A DNA stretch of 64,000 bases. Source: a virus. The stretch is taken from the IMG/VR virus record IMGVR_UViG_3300010382_000019, positions 263 through 64,262 of that record. The stretch is one strand, 5' to 3'. Within the stretch, counting starts at the first letter, position 1, and each line of letters begins with the position of its first letter. The notes beneath the pieces were generated by a model. The model was not told where the DNA came from. It saw nothing but the letters and a program-made list of their open reading frames with translations, and did no database searches. Shown in pieces: positions 1 through 64,000 of this stretch. Both the position numbers and the translations under genes were made by a program.

Positions 1-2
1 TA

Positions 3-357
3 CTTATTGGCTCTGTCCCGCTTACAGCAACCTTCATTATGTTATGGTTCCCTCCCGTGAATGGAGAATCAATAATTAACTTTACATATCTTACTACTGT
101 CTTAAGTCTCTTTTTTATATTTTTTACTATAGTTGTTGCTCCTTACCTTGCTCTTATAAATGAGATATCCGGGACAAGCAAAGAAAGAATAAGCCTTACT
201 ACAATGCAGGGGTTCACTCAGATAATAGGTGTTATGATTGCTGAGGTAGGTTCAGGTATTATTATTGATAGATTTAGTTTCAGGATAATGGGAATAATAC
301 TTGGGATTACAGCATTTCTTACAATAATACTTACAGGTATCAATATGAAAAAGAGAT
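3..357 (+). pseudogene. 5' part of GPH/MelB-like MFS sugar transporter, interrupted by prophage integration
   Basis: Frame is open from the window edge (LIGSVPLTATFIMLWFPP...PYLALINEISGTSKERISLT). The hydrophobic helix pattern stops after LTIILTGINMKKR, where the integrase 3' end begins. The ORF-track extension to 494 is antisense integrase sequence. Confidence 0.75.
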
Positions 358-375
358 TTAAATACATATTGATAA
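338..375. other. Candidate attL of the prophage
   Basis: Perfect 10-bp inverted repeat TATCAATATG (338-347) / CATATTGATA (366-375), centred on the host-gene/integrase junction. Confidence 0.55.
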
Positions 376-1923
376 TTCCCTCCCGTCCCATATGCACTCT
401 TTTATTATTTCACGTAGATATCTTACCTTTTCGTCATATGTCAATTCATCAAATGAATTTAAATAATGTAAAATCTTTGTATAAACCGTGTTAACATCGT
501 TTATTTTATTATAGTTTTCCTGTTCTTGACGTTCTATTTCTCTTAGTTCATAGTTTAATCCAATAACTTGTTTATCAAGTTTTTCTATTTCAGCAATTAG
601 ATATTTAACTGCTGAAGATTCTGTGTTATCTTGTAATGTTGTAGTTAAATTTTCTATTTTCTTCTTAGTGCTAGAAATCTCCTTATTGATTACATCTTTA
701 CTTTTAATAGGTATGTTAATGTTTGAATCTTTCATATATTTTTTAATAAGGTTTTTATCTAATGATAATTGTTTCAAGGTGCTAATTACTTTTTCGTCCA
801 ATTCATCTGTGCTTACCATTTTCATATCACAAATTTTGAGACCTTTTCGGTAACGATTTAGACAGTAGTAGCTGTTATATACTTTGTTATAAGTTTTATC
901 AACCTTATGTTTCACACGCAAGGAATAACCACATTTGCATTTGGCTATACCTTTTAATATCCCTATTTCATATTTGCGTGTCTTGTCTAGTATATTCTGT
1001 CCGAATCTCGCTTGTACTTTTAGCCACTTATCTGAGGAAATTAGTGGCTTATGTAATCCAACACTTACAATCCAGTTATCAGGTGTGGTTGCTGTGTGCT
1101 TCTTTTTTTTTCCACCTTTGTTACGACCATACACAATAAGACCATGAGTACCGTCAAATTTTTCTCTCTCTGATGCCATTATACAGCCTAAACTTTCAAA
1201 ATAATCATATATTTCATTGGTAGCTGCAACGTAGTGAGGATTTTTTAAAATATTATATAGTTGTGTGCTGAAAAAAAAGTTGCCGTTGAGTGTTCGGATT
1301 CCATTGTTTTTAAAATAAGTTTCTAATTTACTCAAACTATATACTTTTAAAAAAGTATCATAAATCATATTTAAAAATGGAACTTCTCCTTCATTTTCAA
1401 CTAGCATAGTATGGAACTTCCCATTTATTTGTACCTTTTTCCCCTTATACCCAAGTGGTGCTTTGCCTCCAGTCCATTTCCCGCTTTTAGCGAGTTCTAT
1501 CATGCTATCTTTAACACGTTCTGCTATAGTCTCTCTTTCCATCTGTGCAAAAACAGAGCATATATACATCATTGCACGACCTAGAGGTGTAGATGTGTCT
1601 ATTTGTTCTTTTACAGATACAAATTCTACCCTGTTCTCTTGAAGCTTATTAAAGGTTGTTGAAAAATCAAGAACGTTTCTGCTAATACGGTCTATTTTAT
1701 AGCAGATTAAGATATCTATTCTTTTATTTAAAACATCTTTCATCAACTGCTCAAATCCAGGTCGATTTGTATTAGCTCCTGTAAAACCTTCATCCTTATA
1801 TTCAATTATTGTTTCTATTTTGTAATTGCTCTGTGCATATTCTGTGCAAGTTTTTATTTGAGCTTCAATGCTATCAGATTTATCGGAAAAGACTGATTTT
1901 CTTGCATAAACTCCTATAACCAT
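358..1923 (-). CDS. Large serine recombinase (phage integrase)
   Basis: YARKS catalytic motif, DEGFTG, YKIDRISR, recombinase domain, CKCG...YYC zinc ribbon, coiled coil. Confidence 0.95.
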   Translation of the reverse strand: MVIGVYARKSVFSDKSDSIEAQIKTCTEYAQSNYKIETIIEYKDEGFTGANTNRPGFEQLMKDVLNKRIDILICYKIDRISRNVLDFSTTFNKLQENRVEFVSVKEQIDTSTPLGRAMMYICSVFAQMERETIAERVKDSMIELAKSGKWTGGKAPLGYKGKKVQINGKFHTMLVENEGEVPFLNMIYDTFLKVYSLSKLETYFKNNGIRTLNGNFFFSTQLYNILKNPHYVAATNEIYDYFESLGCIMASEREKFDGTHGLIVYGRNKGGKKKKHTATTPDNWIVSVGLHKPLISSDKWLKVQARFGQNILDKTRKYEIGILKGIAKCKCGYSLRVKHKVDKTYNKVYNSYYCLNRYRKGLKICDMKMVSTDELDEKVISTLKQLSLDKNLIKKYMKDSNINIPIKSKDVINKEISSTKKKIENLTTTLQDNTESSAVKYLIAEIEKLDKQVIGLNYELREIERQEQENYNKINDVNTVYTKILHYLNSFDELTYDEKVRYLREIIKECIWDGRELSICI

Positions 1924-2030
1924 AATACTAACCTCACCCTTTCACATATTGATTGGAATAAAGTATGTGTAATTTTAAGATTAAGAACTCTCTCATTTTT
2001 CGTTACTGTTGTGCAGCCACATCAAAAATA

Positions 2031-2378
2031 TTATTTAATGGATTCATTTGGAAGAAGTAATTCTACAGCAAACATATTTGCTTGGCATTCTATTTCGGAG
2101 GTAAGTAATGGTGTTTTATCATGTGTGAAATAGCAGCTTTCTTTTAAATGTAATACTGCATGTCCTAACATATGTGCCATTACAATATTTTTATAGTTTT
2201 CATCTTCAATTGTTGAATTAATAAAAATACATCTGTTACGTTTGATGTAATTATAGTACCCTAATAGTTTCCCAAGAGGTACAATAAAAACTTGAATGTT
2301 AAGATTTTTTGCAATTATAAAAGGATTATTTGTGCCAAATTTCTCAACATAGTGTGCAACGATGTTTTTTATTTTCAA
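2031..2378 (-). CDS. ImmA/IrrE-family metallopeptidase (anti-repressor), catalytic motif altered
   Basis: NPFIIAKNLNI, IFINS, AHMLGHAVLH, ECQANMFAVELL. Located between integrase and repressor. Confidence 0.8.
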   Translation of the reverse strand: MKIKNIVAHYVEKFGTNNPFIIAKNLNIQVFIVPLGKLLGYYNYIKRNRCIFINSTIEDENYKNIVMAHMLGHAVLHLKESCYFTHDKTPLLTSEIECQANMFAVELLLPNESIK

Positions 2379-2385
2379 TTTATTA

Positions 2386-2787
2386 TCACCTTACTTTATT
2401 TTTATTAGGGTTATACTTCTCCTTATTAATAATTTTTAGATGCTGCAAGCTAAGACTAATTGCATTTTTTAAAAGTGAGAGAGATTCTTTATCTATTGAT
2501 TCCCCTTCGTAATGTAATGTACCATCCTCCCCATTTTCAATTTTTTTCATTATATTTTCTAAATCTTTTGCGATGTCTTTTGCGTCTTTTGCGGATAGCT
2601 CTCTGCCAAGTAGGTAATCAGTCGTTACATTAAAATAATCTGCTACTTTTGCTAACCTATCACCGGATGGGGCTGTTTTTCCCCATTTTTTTATAGTCCC
2701 ATTGCCCAAACCCAGCGTTCTTTCTAATGCTGCAATAGTTATGTTGTTTCCTTCACAAAGTTTTTGAATTTTTTCTAACATATTCAA
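2386..2787 (-). CDS. XRE-family phage repressor (ImmR/CI-like)
   Basis: HTH LERTLGLGNGTIKKW...VADYFNVTTDYLLGR. Divergent from the lytic genes. Confidence 0.9.
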   Translation of the reverse strand: MNMLEKIQKLCEGNNITIAALERTLGLGNGTIKKWGKTAPSGDRLAKVADYFNVTTDYLLGRELSAKDAKDIAKDLENIMKKIENGEDGTLHYEGESIDKESLSLLKNAISLSLQHLKIINKEKYNPNKNKVR

Positions 2788-2835
2788 AATAGTCTACCCC
2801 CTAAAAAAGCATTTTCGCAAATAGATAAAAAGACA

Positions 2836-2864
2836 TTGACAAATAGACTGTAGACTATTACAAT
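2836..2864 (+). promoter_or_regulatory. sigma-A lytic promoter (PR-like)
   Basis: TTGACA (2836-2841), 17-bp spacer, TACAAT (2859-2864). Confidence 0.75.
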
Positions 2865-2958
2865 TAGGGTGCATACTAAAATATATAAATATACAATAAC
2901 AATTTTAGAATACAGTCTAAAAGCATAAGCCTACATACTATTTTTAGTCTACAAGCTA

Positions 2959-2987
2959 ATAATAGAATATTTTCTATTACATGTCAA
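2959..2987 (-). promoter_or_regulatory. sigma-A repressor promoter (leftward)
   Basis: On the minus strand: TTGACA (2987-2982), 17-bp spacer, TATTAT (2964-2959). Confidence 0.65.
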
Positions 2988-3035
2988 TACTAATGTGTGA
3001 ATTTTTAGCACAAAATATGAAAGGAAGGTGAAAAC

Positions 3036-3341
3036 ATGCTCTTTATCAAGGTTAACCAACTTTGCATACAAAATGGGATCACAATAACAAAGTTAGAAAA
3101 AGAACTAAAGTTTGGCAATGGCACTATCCACAAATGGAGTACTTCACAGCCTTCTATAAAAAAAGTGAAAAAGGTTGCTGAATATTTCAAAGTGGGAATT
3201 GATTATCTGGTTAGTGACAGTTTAACTATACCATCTAAAGAAAGCATGGAATTAGCAATGGACTACGAGTCTTTAACAGCTAACCAGAAGGGATTAGTAA
3301 GATGTTATTTATCACTTATAAAAAATGGACAAGCGGTATAG
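3036..3341 (+). CDS. Cro-like XRE regulator
   Basis: HTH paralogous to the repressor (LEKELKFGNGTIHKW...VAEYFKVGIDYL). Confidence 0.85.
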   Translation: MLFIKVNQLCIQNGITITKLEKELKFGNGTIHKWSTSQPSIKKVKKVAEYFKVGIDYLVSDSLTIPSKESMELAMDYESLTANQKGLVRCYLSLIKNGQAV

Positions 3342-3350
3342 GAGGCTACA

Positions 3351-3506
3351 ATGAAAAAAGAAAGAGAAATCAATGTTGTAGTTAACTTTACGGAGGGGTG
3401 GGAAGAAAGGTTTGCAAAAGCGGCCTATGACCTCTATTTAATGGTAGAAGCGAGAAAGTCTGCACAAAACGAAAAAGAATGTTTCAAACCTACATACAGT
3501 AATTGA
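3351..3506 (+). CDS. Small hypothetical early protein (51 aa), not in ORF track
   Basis: GGAGG RBS, then MKKEREINVVVNFTEGWEERFAKAAYDLY... Confidence 0.65.
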   Translation: MKKEREINVVVNFTEGWEERFAKAAYDLYLMVEARKSAQNEKECFKPTYSN

Positions 3507-3870
3507 GCAAAAACCATAAAGTAACTGGAAAAAGTCTTATCTAAACCCTATAAAACATATTATACGAGGAGGAAAAGAAATGAAAAGAACTACAAGTAAT
3601 TTCACAAATAAGTAAAAGAAAAACACCCTTTCGGGTGCAAATAAAAAAATATATATAAACGAATACAAAAAGGATTTGGTAATCAAAGCATACCATAACA
3701 AGGAGGTTTTAACAATACATATTGACAAATATGGGAAATATTTGTTTGTGATAATAATTCTAATCTTGTACATGATTGTAGGCACGATAGAATATAAAAA
3801 CGAGTTACAGAAGGATATCGGAAAATATCTCAATACAAAAATATTTATTAAATTTAAGGAGGAGAACTAA

Positions 3871-4158
3871 ATGTTTGAAAAAGAGAGAATAGCAACACCA
3901 ACGAATGAGGAGGAAACTAAGAAAAAGGTAAAAGAGGCTATTATCGTTTTCAATGATGGTAGCACAATAACGGTTAATAAGTTTTTGGGGGTTTTTCTCC
4001 AAGGTGGTGAGGTGGGAAAGGTGGATATAGTAATAAACCATGTAAACACTGTAGAGCTGTTGGCCTCAATGTCTGACTTGAACGAACATGTTCATAAACT
4101 TTTATTCAGTTCTATTGATCCGGTTGGAATGCTGAAGAAAATTTTTGAAAATGTATAA
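3871..4158 (+). CDS. Hypothetical phage protein
   Basis: AAGGAG RBS; part of the early operon. Confidence 0.7.
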   Translation: MFEKERIATPTNEEETKKKVKEAIIVFNDGSTITVNKFLGVFLQGGEVGKVDIVINHVNTVELLASMSDLNEHVHKLLFSSIDPVGMLKKIFENV

Positions 4159-4187
4159 ATGCAGTGTAGTAGAAGGAAGCGAGATCA

Positions 4188-4475
4188 ATGCTAATAGCCG
4201 ATTATGTCGGATATATGCCAGAAATAGAGGTAGAAAGCAAGGGGTATGTAAATCGGAATACTGTAGTAATTAAAATTGGAGAAGTTGAGTTTACCCTTAA
4301 TGAAGCAGATGCAAAAGAACTGCATGAGTGCTTAGAAAAAGAATTATACAACGAAATAAGGGAAAATTTAATAGATGAAATTGATAGTACGAGGGACAAG
4401 CTATATGAAGCAGAGGACAAAATAAGCGATTTGAAAGATTATATTGAACAGATAGAAGAACGATTGGAGGGATAA
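4188..4475 (+). CDS. Hypothetical phage protein (acidic coiled coil)
   Basis: Operon-packed ORF. Confidence 0.7.
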   Translation: MLIADYVGYMPEIEVESKGYVNRNTVVIKIGEVEFTLNEADAKELHECLEKELYNEIRENLIDEIDSTRDKLYEAEDKISDLKDYIEQIEERLEG

Positions 4476-4477
4476 TA

Positions 4478-4681
4478 ATGGGGACATCCTCTGAACTCAC
4501 TAGCGATGGTTTATTACTCGCGTATTATGGTAACATCAAGCAACAAAGGGAACTCAGGGCAAGGCAAAAAGAATTAGAGGCTGAACTTGAAAAGCGATAT
4601 TCTTTATTATCAGATAGATTTAAACGCGGAGTAATAGAAGTAAAGCAAGAGAGAGGGGTAGATAGTGAACAATCAATTTAA
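4478..4681 (+). CDS. Hypothetical phage protein
   Basis: GGAGG RBS; coupled to neighbouring genes. Confidence 0.65.
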   Translation: MGTSSELTSDGLLLAYYGNIKQQRELRARQKELEAELEKRYSLLSDRFKRGVIEVKQERGVDSEQSI

Positions 4682-5198
4682 TAAAGATGAAATAGTAAAG
4701 GTAAACAACAAGGACTATCCAATAGTCGGTGGAAGGCTGAGATTGGCGCATGACGAAAACCAAAAGAATTTAAGCATTGAAACAACAGTGATTAAATATG
4801 AAGATGGTATATCTGTAATACAAGCTAAAGTAACAACGGAAAAGGGAGTATATAACGGGTTAGGCAATGCAACTGTAACAAGGGATGCAAGGTTGAAAGC
4901 GGCTATATTGGAACTGGCTGAAACAAGGGCAATAGCAAGAGCACTAAGATTTGCGGGGTATGGAGTAGAATATACAGGTTTTGAAGAAGTTGATTATGAA
5001 AACCAAGAGCAACACGAAAGCAGCATAAAAGATGCACAGGTGAAAAAGTTATTTTCTATGGCTAATAAAAAAGGCTATAATGCAGAATCGGTCAAGAAAA
5101 CAGCAATGAAAAAATACAACGTAACTGAGATAGCACAGCTTAATAAAACGCAATATAACGAAATGTACAAAGGCTATGAGGGGTTGCAAGATAAGTAA
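4665..5198 (+). CDS. Putative Rad52/Sak-like single-strand annealing protein
   Basis: YPIVGGRL...ELAETRAIARALRFAGYG motif; sits in the recombination module. Confidence 0.55.
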   Translation: MNNQFNKDEIVKVNNKDYPIVGGRLRLAHDENQKNLSIETTVIKYEDGISVIQAKVTTEKGVYNGLGNATVTRDARLKAAILELAETRAIARALRFAGYGVEYTGFEEVDYENQEQHESSIKDAQVKKLFSMANKKGYNAESVKKTAMKKYNVTEIAQLNKTQYNEMYKGYEGLQDK

Positions 5199-5524
5199 TG
5201 GACAAGCATATAAGGGAAACAGTATTTAAACGTGCAACTCCTCCTGGAGAATCTTATGCAATATGTGAAGTCTGTGGCATGGAAAATGCCACAGAGTTTC
5301 ACCATTGCATTGGAGGTAACGGGAAGCGTACACAACATGAGAGTGTTGAGACAGGCTTTGCATTGGGTAACAGGTGCCATAGTTTAATAGAAAGCCCATA
5401 TGGGGCAGGGTTAAGACGAAAACTTATATTGATAGCACAACAAAGGTACTTTGATGAAGGTGTGTCTGAGGATGAAGTAAGAGAGAAAATGGGCGGCAAG
5501 ATATATAGCCCATATCGTGGCTAA
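5198..5524 (+). CDS. HNH-like Zn-binding nuclease
   Basis: CEVCG...FHHCIGG...NRCH. Confidence 0.55.
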   Translation: MDKHIRETVFKRATPPGESYAICEVCGMENATEFHHCIGGNGKRTQHESVETGFALGNRCHSLIESPYGAGLRRKLILIAQQRYFDEGVSEDEVREKMGGKIYSPYRG

Positions 5525-5547
5525 TTTTAAGCATAGGAGGACGACCT

Positions 5548-6147
5548 ATGAAAGCAGCGTGGTTAGCAGTCAGAGTACTAAATATAAAATCAAATAAAAA
5601 CTATACACTTATGCAGGTTGTCACAAATGCCAGCATAAAAGAAATCCTCCGTTATGCAAATGAAAAGGGGTTATGTGGTGAACTAAGACTTGATGATGGG
5701 AAACGGATAACAGCAGAACAGCGTAAGAAGCTTTATGCTACATTTAGGGATATTAGCGATTATACCGGCAATCCTCCGGAATATACGAAAGAATTCCATA
5801 AGTTCTTGTTTTGCGCGGAGTCAGGGCAGGAATACTTTTCCCTATCTGATTGCAGCATGAACACAGCCAGGGAACTTATCAACAACGTTATAGAGTATGT
5901 AATCGAGAATGATATACCGCTTACAGAGCTTGCAATAAATCGAACGGATGATATAAGTAAGTACCTATACATATGCATTAGATACTCTCGATGCTGTATA
6001 TGTGGGTTGCCAGGGTATACATATACCCTGGACAGAGAACGCAATAAAATGTGCCTTTGCAATACTCATTATGATATGGCAAAGGCTAAAGGACTAGTGG
6101 AATTTGAGAAGGCTTTTAAGGTTTATGGAATACAGTATTTAGGGTAG
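5548..6147 (+). CDS. DUF968/putative HNHc nuclease family protein
   Basis: ITAEQRKKLYA, SLSDCSM, CCICG...CLCNTH. Confidence 0.65.
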   Translation: MKAAWLAVRVLNIKSNKNYTLMQVVTNASIKEILRYANEKGLCGELRLDDGKRITAEQRKKLYATFRDISDYTGNPPEYTKEFHKFLFCAESGQEYFSLSDCSMNTARELINNVIEYVIENDIPLTELAINRTDDISKYLYICIRYSRCCICGLPGYTYTLDRERNKMCLCNTHYDMAKAKGLVEFEKAFKVYGIQYLG

Positions 6148-6182
6148 GTAAAATGCCAGGAAAAGTACAAGAAGGTGAGTAA

Positions 6183-7013
6183 ATGGCATGGATAAGTGTT
6201 CACGAACAAGTAATTGGAATGAAGCTAAGAGAACTTTCTAAGTGCATTGGCTGCTCTCAAAAGGAAACATTAGGAATACTGGTTTCATTATGGTTATGGG
6301 GCATAAATAACGCTACAAAAGACGGTGAATTGAGAGGTTCGGACAAGAATGATATAAAAGATGCGTTGTCCATTGGACTGTCCGCAGGACTATCCTCAGA
6401 AAAAATAGTGGACTGTCTTATAGAAAAGCACTGGATTGATTATGTAGGTGGAGTATACATATTACACGATTGGGATATATGGCAGGAACAATGGTATAAG
6501 GCATTAGACCGGAGAGCATACGATGCCAACAGAAAGAGGGAGGAAAGAAAGAGAAAAACCAAAAACTGTCCGCAGGACTGTCCACCGGAAAATCCAGTGC
6601 AACCGTCACCGTCACCGTTACCGTCACCTAAACGTAACCGTAAACCGTCACCAGACCGAACAGAAGATATAGATAGTATCTTTAACTTCTATTGTGAGAC
6701 TTTTACTGGCTATTATGAACAACTAACATTAACAGATAAACGCAAAAAACATATAGCGGCAAGATTAAAACGATATGATGTAGATATGATTAAAAAGGCT
6801 ATAAGCAATATAAGACAGAGCAAATGGCATATAGGTGAGGATGAAAAAAACACAAAGTTCTATGCAACTATAGATTTCTTAATGAGATCAGATGAACAAA
6901 TAGAAACATGGATTAACTATAAACCTAAAATATCAGGTAACAAAAACACTAATAAAGCCTTAGAACTCTATAATAAAGCGAAAGCAGAGGAAGACGGTGA
7001 GCCGGTATGGTAA
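6183..7013 (+). CDS. Phage replication initiator
   Basis: N-terminal wHTH (GILVSLWLW...YILHDWD), Pro-rich linker with DNA repeats, C-terminal conserved domain (ATIDFLMR). Confidence 0.8.
   Translation: MAWISVHEQVIGMKLRELSKCIGCSQKETLGILVSLWLWGINNATKDGELRGSDKNDIKDALSIGLSAGLSSEKIVDCLIEKHWIDYVGGVYILHDWDIWQEQWYKALDRRAYDANRKREERKRKTKNCPQDCPPENPVQPSPSPLPSPKRNRKPSPDRTEDIDSIFNFYCETFTGYYEQLTLTDKRKKHIAARLKRYDVDMIKKAISNIRQSKWHIGEDEKNTKFYATIDFLMRSDEQIETWINYKPKISGNKNTNKALELYNKAKAEEDGEPVW
6376..6655. repeat. Iteron-like repeats, probable phage origin
   Basis: ACTGTCCGCAGGACT at 6377 and 6565; tandem CCGTCA/CCGTAA run at about 6603-6651. Confidence 0.55.
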
Positions 7014-7552
7014 AAAGTGAAATGATGAAGCTGCTTACTGTTCTGACAGAAGTATATCCCAAATTTGAAGTAAACGATATAAAAGCACAGGTATTTTACG
7101 AACTATTAGGCGATTTAGATTACAGTATACTACAAACAGCAATAAAAAAGCACATGCTTACAAACGATTATCCTCCGACTATAGCGGAGTTGAGAAAACA
7201 GGCACTGGAAATAATGAACCCGTCTATACAAATGACAGCAGCCGAAGCCTGGGGAGAGGTACAAAAGGCAATAAGATACTATGGGTGGTACAGAGAAGAA
7301 GAAGCATTAGCAAGTATGAGCGAAGGAGCGAGAAAAATAACTCAATACATAGGTTGGCAGAACATATGTGAAGCTGAAAATATTGATGTGTTAAGAGGAC
7401 AATTTTTTAAAATGTATGGACAAGTTGAAGCAAGAGAAAAAACAGAAGCGTTGTTGCCTGAGAGCATAAGGAACAATGTAAAAGCATTAACCGATAAGAT
7501 AGGCAAGCCAATGTTAGGTGAGAATATACAGCTTAATGACAGGTTGAGGTAG
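7007..7552 (+). CDS. Replicative helicase loader/inhibitor (G39P-like)
   Basis: YPPTIAELRK, AEAWGEVQKAIRYYG, IGWQNIC. Follows the initiator. Confidence 0.8.
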   Translation: MVKSEMMKLLTVLTEVYPKFEVNDIKAQVFYELLGDLDYSILQTAIKKHMLTNDYPPTIAELRKQALEIMNPSIQMTAAEAWGEVQKAIRYYGWYREEEALASMSEGARKITQYIGWQNICEAENIDVLRGQFFKMYGQVEAREKTEALLPESIRNNVKALTDKIGKPMLGENIQLNDRLR

Positions 7553-7556
7553 AACT

Positions 7557-7775
7557 GTGAAAGGAGAAATAACAGCCATGAATGATATAGAAAATATTAT
7601 TAAGTTATTCAAAAGTGGCGCAACGATATCGGGCTTAGTGGATATGGTATTTAGTCAAATAAAAGAAAGGGAAAGAAGCAAAAAACCAAGTGAGAGAATT
7701 AAAGTTTATAAACAAGACATTAAAAACTTAGTAGAAAAAACCATTTACGAAGATTATATGAAACAAGCTAGGTAA
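7557..7775 (+). CDS. Hypothetical phage protein
   Basis: Operon-packed ORF. Confidence 0.6.
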   Translation: MKGEITAMNDIENIIKLFKSGATISGLVDMVFSQIKERERSKKPSERIKVYKQDIKNLVEKTIYEDYMKQAR

Positions 7776-7848
7776 CATTATGACACATTTTATGATAAAT
7801 ATGAGGGAGATTTAAACAAGTGAAAATATTTAAAGGAAGTGCAGACGA

Positions 7849-7995
7849 ATGATACTTGCAGTTGATCCAGGTTGTATAGATTCAGCGCATGTACTTTTAG
7901 ACCCAAAGGATTTGAAACCTGTTGAGTTTGGGAAAGCGGATATATGGCAAGCTTACGCTGTGGCAGTAACTTACTGTGACAATCATAGGAACTAG
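7849..7995 (+). pseudogene. Internally deleted RuvC-like resolvase remnant (48 aa)
   Basis: MILAVDPGCIDSAHVLLDPKDLKPVEFGK joined directly to DIWQAYAVAVTY. Confidence 0.6.
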
Positions 7996-8028
7996 GTGGT
8001 GGAACAATGACAAGGTAGGAGGGGGGAG

Positions 8029-8538
8029 TTTACTATCGTACCGAATAAAGTTAGATATTTTCTACACAATCTTGATGCACTAAAAGAAGAAGCAAACCAG
8101 CTCACGCAGGAGCTTAACGATTATAAGAATATGCAGGTGGAATTCTTTATATTTCCTGCATCCGGCAGCGAGGATATTGGCAGTCAGCACTATAAGCATA
8201 ACAGTAATAGTGTTGTCGAGAACGTAGCCGTCCCAAGGTTAGAGTACATGCAGAGACTGGAAAGTAAGATATTTTACTACAAGTCTATTATATATAGTAT
8301 AGATATAGTAATAAGTAGGCATAAAAACAATAGCGAGTATATGTATATACTAAATAATAGGTATCTTAAAAAAAAGAACGGCAGGCCAATGAGTCATAGG
8401 TCAATAGGCGTTACTTTAGGCTACAGCCTGGAAACAATCAGAAAGAAAGACCAAAAAATTATACATGAAATAAATATAGAGATTATGGAGCGGACAAGCC
8501 CATGGATGACTAATTCAGGACGAAAGGGAGATTTTTAA
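8029..8538 (+). CDS. ArpU/RinA-like late transcription activator
   Basis: C-terminal HTH (MSHRSIGVTLGYSLETIRK). The frame is open about 34 codons upstream of ATG 8131, back to the AGGAGG RBS at 8017-8022. Last rightward gene before the cargo block. Confidence 0.55.
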   Translation, partial: FTIVPNKVRYFLHNLDALKEEANQLTQELNDYKNMQVEFFIFPASGSEDIGSQHYKHNSNSVVENVAVPRLEYMQRLESKIFYYKSIIYSIDIVISRHKNNSEYMYILNNRYLKKKNGRPMSHRSIGVTLGYSLETIRKKDQKIIHEINIEIMERTSPWMTNSGRKGDF

Positions 8539-8583
8539 ACAGAGGGTAATAGTTTTAATGAAAAGAAGGATTAAAAAAAGAGA

Positions 8584-8621
8584 CCTCCTGTACAGGCTCG
8601 GCATGAGAACTGGACAGGAGG
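8584..8621. terminator. Probable bidirectional terminator between convergent operons
   Basis: CCTCCTG/CAGGAGG stem with an A-run on the left and a pyrimidine run on the right. Confidence 0.6.
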
Positions 8622-8640
8622 CTTCTCTCTTATTCTGATA

Positions 8641-9270
8641 CTAGGAATTCCACAACCTTTCTGAGCTTATATCTTTAATGCAGCAGTCATGCATAATCTT
8701 GTTGTAATCCGGATTATCATGCAAGTTATAATTCGATGCCAGTCTTTTTAATTTTTCTGCCAGTATAAGAATACTCTCTTCCGTGTATTCCTTACAACAT
8801 CCTTTAAATATTTTATCACAACAAAAGTATGCATATGTAAACTTATGATCGCAAGAATCCTTATTGCATTCGACTGAAAACGATTTTAAATAATCATAGG
8901 AAAATCCGCGTGAAAAAGTAAGAAATGTAGCTTGCTTTTCAATCTGACCGTTCTTTATACTTTTATCAATCCCAATTCCATTTATAAACTGTACTAAATG
9001 CAATAGTTCATGGGCGGTAGTAGATCTAATTCTCCATTCTGACAATGCCAAAGCTTCTTCCCGAATAACAATTTGCATTACTGGTTCATAATTAGCGAAC
9101 CATCCGTTTTTTCTAAGTAAAAGATAAACCTTATCCTTTATTTCCGGGAATTGTTTTAGAATTGGTTCTAAATATTGTTTGGCATATTCGGTGATTTTTA
9201 TTGCTTTATCACTTTTTATCCTTTTCCCATATAAAGCCCAACCTTCTTGACCTAATTTCTCCTCATTCAT
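8641..9270 (-). CDS. HExxH-motif metalloprotein (peptidase-like)
   Basis: STTAHELLHLVQ...EKQA; Cys-rich C-terminus. Confidence 0.6.
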   Translation of the reverse strand: MNEEKLGQEGWALYGKRIKSDKAIKITEYAKQYLEPILKQFPEIKDKVYLLLRKNGWFANYEPVMQIVIREEALALSEWRIRSTTAHELLHLVQFINGIGIDKSIKNGQIEKQATFLTFSRGFSYDYLKSFSVECNKDSCDHKFTYAYFCCDKIFKGCCKEYTEESILILAEKLKRLASNYNLHDNPDYNKIMHDCCIKDISSERLWNS

Positions 9271-9400
9271 ATCGTTATTACAGTGTCCTTTCTTAATAAA
9301 ACATAATATAATATCCTATATTTGCTATGCTCATGTAAACAGATTTCTTTAATAATACTTTAAGTTAAAACATATGGTACTGAATTACTTGAATGATGGG

Positions 9401-10108
9401 TTAACAGGACGCATATGTAACCAGTTGATTGTAAAACTCATTTCCGAATAAATATCTTAAATGGTATTCCATCGTTTTATATACAGGTATTGAATCAATT
9501 AACGGCTTTTCAACACAATCCATGAAATTTCTCCAACGAACAAACTTGGCAGTCTCTGCGGTAGCCAACGTAATAAATATTTCTTCATTATCCAAAATAA
9601 TAATTTCTAGTGGAGATATACAACAATCAAATGGTTTTACGGAGTAAACTGGTATGTGATTTATTTCTGAAATTCTATGCAATGAACAAAATCTATTTCT
9701 ACCTTCATTGGCTAAAAATATACATTCATCATTAATTTCATTAAGCTTATACCTACATAAAGTCATTTGACCTTGATGCAGCAGGTTAGCCTTTTCCTCT
9801 GAAAGATATTTAACTGCATTATTAATATATAATTCTAATATTTTTTCATTGTACGGCGACACAATGCCACCACCATCGCAACAGGTTCCGGTAAAATTTT
9901 CTGATGCATGAAAAGTGCAATGCTGTGGATCGCAAGACCATTTTCTATTGACAATTGCATTTTTATCCACATTGATATTCCCTATCTTTATTATTTCTAT
10001 TTTCCCTATGTACTCATTTACAAGGTTTGAATCCGGTTTATAGTCTTCAAACCTCTCACCAGTATTTCTATAATATTGTATAAACCCACTCCCCTTCAAT
10101 TGCCTCAA
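9401..10108 (-). CDS. DUF3109/YkgJ-like cysteine-cluster protein
   Basis: CDPQHC...GTCCDGG...CIFL...CSLH...KPFDCCISP. Confidence 0.65.
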   Translation of the reverse strand: MRQLKGSGFIQYYRNTGERFEDYKPDSNLVNEYIGKIEIIKIGNINVDKNAIVNRKWSCDPQHCTFHASENFTGTCCDGGGIVSPYNEKILELYINNAVKYLSEEKANLLHQGQMTLCRYKLNEINDECIFLANEGRNRFCSLHRISEINHIPVYSVKPFDCCISPLEIIILDNEEIFITLATAETAKFVRWRNFMDCVEKPLIDSIPVYKTMEYHLRYLFGNEFYNQLVTYASC

Positions 10109-11571
10109 AGATCACGACTATCTTCCAACTTTACTATATCCTTAAAAGAATAATCACCATCCAAAATGTTATGAGACACGTTAGTTAAATTGTTTTTATA
10201 AACTTTCAAATTTTGACCTTGATACAGCCACATATATAAGTTTTCTTTAGCTGCAATACTTTGTATATCAGAGTAAATTTTCTTTTTTGAAGTGTTGTCT
10301 TTTTCAAATTTTACTTTATGGATCAAAGAGTCAATTTCATAATTTGAAAAACCTGCAACATTTGCAATATCACCATTTTTATGATAAAAGTCATATACAA
10401 AACTATAGGGGTTGTTTGTATCTGGAGCATATGACAAAAATGACAAATCAAAATTGCCTGAATCAAACTCTTTACAAAATTGAGCAAACGGCAGTTTAAT
10501 AATTTCACATTCAATACCAATTGATGCAAGACCTTGTCCTAAAATACCACATGCTATATCTGCATCCTCCATTCCTGATACACTTAGTATTTTCAGTTTG
10601 GGGATGTTGGCTAAACCAATACTGTCAATAATATGTTTGGCTTCTTTTGTACTATAATTAATAAAAGATATATTGGGATTATGCGAATACACTCCTTTGG
10701 GAATAGCTGTATTTATTCTTATTCCCATTCCCATTCTTCCAGATTCCAGAAAATAATCGTAATCAAAGGACATTAATAGCGCAAGTCTAAATTTATTTAT
10801 GTCTAACGGTGTATGTTTGGAGTTTAACACAAACAACACCATATCCAAAGCATCAAACTTTTTAATTCTGATATTTCTATATTCACTGAGTTCTTTTGTT
10901 TTACTTGCCTGAACAGCCATAATATCACCAATAGTCAAAAAGAGCTGCTTTCTTTTTTCGTAATCACTTTCACAAATAATTCTTATATAATGAGTATACG
11001 GCTTAGTGCCCCAATACTGATCAAACCTTATTAATTCAATTTCTTTTTTGTCGCTATTGATTGTGTTTAGCTTAAAGGGACCAGTACCAATGGCACATTT
11101 TAATTGTATATCTGAGTTTCTTAACAACTGGGGGCTGATAATTGAACTCTCCTGAATAGCCAAAAAATAGATTAAATCCGGACAATCGTATTCCAATTCA
11201 ATGCAGAGAAGATATTTATTTATACAGAGTATTTTAGTATCCTTTAATAACCCGCTAAATAATTGCCTGGCTTTATTAGATTTATTTAACATTCGTACCA
11301 AAGACTCTTTTACAGCATAGGAATCACATTCTAATCCATCGTGAAAGCAAATATTCTTTTTTAGCTCAAAGTAATAAAGATTATCTGATTCAACCCACCA
11401 CGTAGCAACTAAAACGGGAACACAGCTATTTCCTATAAAACCGAATAGTTTTTCATAAATGTTATCAATAATTTCCCTGCTGATTGTGTCAGATGCGAAC
11501 ACCGGATCTATTGAACTTGGCATATCAATTTGAAGTCTGTATATAGTTTGCATGTTTTCCGTATTACTCAT
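10105..11571 (-). CDS. Family-5 (peptide/nickel) solute-binding domain protein lacking a signal peptide
   Basis: SIDP, IYEKL, FHDG, IGTGPFKL, YWG motifs. No hydrophobic N-terminus or lipobox. Confidence 0.8.
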   Translation of the reverse strand: MSNTENMQTIYRLQIDMPSSIDPVFASDTISREIIDNIYEKLFGFIGNSCVPVLVATWWVESDNLYYFELKKNICFHDGLECDSYAVKESLVRMLNKSNKARQLFSGLLKDTKILCINKYLLCIELEYDCPDLIYFLAIQESSIISPQLLRNSDIQLKCAIGTGPFKLNTINSDKKEIELIRFDQYWGTKPYTHYIRIICESDYEKRKQLFLTIGDIMAVQASKTKELSEYRNIRIKKFDALDMVLFVLNSKHTPLDINKFRLALLMSFDYDYFLESGRMGMGIRINTAIPKGVYSHNPNISFINYSTKEAKHIIDSIGLANIPKLKILSVSGMEDADIACGILGQGLASIGIECEIIKLPFAQFCKEFDSGNFDLSFLSYAPDTNNPYSFVYDFYHKNGDIANVAGFSNYEIDSLIHKVKFEKDNTSKKKIYSDIQSIAAKENLYMWLYQGQNLKVYKNNLTNVSHNILDGDYSFKDIVKLEDSRDL

Positions 11572-12760
11572 AATGTTTCTCCTGTTGTACTATTATTTTC
11601 TTACTATAATCAATTATCCCAAGACCGCCAAATAATAAGCCTGCAATAACTATATAAATAATTGAGAAGCATATTGGTCCGACTTTAATAGTGAATTTAT
11701 CTATAATGTTACCTAAAAATATATTTCCTAAAACATCACCGATACTCGCGCTCAACGAAATCAGAGCAAATTCAAATCCTTTAGCTTCATCTCTTATGTA
11801 CAATGTTTCTGCCTTTGGAACTGCGATATATGTGCATGTTACAAATATACTGCAAAGTAAAAATATAATCAGGAAGCCAAAGGAGTTGTTAACAATTGTC
11901 ATAAAAATACCTATGAAGGAAGCTAAAAAATAGCTAAAGCAAGCCATCTTTTTTACATCGACCTTATCAGCAATATGCCCTGCAATTATGTATGTTGGGG
12001 AACCTATGAACTCATCCAGCGACATAACAAACCCTAATGATGCCGCAGTGTAACCAAATGTAATGTAAAAATGCATAGGTACTATAACATTCCACATAGG
12101 GCTAGTCACAAATGTTTGCAAAAACATTACCACACAAAACAAATAAATCTTTTTACTCATGCCACTAAACAAATTCTTATCAATGAATTTATTATTACGA
12201 TTCTGTACTGAGGGTAAAAAAAACAGAGTTACTAATGCTGCCGCAAGCAATATTGCTGCTATTATAATAAATGCATATTTACCTTTGCTGAACTGATAAA
12301 GTAATCCGGTTGCTATACCTCCCAAGGAAGTTATGATTGATGATACTCCAAGTATATTTCCAAATCCCTTTCCTCTATCCTCAAATTCTGTTAGTTCTAC
12401 CGTATAAGAAGAATTTATTGATGTAAATACCCCTCGGCATACACCTAAACAACATAAGAGTATAAAATAATATGCTATTGGAGTTACAAAGGCCATTAAA
12501 AAGATTATTATAGCACCCGACACCAACGATATCATAAGGTATCTTTTTTGCCCAACTAGATCAGAATGTCTTCCAGTTATAACCTTTATAATAACCATTC
12601 CAAGAGAAAAGGAAGCCAGTCCCCCACCAATACTACTATAAGATAATCCCTGATCTGCCATTCTTAGCGGTATAATAATCGTAATAGCATTGAAGCTCAT
12701 TAGTAAACAACCTGAAACAATTGCAAAAACCCATAGCTGAACCTTTTTACTACATATCAT
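11564..12760 (-). CDS. MFS transporter (likely exporter)
   Basis: About 12 TM segments; GRHSDLVGQKR motif A; overlaps the next gene. Confidence 0.9.
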   Translation of the reverse strand: MICSKKVQLWVFAIVSGCLLMSFNAITIIIPLRMADQGLSYSSIGGGLASFSLGMVIIKVITGRHSDLVGQKRYLMISLVSGAIIIFLMAFVTPIAYYFILLCCLGVCRGVFTSINSSYTVELTEFEDRGKGFGNILGVSSIITSLGGIATGLLYQFSKGKYAFIIIAAILLAAALVTLFFLPSVQNRNNKFIDKNLFSGMSKKIYLFCVVMFLQTFVTSPMWNVIVPMHFYITFGYTAASLGFVMSLDEFIGSPTYIIAGHIADKVDVKKMACFSYFLASFIGIFMTIVNNSFGFLIIFLLCSIFVTCTYIAVPKAETLYIRDEAKGFEFALISLSASIGDVLGNIFLGNIIDKFTIKVGPICFSIIYIVIAGLLFGGLGIIDYSKKIIVQQEKHYE

Positions 12761-12813
12761 TTGTAATCTCCCAATTATATTAATATATCAAGCCCTTTTT
12801 TACTTGGGTATAA

Positions 12814-14190
12814 CTACCTTAGCAATTTGCCTTCCATTGTATGTAATTTGCTTAGTACAGGATATTTCTCAATCAGCCACATGATTTCAAGGAAAGTCTT
12901 CTTATAATCCGCACATTTTTCACTCCGTGCTCGAATATTATTGTTATTTGTATAATATGCCTGAGCCCTGCAGCCTCCACCGCAGAAAAATCTAAAATCA
13001 CATTTTTCACATATTGGGTTCAGGTTGCTTATATTGACGCTCCTATGTTCTTTAAATGTATTAGAATCTTTCCAAATATCTGCAAATGAACGGTTCCTAA
13101 TATTCTCGGCTTTATATTGTTCAATTTGAAAAGAAGGACAGGGGTAGACATCTCCATTTGCGGATATAGAACACGTATTTATACCTGAACCACAGCAATC
13201 GGTACGGATTGGCAATAAAACGGTCTCAATTAACTTACTAATAGCTGTGTCAATCAGTTTATTGAAAAGCCGCTCATCTACTGTAGCGTATTCTAATATT
13301 TTCTTAGTAACAAGGTATTCTTCGGGAATTTTTAAACCGTTTACCTCAGCATTACCGAAATTATTTAAGAAATTTAAAATTACTCTGTCAGCACCAATTT
13401 CATCTGCAAATTTAAAATATTCAATAATTTCATGTTGATTTCCCCGGTGGATAGTAATAGATAATGTAACCGGTACTCCTTTATCTACACACCATTTAAT
13501 ATTTCTTATAGTTTTATCGTATGTACCCGCACCACGAATATATTCATGTGCCGCTTTATCCACACCATCCAATGATATTGTCGTTGGAATTTTATGTTGT
13601 GCCAAATAATGGACTATTTCTTCAGTAAAGAGTAAACCATTTGTTATAAAATTAGGTTCAATTCCGGGTATATTTATTGCATCAAATATTTCAACAATAT
13701 CTTTCCTTAATAAAGGCTCTCCACCAGTAATGTCAAGCTTTACGCCGTTTTTACCCCCCACTTTTACAATCTCTGCTGCTAATTTTCTCATTTCTTGCGG
13801 ACTTAATTTGTTTTCTACCTGAGTTTTTTCTCCTAAAAAGCAATGTCTGCAATTAATATTGCATCTGGATTCGATATTCAGCCATACACCCTGCAAAGGA
13901 TAAACTTCAGTCTTTTCTTCGTTATTATCAGGTGAATTCTGTACATCACCAACATATAAGATGCCTTCATTAATGAGCATATTAACAAACTCTTGAGTTT
14001 GACTGTCAAGATCTCTTACTTCCTGCAATGACATTCCGTTTACCTTTCTCATAATGTCACTGCTACCTTTTGAAGCAATAAACCAAAAAGGTATTTCTGG
14101 AAAGATAATGATTTCTTTGCTTCCTTCACTATTTTTATAACTACTCATTTTCCCTAATAAATTTATTTTCTCGTTTATTTTGATTTCCAA
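12814..14190 (-). CDS. Radical SAM/SPASM peptide maturase with RRE-like N-terminus
   Basis: CNINCRHC, TGGEPLL, SLDG, SPASM CCGSG...VYPC...CEKC...FCGGGCRA. Likely TTG start at 14190 after the GAGGGGGG RBS (ORF track gives 14205). Confidence 0.92.
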   Translation of the reverse strand: MEIKINEKINLLGKMSSYKNSEGSKEIIIFPEIPFWFIASKGSSDIMRKVNGMSLQEVRDLDSQTQEFVNMLINEGILYVGDVQNSPDNNEEKTEVYPLQGVWLNIESRCNINCRHCFLGEKTQVENKLSPQEMRKLAAEIVKVGGKNGVKLDITGGEPLLRKDIVEIFDAINIPGIEPNFITNGLLFTEEIVHYLAQHKIPTTISLDGVDKAAHEYIRGAGTYDKTIRNIKWCVDKGVPVTLSITIHRGNQHEIIEYFKFADEIGADRVILNFLNNFGNAEVNGLKIPEEYLVTKKILEYATVDERLFNKLIDTAISKLIETVLLPIRTDCCGSGINTCSISANGDVYPCPSFQIEQYKAENIRNRSFADIWKDSNTFKEHRSVNISNLNPICEKCDFRFFCGGGCRAQAYYTNNNNIRARSEKCADYKKTFLEIMWLIEKYPVLSKLHTMEGKLLR

Positions 14191-14218
14191 AAGAACCCCC
14201 CTCAATTCATAGTATTGT

Positions 14219-14248
14219 AAGGGGCAATACGAGTGTGTATTGCCCCTT
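14219..14248 (-). terminator. 12-bp hairpin between precursor gene and radical SAM gene
   Basis: AAGGGGCAATAC-6 nt-GTATTGCCCCTT. No U-tract in the sense direction. Confidence 0.6.
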
Positions 14249-14255
14249 GACCCAT

Positions 14256-14336
14256 TTAGATAGAGTATTTGGTATGTGAAAAATGGTCTCTAAATGAGAT
14301 CGGAGTCTTCCTCTGTGCTACTGCAAATAGTTTCAT
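14256..14336 (-). CDS. Putative RiPP precursor peptide MKLFAVAQRKTPISFRDHFSHTKYSI (26 aa), not in ORF track
   Basis: GAGGAGG RBS; first gene of the radical SAM operon; followed by a hairpin. Confidence 0.75.
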   Translation of the reverse strand: MKLFAVAQRKTPISFRDHFSHTKYSI

Positions 14337-14869
14337 ACCCTCGCCTCCTCTCTTTAGCATGTTTAATCTATTATCATACTAATAGATTTATAATTTGGAT
14401 GTATCACAATATTACTCATTCCACAGAATACTTCAAACAGTGGATCAATATAGCAAATACTTTATTTGCTACATATAATCCAAGTTTAGTTTCTCAACTC
14501 CTCTATAGTTTTGTATATCTTTTACATAAATCTAACTCCTCTGTTATTTTTACTTTTGCTTGGATAATCATATATATTTGTATACTAGGTCATCTGCATC
14601 CCATTTTTGTATATAGTTCTTGCAGGGGTGAAATTAAATTTTCTATTGCTATACAAAAACATATTATTACAAATCAAGTTACATTTTGTATAAATGTTTC
14701 CACTTATTCAAGCATATTACATTATTACACAAGAGTCCAATATTATCGCTAGACAGCATTTGATACATCGTGATAAATTTGGTCAATATATGTATTTATT
14801 TATCATTGTTCTTCATTCAAATAAAGAATAAAACAGATAACCCCCACAAATTAAATAAGAATAAAAAAT

Positions 14870-14958
14870 CCCCCTCACTTCGTAAACCGAAAAAATGAGG
14901 GGGGTAGAGGTTTATTTAAAAAAAAACCTCCTGCATAGTCCTCAGACCGGACAGGAGG
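14870..14958 (-). terminator. Two tandem intrinsic terminators downstream of signal peptide C
   Basis: CCTCCTG/CAGGAGG (14927-14958) and CCCCTCA/TGAGGGG (14870-14902), each followed by a U-run on the minus strand. Confidence 0.65.
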
Positions 14959-14969
14959 CTTCTTCACTA

Positions 14970-15101
14970 CTATGGCATAACCTGTTCCGCAGCATATCTT
15001 ACAATACTAAGTGGATCTTTATCGATCCCAGCAAACACGCTTACCGGCATTGACAGTATAAGGGTCATTGCCAGAAGCAGGCTGATTATTGTCTTTTTCA
15101 A
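14970..15101 (-). CDS. Secreted signalling pro-peptide C (MKKTIISLLLAMTLILSMPVSVFA-GIDKDPLSIVRYAAEQVMP)
   Basis: AAAGGAGG RBS overlapping the receptor stop, TTG start, Sec signal peptide ending VFA. Confidence 0.85.
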   Translation of the reverse strand: MKKTIISLLLAMTLILSMPVSVFAGIDKDPLSIVRYAAEQVMP

Positions 15102-15117
15102 AGAAAAGACCTCCTTT

Positions 15118-16209
15118 CTAATTGGAATTATTTATGTCCTGGATGTACTTACGTATATTTCCCAGGCAGCTTTCCAGTTCCCTCTTGTATTCAAGGTTCT
15201 CCGCCGAAGTATATTTAATAAGCTTTTCCACCACTGCCTCCAGCTTTTTCAGCATTTTCCCGTCTTTCGCAACTGCTTTTGCCAGTGAATCAATGTTTTC
15301 AGTTATATAGCTCTTGTACACGGCATAGTCTTCTATATTGAATAACATCTCCAGGAATTTGTCTAAGGCTTTTTCCGGCTCTCCCAGCAACACTTCAATT
15401 TCCGTATAGGTTGTAAAATAAACAAAAAGCAAAGACGTATCTTTATTGTCCAGATATTCAAACGCCTTGTTTATATGCTCCAGTGCCTTTTTATAGTCGC
15501 CTGCTGCCTTATAAAGCTCCGCCAGATTGTTATATATTTTGCTTTTATCGAAATAATCGTTTTCCCCAAACATACCCAGTGCTTTGTCATAGTACTCCAG
15601 TGCCTTATCGAAATCCGACTGTACCTCATAATTTATTCCTATATTCATCAGAGTGTATCCTATATCAGTTTTTTCCTCAGCGTATGAAAAGGCTTTCTCC
15701 AACATTTCCTGTGCAAGCTCATATTTATTAAAAGGTGATTTGGCAAGCAGCGTGCCGTACCTGTAATAATGGAGAAACAGTATATGCCTGTCCAGGTCGG
15801 GAATATCCGGCAGCAGCTTTTCTACATATTTGTACTCTGCTTCGGCTGATTTATGCTCGTGCTTGTAAAAATATATAAGCCCAAGCTCCGAGCTATAGGC
15901 GGCAAGCAAGTTCTTCCTGCCGTGTACCTTTGCCATGTCTATCGCTATTTGCAGCATTTCCAAAGCAATTTTTATGTTGTTCCTGTAAAAATGCTGCATG
16001 CCGATAACACGGTACATTTCGATTGCCCCTGCCGTCAAGCCTTTTTGGTCACACCTGAGTTTAAGCCGCCACAGTATGTAAATATCATTTTCTCCTGTGT
16101 ATTTCTTTATATTTTTTGACACATGTTCCACTAAAGCCGCTAGCTTCTCACTGTCCGCCTCATTTATTTCCCGCTCTGTCAGTCCGGTCCTGCCAATAGA
16201 TAATTCCAA
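15118..16209 (-). CDS. RRNPP-like TPR peptide receptor 2
   Basis: TPR repeats (TLMNIGINYE..KALEYYDKAL; IYNNLAELY..KALEHINKA). Likely TTG start at 16209 after GAGGTGG (ORF track gives 16266). Confidence 0.85.
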   Translation of the reverse strand: MELSIGRTGLTEREINEADSEKLAALVEHVSKNIKKYTGENDIYILWRLKLRCDQKGLTAGAIEMYRVIGMQHFYRNNIKIALEMLQIAIDMAKVHGRKNLLAAYSSELGLIYFYKHEHKSAEAEYKYVEKLLPDIPDLDRHILFLHYYRYGTLLAKSPFNKYELAQEMLEKAFSYAEEKTDIGYTLMNIGINYEVQSDFDKALEYYDKALGMFGENDYFDKSKIYNNLAELYKAAGDYKKALEHINKAFEYLDNKDTSLLFVYFTTYTEIEVLLGEPEKALDKFLEMLFNIEDYAVYKSYITENIDSLAKAVAKDGKMLKKLEAVVEKLIKYTSAENLEYKRELESCLGNIRKYIQDINNSN

Positions 16210-16474
16210 TAGTTCCACCTCATGTCTCATATGTATTTCGGTGTATATTATACAACATATTTCCATATAAATATATATTATTCGATTGACAAATTGCTAC
16301 ATAAGCTGTATATGCTGTAGCGTACTTACCCATAAATATGTACATTTCAAGAAATTACTGCAAAATACCTTATGAATGACAGTGACATATTCAGCCTGCA
16401 ACAAATATCAGGACTGCGTAAAGCAAAAGTAAAGCCTCCTGCATAGTCATTAGACCGGACAGGAGGCTTTACCA

Positions 16475-16606
16475 CTATGGCATAACCTGTTCTACAGTAT
16501 CTCTTGCAATATTAAGTGGGTTTATATAGTTTCCTGCAAATACGTTTACTGTCATTGACAGTATAAGGGTCATTGCCAGAAGCAGGCTGATTATTGTTTT
16601 CTTCAA
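16475..16606 (-). CDS. Secreted signalling pro-peptide B (MKKTIISLLLAMTLILSMTVNVFA-GNYINPLNIARDTVEQVMP)
   Basis: AAAGGAGG RBS, TTG start, signal peptide; followed by a CCTCCTG/CAGGAGG terminator (about 16434-16467). Confidence 0.85.
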   Translation of the reverse strand: MKKTIISLLLAMTLILSMTVNVFAGNYINPLNIARDTVEQVMP

Positions 16607-16623
16607 AGAAAAGCCCTCCTTTC

Positions 16624-16758
16624 TCACTTTGGTATAACCTGTTCCTCAGCATATTTTGCAATATTATCTGGATCACTATAGTTTCCGGCAAATACGCTTA
16701 CCGGCATTGAGAGTATAAGGGTCATTGCCAGAAGCAGGCTGATAACTGTTTTTTTCAA
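16624..16758 (-). CDS. Secreted signalling pro-peptide A (MKKTVISLLLAMTLILSMPVSVFA-GNYSDPDNIAKYAEEQVIPK)
   Basis: AAAGGAGG RBS, TTG start, signal peptide; directly downstream of receptor 1. Confidence 0.85.
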   Translation of the reverse strand: MKKTVISLLLAMTLILSMPVSVFAGNYSDPDNIAKYAEEQVIPK

Positions 16759-16795
16759 AGAAAAGCCCTCCTTTCCCATTTGATTTATTTTCCTA

Positions 16796-17860
16796 CTATA
16801 TGTACTTACGTATATTCGCCAGACATCTTTTTAATTCCTTGTTGTATTCAGTGTTTTCCTCCGAAGTGTATTTAATAAGCGTATCAACCACTGCTTCCAG
16901 CTTTTTCAGCATTTTTATATTTTCCGCACCTATTGTTGTCAGGGAAGCAATATTTTCAGTAATATAGCTCTTGTATACGGTAATATCTTCTATATGGTAA
17001 AACATCTCCATGAATTTGTCCAAGGCTTTTTCCGGATCTCCCATTAATACCATAATTTCCGTATAGGTTGTAAAATAAATAAAAAGCTTAGTTACATCTT
17101 TGTTGTTCAGGTAATCAAATGCCTTATTTATATGCTTCAGTGCCTTTTTATATTCGCCTGCTGCCCTGTAAAGCTCCGCCAGGTTATTGTATACTACGCT
17201 TTTATTGAAATAATCTCTTTTCTCAAAGGTATCCAGTGCTTTATTATAGTACTCCAGTGCTTTATCGAAATCCGACTGTTCCTCATAATTTATGCCTATA
17301 TTCATCAAGGTTTTTCCTACATAAACTTTTTCTTCAGTATATAAAAGGGCTTTCTCAAATGAATGCTCTGCAAGCTCATATTCATGCAGAATTCTATAAA
17401 GTATACCATACCTGGAATAATGAAGATACAATATATGCCTGCCCAGGTCAGGAATATCCGGCAGCAGCTTTTCTACACGTTTGTACTCTACTTTGGCTAA
17501 TATATGCTCGTGATCGTAAAAATATACAAGCCCAAGCTCCGAGCTGTAGGCGGCTACCAGGTCCTTCCTCCCGATTTCCTCTGCTTTATTTATTGCCAGG
17601 CGCAGCTTGTCCTTGGCAAATATCATATTGTTCCTGTAAAAATAATACATGCCGACAGCACGGCACATTTTGATATTCTCAACCGTAAGCTCTTTATCAT
17701 AGCACCTTTTTTTAAGCAGCCGCAGTATGTCAATGTCTTTTTCTTCGCTGTATTTCTTTATATTTTGCGAGACATATTCCACCATGGCTGTTAACTTCCC
17801 ACTATCCGCCTCATTTATGTCACGTTCTGTAATTCCGTCTTTGTCAATAATTGCTTTCAA
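16796..17860 (-). CDS. RRNPP-like TPR peptide receptor 1 (paralog of receptor 2)
   Basis: Co-linear similarity to the 15118-16209 protein along its length. Likely TTG start at about 17860 (ORF track gives 17968). Confidence 0.85.
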   Translation of the reverse strand: MKAIIDKDGITERDINEADSGKLTAMVEYVSQNIKKYSEEKDIDILRLLKKRCYDKELTVENIKMCRAVGMYYFYRNNMIFAKDKLRLAINKAEEIGRKDLVAAYSSELGLVYFYDHEHILAKVEYKRVEKLLPDIPDLGRHILYLHYSRYGILYRILHEYELAEHSFEKALLYTEEKVYVGKTLMNIGINYEEQSDFDKALEYYNKALDTFEKRDYFNKSVVYNNLAELYRAAGEYKKALKHINKAFDYLNNKDVTKLFIYFTTYTEIMVLMGDPEKALDKFMEMFYHIEDITVYKSYITENIASLTTIGAENIKMLKKLEAVVDTLIKYTSEENTEYNKELKRCLANIRKYI

Positions 17861-18053
17861 TAGTACCAACGCCCCCCTTAGTTGTATTATATTGTATATT
17901 ATACAACATATTGCCATGAGGGTAAATATTTTTAAAAAAATTGTAAAAATATATTGTAAAAATATCAAATTTTATGGACATTATAAGTTAGCAACTATTG
18001 AATCATGTCTAATATATGCAGTTTATGCTTGATAATAAAAAAAGAGGGTAGCT

Positions 18054-18494
18054 TCATTTAATATCGCTACTCTCATCATTTTTATTTAACTTCTCAAACT
18101 CTTCTCCATATACAATGAGTAATGCATTGTCAACCATCCTGCCCATTGCAATATGGTTTTTCACCGCATAATTACGGAGATCCGCCAGGATTTTTATGTC
18201 CAATGATAGGTTAACTCTCTCCCTGGTTATAAGGTCAGATTTTAGTTCTCCCATATCCCCAAACTCAGCTTCGTATTCTTCCATATTTAGATTTTTATAA
18301 GCCCATTCCTGGGCGGCTTCACTATTAAGTGGGGCTATTTTTTTAACTTTAGCTGAGTATAAAAAGTATGCGCCTTTAGGGTTTTTATATAGCTGATGGG
18401 CTTTATTATCACTCCCAACAAGCTTTGATGTTGCTGTGTTATAAACCCGCCCATTAATTACTTTTCGCAATAATGTCCCTCCTTTAACCTCCAT
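18054..18494 (-). CDS. Hypothetical protein with C-terminal ribbon-helix-helix
   Basis: RKVINGRVYNT N-terminus; RERVNLSLD..LRNYA..MGRMVDNAL. Confidence 0.6.
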   Translation of the reverse strand: MEVKGGTLLRKVINGRVYNTATSKLVGSDNKAHQLYKNPKGAYFLYSAKVKKIAPLNSEAAQEWAYKNLNMEEYEAEFGDMGELKSDLITRERVNLSLDIKILADLRNYAVKNHIAMGRMVDNALLIVYGEEFEKLNKNDESSDIK

Positions 18495-18587
18495 TTGCTA
18501 CTAAATCATTCTCTAATTATTCGCTGTTTTCTTAGTAACTCCTGCTAATAAAGTCTATAAGCGTTGATCCTTTCGGGCAACGGAATT

Positions 18588-18911
18588 TTACCGTTTCGGA
18601 GAACCGGCAACCTCGGGACTTGCTAATATAGCCTTGCGTACAATCTCTGAGTAATGATAAACATGGTCATACGGATGATACAGTAAACCAAGTATAAAAT
18701 TACTATCCGGCTTTATACTCCCCCAACCGCCTATAACTTCCCCATAGTGTCGAGCATTTTCAACGGTTTTAAAGCCGTTTGTAAAGGTACCGTCAGAATT
18801 TTTAAGATAGATATCATCCCCAAATGTGATTGCCTCTTTGCCGTTAATATATACGGTTGCGCTGCCTTGCGTAACGCTTGTACGGTTTCTTTTAACTTCG
18901 ACTGTTAACAT
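18588..18911 (-). CDS. Hypothetical protein
   Basis: AAGGAGGG RBS. Confidence 0.7.
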   Translation of the reverse strand: MLTVEVKRNRTSVTQGSATVYINGKEAITFGDDIYLKNSDGTFTNGFKTVENARHYGEVIGGWGSIKPDSNFILGLLYHPYDHVYHYSEIVRKAILASPEVAGSPKR

Positions 18912-19081
18912 TTTGTTACCCTCCTTAAAATTTTATAGGTAGCTTTTAAGCTGCCAATATGATTGCTTATATAATTGATATATAGAGAGGATATAAGCTA
19001 TAATATATATTGCCTATATCCTCTCTTGAACGGTTGGGTTTAGGGTTTAGCCTCCGGTTGGCTGTGGTAAGTTGCCGGAGG

Positions 19082-19444
19082 CTATTTCTCTTCTTCTGCG
19101 ATTACACTAGTATCTAGCAGCCAGTAAATACATATATCTCTGTCGTCAAATTCCTCAGTCCATGCTTCACGGTATCTGTTGTCGATACCGATATACTTTC
19201 CACCGTCCTTTTGGATAAACAGTCCTAATGGTTTTCTAGTATCAATTATGCTAAGTGCTTGCTCCTGATTGATTTCTTGAATTACTCCTGCCTCTAGCAA
19301 GTGCTTAATACATGCATCAATGACTTTCTTGCTATTTTTGAGCTGCTCCTGTAGGTATTTCTTTTTGCTCTTTTTCATAGTAGGTACTTTAATGTTCGTG
19401 CTATTTTTCATGTGCAATCCCTCCTTTCCAAATGCTACATGCAA
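19082..19444 (-). CDS. Hypothetical phage protein (true start probably the MKNST Met)
   Basis: AAGGAGGG RBS inside the track ORF; downstream hairpin. Confidence 0.65.
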   Translation of the reverse strand: MHVAFGKEGLHMKNSTNIKVPTMKKSKKKYLQEQLKNSKKVIDACIKHLLEAGVIQEINQEQALSIIDTRKPLGLFIQKDGGKYIGIDNRYREAWTEEFDDRDICIYWLLDTSVIAEEEK

Positions 19445-19508
19445 GCATTTACACTTGCACTTCTTTGAGCTTAAAGTCTATGCATACATTGTTCTCAATC
19501 CCCCTTTT

Positions 19509-19748
19509 TTAATCACCGCTATATATACCGTGTTCTTTCTTATAAAAACAATCCTCAACATATTCCTTGCTGCCATATCTGCCCCAATAATAATCGACTG
19601 GTTCGTTGTTAGGGTGAGTTTTATAACTCCAACATACGTATTTAGTGCCATATGGTGTCTGTAATTCGCCTATTACTGCTATGTCGCCTTGCTGTATTAT
19701 TTTGTATCCAGCGTGTATTTTACCTAATAATTCTTTTCTCATAATCAA
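19509..19748 (-). CDS. Hypothetical protein
   Basis: AAGGGGG RBS. Confidence 0.65.
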   Translation of the reverse strand: MIMRKELLGKIHAGYKIIQQGDIAVIGELQTPYGTKYVCWSYKTHPNNEPVDYYWGRYGSKEYVEDCFYKKEHGIYSGD

Positions 19749-20258
19749 TACCCCCTTCTAAAATCTGTGACCTCTTGCCCCTTAACCGCTTCTTTGCCAT
19801 TAATGTAAAGTTTCATTATGGTTCAAACTCCCCTCATTTATCTATTTACCTACTTTCAATATACATCAATTTGTGTATATAATAAAAATATAAAAAGCGT
19901 TAAAAATCAACAAATAGTCATAAAATTACAAAATATCATAAGTTATATCAATATTACATAGATTATCTTGGTATATCTATGCTTTATATATCTATAAATT
20001 TTATAAACATAGTACAAACCATTGCAAAGTTTACCGTTTGCATACCATTTACAACTATTTAGGAGAGTTGTATACTAAAATTAGATAAATAAAATATTTA
20101 GTAGTACAGGTTTAATTCAAAGCCTGTACTATTTTTATAAAGTTGTTGCTCTGGGCGGCAGATGGGTAGTTTGCTCTATATAGCTGTGGGTGGGAGTTAG
20201 AGCATATATTTAAGGCAATTCTTATAGGCTGTTATTATTTTTAGGCAGGTGAAAAGGT

Positions 20259-20471
20259 ATGGCAGTATTAGAAGTTACAGAAGAACGAAAACGCATCTTA
20301 CAGATAGCTCTAAGTGAATATATTGCTGACATGATGGATTATTCAAAGCGAGGCATAGAGCAAGAAGACTATTCAGTATGTAAACCATGTAATAACGCTG
20401 CGGAGATTGCGGACGGAATATTAGCAGGCATTGGCTGTGAATTGCTTCCCCATGGTTGGGACAGATGGTGA
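20259..20471 (+). CDS. Hypothetical phage protein
   Basis: AGGTG RBS; precedes terS. Confidence 0.6.
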   Translation: MAVLEVTEERKRILQIALSEYIADMMDYSKRGIEQEDYSVCKPCNNAAEIADGILAGIGCELLPHGWDRW

Positions 20472-20497
20472 ATTAAAATGATAGCAGGTGAAAAGAT

Positions 20498-21046
20498 ATG
20501 AACGATTATATAAACCAGGATACAGATAAAAGCATAGAAAAGGGTAACAGCATCTACATAGAAAAGGTAAATAACAGATGTAAATATGATAGTAGCATTA
20601 TAGACAATAGAGTATATAAATTATGTTTGCTTGGAGCTACAGACAAAGATATTGTAGAAATTATAGGGATTACTGAGTCAACTTTTAATGAGTGGAAAAA
20701 ACAATATCCTAGTTTATCGGAGTCCATAAAAAGAGGCAAACGAGATGCAGACGCAAATGTAGCCGAATCCCTCTATAAAAAAGCAACTGGAACGTTTAGA
20801 ACAAGAGAAGTCAAGGAAACAGTAGACGAAAAAGGAAATGTTAAGGAAACAGTTACAACCGAAAAAGAAAATATGCCTGATACAATAGCTCAAATATTCT
20901 GGCTTAAGAACCGTGATCCGAATCGGTGGAAGGATAAACAGGAAGTTGATAACAACATCAATATTAAAACTTTGCAGATATTACCGCCAGAAGATGATAT
21001 CAAAGAGCTTACGGAAGCAGAAGAACCGAAACATATAGAAGAATAG
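20498..21046 (+). CDS. terS: Terminase small subunit
   Basis: LLGATDKDIVEIIGITESTFNEWKK HTH, VAESLYKKATG, PDTIAQIFWLKNR. Confidence 0.8.
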   Translation: MNDYINQDTDKSIEKGNSIYIEKVNNRCKYDSSIIDNRVYKLCLLGATDKDIVEIIGITESTFNEWKKQYPSLSESIKRGKRDADANVAESLYKKATGTFRTREVKETVDEKGNVKETVTTEKENMPDTIAQIFWLKNRDPNRWKDKQEVDNNINIKTLQILPPEDDIKELTEAEEPKHIEE

Positions 21047-21545
21047 CAAACTGGAAATAGGTTCAAGAATAACTTTGGCTAATTTACTGGGTTTAGTGAT
21101 ATAGCTTCACCATACCAATACAAGAAATGATGAAACAAAAATGGAAATTAAGGTAGACATAATAAAAATACATTCAAGAACTGAGTAATTGCAACGGTTA
21201 GAAGGTCATTGCACGAAACACATGTTTCGCGCAGAATTTTTGAAATTCAAAATTCAAGATTTTTCAAGGCTTTTCAGGATTTAATCATATAAAGGGAGGA
21301 TAAGCCTAAGGCTGGAATTATACATATAATACCGGAGCCATCGGCAACCTTCCTTTTTTTATGCGCGTACCTGTGCGTTTTCGCCTGGGTGTATGTGTAG
21401 GTATGAATGTGTGATGCGGTACGGAACGCAGGAGGGGGGGCAGGCAGGTTCGAGAAACTTTTTTACCTCCTCATACTATTCAAAATGTACCGCCGAAAAC
21501 AAAAGACTCTTTTCGACATAGACAATTAATGGAAGTGATAAATAA

Positions 21546-21983
21546 GTGGAAACAGTGGCTTTAGAACTGAAAGAAGCAAATGAGTTTGTGCATAGCCTGC
21601 ATAGGCATCATAAGCCAGTACATAGGGATAAATTTCGTTGTGGTGTAGTGGATGATAAAGGGAAATTACGAGGTGTAATACAAGTAGCAAGACCTGTAGC
21701 AAGGAACCTAAACGATGGGAGAATGGTTGTAAGGCTTTGCACTGATGGATATAGAAATGCTTGTAGCTTTCTATACAGTAAAGCGGCAAGAGCAGCCAAA
21801 GAATTGGGGTACAAGAAGATCATAACCTATATACTTGAATCCGAAACAGGGACAAGTCTCAAAGCGGCAGGGTGGATGCATGAAACTGATACAAGGGGGC
21901 ATAGTTGGAATTGCCCAAGTAGACCAAGAACAACTACAGCGCCGGATGATAGTAAACAGCGTTGGGCTAAATACCTAAATTAA
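21546..21983 (+). CDS. XF1762/Mom-like GNAT-fold protein
   Basis: ANEFVHSLHRHHKP, RPVARNL, RLCTDG, CSFLY, ITYILESETGTSLKAAGW. Confidence 0.7.
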   Translation: METVALELKEANEFVHSLHRHHKPVHRDKFRCGVVDDKGKLRGVIQVARPVARNLNDGRMVVRLCTDGYRNACSFLYSKAARAAKELGYKKIITYILESETGTSLKAAGWMHETDTRGHSWNCPSRPRTTTAPDDSKQRWAKYLN

Positions 21984-22072
21984 GGCAAAAGACTATTTTG
22001 TACATGTCAAGACTATTCCGCATCATGAATAAATTACCACATAACTAATGAATGAATTTTGTATTTTGCATC

Positions 22073-22101
22073 TTGATAATTGAATAATACGGTATTAATA
22101 T
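22073..22101 (+). promoter_or_regulatory. Candidate cassette-array promoter (Pc-like)
   Basis: TTGATA (22073-22078), 17-bp spacer, TAATAT (22096-22101). Confidence 0.45.
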
Positions 22102-22150
22102 GTATAGCTCTTGAACAAGTAGTTGTAAAATTTGGAAGGATAAGCTATCA

Positions 22151-22199
22151 TTAAAGGAGGCATTTACGATATACTGTCGTAAATGCTATAGTTATCGGA
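22151..22199 (+). other. Upstream recombination site of the cassette array (attI-like or reduced attC)
   Basis: 10-bp inverted repeat GCATTTACGA/TCGTAAATGC, then GTTATCGGA core at 22191. Confidence 0.55.
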
Positions 22200-22289
22200 A
22201 AGATGAGGCAGGACCGCGCGTTCTTGTGCGGATTTCTAGGATGTGTTCTAATACAATTAGTATTTTTACTATATAGTTTGGAGGATACA

Positions 22290-23099
22290 ATGAAGTTATC
22301 AGATTATTCATTAAACACACTAAAGGATTTTGTGACTGGAGATAGTAAACTTACACCATACTTATCTGGCCCTCAATTGGTAAAACTGTTTAATAAATAT
22401 GGATTCCGTGATATTTACTCATATGATTCAGGGGGATTACCTGGGAAGATGAGTAGAAATGAGTATGCATTATCAAGAATGAAAGACATTAATGGAACAA
22501 AAAAGTTGAAAGAACTTATAGAGAGTTTAGTAGATGATAGAAATTATATTTCATTAGAATTAGATAATGAAGTTGCTGCTAACAAAATAAACGAAATAAT
22601 TAAATATGATGGTTTTAAACTAGAAAGAATAGATGATTTATATGCTGTTGTAGGTGATGTTGTATATGAAGATGAAGTTGAAGTAGAAGTCCATTTTGAA
22701 GAGATTCAATCCCAGATAATAGAGCAAATAGGAGAAGCTAAATTCATCATATGGATTGCAGTTGCTTGGTTTACAGATAAAAAATTGTTTAATGAAGTAT
22801 TGAAAAAGAAAAAAGAAGGTTTAAATGTACAGGTTATAATAATTGACGATCAAATAAATGCTAATGCAGATTTTGATTTGGAATTATACTTTGAAACATA
22901 TAAGGTCCCGAAGAAAGGTTACTTTGAGAATATTATGCACAATAAGTTTTGTGTAATTGACCTTAAGACAGTAATCCATGGTTCGTACAATTGGACTAAT
23001 AAGGCCAAATACAATAAAGAGACTATTTCGATTGAAACAAGTAGAGAACTTGCTGAGATGTTTGCAAAACAATTCATTCAGTTAAAGAATGAAATATAA
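22290..23099 (+). CDS. AbiJ-NTD-like domain fused to phospholipase D-family nuclease; cassette 1, predicted defence gene
   Basis: HNKFCVID (HxKxxxxD) and GSYNWT motifs; N-terminal YLSGPQLVKLFNKYG..SRNEY helical domain. ATG 22290 follows GGAGG (ORF track gives 22203). Confidence 0.75.
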   Translation: MKLSDYSLNTLKDFVTGDSKLTPYLSGPQLVKLFNKYGFRDIYSYDSGGLPGKMSRNEYALSRMKDINGTKKLKELIESLVDDRNYISLELDNEVAANKINEIIKYDGFKLERIDDLYAVVGDVVYEDEVEVEVHFEEIQSQIIEQIGEAKFIIWIAVAWFTDKKLFNEVLKKKKEGLNVQVIIIDDQINANADFDLELYFETYKVPKKGYFENIMHNKFCVIDLKTVIHGSYNWTNKAKYNKETISIETSRELAEMFAKQFIQLKNEI

Positions 23100-23145
23100 G
23101 GGTGCGTCATCCGTGCCGCACTCCGGCTTCGCATGGTTTCATCCA

Positions 23146-23291
23146 TCCGATAACAAAGCCCTCACGCTGCGGTATGGGCAGGCAAGAGCAGGGAGCAGGG
23201 CAACCATACCCCTTCACCGGGAGCGAAGCTCCACCAGGGGGAAGACCATGGGGTCCGGTTCAGGGACGTTGTGAGTGCGGAGACGTTAGGT
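23146..23291 (+). repeat. attC-like site 1 (complete)
   Basis: TAAC-aaa-GCCCTCAC ... GTGAGTGC-ggagac-GTTAGGT; GC-rich island in AT-rich DNA. Confidence 0.8.
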
Positions 23292-23380
23292 GAAATCATC
23301 AAACTAATTTAAAATTTTAATATTATACTTTCTTGTTAAATTATAAGAAGTAAATAGAAAATAATATGTTGGAGGTTAAG

Positions 23381-24046
23381 ATGAGTTATTTACCAAAGAA
23401 AGAACGAGTTAATAACAACTTGAAAAGAGAAATACTAATTGGGATAATTGTATCTTTGCTTACTATGGTATTCCTAGAACCTATATGGAGAATTTTCACT
23501 ACATATTTACTTAGGAGCGGAAATGCGCTATACAACTATATATTAAATCGTTTTGTAATCAAAGCATCAATTGGATATAGTAGTGAACTTATTGAAACTG
23601 CATGCATACATATTATTTCGATATTTAGTGGGCTTTATTTTCTTATGATTATGAGACTATATGATGTGAGAAATAAATTATCAAAGCATCTAAAGAGTCC
23701 AGAGGAGAATAATGTTGAGGATGCCTCAGAAGTTTTTACAAGCGCAGAAAAGCTACTTCATAAGAGTAAGAGAGCATTAATAACTGGCACTATTGTACTT
23801 ATTCTTTTCATCTTTGTAAGTGCATACCCAATTTTGGAGATAAGCACAACAAATAAGATGAATCTATATTTTGAATGTAATTTGAAGATTATTTCTGTAT
23901 ATGCCAAGGAAAATGAAATTATAGAGCTAAAAGGCTTATGGGCATCAATGGAAACTTACGATGATTATAAATATATACTAAACAAAATGGAACAGATTGG
24001 GCAAAACTATGAATTGAAGTTAAAAAAAATGCTGTTAGATAAATAA
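23381..24046 (+). CDS. Membrane protein of unknown function; cassette 2
   Basis: About 3 TM segments; GGAGG RBS before ATG 23381; lies between attC-like sites. Confidence 0.75.
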   Translation: MSYLPKKERVNNNLKREILIGIIVSLLTMVFLEPIWRIFTTYLLRSGNALYNYILNRFVIKASIGYSSELIETACIHIISIFSGLYFLMIMRLYDVRNKLSKHLKSPEENNVEDASEVFTSAEKLLHKSKRALITGTIVLILFIFVSAYPILEISTTNKMNLYFECNLKIISVYAKENEIIELKGLWASMETYDDYKYILNKMEQIGQNYELKLKKMLLDK

Positions 24047-24076
24047 TGTTATTACTCATAATCAACTACACAAGGA

Positions 24077-24281
24077 AGTTTGATGACTTCATATAACAAA
24101 GCTCTCACGCTACGGCACGAAGGGCAAGAGCAAGAGGTAGGCGTGCCTTGGGTTGCCTGATGTATTTGCTTCGGACTGGAATCAGGGCAACTACACTCAC
24201 TTCATTGGGAGCAAAGATTTGCTAGGGGGAAGAACTCTGATGTTCGGTTCAGTGGATTCGTGAGTGCGGAGCCTTTATATA
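24077..24281 (+). repeat. attC-like site 2 (core G replaced by T at 24274)
   Basis: TAAC-aaa-GCTCTCAC ... GTGAGTGC-ggagcc-TTTATAT. Shares GGCAAGAGCA, AGGGCAAC, AGGGGGAAGA and CGGTTCAG blocks with site 1. Confidence 0.75.
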
Positions 24282-24376
24282 AAATATGGCGCAAAGAATC
24301 GCAATATTGTGTAGTGGAATGTACTGAGTTGTGTTTATTATAAAAATAATCAATATGAAAGCATGGAGATCATTTT

Positions 24377-25099
24377 ATGTTATATCAAGTATTTGAATAT
24401 TATAAAAAAGAATTAAGCATGTATAATTTGGTTTTCAAACTCTTCAAATTCTGGTTTTATTGTTTATTAATATTTCCATTCATATGTGGTACAACTGTAG
24501 TTTTTATATCAGTTATTTATAAGAAGCTTTTTACATATGCTTTTTTTATTTCAATAATATTACCCTTTGTTATATTGTTTATTATCGTAAACGAAAAAGC
24601 AAAAAAGGTTGTAAAGAAGAATTTCGGAGTATCCTCTAAAGAAATTATGTGGAACTCATATGATGTATTATTTGTTATTAGAAAGCATGAAAAGGCTTTA
24701 TTATTAAACTACTTAAAAGATATTGATAGTGGTATAGGTGAAATAGATATTAAAGAATTATCTGAAGCTGCCCTAATTGAAGCTGAGAGTTTAAAAACAA
24801 AATTTCCAATAATACCATCGTTTTTTGCTGCATTATTTGTTTCTCTATGGAATAATTTTTTTGCCTGGGTATATAAATTTGAAAACATTAAAAATTTTAA
24901 TTCTGCGATACAGATATTCTCTATTGCTACCCTTGCTATTTTAATGATAATCGGTTTATTTATCATGATATCAATGGTTTATAATTCAATTAAGGAAGAT
25001 ATTTTTGATAAAGATCAGAAAAAAATGAAGGCATTTTCACAATTATTGAAAGAAATATATGATAATATGGAGAGGGAAAAAAGAAGAAAAACAAAGTAG
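24377..25099 (+). CDS. Membrane protein of unknown function; cassette 3
   Basis: About 4 TM segments in two hairpins; very low GC. Confidence 0.75.
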   Translation: MLYQVFEYYKKELSMYNLVFKLFKFWFYCLLIFPFICGTTVVFISVIYKKLFTYAFFISIILPFVILFIIVNEKAKKVVKKNFGVSSKEIMWNSYDVLFVIRKHEKALLLNYLKDIDSGIGEIDIKELSEAALIEAESLKTKFPIIPSFFAALFVSLWNNFFAWVYKFENIKNFNSAIQIFSIATLAILMIIGLFIMISMVYNSIKEDIFDKDQKKMKAFSQLLKEIYDNMEREKRRKTK

Positions 25100-25333
25100 T
25101 AGACAAAGAGGTTCTAAAGCTAAATACAATGATTTTTATAGTAAAGATATCAAATATTTTTTATGAATTAATTGAGTCAGATACTATTAAGGAACATCCC
25201 AATTAATCCTGTGAAGCTTTGAAATATTGTAAAAGTAATGAGATTGTGTGAGTAATCAAGTATTATAAATGTGTTTAGAGATATGAATTGAGATATAGGA
25301 TGCCGACATTTATATCAACTCTAAGCACATAGG

Positions 25334-25410
25334 GTGCCATCCATCATATAACAACGCACTCACGCTGCGGCAGGGAGGAAAAGAAATAGGATATATGTAG
25401 CCTTGGGTTG
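25334..25410 (+). repeat. attC-like site 3 (truncated; left half only)
   Basis: TAAC-aac-GCACTCACGCTGCGG ... GCCTTGGGTTG, matching site 2; similarity then stops. Confidence 0.65.
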
Positions 25411-25591
25411 AGAGTAACAGAACTCAATAGTCTTAAATTTAACAATATGCATAAATACCGTATTATTCAGTAATGGATTTTACGGTATTTTTATATCGAA
25501 TTACAAGTTATTAGTAAAAACGTAGAAGGAATACATAAGGTATAAATACTTTATCTCATCAAAAACATTCGCTTGTAGGAGGTTGGTTTAA

Positions 25592-25750
25592 TTGCAAAAT
25601 ACAGAAGTAAAATGTAAAACTTGTGGCAGAACATTATTTTTCATAAAAGACGGTGTACTTGAAATAAAATGTAGGGATGGGACAATTAAAAGAATTTCAT
25701 TATTAGAGTTATCATCCCTTAGAAACGAGTTAACAGTTATTAAAATATAA
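25592..25750 (+). CDS. Com-family zinc-finger-like protein (52 aa), not in ORF track
   Basis: AGGAGG RBS, TTG start, KCKTCGRTLF...LEIKCRDG. Confidence 0.65.
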   Translation: MQNTEVKCKTCGRTLFFIKDGVLEIKCRDGTIKRISLLELSSLRNELTVIKI

Positions 25751-25780
25751 GAGTTCCAGGAACGCCTAGAGTGTCGAGAG

Positions 25781-25822
25781 AGCCTATTCATTACCTTAAC
25801 GGGTAGTGAGTAGGCTTTTTTT
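25781..25822 (+). terminator. Intrinsic terminator immediately upstream of terL
   Basis: AGCCTATTCATTACC / GGTAGTGAGTAGGCT stem followed by a U7 tract. Confidence 0.7.
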
Positions 25823-25842
25823 ATTTGCCTGAAAAGGAGGCG

Positions 25843-27309
25843 ATGCCTCTGTATAGAGTAGACTTAGCGGCTTTGCCTAAACTGACGAATCCAGTCTACT
25901 ATCCATTATATAAAAATCAGAATAGGTATTTAGTCTTATATGGTGGTGCTGGCTCCGGTAAATCTGTGTTTGCCGCACAAAAAACAATACGGCGTATGCT
26001 AGAAGAACCAGGACATAAAATACTAGTTGTCAGAAAGGTTGCAAAGACACTTAGACAAAGCACATTTGCCTTACTATGCCAAATAATATCAGATTGGAAC
26101 CTGGGAGAGATATTTGAAATAAACAAGACTGAAATGGAAATACGTTGTATAAACGGCAGCCAAGTAATACATGCTGGACTGGACGATGTAGAAAAAATTA
26201 AGTCAATACAAGGGATAACCTCAATATGGATTGAGGAATCCAGCGAACTTGAAAAAGCAGATTTTATGCAGCTTGACCTTAGACTTAGAGGCAAATTGAA
26301 GTATTACAAGCAGATAACACTTTCCTTTAATCCTATTTCTGTTTCCCATTGGCTTAAAACAGAGTTTTTTGACAACCCGAAAGAAGATGCTTTTACGCTA
26401 AAGACAACGTACAAAGACAACAAATTCCTTGATGATGAATATATCAAAGTACTTATGGCATTGAAAGATACTGATGAATACTATTTCACGGTATACGTTT
26501 TGGGTAATTGGGGCGTACTCGGCAAAACGATATTTAATGCTATGAAGGTAAACAGTAGAATATCTGAGATAGAAGACATAAAGGTTAAGAGAATAGGGTA
26601 TTTTCTCTATAAGTATGAGAACGAGAGAATTGTTGATGAATCTATCAAGTTTATTGATGATCCAAGCGGATATATTACAATCTATCAAGATGCTGAGTTT
26701 GGACACCCTTATGTAATCGGAGGTGATACTGCCGGAGAAGGCTCAGACTATTTTGCAGGGCAGGTTATTGATAACTCAAGTGGGCTACAAGTCGCAGTTC
26801 TGCATAATAGATTCGATGAAGATTTATATACCAAACAGATGTATTGCTTGGGGAAGTATTACAACAGTGCATTGATAAGCATAGAAGCCAATTTTAGCAC
26901 TTATCCAGTATTAGAGTTGCAGCGTTTAGGTTATAACAAGCAGTATAAGCGAGAGATTATGGATACCTATACAAACAGATACCAGGAAAGATTCGGATGG
27001 AGAACGGACAAGCTTACAAGACCAATTATGATTTCAAACCTTGTACAGATAGTCAGAGAGAAAACAGAGTGTTTTAACGATAAAGATACTCTGGATGAAA
27101 TGTTGACATTTGTAAGGAATGAAAATGGCAGAGCAGAAGCGCAAGCAGGAAAGCATGACGACCTTATTATGGCTCTTGCAATAGTATATAAGACAAGAGG
27201 CCAACAGGATTACAATGTGAAATTCCATAAAGAAGAAAAGACACTTATACAGAAAGACAAACAAAAGCGGGCGAGAAGATCATTATTTGGTGGCAGGAGA
27301 CTTGCTTAG
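25843..27309 (+). CDS. terL: PBSX-family terminase large subunit
   Basis: GGAGSGKS Walker A, WIEES, SFNP, GGDTAGEG, HDDLIMA. ATG 25843 follows AAAGGAGG. Confidence 0.95.
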   Translation: MPLYRVDLAALPKLTNPVYYPLYKNQNRYLVLYGGAGSGKSVFAAQKTIRRMLEEPGHKILVVRKVAKTLRQSTFALLCQIISDWNLGEIFEINKTEMEIRCINGSQVIHAGLDDVEKIKSIQGITSIWIEESSELEKADFMQLDLRLRGKLKYYKQITLSFNPISVSHWLKTEFFDNPKEDAFTLKTTYKDNKFLDDEYIKVLMALKDTDEYYFTVYVLGNWGVLGKTIFNAMKVNSRISEIEDIKVKRIGYFLYKYENERIVDESIKFIDDPSGYITIYQDAEFGHPYVIGGDTAGEGSDYFAGQVIDNSSGLQVAVLHNRFDEDLYTKQMYCLGKYYNSALISIEANFSTYPVLELQRLGYNKQYKREIMDTYTNRYQERFGWRTDKLTRPIMISNLVQIVREKTECFNDKDTLDEMLTFVRNENGRAEAQAGKHDDLIMALAIVYKTRGQQDYNVKFHKEEKTLIQKDKQKRARRSLFGGRRLA

Positions 27310-27393
27310 AGCTGTATGTGCGTTTTAAAACCATTACGGAGTTACAAGCAAGCGGAAAATAGCCTTGTGGACAAGGAGGATTGAGAAAATAAC

Positions 27394-27678
27394 ATGAAAG
27401 CTAAACTAATGATATTACCATACAATTTGAGATGTGACATATCAAGATGCAGCAACAAAGCTAAATATTCTATAGGAAACCCTGATAGCAGCAAAGCGAC
27501 ACATTTTCATATATGTGAAAGTTGTCTGAAGGAATTGGTTGAAACACTCCCGGATGATTTGAAGCCTGTTAAAGTTGTAGAAAAAGAAGTAATTAAAGAG
27601 GTTGAGAAGATAGTAGAGAAAGTTGTAGAAAAGGAGATTCCCGTACCAACGGAAACCAAGAAAAAGAAGAAACGTTGA
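27394..27678 (+). CDS. Hypothetical Cys-containing phage protein
   Basis: CDISRC...HICESC; operon position. Confidence 0.65.
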   Translation: MKAKLMILPYNLRCDISRCSNKAKYSIGNPDSSKATHFHICESCLKELVETLPDDLKPVKVVEKEVIKEVEKIVEKVVEKEIPVPTETKKKKKR

Positions 27679-27699
27679 TTAGGGGAAGGCGATAAATAA

Positions 27700-27891
27700 A
27701 TGAGTACACTGGAAGCAATGCTCATTATTCTTATAGGTATTATAGAAACAATGCACTTCTTAGAACGCAGAGATTTATACAATAGGATAATGGCAAAAGA
27801 CCTTACGGAATATCAGAAGGACAAAAAACCACCCAAGCAGGTTGAAAACATTATAAAGAAAAACATGCGTAAAAATGTGCTTGGTGAATAA
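27700..27891 (+). CDS. Hypothetical phage protein
   Basis: Operon position before the portal. Confidence 0.6.
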   Translation: MSTLEAMLIILIGIIETMHFLERRDLYNRIMAKDLTEYQKDKKPPKQVENIIKKNMRKNVLGE

Positions 27892-27906
27892 GAGTGGGGA
27901 AAGGCG

Positions 27907-29943
27907 GTGGTGTGGATGCCTGTATTTGAAGGATTAAGAAACACTGTAAGCAGGTTCTTTAATAATAAAGACCCTGCTTTAGCTTTAAATAGCGAAGAAA
28001 ATACAAATATAGATGTTGAAGGTACGGTTATAGAACAATTTAATAAAGAAATAGAGAAACAGTTGTTAGTATCATATGTAAATAAGGAATTTGACAGGAT
28101 GCAAAAAGAAAGGCTGCCTTACGAATTACAGTGGCAGTTGAACAATAATTTTCTAAGAGGCAATCAATACTGTGATATTAATATGCAGACACAAGGAATA
28201 CAGGAAATACCCAGACTTTATTGGTGGCAGCAGAGAGAAGTATTCAACCACATTGCGCCAATATATGAAACCAGGCTTGCGAAGCTTGGAAGGGTAGACC
28301 TCTCTTTAAAAGTAAGACCGGCAACCAACGAGCAAAACGACATAAATACTGCAAAGATATGTACTGCATTATGCAAGGGTACAATGCGGCAACAGGAAAT
28401 GCAGGCAAAGACAAAAAAGGCTAACGCCTGGTGTGAGTTAATAGGGACTGTACTTTATAAAAACGTATGGAATGCAGCTTCCGGTACGCAATTAGCTGTT
28501 ATAGACGGGGATAATTTTTCAGAAGGTGGTATTGAAACTACAATAGTTCCAGCATATGAGTTTTATCCTGATTCTAATTTTTCTGAGGATATAGATACTA
28601 TGCGGTGCTGCATACATGCAAAAGTATATTCAGTTAATGAGATAGAAGAAAAATGGGGAATAAAGATTGACGGACGTGAAGTGCCTGTATTCAATCTTAA
28701 AAATAGCAATATAAGTCTTGGGGGAATTGGATATACCGCAACAATACAGACTGTTAATATAACAAAACAGAAAGACAGCGAAGTTGTAAAGGAATATTAC
28801 GAAAATGTGACAAAGAAGTATCCTAATGGAAGGCTAATAATCGTGGCTGGTGAGACTCTCCTTTATGAAGGAGAATTACCCTTCAAAGTAGGTGAGCAGG
28901 GTAAAGTTGGCATACCCTTTGTAAAGCAAGTATGCGTAGAAAACCCAGGTTATTTTTGGGGTACATCAATCATCGAAAGATGTATTCCTATACAACGAGC
29001 TTATAACGCCGTTAAGAACAGAAAGCACGAATACTTGAACAGAATTGCAATAGGTGCATATTCGGTGGAAAACGGTGCTTTGGATGCAGACGAATTGCAG
29101 GAAGATGGTATAAGCCCAGGTAAAATTGTCATGGTTGAAAGAGGGTTCAACCCTCCAAGACCTATAGATAATGGAGTGTTACCCTCCGGATTTCCGGATG
29201 AAGAAACCAGGTTACTTAATGAATTTGTTCAAATATCCGGTGTATCTGAACTAAGCAGAGATAGCACAGCTCCTTCAGGTGTTGGCTCCGGTGTAGCACT
29301 TGAGATATTGAAGGAACAGGATGATACACGGTTAAGTCTTACTGCTGAAAATGTAAGAATTGCAATAATCAAAGTTGGTAAACAGTGGTTAAGACTGTCT
29401 AAACAATATGCTACATTTCCAAGAATGTTGAAATACATCGGTGATGATAACGATGTTGCAGTTGTTGAGTGGGAAGCAAATGACATAACCTCTGATGATA
29501 TAGTCATTGAAACCGAAAATGAACTTGCACAGACTCCGGCACAGAGGAAACAGATGGTAGTTGATTTATTGCAATATGGCTTATTTAATAATCCTGAAAC
29601 CGGAAATATTGATAAGAGTATGAGAGGTAAAATATTTGAAATGTTGGAGCTTGGCAATTGGGAGGCTGCAACAGAGCTGGAAAATTTACATGCTAATAGA
29701 GCTAATAAGGAAAACATTTATCTAAAGAAAGGTACAATACCGCAAATACAAGAGTATGACGATCATACAATACACATAGTTGAACATAACAAGTACAGGC
29801 TTACAACCGATTTTGAAGAATTGGCAAACCAGAATCTTGAGATTGTTCAACTTTTTAATATGCACGTTAAACAGCATGAGGCTTATTTACAGCAAGCGGC
29901 TGTGGCGCAACAACAAGCTATTAACAATGCTAATGTGCAATAG
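27907..29943 (+). CDS. Portal protein
   Basis: Size, position after terL, FWGTSIIE...IPIQRAYN, SGVALEIL motifs. Confidence 0.85.
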   Translation: MVWMPVFEGLRNTVSRFFNNKDPALALNSEENTNIDVEGTVIEQFNKEIEKQLLVSYVNKEFDRMQKERLPYELQWQLNNNFLRGNQYCDINMQTQGIQEIPRLYWWQQREVFNHIAPIYETRLAKLGRVDLSLKVRPATNEQNDINTAKICTALCKGTMRQQEMQAKTKKANAWCELIGTVLYKNVWNAASGTQLAVIDGDNFSEGGIETTIVPAYEFYPDSNFSEDIDTMRCCIHAKVYSVNEIEEKWGIKIDGREVPVFNLKNSNISLGGIGYTATIQTVNITKQKDSEVVKEYYENVTKKYPNGRLIIVAGETLLYEGELPFKVGEQGKVGIPFVKQVCVENPGYFWGTSIIERCIPIQRAYNAVKNRKHEYLNRIAIGAYSVENGALDADELQEDGISPGKIVMVERGFNPPRPIDNGVLPSGFPDEETRLLNEFVQISGVSELSRDSTAPSGVGSGVALEILKEQDDTRLSLTAENVRIAIIKVGKQWLRLSKQYATFPRMLKYIGDDNDVAVVEWEANDITSDDIVIETENELAQTPAQRKQMVVDLLQYGLFNNPETGNIDKSMRGKIFEMLELGNWEAATELENLHANRANKENIYLKKGTIPQIQEYDDHTIHIVEHNKYRLTTDFEELANQNLEIVQLFNMHVKQHEAYLQQAAVAQQQAINNANVQ

Positions 29944-29968
29944 TAAAAAAATTTGGAGGAATTAAAAA

Positions 29969-31045
29969 ATGCTAAATGTAAATACGTTCGACAATCCCTT
30001 GTCTGTTGGTAATTCTCCTTCCCCTTCTATGAATTTACAGTTATTCGGTGACGAAGGTGGAGATGCCGGAAGCGGCGGTGAAAGCGGAGAAGTAAATAAC
30101 AGTATTGATGTAATTCCTGTAGATACCGCAGAAACACATATAAGTGTATCTGATTTAAGTGGTAAGGTGCAGGAATTTTTTAATGCCGCTATGAATCCTC
30201 CTGCCTCTGTAAATCAAGAAGGACAAGCTAACGAGAATGAACAGGTAAAAGAGACCGGACAAGCAGTTGACAATGTAGGGCAGTCAAAAGAAGAACCCTT
30301 AATTCTAGGCAAGTTTAAAAACCAGAATGAGCTTATTAAAGCTTATACCAATCTTGAAGGCTTTACCACTATGACAAGGCAGGAATTAGCCCAAGCAAAA
30401 CAAATGCTGGAGAACCAAAAAACTGTAGAAGAAGTTGTTGATAAGCCAGAAGAGAACCCCATGGAGCAATTAGATGAAGAAGCACTTGAAGCTAAGAAAG
30501 AAGAAATTCTAAACAAATTTTATGAAGACCCTTTGAAGTTTATAGATGATATAAACAAAAATGCAGAAGTAAGAGCCGAAGAAATAACGAAAAAAATGCT
30601 TGAACCAATATATCAGGAAAGAGAGCAAGCCGCAAATCAGAAGAAATGGGATGATATTGCTTTACAGTTTAAAGCAACACATTCCGATATGGCTGATTAC
30701 TCAGAGGATATGATTAAGTTTTTGGAAGATAACAAGGAAATCGCAGGGAAAGAAAACTCAATAGAGCTTGCTTACAACTATGTAAAGGGAATGAAAGCAC
30801 AGAATCAGAAAAGCCCTGATGAATTACTGGATGATCCGGAATTCATCCAAAAGGCAATCAGCAATGAGAAGTTCAGAAATGAAATTTTAAAGGCTACTGC
30901 TGCCGGAGTAAAAAAAGGGGGACCGCCTCCTGTAATATCCGGTAATGCAAATGGTGGAAAACCTGTTGCAGTACCGCCCACAACTGCAAAGTCCTTTAAA
31001 GAGGCAGGACAAATGATGCTCAAGAGTTTAGGCTTGAGCAATTAA
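29969..31045 (+). CDS. Capsid scaffolding protein
   Basis: MNLQLF motif, acidic coiled coil, located between portal and capsid. Confidence 0.75.
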   Translation: MLNVNTFDNPLSVGNSPSPSMNLQLFGDEGGDAGSGGESGEVNNSIDVIPVDTAETHISVSDLSGKVQEFFNAAMNPPASVNQEGQANENEQVKETGQAVDNVGQSKEEPLILGKFKNQNELIKAYTNLEGFTTMTRQELAQAKQMLENQKTVEEVVDKPEENPMEQLDEEALEAKKEEILNKFYEDPLKFIDDINKNAEVRAEEITKKMLEPIYQEREQAANQKKWDDIALQFKATHSDMADYSEDMIKFLEDNKEIAGKENSIELAYNYVKGMKAQNQKSPDELLDDPEFIQKAISNEKFRNEILKATAAGVKKGGPPPVISGNANGGKPVAVPPTTAKSFKEAGQMMLKSLGLSN

Positions 31046-31065
31046 TTTTTTTTGAAACAAAAGGA

Positions 31066-32247
31066 GTGAATAATATGATTACTATATCTACAGTTGCAGA
31101 TGCGTTCAAAACTTTCTATAAACCCGTAATAATCGACCAAATGAATACTAGGGTAAATCCTTTCTATGCAAGGATTGAAAAAAACAGCGAGGAAGTATTT
31201 GGTTCAACAATAAAAATGGCTATGCGTTACGGAGTCAATGGCGGTGTTGGAAACAGAGCCGAGGATGGCGACCTGCCATCTCCTAACAACAGAAAGTACA
31301 AACAGGCAGAGTATGAAACAAAGAACCTTTTTGGTACATTGAGAATTACTGAAAAGTCAATAAGAGCTTCTGCAAGTTCAGCAGGCGCATTTACTAAACT
31401 CTTGGAGACTGAACTTGATGGATTGATGCAGGATGCAAAAATCAATTTTGGAAGGCAGTTATTCGGTGATGGCACAGGAAAGCTTGCAACTACAGCCGCC
31501 GTAACTTCTCAAACTACAATCGGGGTTGATTCTGTTCAATACCTTATCGAAGGTCAGGTGGTTGATATTCTCGACCAGACAGGCGAAACGGTTAAGGTAT
31601 CAGCAAGAGAAATAACCTCGGTTGACAGAGCAACCAAGACTATATCAATAGCTGGCGATGCAGTAACAACACTTGCTACCGATATTATCGCAATAAACGG
31701 TTCATATGGGTTGGAACTTACCGGACTTGGGAAGATATTCGCAACCTCCGGTACAATCTACGGATTGGACAGAGCTACTTACAAATGGCTGATACCTACA
31801 ATTACAACAAGTATAGGTATAATCAGCGATATAAAAATTAAGAAGGGTTTTCATGAGGCTGAAATAGTTGCCGACAGTACACCTGACTTTATTCTTACTT
31901 CCCATGGTGTTGAAAGGTCTTATTATGAGTACCTTGAGACTACTAAACGAAATATAAATACTATGAAGCTTACGGGCGGCTATTCGGCAATTTCTTTTGA
32001 CAACAAGCCGTTAGTATCTGACAAGTTCTGTCCTGCCGGAAATATGTACTTGCTTAACTCCGCAGACTTCATATTACATCAAATGGGCGAATGGGATTGG
32101 CTTGACCGTGATGGTTCTATTTTCAAGCAGACAGCTAATAAAGCTGCTTGGGATGCTGTGCTTGTAAAGTATGGCGATCTTGGTTGCAGAAAACCAATTG
32201 GGCAAGTTCAACTCACCGGAATTACGGAGGATGACGGTATAGCATAA
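31066..32247 (+). CDS. Major capsid protein
   Basis: Size, position, AEDGDLP and terminal LTGITE pattern. Confidence 0.8.
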   Translation: MNNMITISTVADAFKTFYKPVIIDQMNTRVNPFYARIEKNSEEVFGSTIKMAMRYGVNGGVGNRAEDGDLPSPNNRKYKQAEYETKNLFGTLRITEKSIRASASSAGAFTKLLETELDGLMQDAKINFGRQLFGDGTGKLATTAAVTSQTTIGVDSVQYLIEGQVVDILDQTGETVKVSAREITSVDRATKTISIAGDAVTTLATDIIAINGSYGLELTGLGKIFATSGTIYGLDRATYKWLIPTITTSIGIISDIKIKKGFHEAEIVADSTPDFILTSHGVERSYYEYLETTKRNINTMKLTGGYSAISFDNKPLVSDKFCPAGNMYLLNSADFILHQMGEWDWLDRDGSIFKQTANKAAWDAVLVKYGDLGCRKPIGQVQLTGITEDDGIA

Positions 32248-32320
32248 TTAATGCAGAAAATGCCAGGATGAACAAATATTATGTTTGTTCTGGCTTTTCT
32301 TTGTATGGAGGTTCACGCAT

Positions 32321-32708
32321 TATGAAGATACACATAAAAAGTAATGTTTTTAATATACCGGAAAGGTTGAAAGAGATAGATAAAAGCTATTTTGTTTTGT
32401 ATGATAACATTTCAGGCAAATATGAGGTACATAGCACAGAAAATAAGGATGGAAATACTTTTTGCTTGACATTGCCTTTTAATGAATTGGACAGTCGAGC
32501 GATTGAACATGTCCGGAAAACAAGGGTTGAAAATTCTAAAAAACTATGGGAAGAAATGAAAAGGAACAATGAAAAACTTGAAATAGAAAAAGCAAAGAAG
32601 TATGCAGATTACATTGATTACACAACAAAGGATATATATAAATATTTGGCTCTCAAAAGTACCAAAGATACAGTACCTAATAATGCCTATAGTACGAGGT
32701 TTATATAA
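32321..32708 (+). CDS. Conserved hypothetical virion-module protein
   Basis: GGAGG RBS before MKIHIKSNVFNIPERLKEID. Confidence 0.65.
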
Positions 32709-32714
32709 AGGCAG

Positions 32715-33257
32715 GTGAGATTATTGATTTCAAAATATATTATTGAACATGCACAGTACCATGCTATACAGACAATAAGCACGGCGGTTGGATATGTTCT
32801 ATTGAATGAAGCACTAAGAGAAGTTGCAACGGAGTGCCCGATGGGAAGGATACCGGATAACACTACTATTACTGCCGTTGCGGATACATGGTATAGTCTG
32901 CCGGCAACTTTTATTTCGGTAGACAAGGTAAGTGATGCAGAGGGTGAAGAAGTAACATATTACAATGTTGATGGTGCAAGAATTAAATTTAAAGAAGATG
33001 GAACTTACAAAATTGAGTATAAGAGAATACCCAATGAAATAGCACAAGGGCTTGAATCCGCAGTGCCAGAGATACCAGAATTATTTCACTCCAAGCTAGA
33101 ATTTTATATTGCAGCAAGGGTCAGAATGAATTTCAATCATGAAGATGGAGAAGGTGCAAGGCTTCTAGCGGAGTTTTACAATGGTATACGAAGTGTTAAT
33201 AAAACTTTATCAAAGGGTAAGCATAAAAAGGTTATGCCAGCTCCTTTATGGCGGTGA
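32715..33257 (+). CDS. Putative head-tail adaptor
   Basis: LNEALREV, PEIPELFHSKLEFY pattern; position. Confidence 0.55.
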   Translation: MRLLISKYIIEHAQYHAIQTISTAVGYVLLNEALREVATECPMGRIPDNTTITAVADTWYSLPATFISVDKVSDAEGEEVTYYNVDGARIKFKEDGTYKIEYKRIPNEIAQGLESAVPEIPELFHSKLEFYIAARVRMNFNHEDGEGARLLAEFYNGIRSVNKTLSKGKHKKVMPAPLWR

Positions 33258-35020
33258 TGCAAATGGCTAAATTGAGCAGAGTATTAGTGTCATATACGGA
33301 TTTTAGAGGCGGTATATCCGAGGTTGACCCTGATAATAAGAGAAACAATGAGCTTGACGAAGGGGATAATATTGAACTTTCCAATAGGGGCGGCGGTTTT
33401 ACTTATAGACCTGGGACAATAAATATAAACTCCGTTTCATACGCAAACGATGTAGAGCAACTTATTGAATTTCCTTTGATAGATGGAACAGTAAAATTAT
33501 TGGCGGTAAGAAATAAGAACTTGTATGACATTACGGATGACAGCAATAATCTTCTAACTGCATTAAATAGTAACAATATTGCATATTTCTTTTTAAATAA
33601 TAGATTTTATTTCGCTGATGGATTGAATTACAGAGTTTATGGTTATTACAAGTACACAACCCAAAGCGGTACTGTGAGTTTAGCAATAGGGGACATAGTT
33701 AAAAACTATCCCGTATCAACACACGCTACACTACCTGGGACAGTCAAGCACTTCTATAAGGCTAATGCTGCTATGACAGACGTTGCCCTTGCGGGTGCCG
33801 ATTATGGAGATGGTACAAAGTGGACAGATGTAACAGATGGTGCAATACCCAATGATGTAAGAAATGTTGTAGCTGATCCTGACCCTACAAACAATATTGC
33901 TCTTATAGCGAAGTGTAAATATTTTGTTTATCATACAGGTTCACACAGAATATTTGCTTCTGGTAATCCCGAAGATGCCGCAGCCCTATATTATTCTGAG
34001 ATTGATAAGCCTGACTTTTTTAAAGCAACTTCGATATTCTATCCAACAAGAGGTGACGGACCTGTAAGAGCTATGGTTCAGATATTAAATATAATACTTT
34101 GTGGTTACGGTCATTCATGGTGGGGATGGGAAGGCACAGACGTTACTATGGCAACATGGGGTAATTATCCTATTCCTTATGGTATTGTATCAAGTGATAG
34201 TCTGGCTATTACTCCTGGCGGATTTGTTTTTTTGTCCTATGATGGAATATACGAAGTTTCAACTTCTCTATTCAGCAGGGATATAGCATTGAACGCAGGG
34301 GATACATTAATAAAAAAAATAAGTGATGAAAAGGTTGAAAAAAGGCTCTTAGCAATAACAGATTTAGTAAATACAAAAGCTATTTTTTATGACAGTAAAT
34401 ATTATCTGGCTTATTCAGATCTTGCGACAAAGGTAAGGGACAAGATATTAGTATGTTATTGGAATGATAAAGCTTTTGTCAGATATACAGGTATTAAGGC
34501 TAATTGCTTCTTAAGAACATATAAAAATGAATTGTTGGTAGGTTCCCTGAATTGGGTGTTGAAGTTTGATGCAAGTAAGCAGAATGATATAGACGATGCC
34601 GGAGCAGCAAAGGCTATAAACTTACATGTAGAAACGAAGGCATTTAACTTTGATAACCCTATTAGCCAAAAGATATTCTATAGGTTTTTTATATGGAGTA
34701 GTCAAAATGTTGACCAAGGAAACAAGTTAAAGATTACATTGAGGGTAGATTTTGCTAATACTTTCTTTGATGCTGACTTAAATAGTGCATCGTTTATATG
34801 GGGAGCTACCTGGGGCGGCGTGTGGGGTACTGCTGACATAGCTCCACAGGAAGCTTCATTAAGGGAACTGGCGTTAAAGGGTATAAGGTGCAAGGTTATA
34901 TTTGACAGTAATTATATTAATACAAAAAATACTGTAATTGTCTATGGTATTGCTTTTGAAATTCAACACTTAGCAGCGAGAGCAATGCAAATAGACTTAG
35001 GTTCTAATCTTTTGAGTTAA
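33248..35020 (+). CDS. Putative podovirus tail nozzle/stabilisation protein
   Basis: DFRGG N-terminus, beta-rich 590 aa, follows the adaptor. Confidence 0.55.
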   Translation: MAVMQMAKLSRVLVSYTDFRGGISEVDPDNKRNNELDEGDNIELSNRGGGFTYRPGTININSVSYANDVEQLIEFPLIDGTVKLLAVRNKNLYDITDDSNNLLTALNSNNIAYFFLNNRFYFADGLNYRVYGYYKYTTQSGTVSLAIGDIVKNYPVSTHATLPGTVKHFYKANAAMTDVALAGADYGDGTKWTDVTDGAIPNDVRNVVADPDPTNNIALIAKCKYFVYHTGSHRIFASGNPEDAAALYYSEIDKPDFFKATSIFYPTRGDGPVRAMVQILNIILCGYGHSWWGWEGTDVTMATWGNYPIPYGIVSSDSLAITPGGFVFLSYDGIYEVSTSLFSRDIALNAGDTLIKKISDEKVEKRLLAITDLVNTKAIFYDSKYYLAYSDLATKVRDKILVCYWNDKAFVRYTGIKANCFLRTYKNELLVGSLNWVLKFDASKQNDIDDAGAAKAINLHVETKAFNFDNPISQKIFYRFFIWSSQNVDQGNKLKITLRVDFANTFFDADLNSASFIWGATWGGVWGTADIAPQEASLRELALKGIRCKVIFDSNYINTKNTVIVYGIAFEIQHLAARAMQIDLGSNLLS

Positions 35021-35036
35021 GGTGGTGAAATAAAAC

Positions 35037-36071
35037 ATGGCGTTTAAACCGACAAGGGAATTTAGCGCAAACGTGGGTGATTATTCAGTAAACACAGCAG
35101 GACCGGATTCAATAGAAAACGATATAGACAGTATTAATAGAATGTTTGACCCTTTAACGGAACATTCGCCTGGTGTGGGAGGAGGCATAGCCGAAGGTAA
35201 TATTCAGGCAGGAGCCGCAACAGATACTATTATAGGTGAAAGAACGATAAACCAAGATATAGCAGATGCTTATACAAATACAGGGTTACTTTGCAAGCTT
35301 CTTTCTTTTTATGCAAAAACAATTAAAGCGTTGAAGGGTACTACAAATTGGTGCGATGCAACTTCTGATACTATGCAGGGCATTCATACAAGGGTAACGA
35401 CAAATACAGCCAATATAACAGCGAACGCAACTGCCATAGCAACACACAAGACAAGCGGCGACCATGACAGCAGATATTATAAAAAGAGTGAAATAGATTC
35501 AACCGTGTCGACTCTGGCAAGTAAAGCAGAAAATGCATTGAAGGCTGATGCTGTAAGTGTTTACACAAAGAGTCAGATAGATTTAACCGTGTCGACTCTG
35601 GCAAGTAAAGCAGAAAATGCATTGAAGGCTGATGCCGTAAATGTTTATACAAAGAGCCAGCTAGAGCCTTATTTGCGTGGTGGTGATACAGTTATCAGAC
35701 GGGAAGTATTTACTATCGTGACTAACAATAACGGAGATGGTACTTTTACTTATACGGACAGCAATGGAATTGAGCAGGTCGGTAGCCTGGGAACAAGCGG
35801 AGAACAGATATTTACTTTGCAGAAAGGCAGTTATGCTCTTGGCGAAGAAAGGGTAGAAGCTATCATTAACGATACTCTGCAAAGAAGTGTAACAAGTGGA
35901 GGACTAACCGAAGTTGATAGTACACATATTGCATTGACTTCTCCAGAAGGGGCTGGAGCAGAAATAACAATAAAGTATTTTGAAAGTCTGGGTATAGTAG
36001 GTCTTGGACTTGTTCAAATTGGAGCAACTCAGCCTGCTATTGATGCTATTTGGTTTAAGGTGGTGGGATAA
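35037..36071 (+). CDS. Tail fibre/spike-associated protein with 28-aa tandem repeat
   Basis: KADAVSVYTKSQID repeats typical of fibres. Confidence 0.55.
   Translation: MAFKPTREFSANVGDYSVNTAGPDSIENDIDSINRMFDPLTEHSPGVGGGIAEGNIQAGAATDTIIGERTINQDIADAYTNTGLLCKLLSFYAKTIKALKGTTNWCDATSDTMQGIHTRVTTNTANITANATAIATHKTSGDHDSRYYKKSEIDSTVSTLASKAENALKADAVSVYTKSQIDLTVSTLASKAENALKADAVNVYTKSQLEPYLRGGDTVIRREVFTIVTNNNGDGTFTYTDSNGIEQVGSLGTSGEQIFTLQKGSYALGEERVEAIINDTLQRSVTSGGLTEVDSTHIALTSPEGAGAEITIKYFESLGIVGLGLVQIGATQPAIDAIWFKVVG
35482..35657 (+). repeat. 84-bp tandem duplication
   Basis: AACCGTGTCGACTCTGGCAAG... at 35501 and 35585. Confidence 0.85.
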
Positions 36072-36965
36072 TTGGCTTCGACACCTAGACGAATTGATTT
36101 TTCTTTGTTCGATGATAATCTGAAAACACTCATAAATGCAAGTGCTAAAGTATTCCCTGTCGATTATATATATGTTACAGATAACCTTAACCCAAGCAAT
36201 TACGAATATGTAAGGGTAATAGACGGAGAACACAGAAAAGAAATTTATCATTGGGAGAATGGCGTTTTTGAGTTGATTGGTGCGGATGATAAAGAAGTTG
36301 ATTTTGAAACAGACATTATAAATAAGCCTTCAAGTTACCCCCCTTCAGAACACGTACACGCTAACGATCATTCACACGAGAATAAAAGCGTATTGGACAT
36401 AATAAATCAAACTCTAATAAATACATGGAACACAGTCACAGGTAAGGCAGACAAAACCTATGTAGATGCTAACGACCATTCACACGGGAATAAAAGCGCA
36501 TTGGACATAATAAATCAAACTCTAATAGATACATGGAATACGGTAACAGGTAAGGCAGATAAAACTTATGTAGATGGTGGATTGGCAAGTAAGTCTGATT
36601 CTACGCACAACCATGACAGTGCTTATGCTGTAAAATATACAGAAGGTACGGTATCAAACCATGAAACAAGATTAACAAATATTGAAAGTGGTTATAGTGC
36701 GGCTCATGCACATAGCAATTTAAGCATTTTGGAAGCTATAACTCAAACAATAGTAGATACTTGGAATACAGTAGCAAACAAACCAGATAAAACCTACGTT
36801 GATACTGAGCTGGCTAAGAAGGCTGACAGTACAACATTAAGCGGTCATACAGGGAACACTACCATGCATGTAACACAAACCGATAAAGATACATGGAATT
36901 CAAAAACCCAAATAACGCAAGGTACAGTACAACCTACAAGTGGATTTTGGTTTAAGGAGGTATAA
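36072..36965 (+). CDS. Tail fibre-like protein with 36-aa repeats
   Basis: HSHxNKSxLD..TWNTVxxKADKTYVD three times; HVTQTDKDTWNSK. Confidence 0.6.
   Translation: MASTPRRIDFSLFDDNLKTLINASAKVFPVDYIYVTDNLNPSNYEYVRVIDGEHRKEIYHWENGVFELIGADDKEVDFETDIINKPSSYPPSEHVHANDHSHENKSVLDIINQTLINTWNTVTGKADKTYVDANDHSHGNKSALDIINQTLIDTWNTVTGKADKTYVDGGLASKSDSTHNHDSAYAVKYTEGTVSNHETRLTNIESGYSAAHAHSNLSILEAITQTIVDTWNTVANKPDKTYVDTELAKKADSTTLSGHTGNTTMHVTQTDKDTWNSKTQITQGTVQPTSGFWFKEV
36360..36575 (+). repeat. 108-bp tandem duplication
   Basis: GCTAACGA(T/C)CATTCACACG... at 36360 and 36468. Confidence 0.85.
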
Positions 36966-36967
36966 AT

Positions 36968-37522
36968 ATGTCAGTCAAAAAAATTCAAATAAAGCCACCG
37001 GATAACTCGTATGCAGATGTTCTTCACCCTGAAACGGATAGTACACAGGTATTAATGACAGCAGGAGAAACGCTTGAAACTTTTAAGACAAATACTAATA
37101 ATTCATTGTTAAGCTGCTTGCTAACTACAGGCGGTATAATGTCAGGTGAATTAAACATGGCAGACCAATTGCTTACTAGGGCATATTTGAAGGATTATGC
37201 AGAGACTTTAGTCACTACGCCAGCAACTACAGGTACAGTAACAATAGATCTCACAACAGGAAACAATTTCAATATCACGCCGACAGGTATAGTTACTTTT
37301 GCTATCACTAACTCACCTGCTAGTGGCAGAGTCGGTTCATTTACCTTGATAATTAATATGGGGGCGACAGTTTATACGCCTGTATTCCCTTCGTCTGTTT
37401 CATGGAACGGTGGTACAGCACCAACTTTTATAGCAAATAAAACATCAATACTTGCCTTTACAACAAAAAATGGTGGTGCAAGATGGTATGCAACGAGTGC
37501 AGGCACTAATTTTACAACTTAG
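36968..37522 (+). CDS. Tail fibre distal-type protein
   Basis: DVLHPETDS, TGGIMSG, FPSSVSWNGGTAPT. Confidence 0.55.
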   Translation: MSVKKIQIKPPDNSYADVLHPETDSTQVLMTAGETLETFKTNTNNSLLSCLLTTGGIMSGELNMADQLLTRAYLKDYAETLVTTPATTGTVTIDLTTGNNFNITPTGIVTFAITNSPASGRVGSFTLIINMGATVYTPVFPSSVSWNGGTAPTFIANKTSILAFTTKNGGARWYATSAGTNFTT

Positions 37523-37536
37523 TGAGGTGATATAAA

Positions 37537-38313
37537 ATGTTAGCAAATAGAATTTGGATGAGCGGAAGACCTGCGCCATTTACTTTAGTGTTTAATTCAT
37601 CTCAGACATGGACTGTGCCAGAAAGAGTAGATAAAGTTGATGTTACCATTGTTGGTGGTGGGGGAGCAGGTTCAGAAGGATATATATCAGGTGGAGGAGG
37701 CGGCGGTGGAGGGTATATAACGAACTTGTTTGATGTAGCAGTCACACCGAAAAGTAGCATTAGCATAGTTGTTGGGGCTGGTGGTACAACAACTGGTAGT
37801 AACGGTTCCAGTTCTTCTTTTGGAAGTTATACTGCTAATGGAGGTTATGGGAGTACTTCTGAGAATGGTGGAAATGGAGGTTCAGGCGGTGGCGGTGGTG
37901 ACGAAGCGCAAGAAAACGATGTCACCGTAGGCGGAAATGGTGGAAGTGATGGCTCAGACGGACAACTTGTAGAAGTACGTTATTCACACACAGTAAGCGA
38001 AGGTGGTACAGGACAACATACCTCCACACTAGGAATAAATGATGTACTATACTCAGGTGGTGGTGGCGGTGGCGGTTCAAGATTATATTTTGGCACTTAT
38101 AGAACTGCAAGTCCAGGTACAGGTGGAGATGGAGGGGGCGGAAACGGTGGCTTAGCAACCGTTTATAGAGGTAACCCAGGTTACGTTGGGATTGTAAATA
38201 CAGGCGGAGGCGGAGGCGGTGGTGCTTTTAGTGAAGGTTCCAGCTATATGGAGGACTGTGGAGCCGGTGGAGCAGGAGGAAGCGGAATAGTAATAGTAAA
38301 ATTTAATGGATAG
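37537..38313 (+). CDS. Glycine-rich tail fibre domain protein
   Basis: WTVP..VDVTIVGGGGAG, NTGGGGGG, GGSGIVIVK. Confidence 0.75.
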   Translation: MLANRIWMSGRPAPFTLVFNSSQTWTVPERVDKVDVTIVGGGGAGSEGYISGGGGGGGGYITNLFDVAVTPKSSISIVVGAGGTTTGSNGSSSSFGSYTANGGYGSTSENGGNGGSGGGGGDEAQENDVTVGGNGGSDGSDGQLVEVRYSHTVSEGGTGQHTSTLGINDVLYSGGGGGGGSRLYFGTYRTASPGTGGDGGGGNGGLATVYRGNPGYVGIVNTGGGGGGGAFSEGSSYMEDCGAGGAGGSGIVIVKFNG

Positions 38314-38326
38314 GGGGGAAAGTAGC

Positions 38327-38704
38327 ATGAAATATGCAATGATAAAAAATGGTATAGTAGATAATATTATAGTTGCCGATTATACAATGGCACAAATATT
38401 GGCACAAACACAGGGTTATAATGAGGCTGTTAACTGTGATAATTACCCTATAACCATAGGTGATTTGTATGAGAATGGTAGCTTTATGAATGCAAATGAT
38501 GTGAAAGACGAATTAGGGAATATACTTATTCCTGCAAGAACAGTAATATCCCGAGAACTCTCAGCAGAAGAAATAACTAAGAACTTAGAGGCATATAATT
38601 TGTTCTTGGGGCAAATGATGACAGACAGAGAACTTGATGCCATAGAGCAAGGACAGTATAGTACAGAATTGGAACTAAGAATATTATCATTGGAGGGTGT
38701 ATAA
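38327..38704 (+). CDS. Tail fibre assembly-type protein
   Basis: MKYAMIKNGIVDNIIV N-terminus; precedes the XkdX-like gene. Confidence 0.55.
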   Translation: MKYAMIKNGIVDNIIVADYTMAQILAQTQGYNEAVNCDNYPITIGDLYENGSFMNANDVKDELGNILIPARTVISRELSAEEITKNLEAYNLFLGQMMTDRELDAIEQGQYSTELELRILSLEGV

Positions 38705-38705
38705 T

Positions 38706-38837
38706 ATGTTTGAAAGAATACAATTAAGATATAATAAAGGTTGGATAACTTTGTCACAGTTACACCGCTATGTAGAACTTGGAGTATTGACTCCAGCAGA
38801 ATATAAAACAATTTGTGACGAAGATTATGTAGCATAA
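38706..38837 (+). CDS. XkdX-family small protein (43 aa), not in ORF track
   Basis: MFERIQLRYNKGWITLSQLHRYVELGVLTPAEYKTICDEDY. Confidence 0.8.
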   Translation: MFERIQLRYNKGWITLSQLHRYVELGVLTPAEYKTICDEDYVA

Positions 38838-38889
38838 GAGCTTATTTCTGTAAGCTCTTTTAATTTTCTCTTAAAAGGAGAGTTATAAC

Positions 38890-41088
38890 ATGGCAAATTT
38901 AACAGAAGAACAGAAAACCGAATTAACTAGGTCAGGAGTATTGAAAGACTTGGTCGGCAAATCATGGGATGATCCTGAAGTTCAGAAAAAAGCAAATGAA
39001 TATTATAACTCACCGAAGTTAAGTGGTGGTTCTTCCAACAGTGGTTCATCCGGTGGCTCGTCAAATAATAATACAAAAACTAAGCCGGCATATCCTAAAA
39101 CAATAGACGACTATAAAAATGATTATAATGCTGCAAAAGGGAAAGGTGATTCAACAGGTATGAAAGCTGCCAACGATGCAGCTAACGCTATAAGAAGGGC
39201 AACAGGGCAGAGAGAAGAATTTGCGAATGTTGATATAGCAAGTGTGGCAAATGCAAATAAAATAACTCCAACCTATAAATATTCAACTCCAGTAAAAACA
39301 ATAGAGGACTATAGTAACGATTATGCTATTGCTAAGGCAAAAGGTGATTCAGCAGGAATGAAAGCTGCCAACGATGCAGCTAACGCTATAAGAAGGGCAA
39401 CAGGGCAAAAGGAGCAAATTGCTAATGTTGATATAGCAAGTGTAGCAAATGCGAATGTAAATAGGACAATCCCGGGGGCAAGTTCGGATATTAAACCTAC
39501 TCCAATAATTTCAACCGCTGATGTTCCTACACAAGCCAGGCTAGAAAGAGCATTGGAAAGTGGCAATATAGTAGATAAAGGTAATTACTATGCTGTAATG
39601 GAAGATGGTAAACAAATTGCCAGTATTGCCAAATCTGCCATAGGCGATTATCTGGATGTAAATGGTGGCATCAAGAACAGCATAAGTGATCCTGACATAC
39701 CGGGGCTTACAAGACAGCAGGAAATTATAAGCATGAAAGTTAATGTTGCAGATTTGTTAAGGCAGTATCAAAGTGCAACAGACCCGGCAGAAAAAGAGAA
39801 TTTGCTAAGTAAGGTTGACAATGCATTTCGTGAACTAATGAAGGCTGGAGCATTTAGTTATCCTGGCAATAAGAGCGTTTATGATAAATATAATCCTGCT
39901 GACTTCGATTATGGTGGTAAGTTTAATAATCCTACATCTGAATATAAAAGTAGCACGAGACAGGTAAAAGCATATAGAAGCAGCATGGGACAATTAAATA
40001 GCGATACATCAGATACAACAAGTAATGCCGTAACTTCCTTAAATAATCTCGATAAATATAGAACAATAGCAGAAGGCATGTTAAAACCTCAGTTTGATAA
40101 AGCTGTAGAAGAACAAATGAAGGTATTAACTAATAGAATGGTTGCACAGGGCTATCAAGGGCAGATGCCAGCAGAAGCAATGAGGGTAGAAATAATGTCC
40201 AACCTTCAAGCTGATTTCCAGTCCCAGGTATCTACATTGGCACAGCAGTTAATGCAACAGGATATTGCAAATGAAAGATATGCCGATGAAACAGCATATA
40301 ACAGGAGCAGGGATGCAATAGCTAATACAAGGTACAATACTGAGTATGCGGATCAACGTGAAGATATCAACTACGAAAGAACACAGAATGAGCTAGACAA
40401 ATCTCAAAAGAGAGAAATTGATAACATAATGATGTATTACAGCGATTTAAAAGCCGAAGCCGACAGGAGAAAATCAACTCCTGACACTTCCGATGATTTT
40501 CTAATTCCTTATTTACTAGCATTAAGAGAGGAAAAGAAAATAACCGAAGGCTTGGACGATAACGGGAAGAAGATTTCATCAGGTGGAAAGCTCACCTATG
40601 ACCAAGCATTAAAGCTATGGCAGACATATGGAGTTGCAACAAAGGGAATAGCAGATGTATTAGGTGTTGAAGTGGGAGCAAAGACCGAGGATTACCTAAA
40701 TACGGAATATGATATAAAAAAGCCATATTACAAAGAAAGTAGCGGCTCAAGTGGGAGCAATTCAACTGATAAAGCATTAAATGCTTACTACGATGGGTTT
40801 ATAGCTGAGAACATGAATACCGATGGAGAATCACTTTATGCTAATTTGGTAAACAATCAGTCGGCATATATAGAAAAAATGGGTTCGGCAAACTTTACAA
40901 AGGCTGTAAAATTTGCAAGAGATAAATATTACCAAACTGTAATAAGCAGATGGAGAGGTAACGAGAGTGGTTTGCTTAAAGAAATACAGAGTAAACCGGA
41001 ATACTATCAAAATGTGCTTGGGATTGAGAACTATAACAAGATGATCAATGAACTTGGGAAAACTAAAGCATCTTCAGACGGATGGTAA
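38890..41088 (+). CDS. Putative internal virion/DNA ejection protein
   Basis: 66-aa duplicated motif (MKAANDAANAIRRATGQ), helical and low-complexity; precedes the giant protein. Confidence 0.55.
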   Translation: MANLTEEQKTELTRSGVLKDLVGKSWDDPEVQKKANEYYNSPKLSGGSSNSGSSGGSSNNNTKTKPAYPKTIDDYKNDYNAAKGKGDSTGMKAANDAANAIRRATGQREEFANVDIASVANANKITPTYKYSTPVKTIEDYSNDYAIAKAKGDSAGMKAANDAANAIRRATGQKEQIANVDIASVANANVNRTIPGASSDIKPTPIISTADVPTQARLERALESGNIVDKGNYYAVMEDGKQIASIAKSAIGDYLDVNGGIKNSISDPDIPGLTRQQEIISMKVNVADLLRQYQSATDPAEKENLLSKVDNAFRELMKAGAFSYPGNKSVYDKYNPADFDYGGKFNNPTSEYKSSTRQVKAYRSSMGQLNSDTSDTTSNAVTSLNNLDKYRTIAEGMLKPQFDKAVEEQMKVLTNRMVAQGYQGQMPAEAMRVEIMSNLQADFQSQVSTLAQQLMQQDIANERYADETAYNRSRDAIANTRYNTEYADQREDINYERTQNELDKSQKREIDNIMMYYSDLKAEADRRKSTPDTSDDFLIPYLLALREEKKITEGLDDNGKKISSGGKLTYDQALKLWQTYGVATKGIADVLGVEVGAKTEDYLNTEYDIKKPYYKESSGSSGSNSTDKALNAYYDGFIAENMNTDGESLYANLVNNQSAYIEKMGSANFTKAVKFARDKYYQTVISRWRGNESGLLKEIQSKPEYYQNVLGIENYNKMINELGKTKASSDGW

Positions 41089-41120
41089 ACATAAAACTCT
41101 TTTAAAGGAGAGTGAGCTAA

Positions 41121-44100
41121 TTGGGGAACGATACAAAGAAATATACAATAGGCAGTGGCAACGACTTAGAATTGTTTAAGAAGAAGTTTAGCAGTAGTGC
41201 GACTGAAACCGAAAAAGATATAATTGCATATGAAGCAGATAATATGCTGTATAGCAACAAGGAGCCGGAAAGCAATAATGCTACCGGCTCTGTTTATGCT
41301 GCAAGGGCAATCATGAACATGTTGAAAAATAAGGTACAGGGGAAAGAGTCAGCAGGGGCAGGACCAAGGGCAAATACTGTTCCTACAAGTACATCTACGC
41401 ATACGATTTCACCTACACCATTGAAACATTACTCTCAAAATATGGCTATTGGCAGAAACAACAGCCCCGAACAGGTAAAGAAAATACAGAACGCTTTAGG
41501 TATAAAGGCAGATGGCATATACGGTTCCGAAACAAGAGCCGCAGTTATAAGATTTCAGAGAGATAATGATTTATTGGTAGATGGTATCGCAGGGCCTCAA
41601 ACATTAGGTAAGCTTTTTAGATATGCAAATGGAACAGGTATGGAGGATAAATATTCTGCATATGCTGATACATCTATTGCAAAAAGGGATTTGAATTCTT
41701 CGGCTGTAATTCCATCTACAGGCATGGAAAGTAAACAGTCAACATATGATGCGGAACAGATGCTAAAACCTTTTAGTGCAGTTTATAAACCGTCAGAATA
41801 TGGTACGTTGCCTAAGATAGATATTATTAAAAGTGCGTTGGAACAGAAGAAAACGGAAGAAGATAATCAACCTTCATGGGGTGAGGTTGCAAGTTCAGCA
41901 ATTGGGGAAGGAATAGCACAGACACAGGCAGGAATGTTTAACCTCCCCCGTAAGGTTATTGAAGGTGTTTCCATAGGGCTTGATAAAGTATTGCCCGATT
42001 CGATATATAACAAGGAAATGCAAAATAACGACCCCATAAAGAGGGCACTTGATAAGGTGGTAGCAAGCAACGAGCAGAGAGCAGCGCAGTACCAGAAAAC
42101 CTTGGATGCAACTAAGGGACTTAAAAAGTTTGTATCTCTTGGAATAGGTTCAATACCCCAGATATTAATGGCAGGAGTGGGCGGAGCTGCAATGTCCGGT
42201 ATAGGTGGAGCAACAACCTTGGGTAGTTCTTCTGCTATAAGCAAATTACCAACGGCAGCGAAACAATTAATTCCTTTCGGCACATTAGCAGGAAGTGGAT
42301 ATGCAAGAGAAGCAGAAAACGAAGGTGCAAGCTACGGTCAGCAAATGGCTTATGGACTCCTGGGCGGTACTGCCGAAGCTGCAACCGAAGTTCTCCCATT
42401 AGAGAACGCTTTGGATTTATTGAAAAAGTTTGGTGCAGGGAAAATAGCTGAAGAAGGTGCAAAAACACTTATAGGCAAGTATGGAAAAACCGCTATAAAG
42501 GTGATAAAGAACCTTGCATTAGAAGGTTTCCAGGAAGGTGTTATGTCACCATTGAGCAGAGGTGCACAGAAAATGACATACAAACCGGATTTAACTATGT
42601 CCGGTGAGAATGGAGTATTTGACTTACGATCTATGGGCGAAGATGCTTATAGCGGTGTAGCAATGGCTGTTATACTTGGAGCGTTAGGTTTACCATCCAC
42701 GTATGCTTCACATAGACTTGCAGAACAGATGATTGAAAGTGGAAAACCTATAACTCCTAACTCTATACAGAATGAATTAATACCAACTATGCAGCAGGAT
42801 ACCGAGAAAATAGAAGGGGAACAGACAACCGAAATAGGCGGACAGACAGGTGAGCAATCTCCTACGCCAAGGATAGACAACAAGAATACTGTATCGGAAG
42901 TTATAAATAGCAATCCAGTATCATCAATAAATTTTGAGGACTTGGAAAGTACAGGTTTACCAAAAGAATTAGTATATGCTTTAAGGCAGATTAAACTTGG
43001 CACTCTTATACCAAACGATATAGTTTCAAAATATCCTGAGTTACAGAGAATTTTAAATGGTGAAATTTCTGTAGATGATTTTGTTAATGTACTAGATGGT
43101 AGACAACTTATAACCCCAAGCATAGCTTTACCAGAGTTGCAGGAAGGGCAGCTAGATAATGGAGCGGTACAAACTATCAATAACAACAGTTTAATACCTC
43201 AAAACAACACTGAGCAAACAACAATAAATGAAAAAGGACAGGCGATAGAAACTATCGAACAACAGGGTAAAGACACCCCAAAAACTCATATAGAAAATGA
43301 AGTATCCACAAAATTATCCACAAATGATGCAATTGATTCTAAGGTGGGTGATGGTATGGAAAAAGAACCGTGGCAAATGACAAGAGATGAATTTGCCGAA
43401 CATATGGGTTATAATACAATTTATGATGGCGTTAATATACAGGAATTCAACGGTAGGGTCGCAGATATAAGTAATAGTTTGTCAGAAAAAATTGGAAACA
43501 GAATTTCTACTAGATTAAAAACTACTGACTTCCAAAAGGTATTGGACTTCTATAAGAAAAAATTCAATTTATCTGATATTAAAATTGAGTACGATTTACC
43601 TGTTGTGCAAGGGAAACCTCTTGCTGTGGCTGAAATGGGTTTTATTTCTGGAAACGGTAGTATTATTCATTTGCCGAAGAAGGATGCAAGAGTAAAACCA
43701 GAAAAAATATTAGGTTATTTACGGCATGAGATAGAGCATATCAAAGACAATGAAGAAGGATATACTTCTCAGTCAGCAACAAGAAGTAGAGTGAATGAAT
43801 CTCAAGCCAAAGGGAAATCTATACAGCAGATATACAGAGAATACTGGAAAGGACATCATAAAAACTATGATTTGTTTGAGCTTGATTACTATCATAAAGC
43901 TCTTGTACGAGATGCTATTGAAGAAGGCAAGGAGATACCCGATAGTGTACTCATACAATATTCTGATTTAAAGCAGGTTGATGTAAAAGCATATGATGAC
44001 AAAAAAGTATGGGAAATGCCTAAAACAGTATATATACAAAGAAATAGACATAACCCCAATGCTGATAAAGCACATAGGATAATGGTTGAAAAAGCTAAAG

Positions 44101-47100
44101 CCAGAGGCGAACATATACCGGATGAAGTAAAAGCAGATTATCCAGATATATTTGAAACTCCATCTATACAAGAAGGAGTCGGAAAAAAAATAAAGACAAA
44201 TAGAGAAACTCCTCCGGGAGTTTTTTCTATTGGAGATAATCAACAACCTGACACAGCACAACAGCCTACAGCAAAAGAAAAACCGCAAGCAGTAGAAAAT
44301 ATCATCGAAGAAAACAATCAACTTCAAAAGGGCAATAACAAAATATCATATGGCAGAGCAGGCAAAGTTGCTTATGAAAAATGGGGAAACAATGAATATG
44401 TTAATGCAGACCTTAATAAACCCGATGATGAGTATACACAAGCATTTACAAAATTCTTTGAGTTTTACTATAACAAGGGTTTAAATGGTGAAAAATTCCC
44501 TATGTTCAATGAGAGGTTCCCTGTAGGAAAGTATAATTTTCCACCGTTCCTTGAAGATATATTCTATAATGCAGGGATAAAAGACCTGGAAACAAAGAAT
44601 AAAAGAGAAAACCGAAAAGAGGAAGAAAGCGAACAAAATACAGCTACTAACGGAGGAAATAATGAAGAAAGCAAAACAGAAAACAAATTAGAACGTGATG
44701 CCCCTTTCCCAATGACCGAAAATGAAATTCTTGATATAGTAAAAAATTACTTAAATGAACTACAAAGTAATATGGAGCTTGAAGGACTAGACTTTAAAAT
44801 AGTTGATATGGCTTTGTACGGTAGCCGTGTAAGGGGAGACTATACGAAAAATTCCGATATTGATGTTCTCATTGAGTACGAAGGGGATGCAAGAGAAGAT
44901 GACATGTATAATGCTCTTAACTTCTCTGAAACCTATAATGGGAAACTGAAAATAGATGAAATTGAAGTAGATATTAACCCTATAAAAAAAGAAAAGTCGG
45001 GTACAATACGGGAATTTCTTGAGAGAAATAAGAATTTTGTAAAGAGGCCGGAGCTTTTAGGGACCAACAGTACAAAAGAAGAAAAGTCCTCTAAGACATT
45101 AGCAGATTATGGACTTGAAGTTAGAAAAACTAAAACGAACAGGGGTAACGATGTATGGCATGTACCTACTAATGATGAAACAAAGAAGTATCTTTCAATA
45201 TTCCATAAATTAAAGGCAAGGTGGTACAAGCCTCACCCCAAGGCAAAAGCAGTATGGGCATTTAACTATGATCCTACAGAAGATTTGTTAAAGGAATTGG
45301 CCGACTTTGAAGGTGATAATACACAAGAAAATACAGATAATAATGCCGGACAGGAAAGACGAATCATAAATAATGTAAACACAACAAGGGGGGTAAGTGA
45401 TTTATCAAAAGTGTCTGATGAAGGTATCATTGAAGGTATAGACTCCCTCCCAAAATGGATTGATCATTATGGCAAGTCAATAGAGAATTCTACTCCTTAT
45501 AAAGACAATTATAAAGATTTAGAAACACTAATAGCCGAAGCAAGGGAAAGGGGGTTATCCCTTAATAAGCAGCAAAATAACAAACCTTCAAAAGAAAATA
45601 TTGTCAAAAATCAAGAGAAAGAACATAATGAAAACAAAGAGGAAAATACAGGCACAAAGCCAATCAACAATACTGTTAAGCAAATTAAAGAGACATTCCC
45701 CGAAGGACCTGTTAAAAATAACCTCGCATGGCTTGATGCACAAGCAGAATTAGCAAGGCAAAGATTGAAAGAAAGGCACAAAAATATTCGGTTAAATGCC
45801 GGACTCCCTATGGATGATTTAGTTGATTATTCAATAATAGGTGCAGACAAGCTTGCTAATGGAGTAGTAGAGTTTTCGCAATGGTCAAAGGAAATGCTTG
45901 AGGAATTTGGAGATAACTTAAGGTTGTTTCTAAGAGCAATTTATGGGCAATCCGAGGCTATGCTTGAAATGTCACCAGAAGATATACAGGAAATGCTTGA
46001 ATTGGCTAAAAAAGAGGATAATAATACTCTAAAAGATTTGAACAAAACGGATGCTACAGGAACAACGGAAGAAAACATTCCTAATAGTCAGAAAGCGGAG
46101 CATAATGAAAGCAAAGAGGAAAATATAAAAGGTGGTGAAAAAGATGTCAAGCACGGATTATTGGATAGACAAGATGAAAGCATATCTGGAGGAAATGAAG
46201 GAAGAAGAACCTCAGAGGGCGAAAAAGAAACTGGAAAATCCGAAACTGCAAACGCATCTGGAAACACTAGCGGAAGAAGCACGGGACTTGGAACTCGAAC
46301 AACAGGAGATAATAAAAGAACGCAACCCGATAACGGAATATTGGAAGAAACCAGTAAATCAAATAACCCTAGTGGAAAGTCAGAGTTATCAGTATTGGAT
46401 AGCGGACACAGCGAAGGAAATAGCCTGGGATTTGATATATCCAAGAATTTAAACTATAGATTCAAGGATATTGAGTTAGATTTTACAAAGCCAAACTTTA
46501 ATGATAACTATAATGCTATTGAAGTTCTTAAAAAGATTGAGAAAGAGGACAGAGAAGCAACACCAGAGGAACAAACTATATTGTCAAAGTACAAAGGCTG
46601 GGGCGGACTTAAATCTGCATTTGTTGAACCCAAAAGAGGCTTTAATGGGCAACTTCATGGGCTACATCAGGTATTAACTAATGAGGAATTTAACTCTGCA
46701 AAAGCAAGCATTAGGAACGCACATTACACCTCATTGGAACTGATTGAAGCAATTTACAAAGGACTTTCAGCAATGGAATTTAAAGGCGGTAAAATACTTG
46801 AACCTTCAATGGGAACAGGTAATTTCTTTGGTATGCTGCCCCAAGATATAGCTAGTAAATCACATTTGTATGGTGTAGAACTGGATTCTATAACAGGTAA
46901 AATTGCACAAAAATTATATCCAAAAGCTAACATTCAAATATCAGGATTCCAAGATGTTAATTTTAAAGACAATTTCTTTGATGTTGTAATAGGTAATGTA
47001 CCTTTTGGAGAAGCAACACTAAATTATAAGGGTCATGGATATAAACTCCATGACTATTTCTTTGTAAAATCTATCGACAAGCTAAAAGAGGGCGGAATAC

Positions 47101-50100
47101 TTGTATTTATTACATCTAGTGGTACAATGGACAAGCTAAATGATAAAATGAGACAGAAAATTATGTCTCAGGCTGACCTTATAGCTGCATATAGACTGCC
47201 TGACACTTCATTCAAGACTAATGCAGGGACAGAAGTTACAACAGACTTGATTATCCTTCGTAAGCGTGAAGAAGGAAGACCATACGCAGGTGAGGAATGG
47301 CAGAAAGTTGGCAAAATTGAAGGTATTCCAGTAAATGAATATTTCGTTAATCACCCCAAAAATCTTCTTGGCCAATTGGTATATGAGAAAAATATGTATG
47401 CAAAAGAAAGGACTCAACTTAAATCAAATGGCAGAGATGTAATTGCAGAACTCACAGAAGCAATGCAGAAATTACCGCAAATATATTCCAATAAAAAAGG
47501 TGCTGAAGTAAAAGTTGAAAATGGTGAAATTGAAAATACATTTTGTTATAAGAAATTCACTTATGTAGAACATAATGGCGAACTGTACTATGTGAATAAT
47601 GATGTGTTAAAGCCAGTCAAACAAGAAAAACAGAAAATAAAGGATTACATGAAAATAAAAGAAACTTTTATGTCCTTGATTTCTGGGAACAATAAAGCCG
47701 CCGACAGGAAACAGCTAAATGAGTTATATGATAAATTTGTTGAGACAAACGGATATTTGAACTCAGCAAAAAATAGCAAGCCTTTCAGGGAAGATGCTGA
47801 ATATCCAAAGGTAGCCGGTATAGAAATTTACGACTACGAAACTAAAAAGTATAATAAAGCGGAAATTTTCACTAAGGATACTAATATTAAAAAGCGTGTA
47901 GAGAAGGTTGATACTTCCTATGACGCTTTAATTGTTTCTTTGGGGGAAACTGCCAGAATTGATATGAAACGTATGAGTGAATTAACTGGCAAACCAGAGG
48001 AAGTAATAGCCGATGAACTTTCGGAGCACATAACAAAAGACAATGACGGGGATTATCAATTAATTGATGTTTATTTGTCTGGGAATATTAGAAATAAGCT
48101 CAGTCAGGCTAAAAACCTTGCTAAAAGAAATCCTGAATATCAAAAGAATGTAGAACTGCTTGAAAAGGCAATGCCAATAGATAAAAAAGCTGATGAAATT
48201 ACTCCGCAGCTTGGTTCCCCCTGGATTGGTGCTGATTATATAAAAGAATTTTGTAGAGAACTTGGGGTAGATATAGAGGATAGTAGTTTTGGAGTTACCT
48301 ACGAACCATTGAAAGGAACATGGGCTGTTTATACTCCAAAGTCAAAGAACTCTTATAAAAAATACAATCAATATCAAACGAGAGAAATGTCATTCTTCAA
48401 ACTTCTTGAAAACACATTAAACATGAAAACCATTACTATATATGACAAAGATGAAAAAGGACATCGCTATGTAAATACTAAGGGGACAGAAAATGCAAGG
48501 CTCAAAGCGAAAATGCTTAAAGATGCTTTTGAGGAATGGATATTTAAAGACTCAGACCGTAGAAATGCTTTAGTTGAGAGATTTAACAAGTTATTTAACA
48601 GCTACAAGAATATGGAGTATGAAAAAGTAGCTAAATATCTGAGAATGAATGATGTTAAGAATGTCAATCTAAGGGCACATCAACTTAAAGCAGTAGCAAG
48701 AATCATTTACGGGGGGGATACGTTACTAGCGCATGGAGTAGGCTCAGGTAAAACATATGAAATGATTGGGGCTTCACATGAATTGATAAGGTCCGGTGTA
48801 TCCAATAAAAACATGATGGTAGTTCCGAATCACAAGTTAAGCGACTTTGAAGCAGATTATAAAAACATGTATCCAGATGCTAAGATACTTGTCGCTACTA
48901 AAAAAGATTTTGAGCCTGCAAACAGAATAAAATTATTCACAAAGATTGCCTCAAATAATTGGGAATGTATAATAGCACCTCATAGCAGTTTCCGTAAAAT
49001 TCCTATTTCCCCGGAAAAACAAGCTGAATATATCCAAACTGAGGTTGATGAATTAAGAAGTGTTCTTGATGAAATAAGGGTACAATCCGGCAAAAAGGAA
49101 AATACGCGGTTCATAAAAAACCTAGAAAATACCTTAGATAACATGGAGAATAAATTAAAAACACTTCTTGACACACCAAAGGACGAATCTGTTTACTTTG
49201 ATGATATGGGCATTGGAGCATTATTCGTTGACGAAGCACATAACTTTAAGAACTTGGCATTTTACACTAAGTTGAATGTGCCAAACGTTAAAAATTCAGC
49301 TTCACAAAGAGCAGCAGATATGTTTATAAAAACTGGATTGGTAAGGGAACAGGGAGGACGAATAATATTTGCTACAGCAACACCAATTACGAATAGTGTA
49401 TCAGAAATGTATAATATGCTACGGTTTGTTAGTCCATCTACTCTTGAAGAATCTGGAATAAAATCATTTGATGCATGGGCAGCTACATTTGGACAGATTG
49501 AAATGAAAATGGAAATGAGTACTGACAGCAAGTCATTTAGAGCAAAAGAAAGATTTGCTAAATATAAAAATGTTCAAGCAATGGTCGGTATGTTCAGGCA
49601 AGTTGCTGATGTAATAAAAACAAGTGATGTAATTAAAGACTTGCCTACCGCAGAAAGAATAAATGTTGTATCAGAGCCGAATGAATACCTTGAAGAATTT
49701 CTTAATGAAATTACACACAGGATTGAAAAAATAAAAAATAGCGGTAGTGATAGTTCAGACAATATGCTTCTTATAACAAATGATGGCAGAGCCGCAGCGA
49801 CAGACCTCAGATTAGTAAGTAAGCTACTTAATATCCCCAATAAAATCCTTGATATTGAAAACAGTAAAATTAATAAAGCAGTTGAAAACATATACAAGGA
49901 ATACAAGGAAGGAAGCAAGAATAAATTAACACAGCTTGTATTTCTGGATTTTGGAATCAATGAAGGTGGAGGAAGATACGGCTTTAATCTCTATGATGAT
50001 CTTATAAAGAAACTTGTAAATGTCGGCATACCGAGAAAAGAAATTGCTACAATCCATGAGGCAGTAACCGAGCAAGAAAAAGAACAGTTATTCGGTGATA

Positions 50101-53100
50101 TGAATAAAGGTATAATAAGAGTGTTAATTGGTTCTACTGCAAAAATGGGTGAAGGTATGAACGTGCAGCAAAGGGCAATAGCACTTCATCATCTAAATTC
50201 ACCGTATAGACCTTCTGATATAGAACAAAGGGAAGGAAGAATAATTCGCCAAGGCAATAAGAATAAAAATGCTAGGATATATACTTATATTCAAGAAAAG
50301 TCCTTTGACAGTTATATGTGGCAAATGTTATCCCGTAAGCAAGAATTTATATCACAAGCTATGTCTGGAGAGTTTATAGGCTCAGAACTTGAAGAAGTTG
50401 ACGATTTTGTACTGAGTGCTAATTCTGCTATGGCTATTGCCACAGGGAATCCGATAATTCTCCAAAAGGTAGAGGTAGACCAAAAGGTAAAAGAACTTGA
50501 AGGGTATAAGGCAGCTTACAGGAAAAATATGTATCAGTATGATGATATAGTAAAAAAATATCCCGAAGAAAATAAAAAGATACAGGAAAGAATTGAGGGC
50601 TATAAAAAAGACCTTGAAACATTAGAAAACCATGAATGGGTAACAGAAACAGCAAAAGACGATAACACAATTGAATCTTTAGCAAAATTTGAAATAAAAA
50701 TTGGCGATAGGGTTTATAACGATAAGGAAGATGCAGGGGAAGCAATTAGGGAAGCTTCAAAAGAGCCAAATGAAAACTACACAACGATTGGTGAGTACAA
50801 GGGGTTTAAATTAGTTTACCTTAAGTATAAAACAACATTAGGCTACATCGTTGATCTAATACTTAAAGGAGAAGAACGGTATGAAACTTCATTGTCAGAA
50901 TCTAATACAGGAACCATTCAAAAGCTAGACAATGCGCTTAATAAGATTTCTCCTGAAATAGAAGAATATAAGAAAGTTATAGAGGAAAGAAATGCAGCAA
51001 TAGAAGAAGCAAAAGAAATTCTTGCAAAACCATTCAAGTATGAGAAGGAACTTAGCGATGCACTTATGGAACAGGCTAGAATAAATGGCGAACTTGGCAT
51101 TAATGTTGCTGAAATCATAAACGAAGATAAGGTTTCAGACTTTGAAGATACAGACGGAACAGAGGAAGATGAAGAAGAAAATAAGAATAGTTCTAAAAGA
51201 AGTACTAAATCCTATTCTATGGTAGGACAAGCAGCGCAAATGCCAAATGGTGATGAAAGTTCCAAACTTGAAGATACAAAAACCGTTGATGAAATAGTTG
51301 CTATCATCGAAAAGACTATCAAAGTACCTATAAGGACAGGCAAGTTTAGACAAAGAGCCTACGGTATATTTAAGGAAGTACCGGAAGTAATTCGTACAAA
51401 GGTAACAAATGACCTACCTACAATATGCCATGAAGTGGGACATTACCTAGACAAAAAATTTGGGCTGGATAATCTGCAATTTAAGGATGAACTTATGGCA
51501 TTGGGTAAGCCTGTCTCAAGAAAATCATACACTAAAGAACAAGTAAGGGCAGAAGGTATAGCGGAATTTGTCAGGTTGTACTTAACGGATCAGCGACAGG
51601 CAAGACTTAGGACTCCAAAATTCCTACAGTATTTTGAAACTGTGCTTGACAGAGATAGCCTTATGTCACTGAACAGCATAAGAACAGACATACTAAAGGT
51701 TGTAAATTTATCTGATGTAGACAAGGTTAAAAATGATATATCTGTAGGTGAAACAAGAAAGGCTACAAAACAAGAGAAAGGCTTCAAGGAAATAAGACAA
51801 AAATTATATGATGCTTGGATTGATGAATACGCGCCGTTCACCAGAGTTGCCAAAAGAGCTATTGAAGCAGGATATAACGGTGAAGCTTTGAATACTGCTG
51901 TAAAAATCTATAGAGGCTTTGAAGGGAAAGTGCTTGGTAATATCACTATGGCACAAATTGACCTTAACGGGAATGTTGTAGGTAAATCCTTTGATGAAAT
52001 ACTTAAGCCTATTAAGAAAAATGAGGTTGATGATTTCAGGGCTTATATGGTATCACGAAGGGCAATAGACTATCATCGAAGGAATATGGTTATGCCACAA
52101 ACGTATTCGACTTACTACAATACATTAATAGCTTTAGACAATAAATATCCTCATTTCCAGGATACATTTAATGAGCTTAGAGAGTGGGAAAACAACGAAA
52201 TGCAGCTTTTAGTTGATAGTGGTGTGTATAGCCAAGATACAGTTGATGAAATGAAGAAAAACAATCCTAATCATGTACCTCTTTACAGAATACAAGAGGC
52301 TGTAGAGGCGGTTTATGGGGGTAGTGGTTCAACCTTGGGACAGTCTAAAAAGGTTGTCAAACAGGCTAGGGGTTCCGGCAAGACAATAATTGACCCTCTT
52401 GAAAGTATGATATTTAATGCTTTTATTATACGAAGGGCAGCAGAAGCTAATCAAATAAATTCTATGCTTGCAGATATGGCAGACAACATAGAGGGATTTG
52501 GTGAATTAGTCGAAGCTGTACCGCCGGGAGTAAAGGGGTTTACTTTCAATGTTGAGGAAATAGGGAAAACTTTGCAGGGTTTGCTAAAGGATGATGTACA
52601 AGCTGAAATAGATGCAAGAAGGAAGAAAAATCCTAATGATAATATGATTCCATACTTGGAGGTACAGAAGGAGCAGATAAATGTAAAGAATATGAATCTG
52701 GACAAGCTTGTAACATTGTTCAGAGCAAACTACAGGGAAAGAGATAACGAGATAACAGTATGCAGGAACGGAAAACCAAAGCTGTATCAAGTTGAAACGG
52801 AACTGTATAGGGCTATCAAAGGGCTTAACAGGGAAGCAAGCCACTTCATTATAAGAGCATTGAATGTGCCTAAAAGGATACTCCAAACCGGAGCAGTAAC
52901 AACCTTGCAATTTGTAATGAGAAACATGGCAAGAGATACTTCAACATCATTGATTCAATCGGAGGCAGGCATAAATCCTATAGATATTGTAAAAGGATAT
53001 GCCAGCGCATTTAAAAAAGACAAATGGTTTAAACAATGGGTATTGTCCGGTGGTGCAACCGAATATTTGCAGGTAAACGAAAGAACACAAGTACAGAGCA

Positions 53101-54413
53101 TATTTGATGATGTTATGGGTTATACCTTAATTGAAAAGCTTCAGGATGCAATTAAGAAACCGACAAAGGAAAAACTAACGAGATTACTATTCACTCCAAT
53201 AAATAAAATAAGGGGTGCTATGGAATGGTCAGAAGCAGGTCCAAGGGCAGCAGAGTTTAGAAAAGCTGTAGAAAAAGGATATAGTCAAGAGAAAGCTGCT
53301 GCATTGTCAAGAGACTTATCACAGGACTTCAAAAGGTATGGCTATTATGGGAAGGAACTTAATAAGATAACAGCTTTCTTTAATGCAAACTTGCAAGGTA
53401 TTGAAAAACAGTTAAGAACATTTAGGGCGCACCCGTACTTAACTTTGTTAAGAGGGTTTCTATATGTGACTTTGCCGACAATGTTATTGTATTTCTGGAA
53501 TGACGACAATGATGAATACAAAAGTATGGCAGTATGGAGGAAAGCATTATTCTACAATATACCGTTGGGCAATAGAAAAACTGCAACACACTTCTTGTCG
53601 ATACCAAAGCCCTATGGTTGGGGTTACTGGTTTGGAGCTTTACTGGAAACAATACTTGACGGTATCAAGAACGATGACCCTAAGATGTGGAAGGATATTC
53701 GAGATAACTTTGTAATTAATTTTGATATTCCACTTATTCCTTCTGCCGTATCTCCAACACTTGAAACAATGACGAACAAAAGCTGGAACAAAACACCTAT
53801 AGAGAACTATGGCGATAGCTTTAAACCCTCATATTTAAGAAAGAATGAAAATAGCAGCATGACCGCAGTCGGACTTGCAAACATATTAAAAGATGTTCCA
53901 GGAGTAAATAAAATATCTCCTAAACAATTAGACTATTTAGTAAAAGGTTATGGCGGTTCAGTAGGAGATTTCTTCTGGCGATTGCCGGATACAGTTAAAA
54001 AAGGTGTGGAGCTGCCAACGGATTACACAAACTATCCGGTTATAAAAACTTTCATCACGGACACGGCATATTCCAACAGGTCAATAAATGATTTCTACAC
54101 TTATGGAAAAGAGCTAAACGACAGATTGAAGGAAGCCCAAGAAACAGGAACGTATAGAGCAATACCTCATTTGTCAGAGAATGAACAAAAAGTCTTACAG
54201 TCGGCTATCAAGAACGCAACAAAAGAATACAACTCATTAGCCGATGAATTTTCCGATGCAAGGGGAAAGATCAGAGAGATAAAGGCAAACAGTAAATATA
54301 GTCCGGCGGAAAAGAAGCTCAGGGAAAGAGAAATACTATTAAAGGTGGCTAAAATTGCAGAAAAGTTCATCAAAAAATACGAAGCATTTAAGAAAAATAA
54401 CAAAATAAAGTAA
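41121..54413 (+). CDS. Giant polyvalent (DarB-like) virion protein: PG-binding, HExxH, nucleotidyltransferase, N6-adenine MTase, SNF2 helicase, LPD-type C-terminus
   Basis: ADGIYGSET/VDGIAGPQT, LRHEIEH, YGSRVRG..SDIDV, LEPSMGTG..NVPF, HGVGSGKT..DEAH..EQREGRIIRQGN, CHEVGH. Confidence 0.9.
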   Translation: MGNDTKKYTIGSGNDLELFKKKFSSSATETEKDIIAYEADNMLYSNKEPESNNATGSVYAARAIMNMLKNKVQGKESAGAGPRANTVPTSTSTHTISPTPLKHYSQNMAIGRNNSPEQVKKIQNALGIKADGIYGSETRAAVIRFQRDNDLLVDGIAGPQTLGKLFRYANGTGMEDKYSAYADTSIAKRDLNSSAVIPSTGMESKQSTYDAEQMLKPFSAVYKPSEYGTLPKIDIIKSALEQKKTEEDNQPSWGEVASSAIGEGIAQTQAGMFNLPRKVIEGVSIGLDKVLPDSIYNKEMQNNDPIKRALDKVVASNEQRAAQYQKTLDATKGLKKFVSLGIGSIPQILMAGVGGAAMSGIGGATTLGSSSAISKLPTAAKQLIPFGTLAGSGYAREAENEGASYGQQMAYGLLGGTAEAATEVLPLENALDLLKKFGAGKIAEEGAKTLIGKYGKTAIKVIKNLALEGFQEGVMSPLSRGAQKMTYKPDLTMSGENGVFDLRSMGEDAYSGVAMAVILGALGLPSTYASHRLAEQMIESGKPITPNSIQNELIPTMQQDTEKIEGEQTTEIGGQTGEQSPTPRIDNKNTVSEVINSNPVSSINFEDLESTGLPKELVYALRQIKLGTLIPNDIVSKYPELQRILNGEISVDDFVNVLDGRQLITPSIALPELQEGQLDNGAVQTINNNSLIPQNNTEQTTINEKGQAIETIEQQGKDTPKTHIENEVSTKLSTNDAIDSKVGDGMEKEPWQMTRDEFAEHMGYNTIYDGVNIQEFNGRVADISNSLSEKIGNRISTRLKTTDFQKVLDFYKKKFNLSDIKIEYDLPVVQGKPLAVAEMGFISGNGSIIHLPKKDARVKPEKILGYLRHEIEHIKDNEEGYTSQSATRSRVNESQAKGKSIQQIYREYWKGHHKNYDLFELDYYHKALVRDAIEEGKEIPDSVLIQYSDLKQVDVKAYDDKKVWEMPKTVYIQRNRHNPNADKAHRIMVEKAKARGEHIPDEVKADYPDIFETPSIQEGVGKKIKTNRETPPGVFSIGDNQQPDTAQQPTAKEKPQAVENIIEENNQLQKGNNKISYGRAGKVAYEKWGNNEYVNADLNKPDDEYTQAFTKFFEFYYNKGLNGEKFPMFNERFPVGKYNFPPFLEDIFYNAGIKDLETKNKRENRKEEESEQNTATNGGNNEESKTENKLERDAPFPMTENEILDIVKNYLNELQSNMELEGLDFKIVDMALYGSRVRGDYTKNSDIDVLIEYEGDAREDDMYNALNFSETYNGKLKIDEIEVDINPIKKEKSGTIREFLERNKNFVKRPELLGTNSTKEEKSSKTLADYGLEVRKTKTNRGNDVWHVPTNDETKKYLSIFHKLKARWYKPHPKAKAVWAFNYDPTEDLLKELADFEGDNTQENTDNNAGQERRIINNVNTTRGVSDLSKVSDEGIIEGIDSLPKWIDHYGKSIENSTPYKDNYKDLETLIAEARERGLSLNKQQNNKPSKENIVKNQEKEHNENKEENTGTKPINNTVKQIKETFPEGPVKNNLAWLDAQAELARQRLKERHKNIRLNAGLPMDDLVDYSIIGADKLANGVVEFSQWSKEMLEEFGDNLRLFLRAIYGQSEAMLEMSPEDIQEMLELAKKEDNNTLKDLNKTDATGTTEENIPNSQKAEHNESKEENIKGGEKDVKHGLLDRQDESISGGNEGRRTSEGEKETGKSETANASGNTSGRSTGLGTRTTGDNKRTQPDNGILEETSKSNNPSGKSELSVLDSGHSEGNSLGFDISKNLNYRFKDIELDFTKPNFNDNYNAIEVLKKIEKEDREATPEEQTILSKYKGWGGLKSAFVEPKRGFNGQLHGLHQVLTNEEFNSAKASIRNAHYTSLELIEAIYKGLSAMEFKGGKILEPSMGTGNFFGMLPQDIASKSHLYGVELDSITGKIAQKLYPKANIQISGFQDVNFKDNFFDVVIGNVPFGEATLNYKGHGYKLHDYFFVKSIDKLKEGGILVFITSSGTMDKLNDKMRQKIMSQADLIAAYRLPDTSFKTNAGTEVTTDLIILRKREEGRPYAGEEWQKVGKIEGIPVNEYFVNHPKNLLGQLVYEKNMYAKERTQLKSNGRDVIAELTEAMQKLPQIYSNKKGAEVKVENGEIENTFCYKKFTYVEHNGELYYVNNDVLKPVKQEKQKIKDYMKIKETFMSLISGNNKAADRKQLNELYDKFVETNGYLNSAKNSKPFREDAEYPKVAGIEIYDYETKKYNKAEIFTKDTNIKKRVEKVDTSYDALIVSLGETARIDMKRMSELTGKPEEVIADELSEHITKDNDGDYQLIDVYLSGNIRNKLSQAKNLAKRNPEYQKNVELLEKAMPIDKKADEITPQLGSPWIGADYIKEFCRELGVDIEDSSFGVTYEPLKGTWAVYTPKSKNSYKKYNQYQTREMSFFKLLENTLNMKTITIYDKDEKGHRYVNTKGTENARLKAKMLKDAFEEWIFKDSDRRNALVERFNKLFNSYKNMEYEKVAKYLRMNDVKNVNLRAHQLKAVARIIYGGDTLLAHGVGSGKTYEMIGASHELIRSGVSNKNMMVVPNHKLSDFEADYKNMYPDAKILVATKKDFEPANRIKLFTKIASNNWECIIAPHSSFRKIPISPEKQAEYIQTEVDELRSVLDEIRVQSGKKENTRFIKNLENTLDNMENKLKTLLDTPKDESVYFDDMGIGALFVDEAHNFKNLAFYTKLNVPNVKNSASQRAADMFIKTGLVREQGGRIIFATATPITNSVSEMYNMLRFVSPSTLEESGIKSFDAWAATFGQIEMKMEMSTDSKSFRAKERFAKYKNVQAMVGMFRQVADVIKTSDVIKDLPTAERINVVSEPNEYLEEFLNEITHRIEKIKNSGSDSSDNMLLITNDGRAAATDLRLVSKLLNIPNKILDIENSKINKAVENIYKEYKEGSKNKLTQLVFLDFGINEGGGRYGFNLYDDLIKKLVNVGIPRKEIATIHEAVTEQEKEQLFGDMNKGIIRVLIGSTAKMGEGMNVQQRAIALHHLNSPYRPSDIEQREGRIIRQGNKNKNARIYTYIQEKSFDSYMWQMLSRKQEFISQAMSGEFIGSELEEVDDFVLSANSAMAIATGNPIILQKVEVDQKVKELEGYKAAYRKNMYQYDDIVKKYPEENKKIQERIEGYKKDLETLENHEWVTETAKDDNTIESLAKFEIKIGDRVYNDKEDAGEAIREASKEPNENYTTIGEYKGFKLVYLKYKTTLGYIVDLILKGEERYETSLSESNTGTIQKLDNALNKISPEIEEYKKVIEERNAAIEEAKEILAKPFKYEKELSDALMEQARINGELGINVAEIINEDKVSDFEDTDGTEEDEEENKNSSKRSTKSYSMVGQAAQMPNGDESSKLEDTKTVDEIVAIIEKTIKVPIRTGKFRQRAYGIFKEVPEVIRTKVTNDLPTICHEVGHYLDKKFGLDNLQFKDELMALGKPVSRKSYTKEQVRAEGIAEFVRLYLTDQRQARLRTPKFLQYFETVLDRDSLMSLNSIRTDILKVVNLSDVDKVKNDISVGETRKATKQEKGFKEIRQKLYDAWIDEYAPFTRVAKRAIEAGYNGEALNTAVKIYRGFEGKVLGNITMAQIDLNGNVVGKSFDEILKPIKKNEVDDFRAYMVSRRAIDYHRRNMVMPQTYSTYYNTLIALDNKYPHFQDTFNELREWENNEMQLLVDSGVYSQDTVDEMKKNNPNHVPLYRIQEAVEAVYGGSGSTLGQSKKVVKQARGSGKTIIDPLESMIFNAFIIRRAAEANQINSMLADMADNIEGFGELVEAVPPGVKGFTFNVEEIGKTLQGLLKDDVQAEIDARRKKNPNDNMIPYLEVQKEQINVKNMNLDKLVTLFRANYRERDNEITVCRNGKPKLYQVETELYRAIKGLNREASHFIIRALNVPKRILQTGAVTTLQFVMRNMARDTSTSLIQSEAGINPIDIVKGYASAFKKDKWFKQWVLSGGATEYLQVNERTQVQSIFDDVMGYTLIEKLQDAIKKPTKEKLTRLLFTPINKIRGAMEWSEAGPRAAEFRKAVEKGYSQEKAAALSRDLSQDFKRYGYYGKELNKITAFFNANLQGIEKQLRTFRAHPYLTLLRGFLYVTLPTMLLYFWNDDNDEYKSMAVWRKALFYNIPLGNRKTATHFLSIPKPYGWGYWFGALLETILDGIKNDDPKMWKDIRDNFVINFDIPLIPSAVSPTLETMTNKSWNKTPIENYGDSFKPSYLRKNENSSMTAVGLANILKDVPGVNKISPKQLDYLVKGYGGSVGDFFWRLPDTVKKGVELPTDYTNYPVIKTFITDTAYSNRSINDFYTYGKELNDRLKEAQETGTYRAIPHLSENEQKVLQSAIKNATKEYNSLADEFSDARGKIREIKANSKYSPAEKKLREREILLKVAKIAEKFIKKYEAFKKNNKIK
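46144..46452 (+). CDS. Candidate overprinted gene (102 aa, TnpV-like) in the +1 frame of the giant ORF
   Basis: AAGGTGGTGA RBS, ATG, globular helical sequence nested in a low-complexity linker. Confidence 0.55.
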   Translation: MSSTDYWIDKMKAYLEEMKEEEPQRAKKKLENPKLQTHLETLAEEARDLELEQQEIIKERNPITEYWKKPVNQITLVESQSYQYWIADTAKEIAWDLIYPRI

Positions 54414-54497
54414 CCCATTCCCCAACTCATAAGAGTGTGTACCTACGGGTATGCACTCTTATTTTATATATGAAATCGGCGAAAGGAGGGGAGCTTA

Positions 54498-54793
54498 TGA
54501 CTGAAAGTGAATTATGCAGTGAAAAGCACAAAAGAATTGATGAAGTTTTGGAGTTGCACAATGACAGATTAAATGCTCACAGTACCCGGATTGATGTACT
54601 GGAGAAGGACTATACAAGTTCAGCCAAAGACATAGGTTATCTTCAAGAAGCAATAAAAGATTTGAAGGAGAGTATAGACAAATTAATTGCTGGACTTGAT
54701 AGCCTAAAGATTAAGCCATTAGCAAAATATGAACAGGTAGCAATATATGTCGTCACTTTTTTAATTGCCTATGTTCTAGGAAAAATATTATAA
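54498..54793 (+). CDS. XhlA-like/holin-associated membrane protein
   Basis: Coiled coil plus one C-terminal TM; GGAGGGG RBS before MTESELC. Confidence 0.65.
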
Positions 54794-54806
54794 GGGAGAG
54801 ATAAAT

Positions 54807-54992
54807 ATGTATAAAGAAAAATTTGCAAAACTGATAGATGTTAAAAGTATAATCACTATATTACTTGTATCGACATTGGTTTATGTTGTTGTATCTGGTA
54901 GAGATATAAACAATGATATATTCTTACTGTTTAGTAATTGCACTACAATGATTATTACCTACTTCTTTACAAAAAAGGAGAAGGTGGAATAA
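54807..54992 (+). CDS. Holin
   Basis: 61 aa, 2 TM, basic C-terminus, upstream of the endolysin. Confidence 0.7.
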   Translation: MYKEKFAKLIDVKSIITILLVSTLVYVVVSGRDINNDIFLLFSNCTTMIITYFFTKKEKVE

Positions 54993-55074
54993 ATGAAGAG
55001 TATAGATTTCACAAACCCTCTAACTCTAACTAGGGTGCTCAACGATTATTTCAAGATGCAGGCGGTGATATAAG

Positions 55075-55683
55075 ATGATTGATAGTCGAATAATTGAGGA
55101 TTTACACCCGATAGTGCAACAGTTATGTAAAAAACATATAGCCGCCTGCAAAGCAAGAGGGGTTACTATACAGGTGACAAGTACTTTGAGAGATGCAGAA
55201 TACCAGGCGTATTTATATGCACAGGGAAGAACTCGTTCAGGAAGCATTATTACTAATATGAAACTTGTTGGCCCACACGCCTTTGGATTGGCATATGATA
55301 TTGTCCCTATTGTAAACGGTAATGCAGTATGGGGTAATAAAAATTTGTGGGCTATAGTTGGAGAAGAAGGAGAAAAACTCGGTCTTGAATGGGGTGGCAA
55401 TTGGAAGTCTTTTGTTGATAAGCCACATTTTCAATATGTTGATGGTTTAACTTTGGCACAACTTAGAGCAGGTAAACGCCCGTCATGGTGGAAAGGGGAG
55501 GTAAAAAAATTGAATTGGAAAGAAATACTAAGACAAGTATCGAACAACCCGACAGAATGGGAAAATGCAATTAATATTCTTGTAAGTGTTATAAAAGCTG
55601 CAAAAGCAAAAGGAGATATAGGGGATGTAGGTATTTTAGAGTATTTACCTACACTCTTAGAAAAAGTAGGTAACAATAAATAA
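55075..55683 (+). CDS. Endolysin, M15-family (L-Ala-D-Glu) peptidase
   Basis: TLRD..Q..LYAQGRT, HAFGLAYD, LEWGGNWKSFVDKPHFQ. Confidence 0.9.
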   Translation: MIDSRIIEDLHPIVQQLCKKHIAACKARGVTIQVTSTLRDAEYQAYLYAQGRTRSGSIITNMKLVGPHAFGLAYDIVPIVNGNAVWGNKNLWAIVGEEGEKLGLEWGGNWKSFVDKPHFQYVDGLTLAQLRAGKRPSWWKGEVKKLNWKEILRQVSNNPTEWENAINILVSVIKAAKAKGDIGDVGILEYLPTLLEKVGNNK

Positions 55684-55776
55684 GGGGTAGCTTTAGGTGC
55701 GTGTCCATAGGGACACAAAGTGAACCATGGGTATGTTTAGTAAGGCAGACAGTGAATCCGCTGTCTGCCTTTATCG

Positions 55777-57420
55777 TTAAACGGCTATATCTCTGGCTTC
55801 TTCTGTAAAGGAACCGGGAATTCCGATGTCCCTATAGCGGATAATAATCTTTTGTTCTGCAGTTCTGGAGTAGCGTTCGCCCCGTTCACCAACTTCAATA
55901 CGTTCAATAAACAGGTGCAGGATTTCGCTGGTTAACTCCGGAATCTCGGTGTAGCGTTTGGCTTTATCAATGAACCGTGAGACATTGGCTATAGATTCCT
56001 GCAGCTTAGTCATCCGCTCTACAGCCTGGGGGATTCGCTCCTTCAGGCTGTTTTGCTCATTGTTATAATCGGCGGACAGCATCCGGAACTGCTCGTTAGT
56101 TATTCGTCCCAGTACATTATCCTCATAAAGACGCTTAAAGAGTGCGGTCAGTTCGGCATCCCTGCGGCGCATGGCATCCAGCTCCCGCTGGAGACGGTCG
56201 ATCTCCCTTTTGGTTTCAGTGCTGTTCCTACGGTTGATGTGCTGCACGAACAGCGATTCCTGCTGCCTTGCAAAATGAGTAACTCGGCGCAGGTCATCCA
56301 GAATAATTTCCGCTAGCTGGATTTCCCTTATGTAGTGAGCGGTGCAGACTTCCTTACCGCGTTTCCTGTAGGTGGAGCACATAAAGTTGTTTTTTATTGC
56401 ATCCATGGTATGTGCCCGGTGGAGTACCATCGTCTCTCCGCAGTCGGCACAGTAGACGAGGCCGGAGAACATGTTTTGTTCCGCCATGTTCGCTCTGCGC
56501 CGTTTATGCTTCCGGATGTCCTGCACAATGCTCCAGGTTTCCTGTGTTACCAGAGGCTCATGTGTGTTTTCAAACCGCAGCTGCTCTGAGGCAGGCCGCT
56601 CAATCCGCTTCTTGTTTTTGTAGGATATCGTGGTGTACTGCAGGCTGATGGTGTGCCCAAGATAGACCTCATTTTCAAGAATGTCTGCAACAGATCGGCT
56701 ACTCCAATTATACGGTCGTGCAGTATCTACACCGGTCAGAAGAACTCCCGTTTTACTGTAATAATAATTTCCGGGCGTGAGAACCTGTTCCTTTTTAAGC
56801 TGCCCTGCTATCTGGCTGGGGCCTTTTCCTCCCGCACAGAGACTGAAAATTCTCTGCACCACAGGTGCGGTGTCCTCATCGGGGATGATTTTCTTTTTCG
56901 GGTTTTTCTCATCCTTTTTATAACCATAAGGTGCTCTTGTCCCTACTCTCTCACCCCGCTCCGCCTGAGCCTTTTTCACTGCGCGTATTTTCCTGCTGGT
57001 ATCCTTGGCATAAAAATCGTTGAACAGGTTCTTAAACGGGGTGAAGTCGTTATCACCGTAGAGGCTGTCCACATTATCATTGATGGCGATGAAACGGATG
57101 CCATAGCTGGGAAACACAAGCTCTGTGTACTGCCCGACCTGCAGATATTCCCGTCCCAGCCGCGACATGTCCTTAACTATAATAGTGGATACCTCACCAT
57201 TTTCCACCAGCTTCATTAATTCATTCCATGCGGGGCGGTTGAAGTTTGTACCGCTGTAGCCATCGTCAGAAAGGAACAAAGTGTTTTCAAACCCGTTGTC
57301 GGCAGCATATTTTTCCAGCATCATCCGCTGGTTCTGGATGCTGTTGGAGTCGCCCTCCCGGTCATCCTCCTGGCTGAGCCTGCCATATAAAATTGTGAAT
57401 TTTTGGTTCGCCTGTTTCAT
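55777..57420 (-). CDS. TnpX/TndX-like large serine recombinase (DUF4368-type C-terminus)
   Basis: YGRLSQED, SDDGYSGT, VKDMSRLGR, CADCG..FMCSTY. ATG 57420 follows AAGGAGG (ORF track gives 57486). Confidence 0.92.
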   Translation of the reverse strand: MKQANQKFTILYGRLSQEDDREGDSNSIQNQRMMLEKYAADNGFENTLFLSDDGYSGTNFNRPAWNELMKLVENGEVSTIIVKDMSRLGREYLQVGQYTELVFPSYGIRFIAINDNVDSLYGDNDFTPFKNLFNDFYAKDTSRKIRAVKKAQAERGERVGTRAPYGYKKDEKNPKKKIIPDEDTAPVVQRIFSLCAGGKGPSQIAGQLKKEQVLTPGNYYYSKTGVLLTGVDTARPYNWSSRSVADILENEVYLGHTISLQYTTISYKNKKRIERPASEQLRFENTHEPLVTQETWSIVQDIRKHKRRRANMAEQNMFSGLVYCADCGETMVLHRAHTMDAIKNNFMCSTYRKRGKEVCTAHYIREIQLAEIILDDLRRVTHFARQQESLFVQHINRRNSTETKREIDRLQRELDAMRRRDAELTALFKRLYEDNVLGRITNEQFRMLSADYNNEQNSLKERIPQAVERMTKLQESIANVSRFIDKAKRYTEIPELTSEILHLFIERIEVGERGERYSRTAEQKIIIRYRDIGIPGSFTEEARDIAV

Positions 57421-57521
57421 AAAGTACCTCCTTCTTATTGGCAAACCGATACGGAAAGCAGTATTGCGGAAGTTCCGCAACACCAATCATACCGGAGGAT
57501 TTACCGCAAGTCTACTGGCTT

Positions 57522-57947
57522 TCATAAAGAATTCCGCTCTGCTTCCAGTTCCTTATCAATAAGGGAAAGCAGCTTGTCGGTCGGTGTCGCAGTAGCTTCT
57601 TTAGGAAACACAGAGCAGACGGCAAACTTTTTACCACCCACAATCATCCGGCGTTCCAAGCAAAGCTGCTCCTGTTCCTCCTTCAACTCGGTGTCATCAA
57701 ACAGTAAAACCTCCTTGCCGTCGAATTCTTCGCTTGCAATTCCCGCTGTGTCATAGCAGCCCCAGAGTCCGGTTTCCAGATAGTGACGCTCCACTGCTTC
57801 AATCCGTCTTGTACATAAACGTTTTTTCATTCTGCCACACCTTTCAAACACGATTTCGACTTTAGGTATCTGTGGATCATTATCCCGGAGTATTATGATG
57901 CATTTTAGAAATGCGTAAGCTATAAAGCTTTTCTGATTTTCTCTCAT
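57522..57947 (-). CDS. TnpW-like transposon-encoded protein
   Basis: C-terminal VGGKKFAVCSVFPKEATATPTDKLLSLID; directly upstream of the recombinase. Confidence 0.55.
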   Translation of the reverse strand: MRENQKSFIAYAFLKCIIILRDNDPQIPKVEIVFERCGRMKKRLCTRRIEAVERHYLETGLWGCYDTAGIASEEFDGKEVLLFDDTELKEEQEQLCLERRMIVGGKKFAVCSVFPKEATATPTDKLLSLIDKELEAERNSL

Positions 57948-57968
57948 GAAAATTTCCCCCTATCATCA

Positions 57969-58367
57969 TTATTTGTGCTGATACAGGTATGCCTGTTCAA
58001 AGGTTGGAACACTGCCAAGTGCTTTCACTTCCTCCGAACAATTTTGGTGCAGCCGTTGCAGTTGGTTATCCGTTACATGCATTTGTGCAGCAATTAAATG
58101 GCATAGTTTTGCTAATTCTACAGAAATTTTATACTGCCCGGTGCCGAGAGATTTGCCGACCTGCTCCATTTTTAGTTGAGCAGCAGAGGTGAACATCTCG
58201 TCAAAGAACTTCGGATTCTGTTCGGCATTTAGATATCCGGAATAAAATTCAATGGCCTTCTCTACAAATTCGTTGCGGGAATCCGCTTGCGCACGCCTTA
58301 GATTATCATCGCATAATTTCAAATGTGCCAATGTTACTGCGAGACCGGATTTGACTCTTTTGTCCAT
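57969..58367 (-). CDS. RHH-type putative relaxosome accessory protein
   Basis: SRNEFVEKAIEFY; family recurrent in clostridial integrative elements. Confidence 0.5.
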   Translation of the reverse strand: MDKRVKSGLAVTLAHLKLCDDNLRRAQADSRNEFVEKAIEFYSGYLNAEQNPKFFDEMFTSAAQLKMEQVGKSLGTGQYKISVELAKLCHLIAAQMHVTDNQLQRLHQNCSEEVKALGSVPTFEQAYLYQHK

Positions 58368-58691
58368 GTATATTTTCCTCTCTTTTTATATGTATTTTTC
58401 CCTGGTACCCTATTGCAACACCCTGTTTAGCGGCAGTAAAATGCGGGGTTTTGCTGCCCATTTTCGCTTTATAACCACGTTTGCGGTACCAACTACCCAA
58501 TTCCGACTACCTAAGAGGTACCATCCCCGACCCGCATTGCGGGGCGATGTGAGCCGGAGCGAGGGGCGTGTACGGCCCCGCTCCTTTAACCTGCAACGCC
58601 TTAAACCGTATGGTTCACCTCCAAATCACCAGTTTTCTTCTGCACAGAAGTTAAGGATGCAAGGATGCAAAGTATATAAGACATTACACCC

Positions 58692-59660
58692 TTACACTCT
58701 TGGATCAGGAAGCTGCCAGTACCATTGCCCGCCAAGCCTGACAGATTGAATATTAAGATTCCTTTTTGCAATCTTCACCGTCCTCTCTGAGATGCCCAGC
58801 TTTTCCGCCTGGCGGAATACCTCTTCTGCGGGAACAGGTACATTGAGTATTTCCTTGAGCGTTGTTTCCATCTGCATTGTTTTAGTCTGCACCGAACCAG
58901 TGCCGGAGAGTACTTCATCCACTGTGGCATCGCAATAGCCTTTCCATTGGAAACCATTTTCCGCATCCAATGAAAACGCAATGGACTTTCCCTCCGGAGC
59001 CAGGCTGCTTTTGTCGTGTGCAACGATTCGGACAGAAGGATCGCTTTTTAACCGTCCGACCAGAAGCACACTCCTTGCCGCTGCCCGGAAGTCAATGGAG
59101 CCGAGTCCGCGGTAGGAAGCTTTCAAGCCCTGCGCCTTGTTCATGTGACCAATCAGGACCACGGCACAGCCGGTACGGTCTGCCATGGCACACAAACGCT
59201 TGATCACCGGTCGTACCTCATTGGCACGGTACATGTCCACATCACAGCCAAGATATGCCTGCAGCGGATCAAGCACAATCAGGCGGGCGCCTGTTTCCCG
59301 GACAGCCTGCTCCAGCCGCTCATCGCATAACGTTAGCTCCCGGTCGGACTCATCGATGACCAGTACACGGGAACAGTCTGCGCCCGATTGCTCCAGACGT
59401 GGTTTGATGGTATCCGCCAGCCCGTCCTCAGCCGACTGATAAATGACATTGATGGGTGAGCTTGCCGTATCTTCCTCCGGAAGAGACTCGCCATTGGTCA
59501 GCAGCGCAATCATCGCCAGAACAAAAGATGTCTTTCCTTCTCCGGGATCGCCTTGAATGATGGTGACCTTTCCGTAAGGAATATACGGATACCAAAGCCA
59601 TTGCACCTGTTCAGCTTTAATGTCGCTCATCCGGATGAGACTAGATTTCTTTTTCTGCAT
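58692..59660 (-). CDS. AAA_25 family ATPase (RepA-like helicase)
   Basis: WLWYPYIPYGKVTIIQGDPGEGKT, IVLDPLQAYL, IGHMNK, GSIDFRAAARS. Confidence 0.9.
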   Translation of the reverse strand: MQKKKSSLIRMSDIKAEQVQWLWYPYIPYGKVTIIQGDPGEGKTSFVLAMIALLTNGESLPEEDTASSPINVIYQSAEDGLADTIKPRLEQSGADCSRVLVIDESDRELTLCDERLEQAVRETGARLIVLDPLQAYLGCDVDMYRANEVRPVIKRLCAMADRTGCAVVLIGHMNKAQGLKASYRGLGSIDFRAAARSVLLVGRLKSDPSVRIVAHDKSSLAPEGKSIAFSLDAENGFQWKGYCDATVDEVLSGTGSVQTKTMQMETTLKEILNVPVPAEEVFRQAEKLGISERTVKIAKRNLNIQSVRLGGQWYWQLPDPRV

Positions 59661-59989
59661 ATTCTCACCTCCGTTCCAAACTTATATTTGAAAATGCAAT
59701 CCCCATTTTGCAGAAGAGTTTGCTTTGTACTTTAACACCATGCTCCCGAACAGGTTCCTGCCCTGCGGCCTTGCGTGACCAACACGGCGTTCTCATTTCA
59801 TTGGCACGCTCGCCTGCGTTTTCAAGGTCTTGGCATGCTTTGTCTGAAAGTATCCACTCAGGGCACGGCTATTCAATTTTAAATCTTTCTTTTGTCCCAA
59901 TTTCATTTTCACAAATGCCGTGGTAGAATTATATAGAGAATACAAATAATTTATTTTGCGAAAATCCATTATTTGCAGAGGAGGGCAGT

Positions 59990-61078
59990 ATGTTTCCGTA
60001 TTTCAAAGTTTTCATCGACAATCAGTCGTTCATGAACATTCTCTGGTACACAAACGAACAAAAGCATGGCTTCCAGCGCAACGAGCAGATCGGGGAAGGG
60101 CTGGTGCGCTTCTGCGAACTTGATCTGACTTCCCTTGAAGAAAAATTAAAAGAGCTTGCCGACATACCGCTGACAAGCACGAATTACGACGTGATACGAA
60201 ATGTTATTTTCGATGCGGCGGAGCTATTAAAGGACAAGCACGACTATGCATTTTTCTTCCTGGTAGGAGCGCTGAACAATATCCTGGCAACACCAATTTA
60301 TTTTAAGGATGATATTGAAGCGCGGAAGCTGGAGCAGCTGCAAAGCTGTATTATGATTCTGAAGGATGTGCTGACATTGCAGGATATATTTGAATATGCC
60401 CTGCACTTTTGTCTTGACAAGGACAATCTGTCTGACCGGTCTACAGCCGAAAGACTGGTAGGCTTCTATTTTCAGTTTCCGGATTTGAGCAAGTTTACCG
60501 TGCAGACGGGTTTTGCGGTAGCTCCGGTGAAAAAAGGTGCTTTGGATTATATAAAGGTATGGGATATAAACGATCAGGGAATTACAGACACAAAGCAAAC
60601 ACTGGATGCTATTCATAATGATCGTTCCAAGGTCAGCCTGCTGCCGTATTATCACATTCAGGCACTGGACGAGATGCTGTTCTTTGAGTTTATGGAAATG
60701 CTCAAGCGCGGTATCCAGGTAAAGCGGTGCAGACTGTGCGACCGGTATTTCGTAATGATTGACAAGCGCAAACGGGAGTATTGCGGAAGATCATATGAAA
60801 ACGGGAAGAGCTGCCGGGAAGTCGGTCCGCTGCTCCGTTATGAACAGCAGCTCCAATCTGATACCTATCTGCAGAAATTTGAAACGGAGTACAACAAGAT
60901 TTACTCCCGTTTTTACCGCGCCGATGGCAAACTTGATTCCGAGCGATCCGGTAAGGATATGACACGGGAGGAGTTCTGGGTGTGGTCAAAGGCTGCGTCC
61001 AAGGCAAAGGCCGATTACCGGAAAAGATTGATAACCGGAGATGAGATGATGCGGATTGTAAGGAATGGTATGTTATAG
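59990..61078 (+). CDS. DUF6076-like protein with Zn ribbon
   Basis: KRCRLCDRYF...EYCGR...CREVG. Confidence 0.65.
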   Translation: MFPYFKVFIDNQSFMNILWYTNEQKHGFQRNEQIGEGLVRFCELDLTSLEEKLKELADIPLTSTNYDVIRNVIFDAAELLKDKHDYAFFFLVGALNNILATPIYFKDDIEARKLEQLQSCIMILKDVLTLQDIFEYALHFCLDKDNLSDRSTAERLVGFYFQFPDLSKFTVQTGFAVAPVKKGALDYIKVWDINDQGITDTKQTLDAIHNDRSKVSLLPYYHIQALDEMLFFEFMEMLKRGIQVKRCRLCDRYFVMIDKRKREYCGRSYENGKSCREVGPLLRYEQQLQSDTYLQKFETEYNKIYSRFYRADGKLDSERSGKDMTREEFWVWSKAASKAKADYRKRLITGDEMMRIVRNGML

Positions 61079-61183
61079 CTGATAGCTTCTAAACCGTGCG
61101 AAACGAACAGGAGAAAGAAAAAACGCATTCGGCCTGTCAGAGCTTTATGCGTTCTTTTTACATGCTTAATGCGGTGTAAAGTT

Positions 61184-62032
61184 CTATGGAGACGTTGTAT
61201 CAGGCTTATATGAAGGCGGGTTATTGTTCTTCTCCGGTGTTTCAACAAACACAATATGGATTTCATCACCGGTCAGCTCCGGCAGCTCTGAGGACGATGC
61301 GGTTGCTTCCCTCACCGGCGGTTCTTCGTCTCCCATATATCCGATTTTGTGTCCGTTTTCGTACATATCCTTAGCGACAGTAACGACGCTTCCTTCACCA
61401 TTGTCCTCTATCCATCCGAAGCCGGGCACCCATATACACTGCTTGCCATTGATAACGGCTTTTGATCCCGGCACTTCACCTGCGCCCATGATACCTACCA
61501 TCTTGTTGATGTCACCTTCGCCGTCTACTCTTGTACCGCCGCCCATCTGTCCGATTTTGTTTCCGGTGAGCTCATCGCCGGGGCTTCCGATCGTTGTTCC
61601 CGAACCGCCGCCCTCATCCTTGATCCATCCGAAGCCGAGAATGTAAATTTGTTTCTCGCCATTGACTACGCGCGTGTCCCCCATGTGTGGTTCAGGGGGT
61701 GATGAGGATGGTTTTGGGGACTTGGTTTTCTGCACCAGCTCAGGTGCAGGTGTTTTTTCTTCTGATGATGATAATTCTTTGTTCATGGTTGGAGCGCCGT
61801 GTTTCGAATTCTTTGATTCAGGTACTGTGACAGCTTCCGGTTCGGAGGTAATGGTATCGGCAGAGAAAATAACTGGGGGCGGCTCTTCCGGCTTTGTCTC
61901 AATTTTGAGGATTACGGCGGGTTTTACCTGGTCGGCGGGTACTTTCCCGTTCTCGGCGCTTTGAGGCCACACAGAAGCACACAGGGCGACACAGGCGGCG
62001 ATTATGATGCCGGTGATAATATGCTTCTTCAT
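61184..62032 (-). CDS. DUF6550-like secreted Pro-rich protein
   Basis: Signal peptide, Pro/Glu linker, duplicated GFGWI motif. Confidence 0.65.
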   Translation of the reverse strand: MKKHIITGIIIAACVALCASVWPQSAENGKVPADQVKPAVILKIETKPEEPPPVIFSADTITSEPEAVTVPESKNSKHGAPTMNKELSSSEEKTPAPELVQKTKSPKPSSSPPEPHMGDTRVVNGEKQIYILGFGWIKDEGGGSGTTIGSPGDELTGNKIGQMGGGTRVDGEGDINKMVGIMGAGEVPGSKAVINGKQCIWVPGFGWIEDNGEGSVVTVAKDMYENGHKIGYMGDEEPPVREATASSSELPELTGDEIHIVFVETPEKNNNPPSYKPDTTSP

Positions 62033-62036
62033 TTGA

Positions 62037-62342
62037 TTACCTCCTTAAAAATAACTGACGGGTGTCCGGCTCAGCTTTTTTGCTGCAATCCGAACACGCG
62101 TCGTAATTTTGTATTTGATTTGCAATCTGCCATGCCAGCCGGAATCCACAGATGAAGCTGTCCAATGAAATGTCCGCACAGATTTGATCCTTGTCATCGA
62201 TGATCTGCAGCACCAGCTTTCGGTTCTGTTTGCTCAGCCGCTGAGTCAATAGATGGTGGTTTGCTTCGATTCGCTTTTTATCCGGTGTGTTTTCCGGCAT
62301 CCGGTAGAAATGGTCATATAGCACTTTAAGTATATTGTCCAT
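62037..62342 (-). CDS. DUF6809-like small protein
   Basis: LKVLYDHF...DSFICGFRLAWQI. Confidence 0.65.
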   Translation of the reverse strand: MDNILKVLYDHFYRMPENTPDKKRIEANHHLLTQRLSKQNRKLVLQIIDDKDQICADISLDSFICGFRLAWQIANQIQNYDACSDCSKKAEPDTRQLFLRR

Positions 62343-62592
62343 TTGCGCTGCCTCCCTTCAACGACATACGATACCACACTCAGACTGAGATAGCTATTGT
62401 TTTTCCAAGCCGGAACAATTACTGGAGAGGAAATGCTGAAAAGACTCAGGACAGATTGAGAATTTTATAGCACACTGGGTGGCATATCCTGCAAATCGGT
62501 TTACAAGGTATGCATTAAAAATGGCAGGCATCCAGACCGGCTGTGCCGTCGAATCGATACCTGCCATAGTTACTATTAATGCATGGTTTTCT

Positions 62593-62775
62593 TTACATAG
62601 GTTCTTCAGGGAAGCTTACACGCCTTAAAACCAGCTTGTTATAGCTTTCCGCTACAATTATCTTCTCTCCGGGCGTAAAGCCCATTTTCTCTAGCCAAAC
62701 ACCCTGTATCCGTATTTGCGGTACTTCTTTTTTGCCGGGCATTGTACTTGATATGGTCAGTACTCTCACTTTCAA
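62593..62775 (-). CDS. SymE-family toxin-like protein
   Basis: VPQIRIQGVWLEKMGFTPGEKIIV; AAGGAGG RBS, TTG start. Confidence 0.75.
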   Translation of the reverse strand: MKVRVLTISSTMPGKKEVPQIRIQGVWLEKMGFTPGEKIIVAESYNKLVLRRVSFPEEPM

Positions 62776-62924
62776 AAGAATAACCTCCTTCGTTTTTGCC
62801 TTGTAAGGAGATTTCAGCTTCTGATATAATATTGGGGAAGCTTGTCCTTTTACAAGGCGGCTTTACTTGGTAGCGGAAGCCTGTAAGCCACAAACTTTTC
62901 AAGGTTTCCGTTGCCTTTTGATAA

Positions 62925-63116
62925 TCATTTTGTGGTTGTGCTTTTATCCAGGAATCCTTTTAACTGCTCGTCTGTTACTCTCCGGTGCTTTCCTATTTTC
63001 GTTCCCTTCATCCGGCCTGCCCAAATATATTTTCTTATGGTCTGAACAGGCAGTTTGATTTTTTTAGAAAGTTCTTCCGGCGTGTATATCTCCAACTTAT
63101 CACCTCCAACGGACAT
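62925..63116 (-). CDS. HTH_17/excisionase-like DNA-binding protein
   Basis: YTPEELSKKIKLPVQTIRKYI..GRMKGTKIG. Confidence 0.8.
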   Translation of the reverse strand: MSVGGDKLEIYTPEELSKKIKLPVQTIRKYIWAGRMKGTKIGKHRRVTDEQLKGFLDKSTTTK

Positions 63117-63683
63117 TATGCTTGATGTACTGTTAGAAGTCTATATAATTCGTTGTATTAGCTTTGAACATCGTTGTATTAACCGGATTGATATTCGGTA
63201 TATCTATTTTGTTTCTTTTCTGATATTAGGTGCTTTCTTGGAGTGAGCCCGCAATACAAGATGACGTGAAAAAGAGAGGTGGTCGTTACGACCTCCTCCC
63301 GATAAACTGTATTGTTTTCGAATCTATGATTTACTCTTGAAACGCTTATAAAGCCAAGCCCGCTGTCGCCGTTTTTTTATACCTTCGCCAAAAGCCCCAA
63401 ATAGCGATTAAAAATTGCTTTTAGGTATATTGATACTACCTGAGGCCTGAAAAGGGCACACAGGGGCACAAAGCCGCAGAAGGTTTTGTTGGTTTTGGAG
63501 CATGTTTCCGGTTTCTTCTGGCCTACTCTCGATGTATTCATAGATGAGAGTTGCTTTGAATAGATAAAAAAGTAGCTTTCCAGCATTTATAGCAGATTAA
63601 CAAAATTTAATGAGGCCATTTTCCCCTACTTCCCCAATATGGGGTTGCTACAAATAATCCTACTTAGGATGATGCATAGAAAA

Positions 63684-64000
63684 TTAAATTAAACTTTTTG
63701 CCGCCGTCTGAGTGCTCAAAATAAGATCCCACATAATTCCTTTGTCCCCAAATACCAACTCCCTGCAATTATCATAGTCAATTCGTTCAAGTTCATCAGT
63801 ATGAGCGGCCTTATTACGATAGTTAGAAGTCAAAGTATCAATGGCAGAAACCAAACAGTTTTTGTCAATAAGCCAATTTGAATTTGGTCGCTTAGAAATA
63901 AAGCCATTAAATCCGATTTTTAAGAAATCACTTTTCTCAAACCGTTCTTTACTATTAATTGCAGTAGAGATGAAATGACTAATAACACCTAATTCAGGAG
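63684..64000 (-). CDS. C-terminal part of a HEPN-motif protein (runs off the window; not in ORF track)
   Basis: Open frame ...LTSNYRNKAAHTDELERIDYDNCRELVFG..., containing RxxxxH. Confidence 0.65.
   Translation of the reverse strand, partial: PELGVISHFISTAINSKERFEKSDFLKIGFNGFISKRPNSNWLIDKNCLVSAIDTLTSNYRNKAAHTDELERIDYDNCRELVFGDKGIMWDLILSTQTAAKSLI

Follow-up and report, generated by a model that had tools for sequence, protein, structure and literature searches.

Six genes carried by a temperate phage raise the question of whether such an element can hold a complete pathway for a modified peptide, and of what that peptide would be. The genes lie in provirus record IMGVR_UViG_3300010382_000019 of IMG/VR, of which positions 263 to 64,262 were analysed (64,000 nucleotides, hereafter the window, whose coordinates are used throughout). 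A sequence-only reading had described them as a radical SAM RiPP biosynthetic cluster on a prophage. The analysis leads to the view that they are probably a self-contained RiPP cassette and, for the phage, accessory cargo (a 'moron'). Its product would be a small, enzyme-modified peptide of an uncharacterised family.

The prophage and its cargo site

The carrier is a temperate phage whose host is an uncultured Clostridia-like bacterium. It has integrase, repressor, replication, terminase, portal, capsid and lysis modules, and CheckV puts the completeness of this provirus record at 100%. The same prophage is found in a 107-kb metagenome contig, where a host gene lies on the far side of the integrase. 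The one metatranscriptome ('RNA') run contains the region, but its contigs and its uniform depth across all 20 kb match those of the DNA run. Within the prophage, phage modules lie on either side of the cassette, which runs opposite to them and ends in a terminator of its own. A sister provirus (L149) shares 85-90% identity with the window as far as base 8553, and homology resumes at TPR genes, at about 16797. Modular exchange of cargo has taken place between these points, where the sister encodes instead a methylase/HaeII-type endonuclease fusion (restriction-modification). The complete phage modules and the different cargo of the sister at the same site bear out the prophage-borne location, and the cassette is accessory cargo of the phage.

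The finer placement between a late activator and the terminase has to be amended. About 6 kb of further leftward genes, comprising two Rap-Phr-like cassettes and three small ORFs, separate the cluster from the small terminase gene at 20498, and the supposed late activator (8131-8538) has a weak match to the transcriptional-regulator family phrog_36 (E 1e-6).

Layout of the cassette

The six-gene leftward operon was found as described, each ORF lying on the minus strand where Table 1 places it. From the precursor to the HExxH gene, the genes are separated by gaps of 65 and 53 nt, overlaps of 8 nt (the start of the binding-protein gene over the MFS stop) and 4 nt, and a gap of 130 nt, a spacing that fits a single operon. 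The closing hairpin belongs to a repeated element (direct-repeat family D6) with three copies, the other two standing 3' of the phr-like genes. In the region upstream of the precursor gene (14337-14925) no operon promoter was located, promoter-like sites being no commoner than in shuffled sequence. Gene callers place in this same region an antisense ORF of 145-152 aa that is probably spurious.

Table 1. Features of the cassette in window coordinates
Feature	Position	Strand	Basis or remark
Terminator-like hairpin closing the operon	8583..8625	.	alignment with 14905-14975 and 16415-16482
Cassette of six ORFs	8641-14336	minus	all ORFs present
Orphan HExxH protein, 209 aa	8641..9270	minus	alignments
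DUF3109/Rv0495c Cys-cluster protein, 235 aa	9401..10108	minus	PF11307, 38.9 bits vs cutoff 33.5 (1e-09)
SBP_bac_5 family-5 solute-binding homologue, 488 aa	10105..11571	minus	Pfam 1.3e-45
MFS_1 transporter, 398 aa	11564..12760	minus	Pfam 3e-42
Maturase, 458 aa	12814..14190	minus	Pfam Radical_SAM (PF04055) 1e-23, SPASM (PF13186) 7.5e-11
Intercistronic 12-bp hairpin, precursor stop to maturase start	14219..14248	minus	fold energy
Precursor gene, 26 aa (MKLFAVAQRKTPISFRDHFSHTKYSI)	14256..14336	minus	conserved small ORF in front of the maturase
AT-rich region upstream of the precursor	14337..14925	minus	must hold the operon promoter
Shine-Dalgarno GAGAGGAGG of the precursor gene	14344..14352	minus	7 nt upstream; direct reading of the sequence

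Twelve loci were compared, this one included, with maturase identities of 37-78% across loci. An MFS gene adjoins the maturase gene in all twelve, and the maturase is accompanied by the family-5 binding protein in 11/12, the DUF3109 protein in 10/12 (in one of the two loci without it, the contig ends first) and the HExxH protein in 6/12.

The precursor gene

The precursor had been held to lie below the reach of normal gene calling, and gene callers indeed passed over it in every locus. Its conservation beside homologous maturases had been set as one of two tests of the proposal. An ORF of 26-27 codons and of one pattern precedes the maturase gene in 12/12 loci, i.e. this one and the 11 others. 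Codon differences are synonymous to non-synonymous in a ratio of 8:1 between L145 and L152, and of 8:6 and 8:7 in the other closest pairs, a pattern that indicates purifying selection. Since every homologous maturase examined is preceded by it and its divergence is biased to synonymous changes, the small ORF is, on these sequence patterns, a real gene and more than a chance occurrence.

Two elements surround this gene. A GGAGG-type site is found at equal distance from the precursor ORF in the 8/8 loci inspected closely. The hairpin that follows the precursor stop has a fold energy of -21.1 kcal/mol (z -2.9) and no U-tract on its 3' side, and a stable hairpin of differing sequence occupies the matching position in the same 8/8 loci. 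It may be an attenuator or an mRNA-stabilising stem.

The encoded peptide consists of a short hydrophobic leader followed by a Cys-free aromatic core, FRD-HFS-HTK-YSI. An aromatic core of period 3 (F15, H/Y/N18, H21, Y24) is recognised in 11/12 precursors, with a further aromatic position at F/Y19 and a literal HTK in four of them. The only invariant core residue is Tyr24, two to three residues from the C-terminus, which is all that the most distant locus (L153) retains of the core. Nine of the 12 precursors are Cys-free and none has a cysteine at a conserved position.

The maturase

The maturase probably starts at the TTG at 14190 rather than at 14205. It combines an RRE-like N-terminal domain (about residues 1-80), a radical SAM core and a SPASM domain. 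The CxxxCxxC motif (C110/C114/C117) is invariant across 19 family members. The SPASM motif reads Cx10C with Gx4C, then Cx2Cx5Cx3C and a final C, and its seven cysteines (C340, C351, C394, C397, C403, C407, C426) are invariant or nearly so in the same 19. The radical SAM and SPASM parts of the earlier assignment are thus confirmed by Pfam, while the RRE part is supported by the predicted fold: no PqqD-family (PF05402) sequence match was obtained in the maturase, even at E 5. In the AF2 model (pLDDT 85.5) the N-terminal domain is arranged as beta-beta-beta(-beta)-alpha-alpha-alpha, residues 8-74 forming four strands then three helices at a pLDDT of about 90. Foldseek matched the model over its full length to CteB (464-470 columns, TM 0.66-0.71), SuiB and AlbA (query residues 5-436); with the sulfatase maturase anSME, by contrast, the alignment begins only at about residue 100. 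This three-domain build of peptide maturases speaks against a grouping with the non-peptide SPASM enzymes and, together with the small ORF in every locus, supports the interpretation as a RiPP cluster.

Assignment to a known family was attempted by profile. No curated NCBIfam cutoff was passed by the maturase, for which the top models were StsB (150.6 bits, cutoff 625) and WgkB (145, cutoff 650). NirJ2 and AhbD scored 140-150 bits, under their curated cutoffs, followed by MftC (133.9 vs 265), PqqE (123.6 vs 381), the anSME model TIGR03942 (101 vs 349), AlbA (92 vs 850) and the SCIFF model TIGR03974 (90.8 vs 425). XyeB, FxsB and Grr models are absent from the 25 of 81 NCBIfam matches listed. 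Among solved structures, a profile search with the maturase family returned CteB first (120 bits) and anSME second (103), with lower scores for PqqE (91) and ChlB (63), and a single-sequence search returned PqqE as best (82 bits). Of the named homologues in the database, the nearest (about 30% identity) carries the annotation SCIFF maturase. A thioether product of the sactipeptide or ranthipeptide type (SCIFF, CteB) was considered and rejected: no curated model was passed and, since the precursor has no conserved cysteine to act as donor, thioether formation is not possible. An anaerobic sulfatase maturase was likewise rejected on its score, on the extra N-terminal domain and on the lack of a sulfatase gene in the neighbourhood.

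Complex prediction of the maturase with the precursor, taken as a 34-aa ORF form, gave a score of 0.52 (runs 0.49-0.59) against 0.01 for the best control. In calibration the mark was reached by 58/80 solved complexes and 2/110 mismatched pairs, scores of 0.60 or less that reached it comprising 7 of the 80 solved complexes and both passing mismatches. Contacts agreed by at least 84% between runs and the partner pLDDT was at least 60. The prediction lends weak support to the pairing of the two proteins, and the pass may reflect likeness to solved maturase-peptide complexes.

Transporter and accessory proteins

The MFS_1 protein would be the exporter and might also provide self-protection. The assignment of the next protein to the family-5 binding proteins stands, with one correction: neither a signal peptide nor a lipobox is found in it, so that it is predicted to be cytoplasmic. 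The 7/7 homologues inspected likewise begin straight at the mature domain. Its NikA, Opp and CntA-type NCBIfam matches are all far under cutoff.

The HExxH protein has no match in Pfam, NCBIfam or PHROG, and its family counts only 26 representatives among 1.84 billion proteins. Residues H87, E88, H91 and E111 and four cysteines are invariant in alignments. In the AF2 model (pLDDT 75.6) the HExxH motif and E111 are on consecutive helices, and the fold matches, although weak (best PDB E 0.16), are all zincin peptidases. It is predicted from this model to be a small gluzincin-like metallopeptidase, and the motif and fold matches suggest a leader peptidase. Its gene is missing from half of the loci; an M29 aminopeptidase gene adjoins the cassette in two.

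Relation to known systems

A parallel in gene order is found in the streptococcal RaS-RiPP clusters under quorum-sensing control, namely those of streptide (StrA/B/C), tryglysin (WgkA/B) and streptosactin (PMC9389541). These share with the cassette a short precursor followed by a radical SAM-SPASM maturase with an RRE (here RRE-like) domain, a transporter and an adjacent peptide quorum-sensing module, and their StsB and WgkB are the top-scoring NCBIfam models. However, the maturase stays far under both family cutoffs, the precursor motif differs (no Trp, no conserved Cys), and the cassette adds the genes for a leaderless family-5 binding protein, the DUF3109 protein and the HExxH protein. It is moreover phage-borne and clostridial, and is paired with a Rap-Phr-like signalling system where the streptococcal clusters have Rgg/SHP. 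A signalling module next to the cassette is seen in three independent contexts: Rap-Phr-like in this phage, RNPP regulators in L004/L005, and agrBD with a two-component system in L145.

The core itself, with its aromatic-X-X triplets, recalls the triceptides, whose maturases are also radical SAM/SPASM enzymes. HtkB forms a His-C2 to Lys-C-beta ring on the HTK motif of HtkA (PMC11499958), and the cassette core includes a literal H-T-K. HtkB is however betaproteobacterial and the likeness is drawn at the level of the motif; the third-position residues of the triplets vary between orthologous loci, and the maturase is no closer to ChlB, the one solved triceptide synthase, than to CteB, anSME or PqqE. 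Among solved structures CteB comes nearest, both by profile and by fold over the full length, RRE-like domain included, whereas the precursor of the cassette, unlike SCIFF, has no conserved cysteine and the SCIFF model remains far below cutoff.

A proposed pathway and its alternatives

Every biochemical step below, as well as the expression and function of the cassette, is what we infer. The 26-aa precursor would be translated from its strong ribosome-binding site, the hairpin 3' of its stop probably tuning the ratio of precursor to enzyme transcript. The RRE-like domain would bind the short hydrophobic leader (MK-L-F-x-x-A...), and the maturase, drawing on SAM, its radical SAM cluster and the two auxiliary clusters of the SPASM domain, would abstract a hydrogen from a side-chain carbon and crosslink the Cys-free core once or more (F15, H/Y/N18, F/Y19, H21, Y24). 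The invariant Tyr24 would be the most likely participant. The leading guess is a cyclophane-type aromatic-to-C-beta link on the aromatic-X-X triplets, which is plausible but unproven and would lower the mass by 2 Da for each ring. The leader would be removed by the HExxH zincin and elsewhere by the M29 aminopeptidase or a 440-477-aa protein, and the product exported by the MFS protein, with the cytoplasmic binding-protein homologue and the DUF3109 protein as conserved accessory factors. Since it points away from the phage genes for replication and structure and is closed by a separate terminator, the cassette is probably expressed in the lysogen, and it may be under the control of the adjacent peptide-signalling cassettes. 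The product may act as a secreted weapon or signal.

The same genes could be read in the manner of PQQ (PqqA/PqqE/PqqD) and mycofactocin (MftA/MftC), with the peptide as a scaffold that is sacrificed to make a small molecule. The maturase would crosslink or otherwise modify the tyrosine, and peptidases would then excise a small redox cofactor or metal-binding compound, to be handled by the cytoplasmic binding-protein homologue together with the DUF3109 protein and exported by the MFS protein. Both systems also join a very short precursor with a key tyrosine near the C-terminus, an RRE-dependent radical SAM/SPASM crosslinker and a peptidase in the cluster. The precursor is as short as PqqA, its core is rich in His and Tyr with a single invariant Tyr, PqqE is the best single-sequence structural match, the best NCBIfam matches of the binding protein, far under cutoff, are nickel/metallophore binders (NikA, CntA), and the M29 aminopeptidase of two loci would suit such a route. 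We nevertheless consider it unlikely. PqqE and MftC scores lie far under their equivalog cutoffs, partner enzymes of either pathway (PqqB/C, MftD/E/F domains) are absent here and in related loci, a dedicated MFS exporter with quorum-sensing modules beside the cassette is more in keeping with a secreted peptide, and the conserved period-3 core reaches past a single residue pair.

A RiPP with a phage-centred role, either in anti-phage defence or superinfection exclusion or as a phage-phage or lysogen signal perceived by the neighbouring peptide-sensing cassettes, is quite unlikely. The site is a cargo hotspot, with a restriction-modification gene in the sister provirus, and Rap-Phr-like cassettes lie directly upstream; yet no PADLOC defence model was matched beyond a generic radical SAM core similarity to viperins, the identical cassette is found mostly in non-phage chromosomal contexts, and one copy adjoins a LanFEG-like ABC module and a two-component system, typical of antimicrobial peptide immunity. 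Very improbable is a radical SAM/SPASM enzyme acting on a protein or non-peptide substrate, in the way of anaerobic sulfatase maturases or of heme and cofactor SPASM enzymes, beside an incidental small ORF. That anSME is the second-best structural profile match and that NirJ2 and AhbD models score 140-150 bits would agree with it, but all these scores are under curated cutoffs, no sulfatase or heme genes are nearby, anSME lacks the N-terminal RRE-like domain, and the small ORF is kept with its coding signature in every locus. The self-contained RiPP cassette is therefore retained as the preferred reading.

Movement of the cassette by phage

Sublancin is carried on phage SPbeta. Temperate Bacillus phages are documented to carry whole bacteriocin clusters (summarised in PMC13500778), so that of the claim that a complete pathway is unusual as phage cargo, the cargo part holds and the rarity has to be tempered. 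The cassette resembles these clusters as a whole peptide biosynthetic cluster and putative lysogenic-conversion cargo on a temperate phage; it differs in enzyme class, host group and peptide family, and is known here from its genes. Searches of IMG/VR and of the phage and plasmid records of GenBank yielded no further member. The same cassette also occurs in bacterial chromosomes, and chromosomal non-phage contexts make up the majority of the loci that have it. Since it is thus shared with bacterial chromosomes, the phage moves a ready-made peptide natural-product pathway.

Organization of the operon and its prophage

The six-gene leftward cluster proposed by the sequence-only reading is present in full, with all six ORFs running in one direction on the minus strand. 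The precursor ORF is preceded by the ribosome-binding site GAGAGGAGG, and its stop codon lies 65 nt from the start of the maturase gene, which is most likely the TTG at 14190, in agreement with the 458-aa database protein P0001. According to Pfam, the maturase carries the Radical_SAM and SPASM domains and is followed by an MFS_1 transporter, a family-5 solute-binding protein (SBP_bac_5, hereafter SBP5) and a DUF3109/Rv0495c protein. The MFS and SBP5 genes overlap by 8 nt and the SBP5 and DUF3109 genes by 4 nt; a gap of 130 nt precedes the gene of the HExxH protein, behind which a terminator hairpin is found. Scans for promoter and terminator consensus sequences returned sites no commoner than in shuffled sequence, and Rfam and tRNA scans of the whole window gave no matches.

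IMG/VR records the window as a provirus, with completeness rated at 100%, and a 107-kb metagenome contig holds the same prophage with a host gene beyond the integrase. The cluster had been placed between a late activator and the terminase. The small terminase gene lies at 20498, and the supposed activator amounts to a weak phrog_36 regulator match. No relatives of the small terminase were found in IMG/VR.

Main features of the window (position in nt; empty cells where nothing is recorded)
Feature	Position	Strand	Remarks
Truncated MFS_2 transporter fragment	3-494	+	overlaps integrase end
Large serine integrase	358-1923
Repressor	2386-2787
Replication genes	6183-7013
Regulator	8131-8538		weak phrog_36 match
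Terminator hairpin, copy 1	8583-8625		3' of HExxH gene
Six-gene cassette	8641-14336	-
Hairpin 3' of precursor stop			12 bp, -21.1 kcal/mol, z -2.9
Precursor ORF	14256-14336	-	26 codons, encodes MKLFAVAQRKTPISFRDHFSHTKYSI
Antisense ORF	14294-14752	+	145-152 aa, hydrophobic, probably spurious
Terminator hairpin, copy 2	14926-14965		3' of phr-like gene 14970-15101
Rap-Phr-like region	14970-17968		TPR proteins of 382 and 390 aa
Terminator hairpin, copy 3	16434-16475		3' of phr-like gene 16475-16627
Small terminase	20498
Large terminase	25825
Portal	27907
Capsid	31066
Single 4430-aa ORF	41121-54413		tail/late region
Endolysin	55075
High-GC right end	55777-62342		GC 0.46-0.50 (phage ~0.35)

The prophage appears to have inserted within an MFS_2 gene or beside one, and a truncated MFS_2 fragment overlaps the integrase end in the window; the same arrangement is seen in locus L148. 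The high-GC right end was considered as rRNA and rejected. It encodes a further large serine recombinase, which carries DUF4368, alongside an AAA_25 protein and proteins of the DUF6076, DUF6550 and DUF6809 families, and looks like a separate integrative element that abuts the lysis end of the prophage and was included in the provirus record.

A conserved 26-codon precursor gene

Co-occurrence was counted over 12 loci, the window and eleven further independent loci with a homologous maturase. An ORF of 26 or 27 codons lies directly upstream of the maturase in every one of them, the copy of contig L004 having lost the leader part. The encoded peptides share the consensus M-[KR]-[LIV]-hydrophobic...[KR]-x-[PA]-[IV]-[SDE]-F-x-x-[HYN]-[FY]-[ST]-H-x-x-Y-x-x. 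In the eight loci examined closely, a GGAGG-type ribosome-binding site and a stable hairpin 3' of the precursor stop were always present, the hairpin being unrelated in sequence between loci. The small ORF is a real gene, and codon comparisons carry a coding signature: synonymous and non-synonymous differences number 8 and 1 between loci L145 and L152, 8 and 7 between the window and L001, and 8 and 6 between L150 and L151.

As anticipated from its length, the precursor was never annotated by gene callers at its own size; it is uncalled in ten loci and lies within a 93-aa call in locus L146. In the window, an antisense ORF annotated over the precursor gene and its upstream region masks the real 26-codon gene. 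This antisense call was judged probably spurious because the intergenic region is AT-rich and, in the loci outside phages, the gap before the maturase gene holds no called gene.

An uncharacterized maturase family within a known class

Database searches retrieved about 24 sequence clusters related to the maturase at 37-83% identity, every one unnamed; in a set of 5.8 billion proteins, this marks an uncharacterized peptide family of small size. The CxxxCxxC motif and the full SPASM cysteine pattern are invariant across the family. No curated NCBIfam cutoff was passed by the maturase, the best scores being StsB at 150 bits (cutoff 625) and WgkB at 145 bits (cutoff 650), and PADLOC returned nothing but generic similarity to the viperin core. 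Against the PDB, the family profile scored 120 bits for CteB, 103 for anSME, 91 for PqqE, 87 for SkfB and 63 for both ChlB and SuiB.

The AF2 model (pLDDT 85.5) contains a four-strand, three-helix N-terminal domain at high confidence. In Foldseek, the maturase aligns end to end with the RRE-bearing enzymes CteB, SuiB and AlbA, whereas the alignments to anSME, PqqE and ChlB start no earlier than about residue 95. The N-terminal domain is thus a predicted RRE; since Pfam at E 5 gave no PqqD match when the first 100 residues of four family members were scanned, this assignment is one of predicted fold. Complex prediction of the maturase with the precursor, taken as the 34-aa ORF, scored 0.52 against 0.01 for the best control, a range in which, by calibration, a pass is weak, and similar complexes have already been solved. 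Overall, the RiPP interpretation of the cluster is supported, as an uncharacterized family inside the known class of radical SAM RiPPs.

Possible chemistry of the crosslink

Although the closest solved enzyme, CteB, makes thioethers, such a product was rejected: cysteine is absent from 9 of the 12 precursors and no cysteine position is conserved, which excludes thioether formation. The core instead displays aromatic residues with a period of three (F15, H/Y/N18, H21 and Y24), reading FRD-HFS-HTK-YSI in the window. Radical SAM cyclophane synthases join an aromatic ring to the C-beta of the residue two positions on, and HtkB does so on an HTK motif (PMC11499958) that is shared by the window core. 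A triceptide-type ring on the core can be entertained on these grounds, but we consider it somewhat doubtful. The residues at the third position differ between loci, and L153, the most distant locus, keeps Tyr24 alone of the core; both observations weigh against a simple transfer of the HtkB precedent. Tyr24 always lies two or three residues from the C-terminus. PqqE and RrrB both use tyrosine as ring acceptor (PMC9389541), so that a side-chain-to-Tyr link is equally possible. That the pathway yields some radical crosslink in an exported peptide is, irrespective of the ring type, probable.

Accessory proteins of the cassette

The MFS gene adjoins the maturase in all 12 loci, SBP5 in 11 and DUF3109 in 10, the contig ending first in one of the other two; the HExxH gene is found in half of them (6/12). 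The seven SBP5 proteins inspected all lack both a signal peptide and a lipobox and begin directly at the mature domain, for which reason the homologue is predicted to be cytoplasmic. The 209-aa HExxH protein had no match in Pfam, NCBIfam or PHROGs. Its orphan family is very small, with 26 representatives in a set of 1.84 billion proteins, and keeps H87, E88, H91, E111 and four cysteines invariant. The AF2 model of the protein places HExxH and E111 on helices that follow one another, the arrangement seen in gluzincins; a fold search found no PDB match at E 0.001 or better, and the weak matches were all zincin peptidases.

Three loci without the HExxH gene carry, between SBP5 and DUF3109, an unrelated Pfam-negative protein of 433-477 aa (L005:11975-13408, L150:4399-5700 and L151:5213-6544) that may be an alternative processing enzyme. 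An M29 aminopeptidase is added in two loci. The contigs L004 and L005 have an identical maturase, and L005 is intact. In L004, the precursor has lost its leader (7767-7877) and the 477-aa accessory gene is split into pieces of 195 and 110 aa (12109-13539), from which the cassette is read as decaying. The literature, incompletely covered, contained neither a description of this precursor family nor a pairing of SBP5 and DUF3109 with a radical SAM RiPP, and novelty is therefore not proven.

Cargo exchange and distribution

The sister provirus L149 (IMGVR_UViG_3300027719_000026) is 85-90% identical to the window through the early region up to base 8553. Beyond this base it carries a methylase/endonuclease fusion and two unknown genes, and homology resumes at the TPR genes. 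The fusion (L149:11030-13024) is a 664-aa C5 cytosine methylase/HaeII-type restriction endonuclease, found at the position matching window base 8554 onwards, where the window has the cassette. The site is a cargo hotspot at which the peptide pathway is swapped for a restriction-modification gene, and the RiPP cassette with one Rap-Phr-like unit constitutes exchangeable cargo at this variable position. Three copies of one terminator hairpin of about 40 nt (CCTCCTG...CAGGAGG) bracket the cassette and the first Rap-Phr-like unit; these repeats may be recombination points promoting module exchange.

Elsewhere the cassette is found on ordinary chromosomes, beside a tyrosine integrase or IS elements, or interrupted by an IS21-like element. 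The interruption concerns the chromosomal cassette of L143 (78% maturase identity), where the element (L143:9548-12324), comprising an rve transposase, an AAA_22 helper and a DUF6431 gene, separates the maturase gene from the MFS gene. Among IMG/VR records, 50,697 GenBank phage records and 72,556 plasmids, the window prophage is the only carrier. By megablast, the cluster had no match in GenBank phages. At the protein level, GenBank phages and plasmids yielded nothing closer than distant radical SAM/SPASM matches (≤30% identity), and the IMG/VR scan only short-segment matches (≤33%). Representative genomes contained one truncated remnant (L007), all else being at most 32% identical. The cluster had been called unusual phage cargo: a complete pathway is indeed carried by a phage, although phage carriage of bacteriocin clusters is already known (PMC13500778).

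Signalling neighbours and biological meaning

Three types of peptide-signalling module adjoin the cassette, namely Rap-Phr-like genes in the window, RNPP regulators in L004/L005 and agrBD with a two-component system in L145; upstream of it, loci L001-L003 have a two-component system together with a LanFEG-like ABC module. Their recurrence suggests that the product is secreted and density-controlled, a neighbourhood pattern resembling that of the quorum-controlled streptococcal RaS-RiPPs. In the window, two TPR genes lie directly upstream of the operon. Behind each of them come one or two small ORFs of 43-51 aa whose N-termini resemble signal peptides, so that the genes form Rap-Phr-like cassettes. 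Coverage of this region in the source sample is several-fold higher and there are variant contigs, pointing to several related phages that share these genes. A run labelled RNA is uninformative on expression since it mirrors the DNA run of the same sample, with even coverage over all 20 kb and contigs of the same lengths.

In the most far-reaching reading, the cassette would make a new type of radical crosslink with the invariant Tyr and the conserved His at its centre, in a core of nine to twelve residues that lacks Cys. Maturation or handling of the product would require the cytoplasmic SBP5 homologue and the DUF3109 protein, neither with a known role in RiPP biosynthesis, and the phage, through a Rap-Phr-like density sensing of its own, would control the use of the product as a weapon, signal or metal-binding peptide specific to the lysogen. 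As a whole, this reading is speculative and rather unlikely. The interest of the system lies in its compact Cys-free precursor, its conserved but unexplained partners (the leaderless SBP5, DUF3109 and an orphan zincin) and clear cargo swapping. Its compactness, six genes in 5.7 kb, makes the pathway tractable in the search for a new crosslink and for new accessory functions. It is also a concrete, complete case, from outside Bacillus, of a radical SAM RiPP pathway that a temperate phage carries along.

Follow-up and report, generated by a model that had tools for sequence, protein, structure and literature searches.

A conserved 26-residue precursor beside an RRE-like radical-SAM/SPASM maturase in a provirus, and the small cyclophanes that it may carry

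Radical-SAM/SPASM triceptide maturases form three-residue cyclophanes, and His-linked rings of this size are already established. HaaB (HAA) and YhhB (HNR) make them, HtkB of Pandoraea joins His-C2 to Lys-Cβ on an HTK motif and also accepts FTK (PMC11499958), and in the case of MicB a single enzyme installs YSK, HAS and FTK rings in one core (PMC12912966). HtkB, a betaproteobacterial enzyme of cluster C09, needs D214 for its selectivity for Lys (PMC11499958). Dynobactin has likewise been described in the literature as carrying a His-centred three-residue ring. Here we compare a provirus locus with the triceptide enzymes (XncB/XyeB, OscB/GrrM, MscB/FxsB, YhhB, HaaB, the AmcB type, ChlB and MicB), with the darobactin and dynobactin systems, and with the streptococcal RaS-RiPPs.

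The window, the whole stretch of 64,000 nucleotides that was analysed, belongs to a 64.7-kb provirus in IMG/VR. As in the triceptide clusters, the window encodes a radical-SAM/SPASM enzyme beside a short precursor whose aromatic-x-x motifs follow one another. The precursor gene (14256..14336, minus strand) comprises 26 codons and a stop codon, and homologous ORFs occupy the same position in related loci. Translation of the minus strand, from the ATG at 14336-14334 to the stop at 14258-14256, gives the peptide MKLFAVAQRKTPISFRDHFSHTKYSI, which can be divided into a leader, MKLFAVAQRKTPIS (codons 14295-14336, minus strand), and a core, FRDHFSHTKYSI (codons 14259-14294, minus strand). The first-pass annotation had read the last 12 residues as four aromatic-X-X triplets, FRD-HFS-HTK-YSI, and the translation confirms this, with F, H, H and Y at core positions 1, 4, 7 and 10. 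It had overlooked a fifth aromatic residue, the F at position 5 inside HFS, which lies out of register. The fraction of F, Y, W and H in the long ORFs of the window is 0.109, and the probability of finding aromatics at four of four fixed positions is ~1.4e-4 for one 12-mer. On its own this pattern is suggestive; conservation provides the stronger argument.

A strong ribosome-binding site, GAGGAGG (14344..14350, minus strand), is located 7 nt before the ATG of the precursor, which has no signal sequence. The open frame as a whole (14256-14360, minus strand) encodes 34 residues, and the 26-mer begins at its inner ATG. We rejected the 34-residue reading from the ATG at 14360, which lacks a ribosome-binding site and has an extension that is not kept in the homologs. 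In the gap between precursor and maturase the RNA is predicted to fold into a stem-loop (14221..14246, minus strand; -23.2 kcal/mol) with a 10-bp G+C-rich stem and a 6-nt loop, but without a T-run. A stem-loop follows the precursor stop codon in 11 of 12 loci, with unrelated sequences. The scan for promoters and terminators around the precursor did not call it as an intrinsic terminator, and the hits of that scan did not exceed those in shuffled sequence. The hairpin is probably a partial terminator or an mRNA-stabilising element. One sequencing run labelled as metatranscriptomic contains the locus, on the same 20.9-kb contig as the DNA run of the same sample and with flat depth; because its contigs match those of the DNA twin, it is uninformative on transcription.

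From 14 loci that were fetched we obtained 11 further distinct precursors, which together with that of the window make a set of 12. Each of the 11 has a ribosome-binding site and an ATG and lies directly upstream of a homologous maturase (39-82% identity); in all 12 loci a GGAGG- or GGGG-type ribosome-binding site is found at equal distance from the ATG. The assignment of the ORF as the precursor of the adjacent maturase, proposed before from the window alone, is thus upheld by 12 distinct precursors beside homologous RRE/radical-SAM/SPASM enzymes. Aligned on the first Phe, the cores read FRDHFSHTKYSI (window), FRDNFTHTKYSI, FRHNFTHTKYSI, FKQYFMHTKYGTV, FKVHFMHTKYGSI, FRRYYTHGKYQE, FKKYYSHGTYNKK, FKCYYSHGVYSK, FTTHFSHPDYNR, FKKHFTHGKYSIA and FRRYFTHGKYTE, with FKCYYSHGVYSK occurring in two loci with different leaders. 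The consensus of the 12 precursors is F-[RKT]-x-[HYN]-[FY]-[STM]-H-[TGP]-[KTVD]-Y-x-x. A literature search with the core strings returned nothing relevant, and a profile of the 12 peptides run against 1.84 billion proteins matched nothing beyond the family itself, counting miscalled versions of its members.

Position 1 is F, position 7 is H and position 10 is Y in all 12 precursors, and position 5 is always aromatic (F in eight, Y in four). Position 4 is H in four precursors, Y in six and N in two. The triplet register expected for the homologs therefore holds without exception at positions 1, 7 and 10, and at position 4 in 10 of 12, where His or Tyr is present; it breaks down in the two Asn precursors. 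These include the precursor of the commonest relative, whose maturase cluster occurs in 88 index blocks, and a four-ring product, with a ring on HFS, can therefore not be the rule for the family. Taken over the 12 precursors, aromatic residues fill 46 of 48 places in the phase 1/4/7/10, 12 of 48 in the phase 2/5/8/11 (all of them at position 5) and 1 of 48 in the phase 3/6/9/12. The i+2 positions 3, 6, 9 and 12 contain neither Gly nor Pro in any of the 12 precursors, so that a β-carbon is always present, while the i+1 positions 8 and 11 include both. Position 9 varies among K, T, V and D, giving H-x-K in eight of the 12. The tail after Y10 consists of two residues in eight loci and three in four, and is never shorter. 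The codons of the invariant F, H and Y change synonymously (TTT/TTC, CAT/CAC, TAT/TAC), from which it follows that selection acts on the precursor protein. These alignments establish the precursor gene as real and show selection on the period-3 phase of its aromatics.

The cores of the 12 precursors have no conserved Cys. We rejected a sactipeptide or ranthipeptide reading on this ground, and a thioether product appears unlikely from the sequences.

Two database proteins, P0124 (197 aa) and P0125 (74 aa), start out as a family precursor and continue beyond its end; they are probably read-through or frameshifted gene calls. P0124 adds a thirteenth core variant, FKQHFMHTKYGAV. Two of the loci, L002 (4767-4877) and L003 (4797-4877), encode an identical maturase protein and share the last 11 core residues. 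The first Phe is preceded by L-A in L002 and by P-V-S in L003. The leader region of L002 has been replaced, and no ORF that opens with ATG and the usual MK is left, so the L002 precursor may be a decayed or rearranged allele.

We take the peptide to be a genuine precursor of a small clostridial RaS-RiPP family, and hypothesize that its invariant aromatic residues receive small cyclophanes of the three-residue type, a reading to which we give an even chance. In the proposed pathway the leader (the first ~14 residues) would lie as a β-strand on the RRE-like N-terminal domain of the maturase, which would take the C-terminal core of 12 residues into its active site. The enzyme would then abstract hydrogen from sp3 carbons of core residues and couple these to the rings of the invariant aromatics F1, F/Y5, H7 and Y10 of the core (F15, F19, H21 and Y24 of the 26-mer). 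The product would contain two to four cyclophane rings, each with a mass change of -2 Da and most probably spanning i to i+2, and would be exported by the MFS transporter of the cluster. The best ring candidates are His7-x-Lys9 and Tyr10-x-x12, and the ring at position 4 is the least secure. The chemistry of precursor modification is throughout what we infer; cross-linking of the precursor through its aromatic residues is probable.

Two registers of three-residue rings fit the alignments. The register 1/4/7/10 would account for the phase, for the Gly-free i+2 positions and for the tail of at least two residues, but it would lose a ring where position 4 is Asn and would leave the invariant position 5 over. 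The second register, with links F1-3, aromatic 5-His7, His7-9 and Tyr10-12, would use all four invariant residues and tolerate Asn4. The ring from position 5 to His7 would here be fused to that from His7 to position 9, which makes for a darobactin-like topology and, in our view, an equally good alternative. This fused pair through His7 would formally resemble W-N-W-S-K of darobactin: the parallel stretch in the window is F-S-H-T-K, and core positions 5-9 of the family read aromatic-x-His-[T/G/P]-[K/T/V/D], with Lys in 8 of 12, such that the middle aromatic could act as both acceptor and donor. In contrast to the darobactin and dynobactin systems (DarE, DynA), however, the window core has no Trp and the host is Gram-positive. 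The daropeptide motif [FY]5-x-H7 is present, but the maturase falls outside the DarE/DynA family as judged with the DynA model (87 bits, with a cut-off of 450). Besides these two registers, invariant residues could be joined by a larger link of the kind known from streptide or RrrB.

Among the triceptides, MicA (YSK, HAS, FTK) resembles the window core in mixing Phe, Tyr and His motifs, and HtkA has the identical HTK triplet. In contrast to HtkB, which we compared by its description, position 9 in the window family can also be T, V or D, and no acidic residue at the enzyme interface tracks Lys. A search of the maturase alignment for residues that track Lys or non-Lys at core position 9 found seven columns that split, none of them acidic and none at the predicted interface, and this split is confounded by phylogeny. 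The window precursor also differs from triceptide precursors in being just 26 residues long and in having four motifs that abut without a spacer and fill the whole core.

The maturase gene (12814..14205, minus strand; RRE-like, radical SAM and SPASM domains) lies directly downstream of the precursor on the same strand. It encodes 463 residues from a TTG start, whereas the database homologs begin five codons later (458 residues). Pfam detects Radical_SAM (1e-23) and SPASM (7.7e-11), and neither PqqD nor a B12 domain. C110, C114 and C117 of the CxxxCxxC motif and nine further Cys residues are invariant in 19 maturase homologs. In the AF2 model (pLDDT 86), four strands and three helices make up the N-terminal domain, which is predicted to be RRE-like and leader-binding. 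The best structural matches of the model are CteB, anSME, SuiB, TigE, PqqE and ChlB, with EpeE also present. CteB superimposes over its full length, N-terminal domain included (TM 0.65-0.70), and the overall fold resembles those of the RRE-bearing CteB and SuiB. At the six positions close to the catalytic site that form the proximity profile of PMC10288494, placed by alignment with CteB, the maturase has F, T, I, S, P and S, CteB has F, F, T, S, H and Q, and PqqE has S, S, I, S, H and A.

We modelled the complex of the maturase with SAM, three 4Fe-4S clusters and the precursor, alongside three controls. The predicted complex scored an ipSAE of 0.86, compared with 0.00 for the best of the three controls, on a scale where the mark is reached by 58 of 80 solved complexes and by 2 of 110 mismatched pairs; since peptide complexes of CteB, SuiB and ChlB are already solved, some of this score may come from what the predictor had learned of them. 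Three docking runs share at least 71% of their contacts, with a partner pLDDT of at least 65. In the predicted complex, KLFAVA of the leader pairs with the maturase strand 35-40, and P-I-S-F of the precursor pairs with maturase residues 324-330, just before a conserved Cys pair. The docking supports the precursor as the substrate of the maturase; it speaks to binding and not to which atoms react. The opposite reading, that the ORF is not a maturase substrate but a chance ORF or an unmodified signalling peptide upstream of the enzyme, is disfavoured, and we consider it very improbable: ORF, ribosome-binding site and position are kept down to 39% maturase identity, the invariant codons change synonymously, the leader is predicted to dock on the RRE with 0.86 against 0.00 in the controls, and the peptide lacks a signal sequence.

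The identity of the enzyme as a triceptide maturase, as suggested in the first-pass annotation, did not withstand comparison with curated families. No NCBIfam model reaches its cut-off for the maturase. The best scores are those of StsB (150 bits), NirJ2 (150), WgkB (145), AhbD (heme b synthase, 139.5), MftC (134) and PqqE (124), where the cut-offs of StsB and WgkB are 625-650 bits. The triceptide models score 29-53 bits against cut-offs of 310-450, below StsB, WgkB, MftC and PqqE: XyeB 34.9 (cut-off 450), FxsB 39.5 (370), the AmcB-type model NF041718 44.1 (425), YhhB 53.4 (445) and GrrM 28.9 (310). Generic radical-SAM genes of unrelated control genomes also match the triceptide-maturase models below cut-off. 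Among solved chains, PqqE matches with 82 bits, CteB with 67, SuiB with 50 and the triceptide synthase ChlB with 34. By these models the maturase is outside all five curated triceptide-maturase families tested; with its fused N-terminal RRE it resembles StsB, WgkB, MftC and PqqE more than the triceptide enzymes, and 'triceptide maturase' is an analogy for it rather than a classification. The characterised relatives in its SPASM neighbourhood form thioether, Lys-Trp, Arg-Tyr or Glu-Tyr links. Full-length similarity is, however, a poor predictor of radical-SAM/SPASM chemistry (PMC10288494), and the failure of the family models therefore weakens the claim of membership while leaving cyclophane chemistry possible. 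The locus could plausibly function as a triceptide system, although it does not count as one on family membership.

These scores bear on a second explanation, namely that the peptide is a genuine RaS-RiPP precursor with one or two larger or different links between its invariant residues, for instance His7-Tyr10, a bond to Tyr10 or Phe/Tyr5 from Lys9 or a different sp3 carbon, a link between F1 and position 5, or a C-N or C-O bond. Precedents for such links are Lys-Trp in streptide, Arg-Tyr for RrrB, Glu-Tyr for PqqE, WgkB, and His-N to Tyr-Cβ in dynobactin. The best curated or solved matches of the maturase (StsB, WgkB, MftC, PqqE, CteB and SuiB, not the triceptide maturases) point in this direction, as do the peptide quorum-sensing genes that adjoin the clusters, as they do those of the streptococcal RaS-RiPPs, and the observation that the four invariant residues are all aromatic while each proposed i+2 acceptor varies. 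Yet the period-3 phase, the i+2 positions free of Gly and Pro and the tail of at least two residues are predicted by the three-residue register and not required by other links, and the exact HTK motif has a proven precedent for a bond from His to Lys-Cβ. We regard different links as possible but rather unlikely.

The comparison with streptide (StrB/SuiB), tryglysin (WgkB), RrrB, streptosactin (GggB) and StsB extends beyond the enzyme. These systems likewise combine very short precursors with an RRE/radical-SAM/SPASM enzyme and a transporter, and have peptide quorum-sensing genes next door. The features of a RaS-RiPP system that we find in the window family are CxxxCxxC with the full SPASM Cys set, a precursor co-conserved upstream in 12 loci, and predicted docking on the RRE. 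In contrast to the streptococcal systems, the window precursors are unrelated in sequence, their conserved core has neither Trp nor Cys, and the regulators are RNPP, Agr or TPR proteins instead of shp/rgg.

The gene order precursor, radical SAM, MFS, (SBP5), DUF3109 is conserved across the homologous loci. The MFS transporter (11564..12760, minus strand; Pfam MFS_1 3e-42) follows the maturase in every homologous locus and is the probable exporter of the peptide product. The next gene encodes a protein with the fold of family-5 solute-binding proteins (10105..11571, minus strand; Pfam SBP_bac_5 1.3e-45). Neither a signal peptide nor a lipobox was present in any of the 10 homolog clusters examined, which indicates that the protein is cytoplasmic, and no ABC permease or ATPase genes lie beside it. 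A role in immunity, in sensing or as a peptide chaperone is conceivable. Homologs of this gene are found in loci L003, L006-L009, L171 and L174-L176; L004 and L005 lack one. A Cys-rich DUF3109 (Rv0495c-like) protein (9401..10108, minus strand; Pfam PF11307 1e-9) is encoded in most homologous clusters; a literature search found no role for DUF3109 in peptide modification. The SBP5-fold and DUF3109 genes set the window family apart from the triceptide clusters, in the literature on which we found neither, and a search for DUF3109 or SBP_bac_5 together with radical-SAM RiPPs also gave nothing relevant.

The binding-protein fold is NikA-like and, together with the conserved His and Tyr, could mean a metal-binding peptide. 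This is one form of a third explanation, in which the precursor is genuine but undergoes a change other than cross-linking (epimerisation, hydroxylation, desaturation or C-methylation) and the aromatics serve to bind a target or a metal. SPASM enzymes are known to epimerise and to catalyse other such changes, and EpeE is among the structural matches. However, the maturase has no B12 domain, which methylation would need, epimerase substrates are typically aliphatic whereas the conserved residues here are aromatic, and among full SPASM enzymes that combine two auxiliary clusters with a fused RRE and work on short aromatic cores, the literature has so far described mostly cross-linkers. We consider a change of this kind improbable.

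Further along, a 209-residue protein with an HExxH motif (8641..9270, minus strand) matches nothing in Pfam, NCBIfam or the PDB, has a homolog (61% identity) in locus L004 only, and is weakly linked to the cluster. It could serve as a leader peptidase or as an oxygenase. In RiPP clusters, proteins with this motif are sometimes α-ketoglutarate-dependent oxygenases and not proteases (PMC12636437), and a role as leader peptidase should therefore not be assumed.

Upstream of the precursor, the window contains two TPR receptor genes (Pfam). Neighbours associated with peptide signalling also occur elsewhere in the family, with RNPP-type genes in L002 and L003 and AgrB, with LytTR or kinase genes, in L005 and L008. 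The repeated association with quorum-sensing genes that are not homologous to each other suggests density-dependent control of the peptide. In L002 and L003 two RNPP-type HTH/TPR receptors occupy positions 2600-4450 beside the cluster; in L005 an AgrD-like peptide and AgrB are encoded at 1096-1798, and in L008 a LytTR regulator, a histidine kinase and AgrB at 1-2694. In contigs from the sediment sample, the region of the paralogous TPR receptor genes of the window (14912-17983) is recovered in many short pieces, with a summed depth 2-9 times higher and with variant letters. This pattern suggests that the assembly collapsed over repeats or that the sample contains several alleles.

The maturase/precursor family is rare. 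Relatives of the maturase form ~23 database clusters at E <1e-100 (39-82% identity), beyond which identity is at most 31%. At class level, the search centre itself was the sole match among 399 scored genomes, and at family level 2 of 387 genomes had matches. A scan of GTDB species found one locus; when the family alignment was run against IMG/VR and JGI metagenome contigs, no hit exceeded 31% identity. The commonest maturase relative is chromosomal, and the provirus location of the window cluster is therefore an exception.

Since His-linked three-residue rings have precedents, novelty would lie in the lineage of the enzyme, in motifs that abut and tile the core completely, and in the accessory genes. 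If the maturase makes three-residue cyclophanes, the chemistry arose in a second SPASM branch, which would bear on the prediction of radical-SAM function from sequence networks. The pair of a 26-residue precursor with a 14-residue leader and an enzyme with a fused RRE would then be a compact substrate-enzyme system for the engineering of peptide stapling, and a 12-mer that is fully stapled, or polycyclic with fused rings, would make a scaffold of unusual rigidity. Beside TPR receptors in a provirus, the cluster may encode a density-controlled, phage-borne weapon or signal. In its fullest form, the cyclophane proposal holds that a PqqE/MftC/StsB/WgkB-like enzyme with no relation to the known triceptide synthases independently reached three-residue cyclophanes and converts the whole 12-mer into four abutting or fused Phe/His/Tyr rings with no residue left unstapled, carried as cargo of a clostridial provirus beside peptide-signalling receptors; we speculate on it as a long shot. 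If the product contains an ordinary single cross-link, the locus adds one more RaS-RiPP family.

A sister enzyme family (28-29% identity), found on JGI metagenome contigs, has a conserved precursor of 30 residues with a ribosome-binding site (L010, 528-620; the same ORF is present in L011-L014 and L017). The sister precursor ends in ...ESQGTMYYRAE and has a single di-Tyr-Arg motif near the C-terminus. It is probably the precursor of another RaS-RiPP family, and judging from this motif the sister enzymes, too, seem to act on C-terminal aromatics.

Follow-up and report, generated by a model that had tools for sequence, protein, structure and literature searches.

A prophage gene-cassette array that probably belongs to an integron-like system of Clostridia

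Introduction

Canonical integrons are recognized by an IntI integrase with an additional domain, a seven-base core (GTTRRRY/RYYYAAC), and a recombination site of about 57–141 nt. In the "inverted integrase" integrons, for example that of Treponema denticola, the integrase gene is co-directional with the cassettes, the additional domain of IntI is kept, and attC is of canonical size. The substrates of Xer enzymes are short double-stranded dif sites, and their role is to resolve chromosome dimers. In integron surveys, the extra domain is the defining mark of the integrase, and these surveys find hardly any complete integrons in Firmicutes, a gap that is unexplained. Furthermore, integrase-less clusters of cassette sites (CALINs) occur in phage and prophage genomes, where canonical attC sites were identified by IntegronFinder or HattCI (Front Microbiol 2023, PMC9892861). 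That study includes Shewanella prophage M16-3, in which an attI marks the start of the CALIN, and mentions no Clostridium, Bacillus, or Firmicutes host in its text.

Here, we analyzed the window, that is, the whole 64,000-nt (64-kb) stretch of viral DNA, together with related loci from other genomes. What the window holds is very likely a partly decayed array of three cassettes, without an integrase, from an integron-like Clostridia system; it is situated in the terS-terL accessory hotspot of a prophage. This integron-like system occurs widely in Clostridia, which are believed to be almost integron-free, and no paper describing it was found in the literature. Like the Vibrio cholerae superintegron (VCR sites, VchIntIA; PMC8618304), it has long arrays that keep to one strand and consist of small cassettes, mostly with a single gene each. 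As in sedentary chromosomal integrons, the folded sites of a lineage are near-identical, one tyrosine recombinase and an attI head the array, and extra integrase-less arrays exist in the same genome. Additionally, both have AAC...GTT boxes with a putative crossover at the 3′ GTT, and therefore the first bases of a cassette pair with its own 5′ box. Like the phage CALINs (PMC9892861), the window array is integrase-less and lies inside a prophage; unlike them, it is built from a non-canonical Clostridia site family.

Results and Discussion

Anatomy of the array in the window

The anatomy of the array can be read directly from the DNA (Table 1). Three AT-rich genes are each followed by a homologous GC-rich element, and every feature that the original prediction gave for this arrangement is present. 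The G+C content is about 60% in the elements versus about 25% in the cassettes, and TAAC...GTTA bounds each separating element. The attC-like geometry proposed earlier, TAAC-N3-GCNCTCAC ... GTGAGTGC-N6-GTTA, is valid in sites 1 and 2, and only its 5′ half exists in site 3. When a family profile made with copies from other genomes (sites 1 and 2 are among its 144 seeds) was run on the 64 kb, it matched these three elements and nothing else.

The loss of the core G in site 2 and the truncation of site 3, both foreseen in the original prediction, were also found. In site 2, TTTA stands at the expected GTTA, so the core G is lost. In site 3, only profile positions 12–93 of 244 are matched, the match ends at about 25412, and the 3′ half with GTTA is gone. 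Because of these two lesions, the window array is decaying. Moreover, no tyrosine recombinase (PF00589) was detected across the 64.7-kb provirus record, in agreement with the absence claimed before. With three co-oriented sites inside 2.3 kb and no PF00589 in 64.7 kb, the array meets the CALIN criterion, the sites being recognized by the family-specific profile. Single-sequence folds gave little or no gain over shuffles (site 1, z = 0.32 and −0.63; site 2, z = −2.14), and a promoter scan did not exceed its shuffled expectation (25 observed versus 22). The earlier suggestions of an activity that falls with distance from the promoter and of a dedicated site for cassette capture by the phage are inference.

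Table 1. Coordinates of the features in the window
Feature	Position	Strand	Description	Support
Variable accessory region	21515–25537		Between terS (20498–21046) and terL (25825–27309); Mom-like gene (21546–21983) and array	PHROGs, Pfam (genes)
Array	22163–25412	+	attI-like site and three co-oriented cassettes; two full GC-rich elements, one truncated	
attI-like site	22163–22190	+	Palindrome TTTACGA-N7-TCGTAAA (22163–22183) plus 7 nt, directly 5′ of the first GTTA	
Cassette 1	22191–23154	+	GTTA to TAAC; ORF 22290–23099 (269 aa), PLD-family (HKD) nuclease-like	PF13091, 1.7e-20
Site 1	23151–23288	+	Intact attC-like, short (138-nt) class, TAAC...CTCACG...CGTGAG...GTTA; TAAC 23151–23154, GTTA 23285–23288	nhmmer E = 1e-37; family helices R, L, and H5
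Cassette 2	23285–24097	+	ORF 23366–24046, predicted membrane protein	No family match
Site 2	24094–24277	+	Full-length, 184-nt class; TAAC 24094–24097, 3′ crossover box TTTA 24274–24277	nhmmer E = 3.5e-49
Cassette 3	24274–25352	+	ORF 24377–25099 (240 aa), multi-pass membrane protein	Small family
Site 3	25349–25412	+	Truncated, 5′ part remaining; TAAC 25349–25352	nhmmer E = 8.8e-13 over 25331–25412

The element family in other genomes

The original prediction had called for a search for larger arrays and a linked integrase in Clostridia, and both came to light. With the family profile, 654 copies came up in 175 further loci, for the most part Clostridia MAGs, and a recombinase of array type stands at the array head. 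Since the family was gathered by one conserved 3′ box, its statistics cover one sub-family. TAAC is present in 422 of 469 copies, and GTTA in 550 of about 595 (TTTA in 4). Among the 348 cassettes having an ORF, the longest one is co-oriented with the elements in 315. As an example of cargo, the array of Candidatus Clostridium radicumherbarum (L206) carries genes for a GNAT acetyltransferase and for NUDIX and HAD hydrolases. Eight genome-contig matches (Halopseudomonas, Bordetella, Marinibacterium, and others) contained no verified element and were rejected as chance.

Short, GC-rich, multi-copy elements with terminal inverted TAAC/GTTA could also be MITE-like or IS-derived repeats that entered intergenic DNA independently. 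However, neighboring copies lie on the same strand in 479 pairs and on opposite strands in 0, with a median spacing of 912 nt and a strict gene-repeat period. No target duplications were seen, and cassettes move together with their own downstream element. Furthermore, the two flanks of one element match at 6.9 of 20 positions, versus 6.6 for random pairs, whereas the start and end of one cassette match at 11.7 of 20 (353 cassettes elsewhere). Independent insertion is thus hardly conceivable, and the complementarity of cassette starts and ends far exceeds chance.

Cassette ends, folding, and breakpoints

The same complementarity exists in the window, where the figures given beforehand for cassettes 1, 2, and 3 (9/9, 18/21, and 13/19) were reproduced; over the 19-nt register of the family, cassette 1 reaches 15/19. 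The first 19 nt of these cassettes pair with their own last 19 nt and not with the flanks of the neighboring element. Within the 19-nt cassette-end stem, all four Watson–Crick pair types are seen at positions 12–17, and position 11 is a top-strand A·C (bottom-strand G·T) in 91% of cassettes, a typical family mismatch that is present in all three window cassettes. Overall, the top-strand A·C excess is 622 versus 199 and arises from few positions in related sequences; folding energy showed no difference between strands. Folding of the reconstituted site is more favorable by 7.5 kcal/mol than that of the array-context site (p = 5e-42).

RNAalifold gave almost no consensus with mixed or class-wise alignments, and the mutual-information signal came mostly from a single variable hairpin with two variants; for these reasons, the helices were tested pair by pair. 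Pairing amounts to 93–98% for TAAC/GTTA and 89–98% for CTCACG/CGTGAG, with spacers of about 6 and 9 nt. Additionally, inverted repeats R″/R′ and L″/L′ surround an unpaired spacer, which meets the integron-site criterion. The L boxes covary in L206 and L117. Those of L206 vary yet stay complementary (TTCAAG/CTTGAA, ATTAGAG/CTCTAAT, and TTCCCGTC/GACGGAAA), and in another copy CTTCCC/GGGAAG takes the place of CTCACG/CGTGAG. As judged from these alignments, the conserved property of the sites is structure, not sequence.

The breakpoints between arrays were then read from pairs of related loci. L044 and L127 are identical across a cassette and the element 3′ of it, and their sequences part after GTTATA; in the attI regions of related recombinases, GTTA is the point of divergence. 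Cassette 1 of the window recurs in another sample (L221) with 92% identity, where a genuine element precedes it and the similarity sets in precisely at GTTA. Collectively, these sequence comparisons establish that identical cassettes in different arrays diverge right at or after GTTA, which marks the cassette boundary, and that neighboring cassettes shuffle as units.

Such breakpoints bear on another explanation, in which the elements are structured RNAs traveling with genes (terminators, insulators, processing sites, or small RNAs) and the arrays result from ordinary repeat recombination without a dedicated recombinase. The position of the elements in 3′ untranslated regions and their highly conserved internal sequence with helices suit this explanation, and the G·U-type asymmetry is also compatible with antisense RNA. 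However, homologous recombination between repeats would neither yield a start complementary to the end of its own cassette nor put breakpoints at GTTA, outside the conserved core. Moreover, the L206 sites retain the boxes and not the core, and a single-family recombinase with an attI-like site is found at the array head. With Rfam 15 covariance models, there was no gathering-score match in the 64 kb and nothing at E ≤ 10 within the elements. Structured RNAs as the whole explanation therefore seem quite improbable to us. The integron-like reading would itself have been refuted by a known RNA family, a lack of gene-repeat periodicity, or neighbors that never shuffle, and none of these was encountered.

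The array recombinase and the attI-like site

In each of the five genomes checked, one array-type tyrosine recombinase is located at the array head, co-oriented with it and followed by an attI-like site; three of the five also hold further element loci without a recombinase match on the same contig. Homologues with 49–89% identity head at least 12 arrays, likewise co-oriented, and the linkage of recombinase and array is thus directly observed. The genomes checked also encode a separate protein with about 35% identity to the array recombinase, which is taken as the housekeeping Xer but is unverified.

The palindrome of the attI-like site occurs at eight places in 1 Mb of related loci, namely, L047, L055, L073, L113, L116, L150, and twice in the window. 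In L113, L116, and L150, it is just 3′ of the array recombinase, and in L055 it is followed by a 7-nt spacer and GTTA without an adjacent recombinase (L047 and L073 were not included in this comparison). The second match in the window (24167, minus strand) lies within site 2 and looks like chance. One point counts against the attI-like site of the window: it has one copy of the palindrome, versus two at the recombinase-linked sites.

The catalytic R, K, HxxR, H, and Y are invariant in the array recombinases. The best PDB match is VchIntIA (2a3v); two stretches align, and the segment between them is about 42 residues shorter (16 in the recombinase versus 58 in VchIntIA). Based on these alignments, the array-head recombinase is without the IntI-specific additional domain (intI_Cterm, the insert near patch III). 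In this respect, it resembles Xer-type/XerA proteins (NCBIfam NF040815; PDB 5hxy, 4a8e), with a SAM-like plus catalytic layout and no IntI insert, and its NF040815 score of 236 bits is above the cut-off of 220. In contrast to Xer, it is associated with cassette arrays, and its match to VchIntIA (152 bits) is stronger than that to XerA (136 bits).

These properties also bear on whether the window array might simply be canonical, an ordinary CALIN in which a usual IntI acts on usual attC sites. In favor of this, the arrays lie on one strand and have AAC/GTT boxes, a cassette polarity, and a crossover at the 3′ GTT; VchIntIA is the best solved relative of the recombinase, and phage CALINs are already known (PMC9892861). 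However, the linked recombinase scores only 218 with TIGR02249, under the cut-off of 265, lacks the insert, is co-oriented with the array, and carries an extra, weakly HARP-like N-terminal domain. The "inverted integrase" group shares this co-orientation but differs by its IntI domain and canonical attC size. The Clostridia sites span 130–190 nt from TAAC to GTTA, plus 19-bp arms that form the R stem, and have a large conserved GC-rich terminal structure and the fixed position-11 A·C mismatch. Their core consensus is GTTAKNY and not GTTRRRY, which fits only 122 of 595 sites (RYYYAAC, 102 of 469). Finally, the hosts are Clostridia, and IntegronFinder surveys give almost no Firmicutes integrons. 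Membership in the canonical family is therefore very improbable. The broader claim of the original prediction, an integron-like array, is supported by the anatomy, by unit-wise mobility, and by the recombinase and attI-like site heading related arrays.

Cargo of the window cassettes

The cassettes had been thought to be of defense type, and this applies at most to cassette 1, whose product is nuclease-like with a weak PADLOC match to DrmC (2e-8); for cassettes 2 and 3, there is no support. The N-terminal domain of the cassette 1 protein is of unknown family. For cassette 2, the start codon is more likely ATG 23381, preceded by GGAGG, than 23366, and its protein has no match in Pfam, PHROGs, or PADLOC. 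The cassette 3 protein belongs to a family of 122 cluster representatives that are colinear over the full length, and its relatives (45–47% identity) lie outside arrays in all three cases checked. Pfam at E ≤ 5 gave nothing credible for the cassette 1 N-terminus or for cassettes 2 and 3, and the three window proteins had no match in all retrieved loci.

Proposed mechanism and implications

In this system, each cassette comprises one gene and, 3′ of it, a recombination site that is folded. Once the cassette is circular, its two ends would together form a 19-bp stem closed by TAAC/GTTA; the other three parts of the site are a spacer without pairing, a second helix (CTCACG/CGTGAG), and a large GC-rich terminal structure. 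Complete platforms have one Xer/IntI-related tyrosine recombinase upstream of the array and co-oriented with it, and, 3′ of the recombinase gene, an attI-like site with palindromic motifs ending at GTTA. Crossover is predicted at or just 3′ of the 3′ GTTA, and therefore the sequence 3′ of GTTA would be that of the next cassette. For this geometry, folding of the site would be required, with single-stranded DNA as the most likely form and the bottom strand as the probable one. The window array could be acted on only by a host-supplied recombinase in trans. Cassette 1 could still move because site 0 and site 1 look intact, whereas cassettes 2 and 3 are probably fixed by site 2 (TTTA) and the truncated site 3. 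Catalysis by the array recombinase, single-stranded folding, strand choice, action in trans, and current activity are all inferred, without any experiment and with no excision circles shown. Joints in reads and contigs of the source sample and of one other sediment run were rejected as cross-mapping of elements from other arrays and gave no evidence of excision.

If large arrays are run by an insert-less relative of IntI, the Firmicutes gap would be partly an artefact of the search definition, and the IntI insert would not be the sole way of handling folded sites. Clostridia would own cassette banks, as illustrated by the cargo of L206 and the nuclease-like gene in the window. The prophage copy would link these banks directly with phages, since cassette 1 stands behind a chromosomal-type site elsewhere and behind a phage attI-like site here. 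As a tentative and rather unlikely extension, temperate phages of Clostridia might shuttle cassettes by means of an attI-like dock between terS and terL, loaded and unloaded by the insert-less recombinase of the host, so that lysogeny exchanges chromosomal banks between hosts; in the same scheme, the recombinase family would be a second solution for folded DNA, with the HARP-like domain replacing the IntI insert. The system could be tested in cultured or named hosts such as Alkaliphilus hydrothermalis and Candidatus Clostridium radicumherbarum.

Prophage and host context

The clostridial prophage location given in the original prediction is borne out: a serine integrase, terS, TerL, and portal identify a real prophage, and the host ASD, 70–74% identical to Clostridium and Fervidicella proteins, points to a Clostridiaceae-like host. 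Site 1 had no blastn match in 50,697 phage records. Viral matches to a 5′-box DNA pattern were due to chance in 15 of 16 cases, with L009 alone being real. The cassette system is bacterial and chromosomal, no phage invention, and the phage carries an integrase-less fragment of it. Two related phages, L208 and L209, whose TerL is 95% identical, share the DNA of the window as far as 21514 and from 25538 onward; between these blocks, they have 3.1 kb of unlike DNA without any element.

As a separate observation, a 24-nt inverted repeat of borderline significance, not found elsewhere, brackets the array (22076–22099/25451–25474).

Architecture and present state of the window array

Inspection of the window sequence confirmed the arrangement read in the original prediction. 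Three mutually homologous elements of attC-like geometry, with ~60% G+C against a background of ~25%, each follow a co-oriented ORF and each end one cassette. As claimed, every cassette start pairs with the end of the same cassette: cassette 1 matches at 9/9 positions, or 15/19 when counted over the family register; cassette 2 at 18/21; and cassette 3 at 13/19. The boxes of the attI-like site (site 0) and of site 1 are intact. The damage proposed for the other two sites is present in the sequence: the crossover box of site 2 is a variant found in 4 of ~595 family copies, and the 3′ half of site 3 is gone. As foreseen, no tyrosine recombinase (PF00589) was found in the provirus record. Since the phage lacks such a recombinase and sites 2 and 3 are damaged, we regard the array as decaying and infer that cassette 1 alone might still move. 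A match of the repeats to a known ncRNA family would have counted against the integron-like reading, and an Rfam search of the window returned none matching the elements.

Features of the window
Feature	Position	Strand	Remark
Large serine integrase	358-1923	minus	
Host-like genes	8641-17968		
terS	20498-21046		
20-nt direct repeat	21500-21519 / 21986-22005		85%
Mom-like gene	21546-21983		
24-nt inverted repeat	22076-22099 / 25451-25474		88% complementary
attI-like site (site 0)	22163-22190		
GC-rich hairpin, then GGATT	22205-22236		
Cassette 1 ORF	22290-23099		
Site 1	TAAC 23151-23154; GTTA 23285-23288		intact
Cassette 2 ORF	23366 or 23381-24046		
Site 2	TAAC 24094-24097; TTTA 24274-24277		core G lost
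Cassette 3 ORF	24377-25099		
Stretch shared with array loci	25112-25170		
Site 3	TAAC 25349-25352		no 3′ box; breaks off near 25412
Terminator-like hairpin	25453-25490		
TerL	25825-27309		
Portal gene	27907-29943		
4430-aa ORF	41121-54413		

Related arrays in Clostridia

Larger arrays were sought elsewhere and found. A search by the conserved 3′ box recovered one viral contig (L009), 56 verified species-genome stretches, and at least 120 metagenome contigs, and a profile HMM from 144 copies gave 654 matches in 175 loci. Judged by record titles, the hosts are mostly Clostridia MAGs, among them Lutisporaceae, Clostridiaceae, Anaerovoracaceae, Lutispora, and Clostridiales GWB2_37_7; the title of one element-bearing genome reads Calditrichales MX18-03. 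Neighboring elements share a strand in 479 of 479 pairs at a median spacing of 912 nt, which removes the objection that the repeats might occur without gene-repeat periodicity. TAAC is kept in 422 of 469 copies and GTTA in 550 of 595. Moreover, among 353 cassettes (median length 786 nt), 348 have an ORF, and the longest is co-oriented with the elements in 315. The family was gathered via one conserved box only, and because the sequences are related, these counts are not independent events.

In L206, an array of Candidatus Clostridium radicumherbarum, two GNAT acetyltransferase cassettes (12342-12899 and 15763-16320) are duplicated with their flanking sites. In L009 (6510-6685, minus strand), short nested units bounded by GTTA...TAAC lie between two cassettes, together with a hairpin site, TAAC-GTGGCGCGGG ... 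CCCGCGCCAC-GTTA, enclosing another unit; their appearance suggests cassettes that are empty or minimal, with a simpler second type of site.

Cassette boundaries and mobility

When the first 20 nt past GTTA are set against the reverse complement of the last 20 nt ahead of the cassette's own TAAC, a mean of 11.7 positions agree, compared with 6.6 for random pairs and 6.9 for the two flanks of one element. The pairing spans positions 1–19 and shows all four Watson–Crick pair types at positions 12–17; in 91% of cassettes, position 11 has a fixed top-strand A·C, equal to a bottom-strand G·T. Furthermore, joining the two ends of one cassette into a reconstituted site improves folding by 7.5 kcal/mol over the same site in its array (p = 5e-42). 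Collectively, these results are what one would expect if recombination at the 3′ GTTA exchanged the downstream arm, as at integron attC sites.

Neighboring genes do shuffle as units, which the prediction needed in order to stand. At least one neighbor differs in 21 pairs of near-identical cassettes. Between loci L044 and L127, a cassette and its entire downstream element are identical and divergence begins immediately past GTTATA, and the attI-like regions of closely related recombinases are similar up to GTTA and different beyond. A contig of a different sample carries a 92%-identical copy of window cassette 1 (L221 26-981, window 22191-23147), and the shared sequence begins exactly at GTTA. 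Its upstream neighbor is a genuine element 3′ end in L221 and phage DNA in the window; the match stops a few bases short of the expected TAAC, and the downstream element is absent from L221.

A subset of cassettes, cassette 1 of the window among them, have a short GC-rich hairpin and then GGATT directly past their 19-nt starting arm. Others of this subset stand just past the first GTTA in L116, L078, L065, and L021; the stem sequence is variable and its pairing conserved. The ~60 nt 3′ of the cassette 3 ORF resemble stretches of three array loci (L132, L032, and L111) at ~74% similarity; a conserved 3′ motif and the remains of a small gene are both possible.

Folded structure of the site

Three helices are conserved in the family: TAAC/GTTA, CTCACG/CGTGAG (the L boxes), and the long-range helix H5, ACACCCC..ACCGG with CCGGT..GGTGT. 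They are 82–98% Watson–Crick paired with some compensatory changes, except for two poorly paired H5 positions (129-190 and 132-187). The L206 array provides stronger structural evidence. Its sites keep the order TAAC, A-rich spacer, L″ box, L′ box, 7–9-nt spacer, and GTTA, while the L boxes and cores vary in sequence (for example, TTCAAG/CTTGAA, ATTAGAG/CTCTAAT, and TTCCCGTC/GACGGAAA). Thus, shape defines the site, as it does for attC sites, and the window's GC-rich core represents the form that the terminal structure takes in one lineage. As to strand choice, top-strand A·C mismatches outnumber G·T mismatches (622 vs 199), with a few positions dominating; folding energy does not differ between the strands.

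The array recombinase and attI-like sites

The original prediction called for a search for a linked IntI-like integrase. A recombinase was found heading related arrays, without the IntI insert. In L009 and at least 11 other loci, the first cassette is directly preceded by a homologous tyrosine recombinase gene in the same orientation (49–89% identity); behind this gene, ~100 nt containing two palindromic motifs lead to GTTA. In L087 (1240-2300), one of these loci, the 49%-identical relative is instead followed directly by a gene carrying a zinc-binding transposase motif of IS91 type, another kind of association for this recombinase clade. Full-length array recombinases have ~350–370 aa, the L009 copy being cut by the locus end. 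They comprise an N-terminal domain of ~70 aa weakly similar to HARP (PF07443; above the cut-off in protein P0022 only, 26.7 vs 25 bits), Phage_int_SAM_4, and a catalytic domain in which R, K, HxxR, H, and Y do not vary. Among solved structures, VchIntIA (2a3v) scores best at 152 bits, and XerA reaches 136 bits. At the point where the alignment to VchIntIA is interrupted, the array recombinase has 16 residues against 58, so the IntI-specific insert is missing; in agreement, the NCBIfam model NF040815 was passed (236 vs 220) and TIGR02249 failed (218 vs 265).

Five genomes checked each have exactly one array-type recombinase gene, as well as a ~35%-identical protein presumed to be the housekeeping Xer. 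Elements occur at additional loci in three of the five: G001 has arrays on three contigs, and the second array of G004 (L055) begins with an attI-like site without an adjacent recombinase. These loci are an in-family precedent for integrase-less arrays presumably served in trans. The attI-like site of the window, TTTACGA-N7-TCGTAAA plus 7 nt, lies immediately 5′ of the first GTTA. Across related loci totalling 1 Mb, the motif was seen at just eight loci, including L113, L116, and L150, where it lies just 3′ of the array recombinase, and L055, where motif, spacer, and GTTA are nearly identical. The window site has one copy of the palindromic motif, versus two behind the recombinases.

Comparison with known integrons

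The Clostridia system works like an integron, with catalysis, the strand used, and action in trans inferred from sequence alone. Three features that define canonical integrons are not matched, namely the insert of IntI, the GTTRRRY core, and the size of the site. The portion in the window resembles a CALIN (an attC-site cluster without an integrase) in a phage, and such CALINs are already known for canonical integrons (PMC9892861). The IntegronFinder papers find Firmicutes nearly without complete integrons and dismiss recombinases lacking intI_Cterm near attC sites. Our full-text literature searches found no description of the Clostridia cassette system.

Cassette cargo and prophage context

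Cassette 1 encodes a 269-aa PLD-family (HKD) protein (PF13091, 1.7e-20) with weak PADLOC similarity to DrmC. Its family is widespread, ~267 aa in length, and common in Bacteroidota, and one relative adjoins a restriction-modification pair. A few relatives have a precomputed match to PF18860, which we take to be the AbiJ N-terminal domain; Pfam gave no match on the N-terminus of the cassette 1 protein. A defence role is plausible, without functional data. Cassettes 2 and 3 encode predicted membrane proteins without a family match in Pfam, PHROGs, or PADLOC. The cassette 3 protein has 122 cluster representatives, and none of the three nearest relatives checked lies within an array.

The window region is a prophage: phage genes are present, and host genes lie beyond the integrase on the 107.7-kb source contig from a sediment metagenome. 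Its clostridial assignment rests on one housekeeping protein, the host ASD, which shows 70–74% identity to proteins of Fervidicella and Clostridium. Two phages whose TerL is 95% identical align to the window until 21514 and resume at 25538; between these points, both have 3.1 kb of different DNA with no element. This replacement places the array in an accessory hotspot between terS and terL.

The inverted repeat encloses the attI-like site and the cassette block, with its right arm within the terminator-like hairpin. It was not found in related loci, and we estimate ~0.1 such pairs by chance. The direct repeat on either side of the Mom-like gene lies at the left edge of the phage variable region and may be a module-exchange boundary; the Mom-like ORF spans only profile positions 26–175 of 245. 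Between the phage replication module and the late genes, the host-like genes encode an SBP_bac_5 solute-binding protein, an MFS transporter, and two TPR proteins. In L220, a fragment of another MFS gene lies just outside the serine integrase. The provirus may be composite. The 4430-aa ORF belongs to the phage late region.

Follow-up and report, generated by a model that had tools for sequence, protein, structure and literature searches.

A TnpV-like protein of 102 residues is very probably encoded by a real and conserved gene lying in the +1 frame inside the giant DarB-like gene of a provirus, immediately ahead of its methyltransferase domain. The DNA analysed here (the window; 64,000 nucleotides) comprises nearly all of the 64,659-base provirus (∼64.7 kb), with terminase, portal, major head and tail genes present. 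The length of the nested ORF is indecisive; it is conservation in relatives that settles its status as a gene. The main features are as follows.

41121–54413, + strand: host gene for a predicted DarB-like polyvalent protein of 4430 aa (domain profile matches, gene order)
46041–46460, + strand: low-complexity linker of the giant protein, ∼aa 1641–1780 (composition; stop-free across the nested gene)
46129–46138, + strand: Shine-Dalgarno-like (SD) site AAGGTGGTGA, which the host frame translates as K-G-G-E; the start region is unstructured
46144 (ATG)–46452 (TAA), + strand: probable nested +1-frame gene for a 102-aa TnpV-like five-helix protein (ORF, profiles, predicted fold)
46458–47417, + strand: LPD36-like helical domain and adenine methyltransferase (motifs GWGG, ATPEEQ and NVPF)
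48663–50255, + strand: SNF2-type ATPase/translocase lobes, aa 2515–3045 (domain profile matches)

The host gene is placed 3′ of the head and tail genes and 5′ of genes for a holin-like protein and an M15 peptidase, and its product contains PG-binding, nucleotidyltransferase, adenine methyltransferase (MTase), SNF2 ATPase and LPD38 domains together with two HExxH motifs. An LPD36 GxGx motif (GWGG), a TP motif (ATP), an NPP(Y/F)-type motif (NVPF) and SNF2/Helicase_C matches are all present, and by these signatures the protein is a DarB-like methylase-helicase dyad (PMC5512222), sharing with P1 DarB both the LPD36-MTase-SNF2 arrangement and a place in the virion module. DarB travels in the virion, and its protection of DNA extends only in cis (PMC5512222); the Burkholderia phage JC1 homologue of the DarB-like protein is virion-associated (PMC9144972); for the giant protein of the window, its place after the head and tail genes is the one feature that points to a putative packaging in the virion. 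The nearest relatives of the giant gene are in other viral contigs and in elements of Clostridia, and the bacterial host of the provirus is thus probably a clostridial bacterium.

A preliminary description of this DNA had reported a +1 ORF of about 102 aa ending at 46452, placed just before the methyltransferase and preceded by the same ribosome-binding site as the gene at 35037, and each of these points was borne out. The termini are as it quoted, with an ATG at 46144; AAGGTGGTGA is found at 46129, at 35019 (ahead of the ATG at 35037) and at 4001, against a chance expectation of 0.03; and the LPD36-MTase segment begins directly past the nested stop codon. An alternative in-frame GTG at 46132, which would give 106 aa, is an unlikely start because it lies inside the SD site. 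The nested run is the longest alternative-frame stop-free stretch of the giant gene (107 codons, the runner-up having 81), and the ORF has the only alternative-frame start in that gene with an SD of at least 5 nt that opens more than 30 codons. Codon shuffling produces a +1 run of at least 107 codons somewhere in the giant gene in 2.8% of trials and synonymous recoding does so in 8.5%, and the chance value at the linker itself is 1.7%; length is weak evidence for a gene (chance 3–9%). The codon log-likelihood of the nested frame is gene-like at 0.18, and the 122 other +1 windows are all lower (mean −0.72, maximum −0.14); its synonymous codon choice is not phage-adapted. When the nested gene of the window is recoded synonymously 6.9 host-frame stops are expected, and the host frame stays open with a probability of 0.0004, which argues that both frames are kept in the window copy. 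An internal promoter is unsupported, the best candidate being a near-chance 9/12 match at 45997, and an antisense ORF at 46088–46444, whose family was not seen among the matches listed in an all-against-all search, was set aside.

The resemblance to TnpV and the helical character claimed in the preliminary description both held. The window ORF matches Pfam TnpV (PF14198) weakly, with 15.6 bits and an E value of 0.016, below the gathering cut-off of 27; a profile built from long-loop members that we selected, and from which the window ORF was excluded, gives 20.5 bits and E 8.5e-5, with none of 2000 shuffles scoring as high. It is the top non-member in other general profiles (E 0.04–0.08), and for each of four profiles no ORF in the window scores better. 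In hhalign the window ORF as a single sequence matches TnpV with E 0.0008, and a profile of the phage nested set matches that of the ICE TnpV proteins at 96.9% (E 1.8e-10), the outcome of a comparison with TnpV that had been proposed as a check; 18 of 40 phage-type nested members match PF14198. An AlphaFold2 model of the window protein (pLDDT 95.8) contains five helices in the TnpV order, and its nearest Atlas models are of TnpV (TM 0.66 over 89 residues), a match that is partly circular because an alignment of TnpV-like proteins guided the fold prediction. Motifs common to the TnpV family are W/Y..K..YL.E..P, L..HL...A and a C-terminal A.E.....LIY. The window protein is thus like TnpV of Tn4451 in profile, predicted five-helix core and motifs, and differs in falling below the Pfam cut-off, in residing within a phage virion gene, and in having no N-terminal β-hairpin (Y...GDYLIP) of the kind seen in ICE TnpV, which is absent from the phage-type members as well. 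Its net charge is −6, and the phage nested proteins are mostly acidic (median −5). The window copy is the most divergent that was scored, an edge member of the family; no homologue was found in 5.8 billion proteins, and other searches with the window protein returned one repeat-rich false match, no viral contigs and weak PHROG matches. Atlas feature matches were below 0.9 and to plant proteins, a Foldseek search for a solved or viral fold gave none at E≤0.001, and the best VIA matches (Z 6.6 and 5.8) are usual for helical bundles. We conclude that the protein is in all likelihood a remote TnpV homologue, and not a member of PF14198. Kinship of TnpV to DUF1896/PG0816 (PDB 2APL) is a weak lead only: one family member matches in Pfam at E 0.008 and a profile at E 0.16, none being significant alone, and 2APL aligns to a TnpV model with Z 5.5 (rmsd 2.5 Å over 61 residues, 21% identity), a match not seen for the window model.

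About 190 loci were collected by way of the neighbouring methylase after searches with the small protein had failed. The first two phage relatives each contain a 113-aa +1 ORF with an SD in the same place, and in conjugative elements a canonical TnpV is encoded in the +1 frame ∼0.7–4 kb ahead of the methylase. Ten nested ORFs served as seeds for an iterated profile, which collected 156 of 3511 candidate ORFs; of these, 142 are nested in the +1 frame, seven are nested in hosts that are broken further on, and seven are free-standing. Among 180 deduplicated DarB-like loci, 141 have an intact host ORF with a profile-detected TnpV-like gene nested in its +1 frame, in keeping with the conserved +1 ORFs that the preliminary description had suggested looking for. 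The remainder comprise five identified by position only (the window included), seven with a broken host, ten at a contig edge and 17 with none, this last group including P1, PBC5 (a frameshifted record in which the gene is present) and several short or broken host genes; at none of the 180 loci is the family in the +2 frame of an intact host ORF. In the phages the nested stop lies 23–179 nt ahead of the MTase, and by chance such a run would be expected in 3.6% of 230-nt stretches with a GC content of 45% or less and in 10% overall. An SD of at least 5 nt precedes 42 of 51 phage nested starts, compared to 169 of 930 matched controls (18%).

Cultured phages with a gene nested under a DarB-like gene infect Vibrio, Erwinia, Klebsiella, Pseudomonas, Agrobacterium, Ochrobactrum and Microcystis, and the nested gene is not annotated separately in any of the 21 matching records, just as had been anticipated of annotation pipelines. 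Plasmids of Xylella, Pseudomonas, Streptomyces, Listeria and Campylobacter also contain it; their annotation either drops the nested gene or truncates the host gene, and several records shorten the host to fit it. In the Xylella, Pseudomonas and Streptomyces plasmids just ∼40–50 host residues are encoded upstream of the nested gene. Since nesting persists in the plasmids of all five genera, it follows the enzyme module and not the capsid. The nested gene is absent from P1 darB and from the Agrobacterium Ti plasmid homologue and is therefore dispensable, and free-standing tnpV genes also exist without a helicase in cis.

Several individual loci deserve mention. A free second tnpV paralogue is present in seven ICE loci, where it lies at the end of the giant gene or past it (L059:8941–9312, L125:5370–5741, L166:8977–9348, L051, L058, L174 and L185). 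In phage PBC5 (L029, 1800–2434) a frameshift, probably a sequencing error, splits the giant gene into orf33 and orf23 and runs orf33 into the nested frame. Where the nested gene usually lies, locus L055 has a 68-aa +1 ORF (4591–4794) that is preceded by a strong SD and shows no clear family similarity, a possible replacement by another nested gene. The short plasmid host genes start with a basic run followed by Q.S/T.FDF or SLFDL (L194:5509–5645, L196:5494–5642 and L192:5407–5490), a motif just ahead of the nested gene that we take to resemble a sliding-clamp-binding motif; RefSeq omits the host N-terminus in L194 and L196.

As judged from dN/dS, the nested frame is under purifying selection in the relatives, and the host linker drifts yet stays stop-free. 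The nested-frame values are 0.21 for 13 disjoint phage pairs (including two near-duplicates) and 0.25 for 22 ICE pairs, whereas the host frame over the nested gene gives 1.9 and 1.67 respectively, and the MTase 0.09 and 0.08; these values come from relatives only, with no pair containing the window copy, because no close homologue of it was found. In both phage and ICE pairs substitutions are mostly at third positions of the nested frame, and in the nearest pair (L001 and L002) identity is 74% for the nested protein, 47% for the host frame and 86% for the MTase. The low nested dN/dS places the constraint on the small gene, with the replacement excess in the linker as its shadow. The nested sequences diverge in step with those of the MTase (Mantel 0.53), a correlation that demonstrates no more than co-inheritance, and the closest nested relatives of the window protein are encoded by phages that also rank among the nearer ones by methylase.

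The preliminary description had regarded the main frame here as a G/S/T/E/R-rich linker and the small gene as overprinted on it. The main frame is indeed a linker, polar and of low complexity, residues 1641–1760 being rich in G, S, E, N and T with 5–15% hydrophobic residues. Coding in two frames likewise stood; since the small gene is the constrained frame and the linker a drifting passenger, "nested" fits better than "overprinted", and the pattern suggests read-through of an older gene by the giant one in preference to the overprinting of a newer gene on it. Near the linker edge is a 57-nt direct repeat, 75% identical between 45592–45648 and 46069–46125, that brackets a small helical segment (∼aa 1520–1640) and whose second copy ends just 5′ of the nested SD; the pair may mark a domain gained through duplication or recombination. 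A similar segment, as judged by eye, is found ahead of the nested gene in phage PBC5.

Embedded genes of this general type have precedents. The comS gene lies inside srfAB on the same strand in a shifted frame, with its own SD, and is co-expressed. Rz1 within Rz of Bcep22-like phages (PMC9144972) is likewise a complete small gene in a shifted frame with its own SD and co-expression. In contrast to both, the nested frame here is the constrained one and the host frame a disposable tether, and TnpV nesting spans phages, ICEs and plasmids of several phyla. An out-of-frame HNH gene in the methylase of mycobacteriophage ShiLan (PMC11855218) is also a hidden gene read as a stop-free loop; however, it is a selfish homing insertion with a patchy distribution, whereas the TnpV-like gene shows no signature of a nuclease, is almost universal and diverges in step with its host. 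In the literature searched, tnpV figures as a free gene whose role is either unknown or "transposase/Xis", and the survey of polyvalent proteins (PMC5512222) never mentions TnpV or gene overlap. Nested genes, TnpV and DarB are each known; their linkage, with tnpV nested in DarB-like genes, was not found described in the literature covered, most subscription journals lying outside its scope.

We tentatively favour the reading, at somewhat less than an even chance, that the small protein is expressed together with the methylase-helicase and holds it inactive until it is delivered. The giant virion-delivered protein would come from ribosomes that pass through the linker in the host frame, while other ribosomes would start at the internal SD and ATG on the same late mRNA and make the 102-aa TnpV-like protein separately, as a partner dedicated to the methylase-SNF2 module. 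It would bind the module in the cell where both are made and keep it soluble and switched off; the enzyme would be freed once it and the DNA have entered a new cell, the setting in which DarB counters type I restriction in cis. Because DarB is packaged and acts only in cis, the simplest role that would suit delivery by capsid and by conjugation alike is that of a brake or chaperone; that the protein acts in this way in the producing cell, and stays there when the enzyme leaves, we rate as close to evenly balanced, though on the lower side, with inhibition as the larger part. Nesting would tie the partner to the module, ensuring co-expression and joint movement when giant genes gain or swap N-terminal domains. 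A bolder and correspondingly more doubtful extension is that TnpV may be generally the cognate inhibitor or chaperone of DarB-like methylase-SNF2 enzymes, and that free tnpV copies in parasitic mobilisable elements may disarm or exploit the enzyme of the helper. Inter-protein covariation (111 pairs, Neff 61) yielded noise only and no binding site.

The small protein could instead be an escort that chaperones the giant protein into the capsid or conjugation channel, like Ulx for P1 DarB. Ulx, encoded beside darB, "aids DarB localization" (PMC9024508) and is present in P1 and in the Thermus Lalka phages (PMC11437467), and as P1 is without the nested gene these might be two solutions to one need. 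P1 darB too is accompanied by a small helper gene, but Ulx lies after darB and not inside it (PMC9024508) and is not homologous, scoring −1.0 to −1.9 bits against three family profiles. A single family would, in addition, have to function in packaging into capsids and in type IV secretion alike, and small mobilisable elements that integrate into and break the snf2 gene of ICEs bring their own tnpV (PMC9815147), which would be odd for a private escort; we regard this role as rather unlikely. The same elements (PMC9815147) would be compatible with an independent small effector, either a host-targeted anti-defence protein or an element regulator, that is simply co-transcribed and trapped by giant-gene read-through. 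Free tnpV genes occur downstream of giant genes as well as in mobilisable elements, those of the Tn4451 type (PMC3158075) among them, and the acidity of the proteins agrees with such a role. However, phages, ICEs and plasmids from several phyla maintain the position relative to the methylase, the nested and MTase sequences diverge in parallel, and late expression, as would be expected in phages, is odd for an early anti-defence protein unless it is packaged; we consider an independent effector improbable.

An excisionase-like recombination factor, as was once postulated for TnpV of Tn4451, appears scarcely credible: the postulate is repeated (PMC3158075) and the provirus does have serine recombinases, but the role was proposed from weak homology, the protein is acidic and modelled as all-helical, and the gene sits within a late virion gene and is found in non-integrating plasmids too. 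The fold matches of the model include no Xis. That there is no separate product here, the ORF being a chance run, a relic in decay or a stretch fused to the methylase through frameshift or restart, is also very improbable. Such a reading draws on the attainability of this length by chance, on the divergence of the window copy with no close homologue, and on the old PBC5 record that frameshifts into the nested frame. Against it, the SD, ATG and full length are intact, the position and family motifs are kept, and the predicted fold is confident; a slippery heptamer near the nested stop was found at 0 of 151 loci and a host-frame restart codon at 1 of 58, and joining of the frames was rejected.

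Elsewhere in the provirus, the segment at 55777–62342 contains a second large serine recombinase (DUF4368, 55777–57486, minus strand) and genes for an AAA_25 ATPase, DUF6076, DUF6550 and DUF6809, and has the look of a mobilisable element in its own right, adjacent to the phage lysis genes; no free tnpV is present within it. A minus-strand block at 10105–17968 encodes a radical SAM/SPASM protein, an MFS transporter, a family 5 solute-binding protein and two TPR proteins, possibly peptide-modification or signalling cargo, and a PLD-like (HKD) domain protein is encoded at 22203–23099, upstream of the terminase region.

Collectively, these observations point to the nested gene as an overlooked partner of a widespread anti-restriction enzyme. 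The orphan TnpV family would thereby gain a fixed partner and a testable job, and the DarB-type anti-restriction machine of phages, ICEs and conjugative plasmids would gain a missing part. The window contributes a highly divergent phage member that Pfam misses, and the family exposes a systematic annotation error in which the nested gene is missed and, in several plasmid records, the host gene is shortened. It also represents an unusually wide instance of conserved two-frame coding in prokaryotes.
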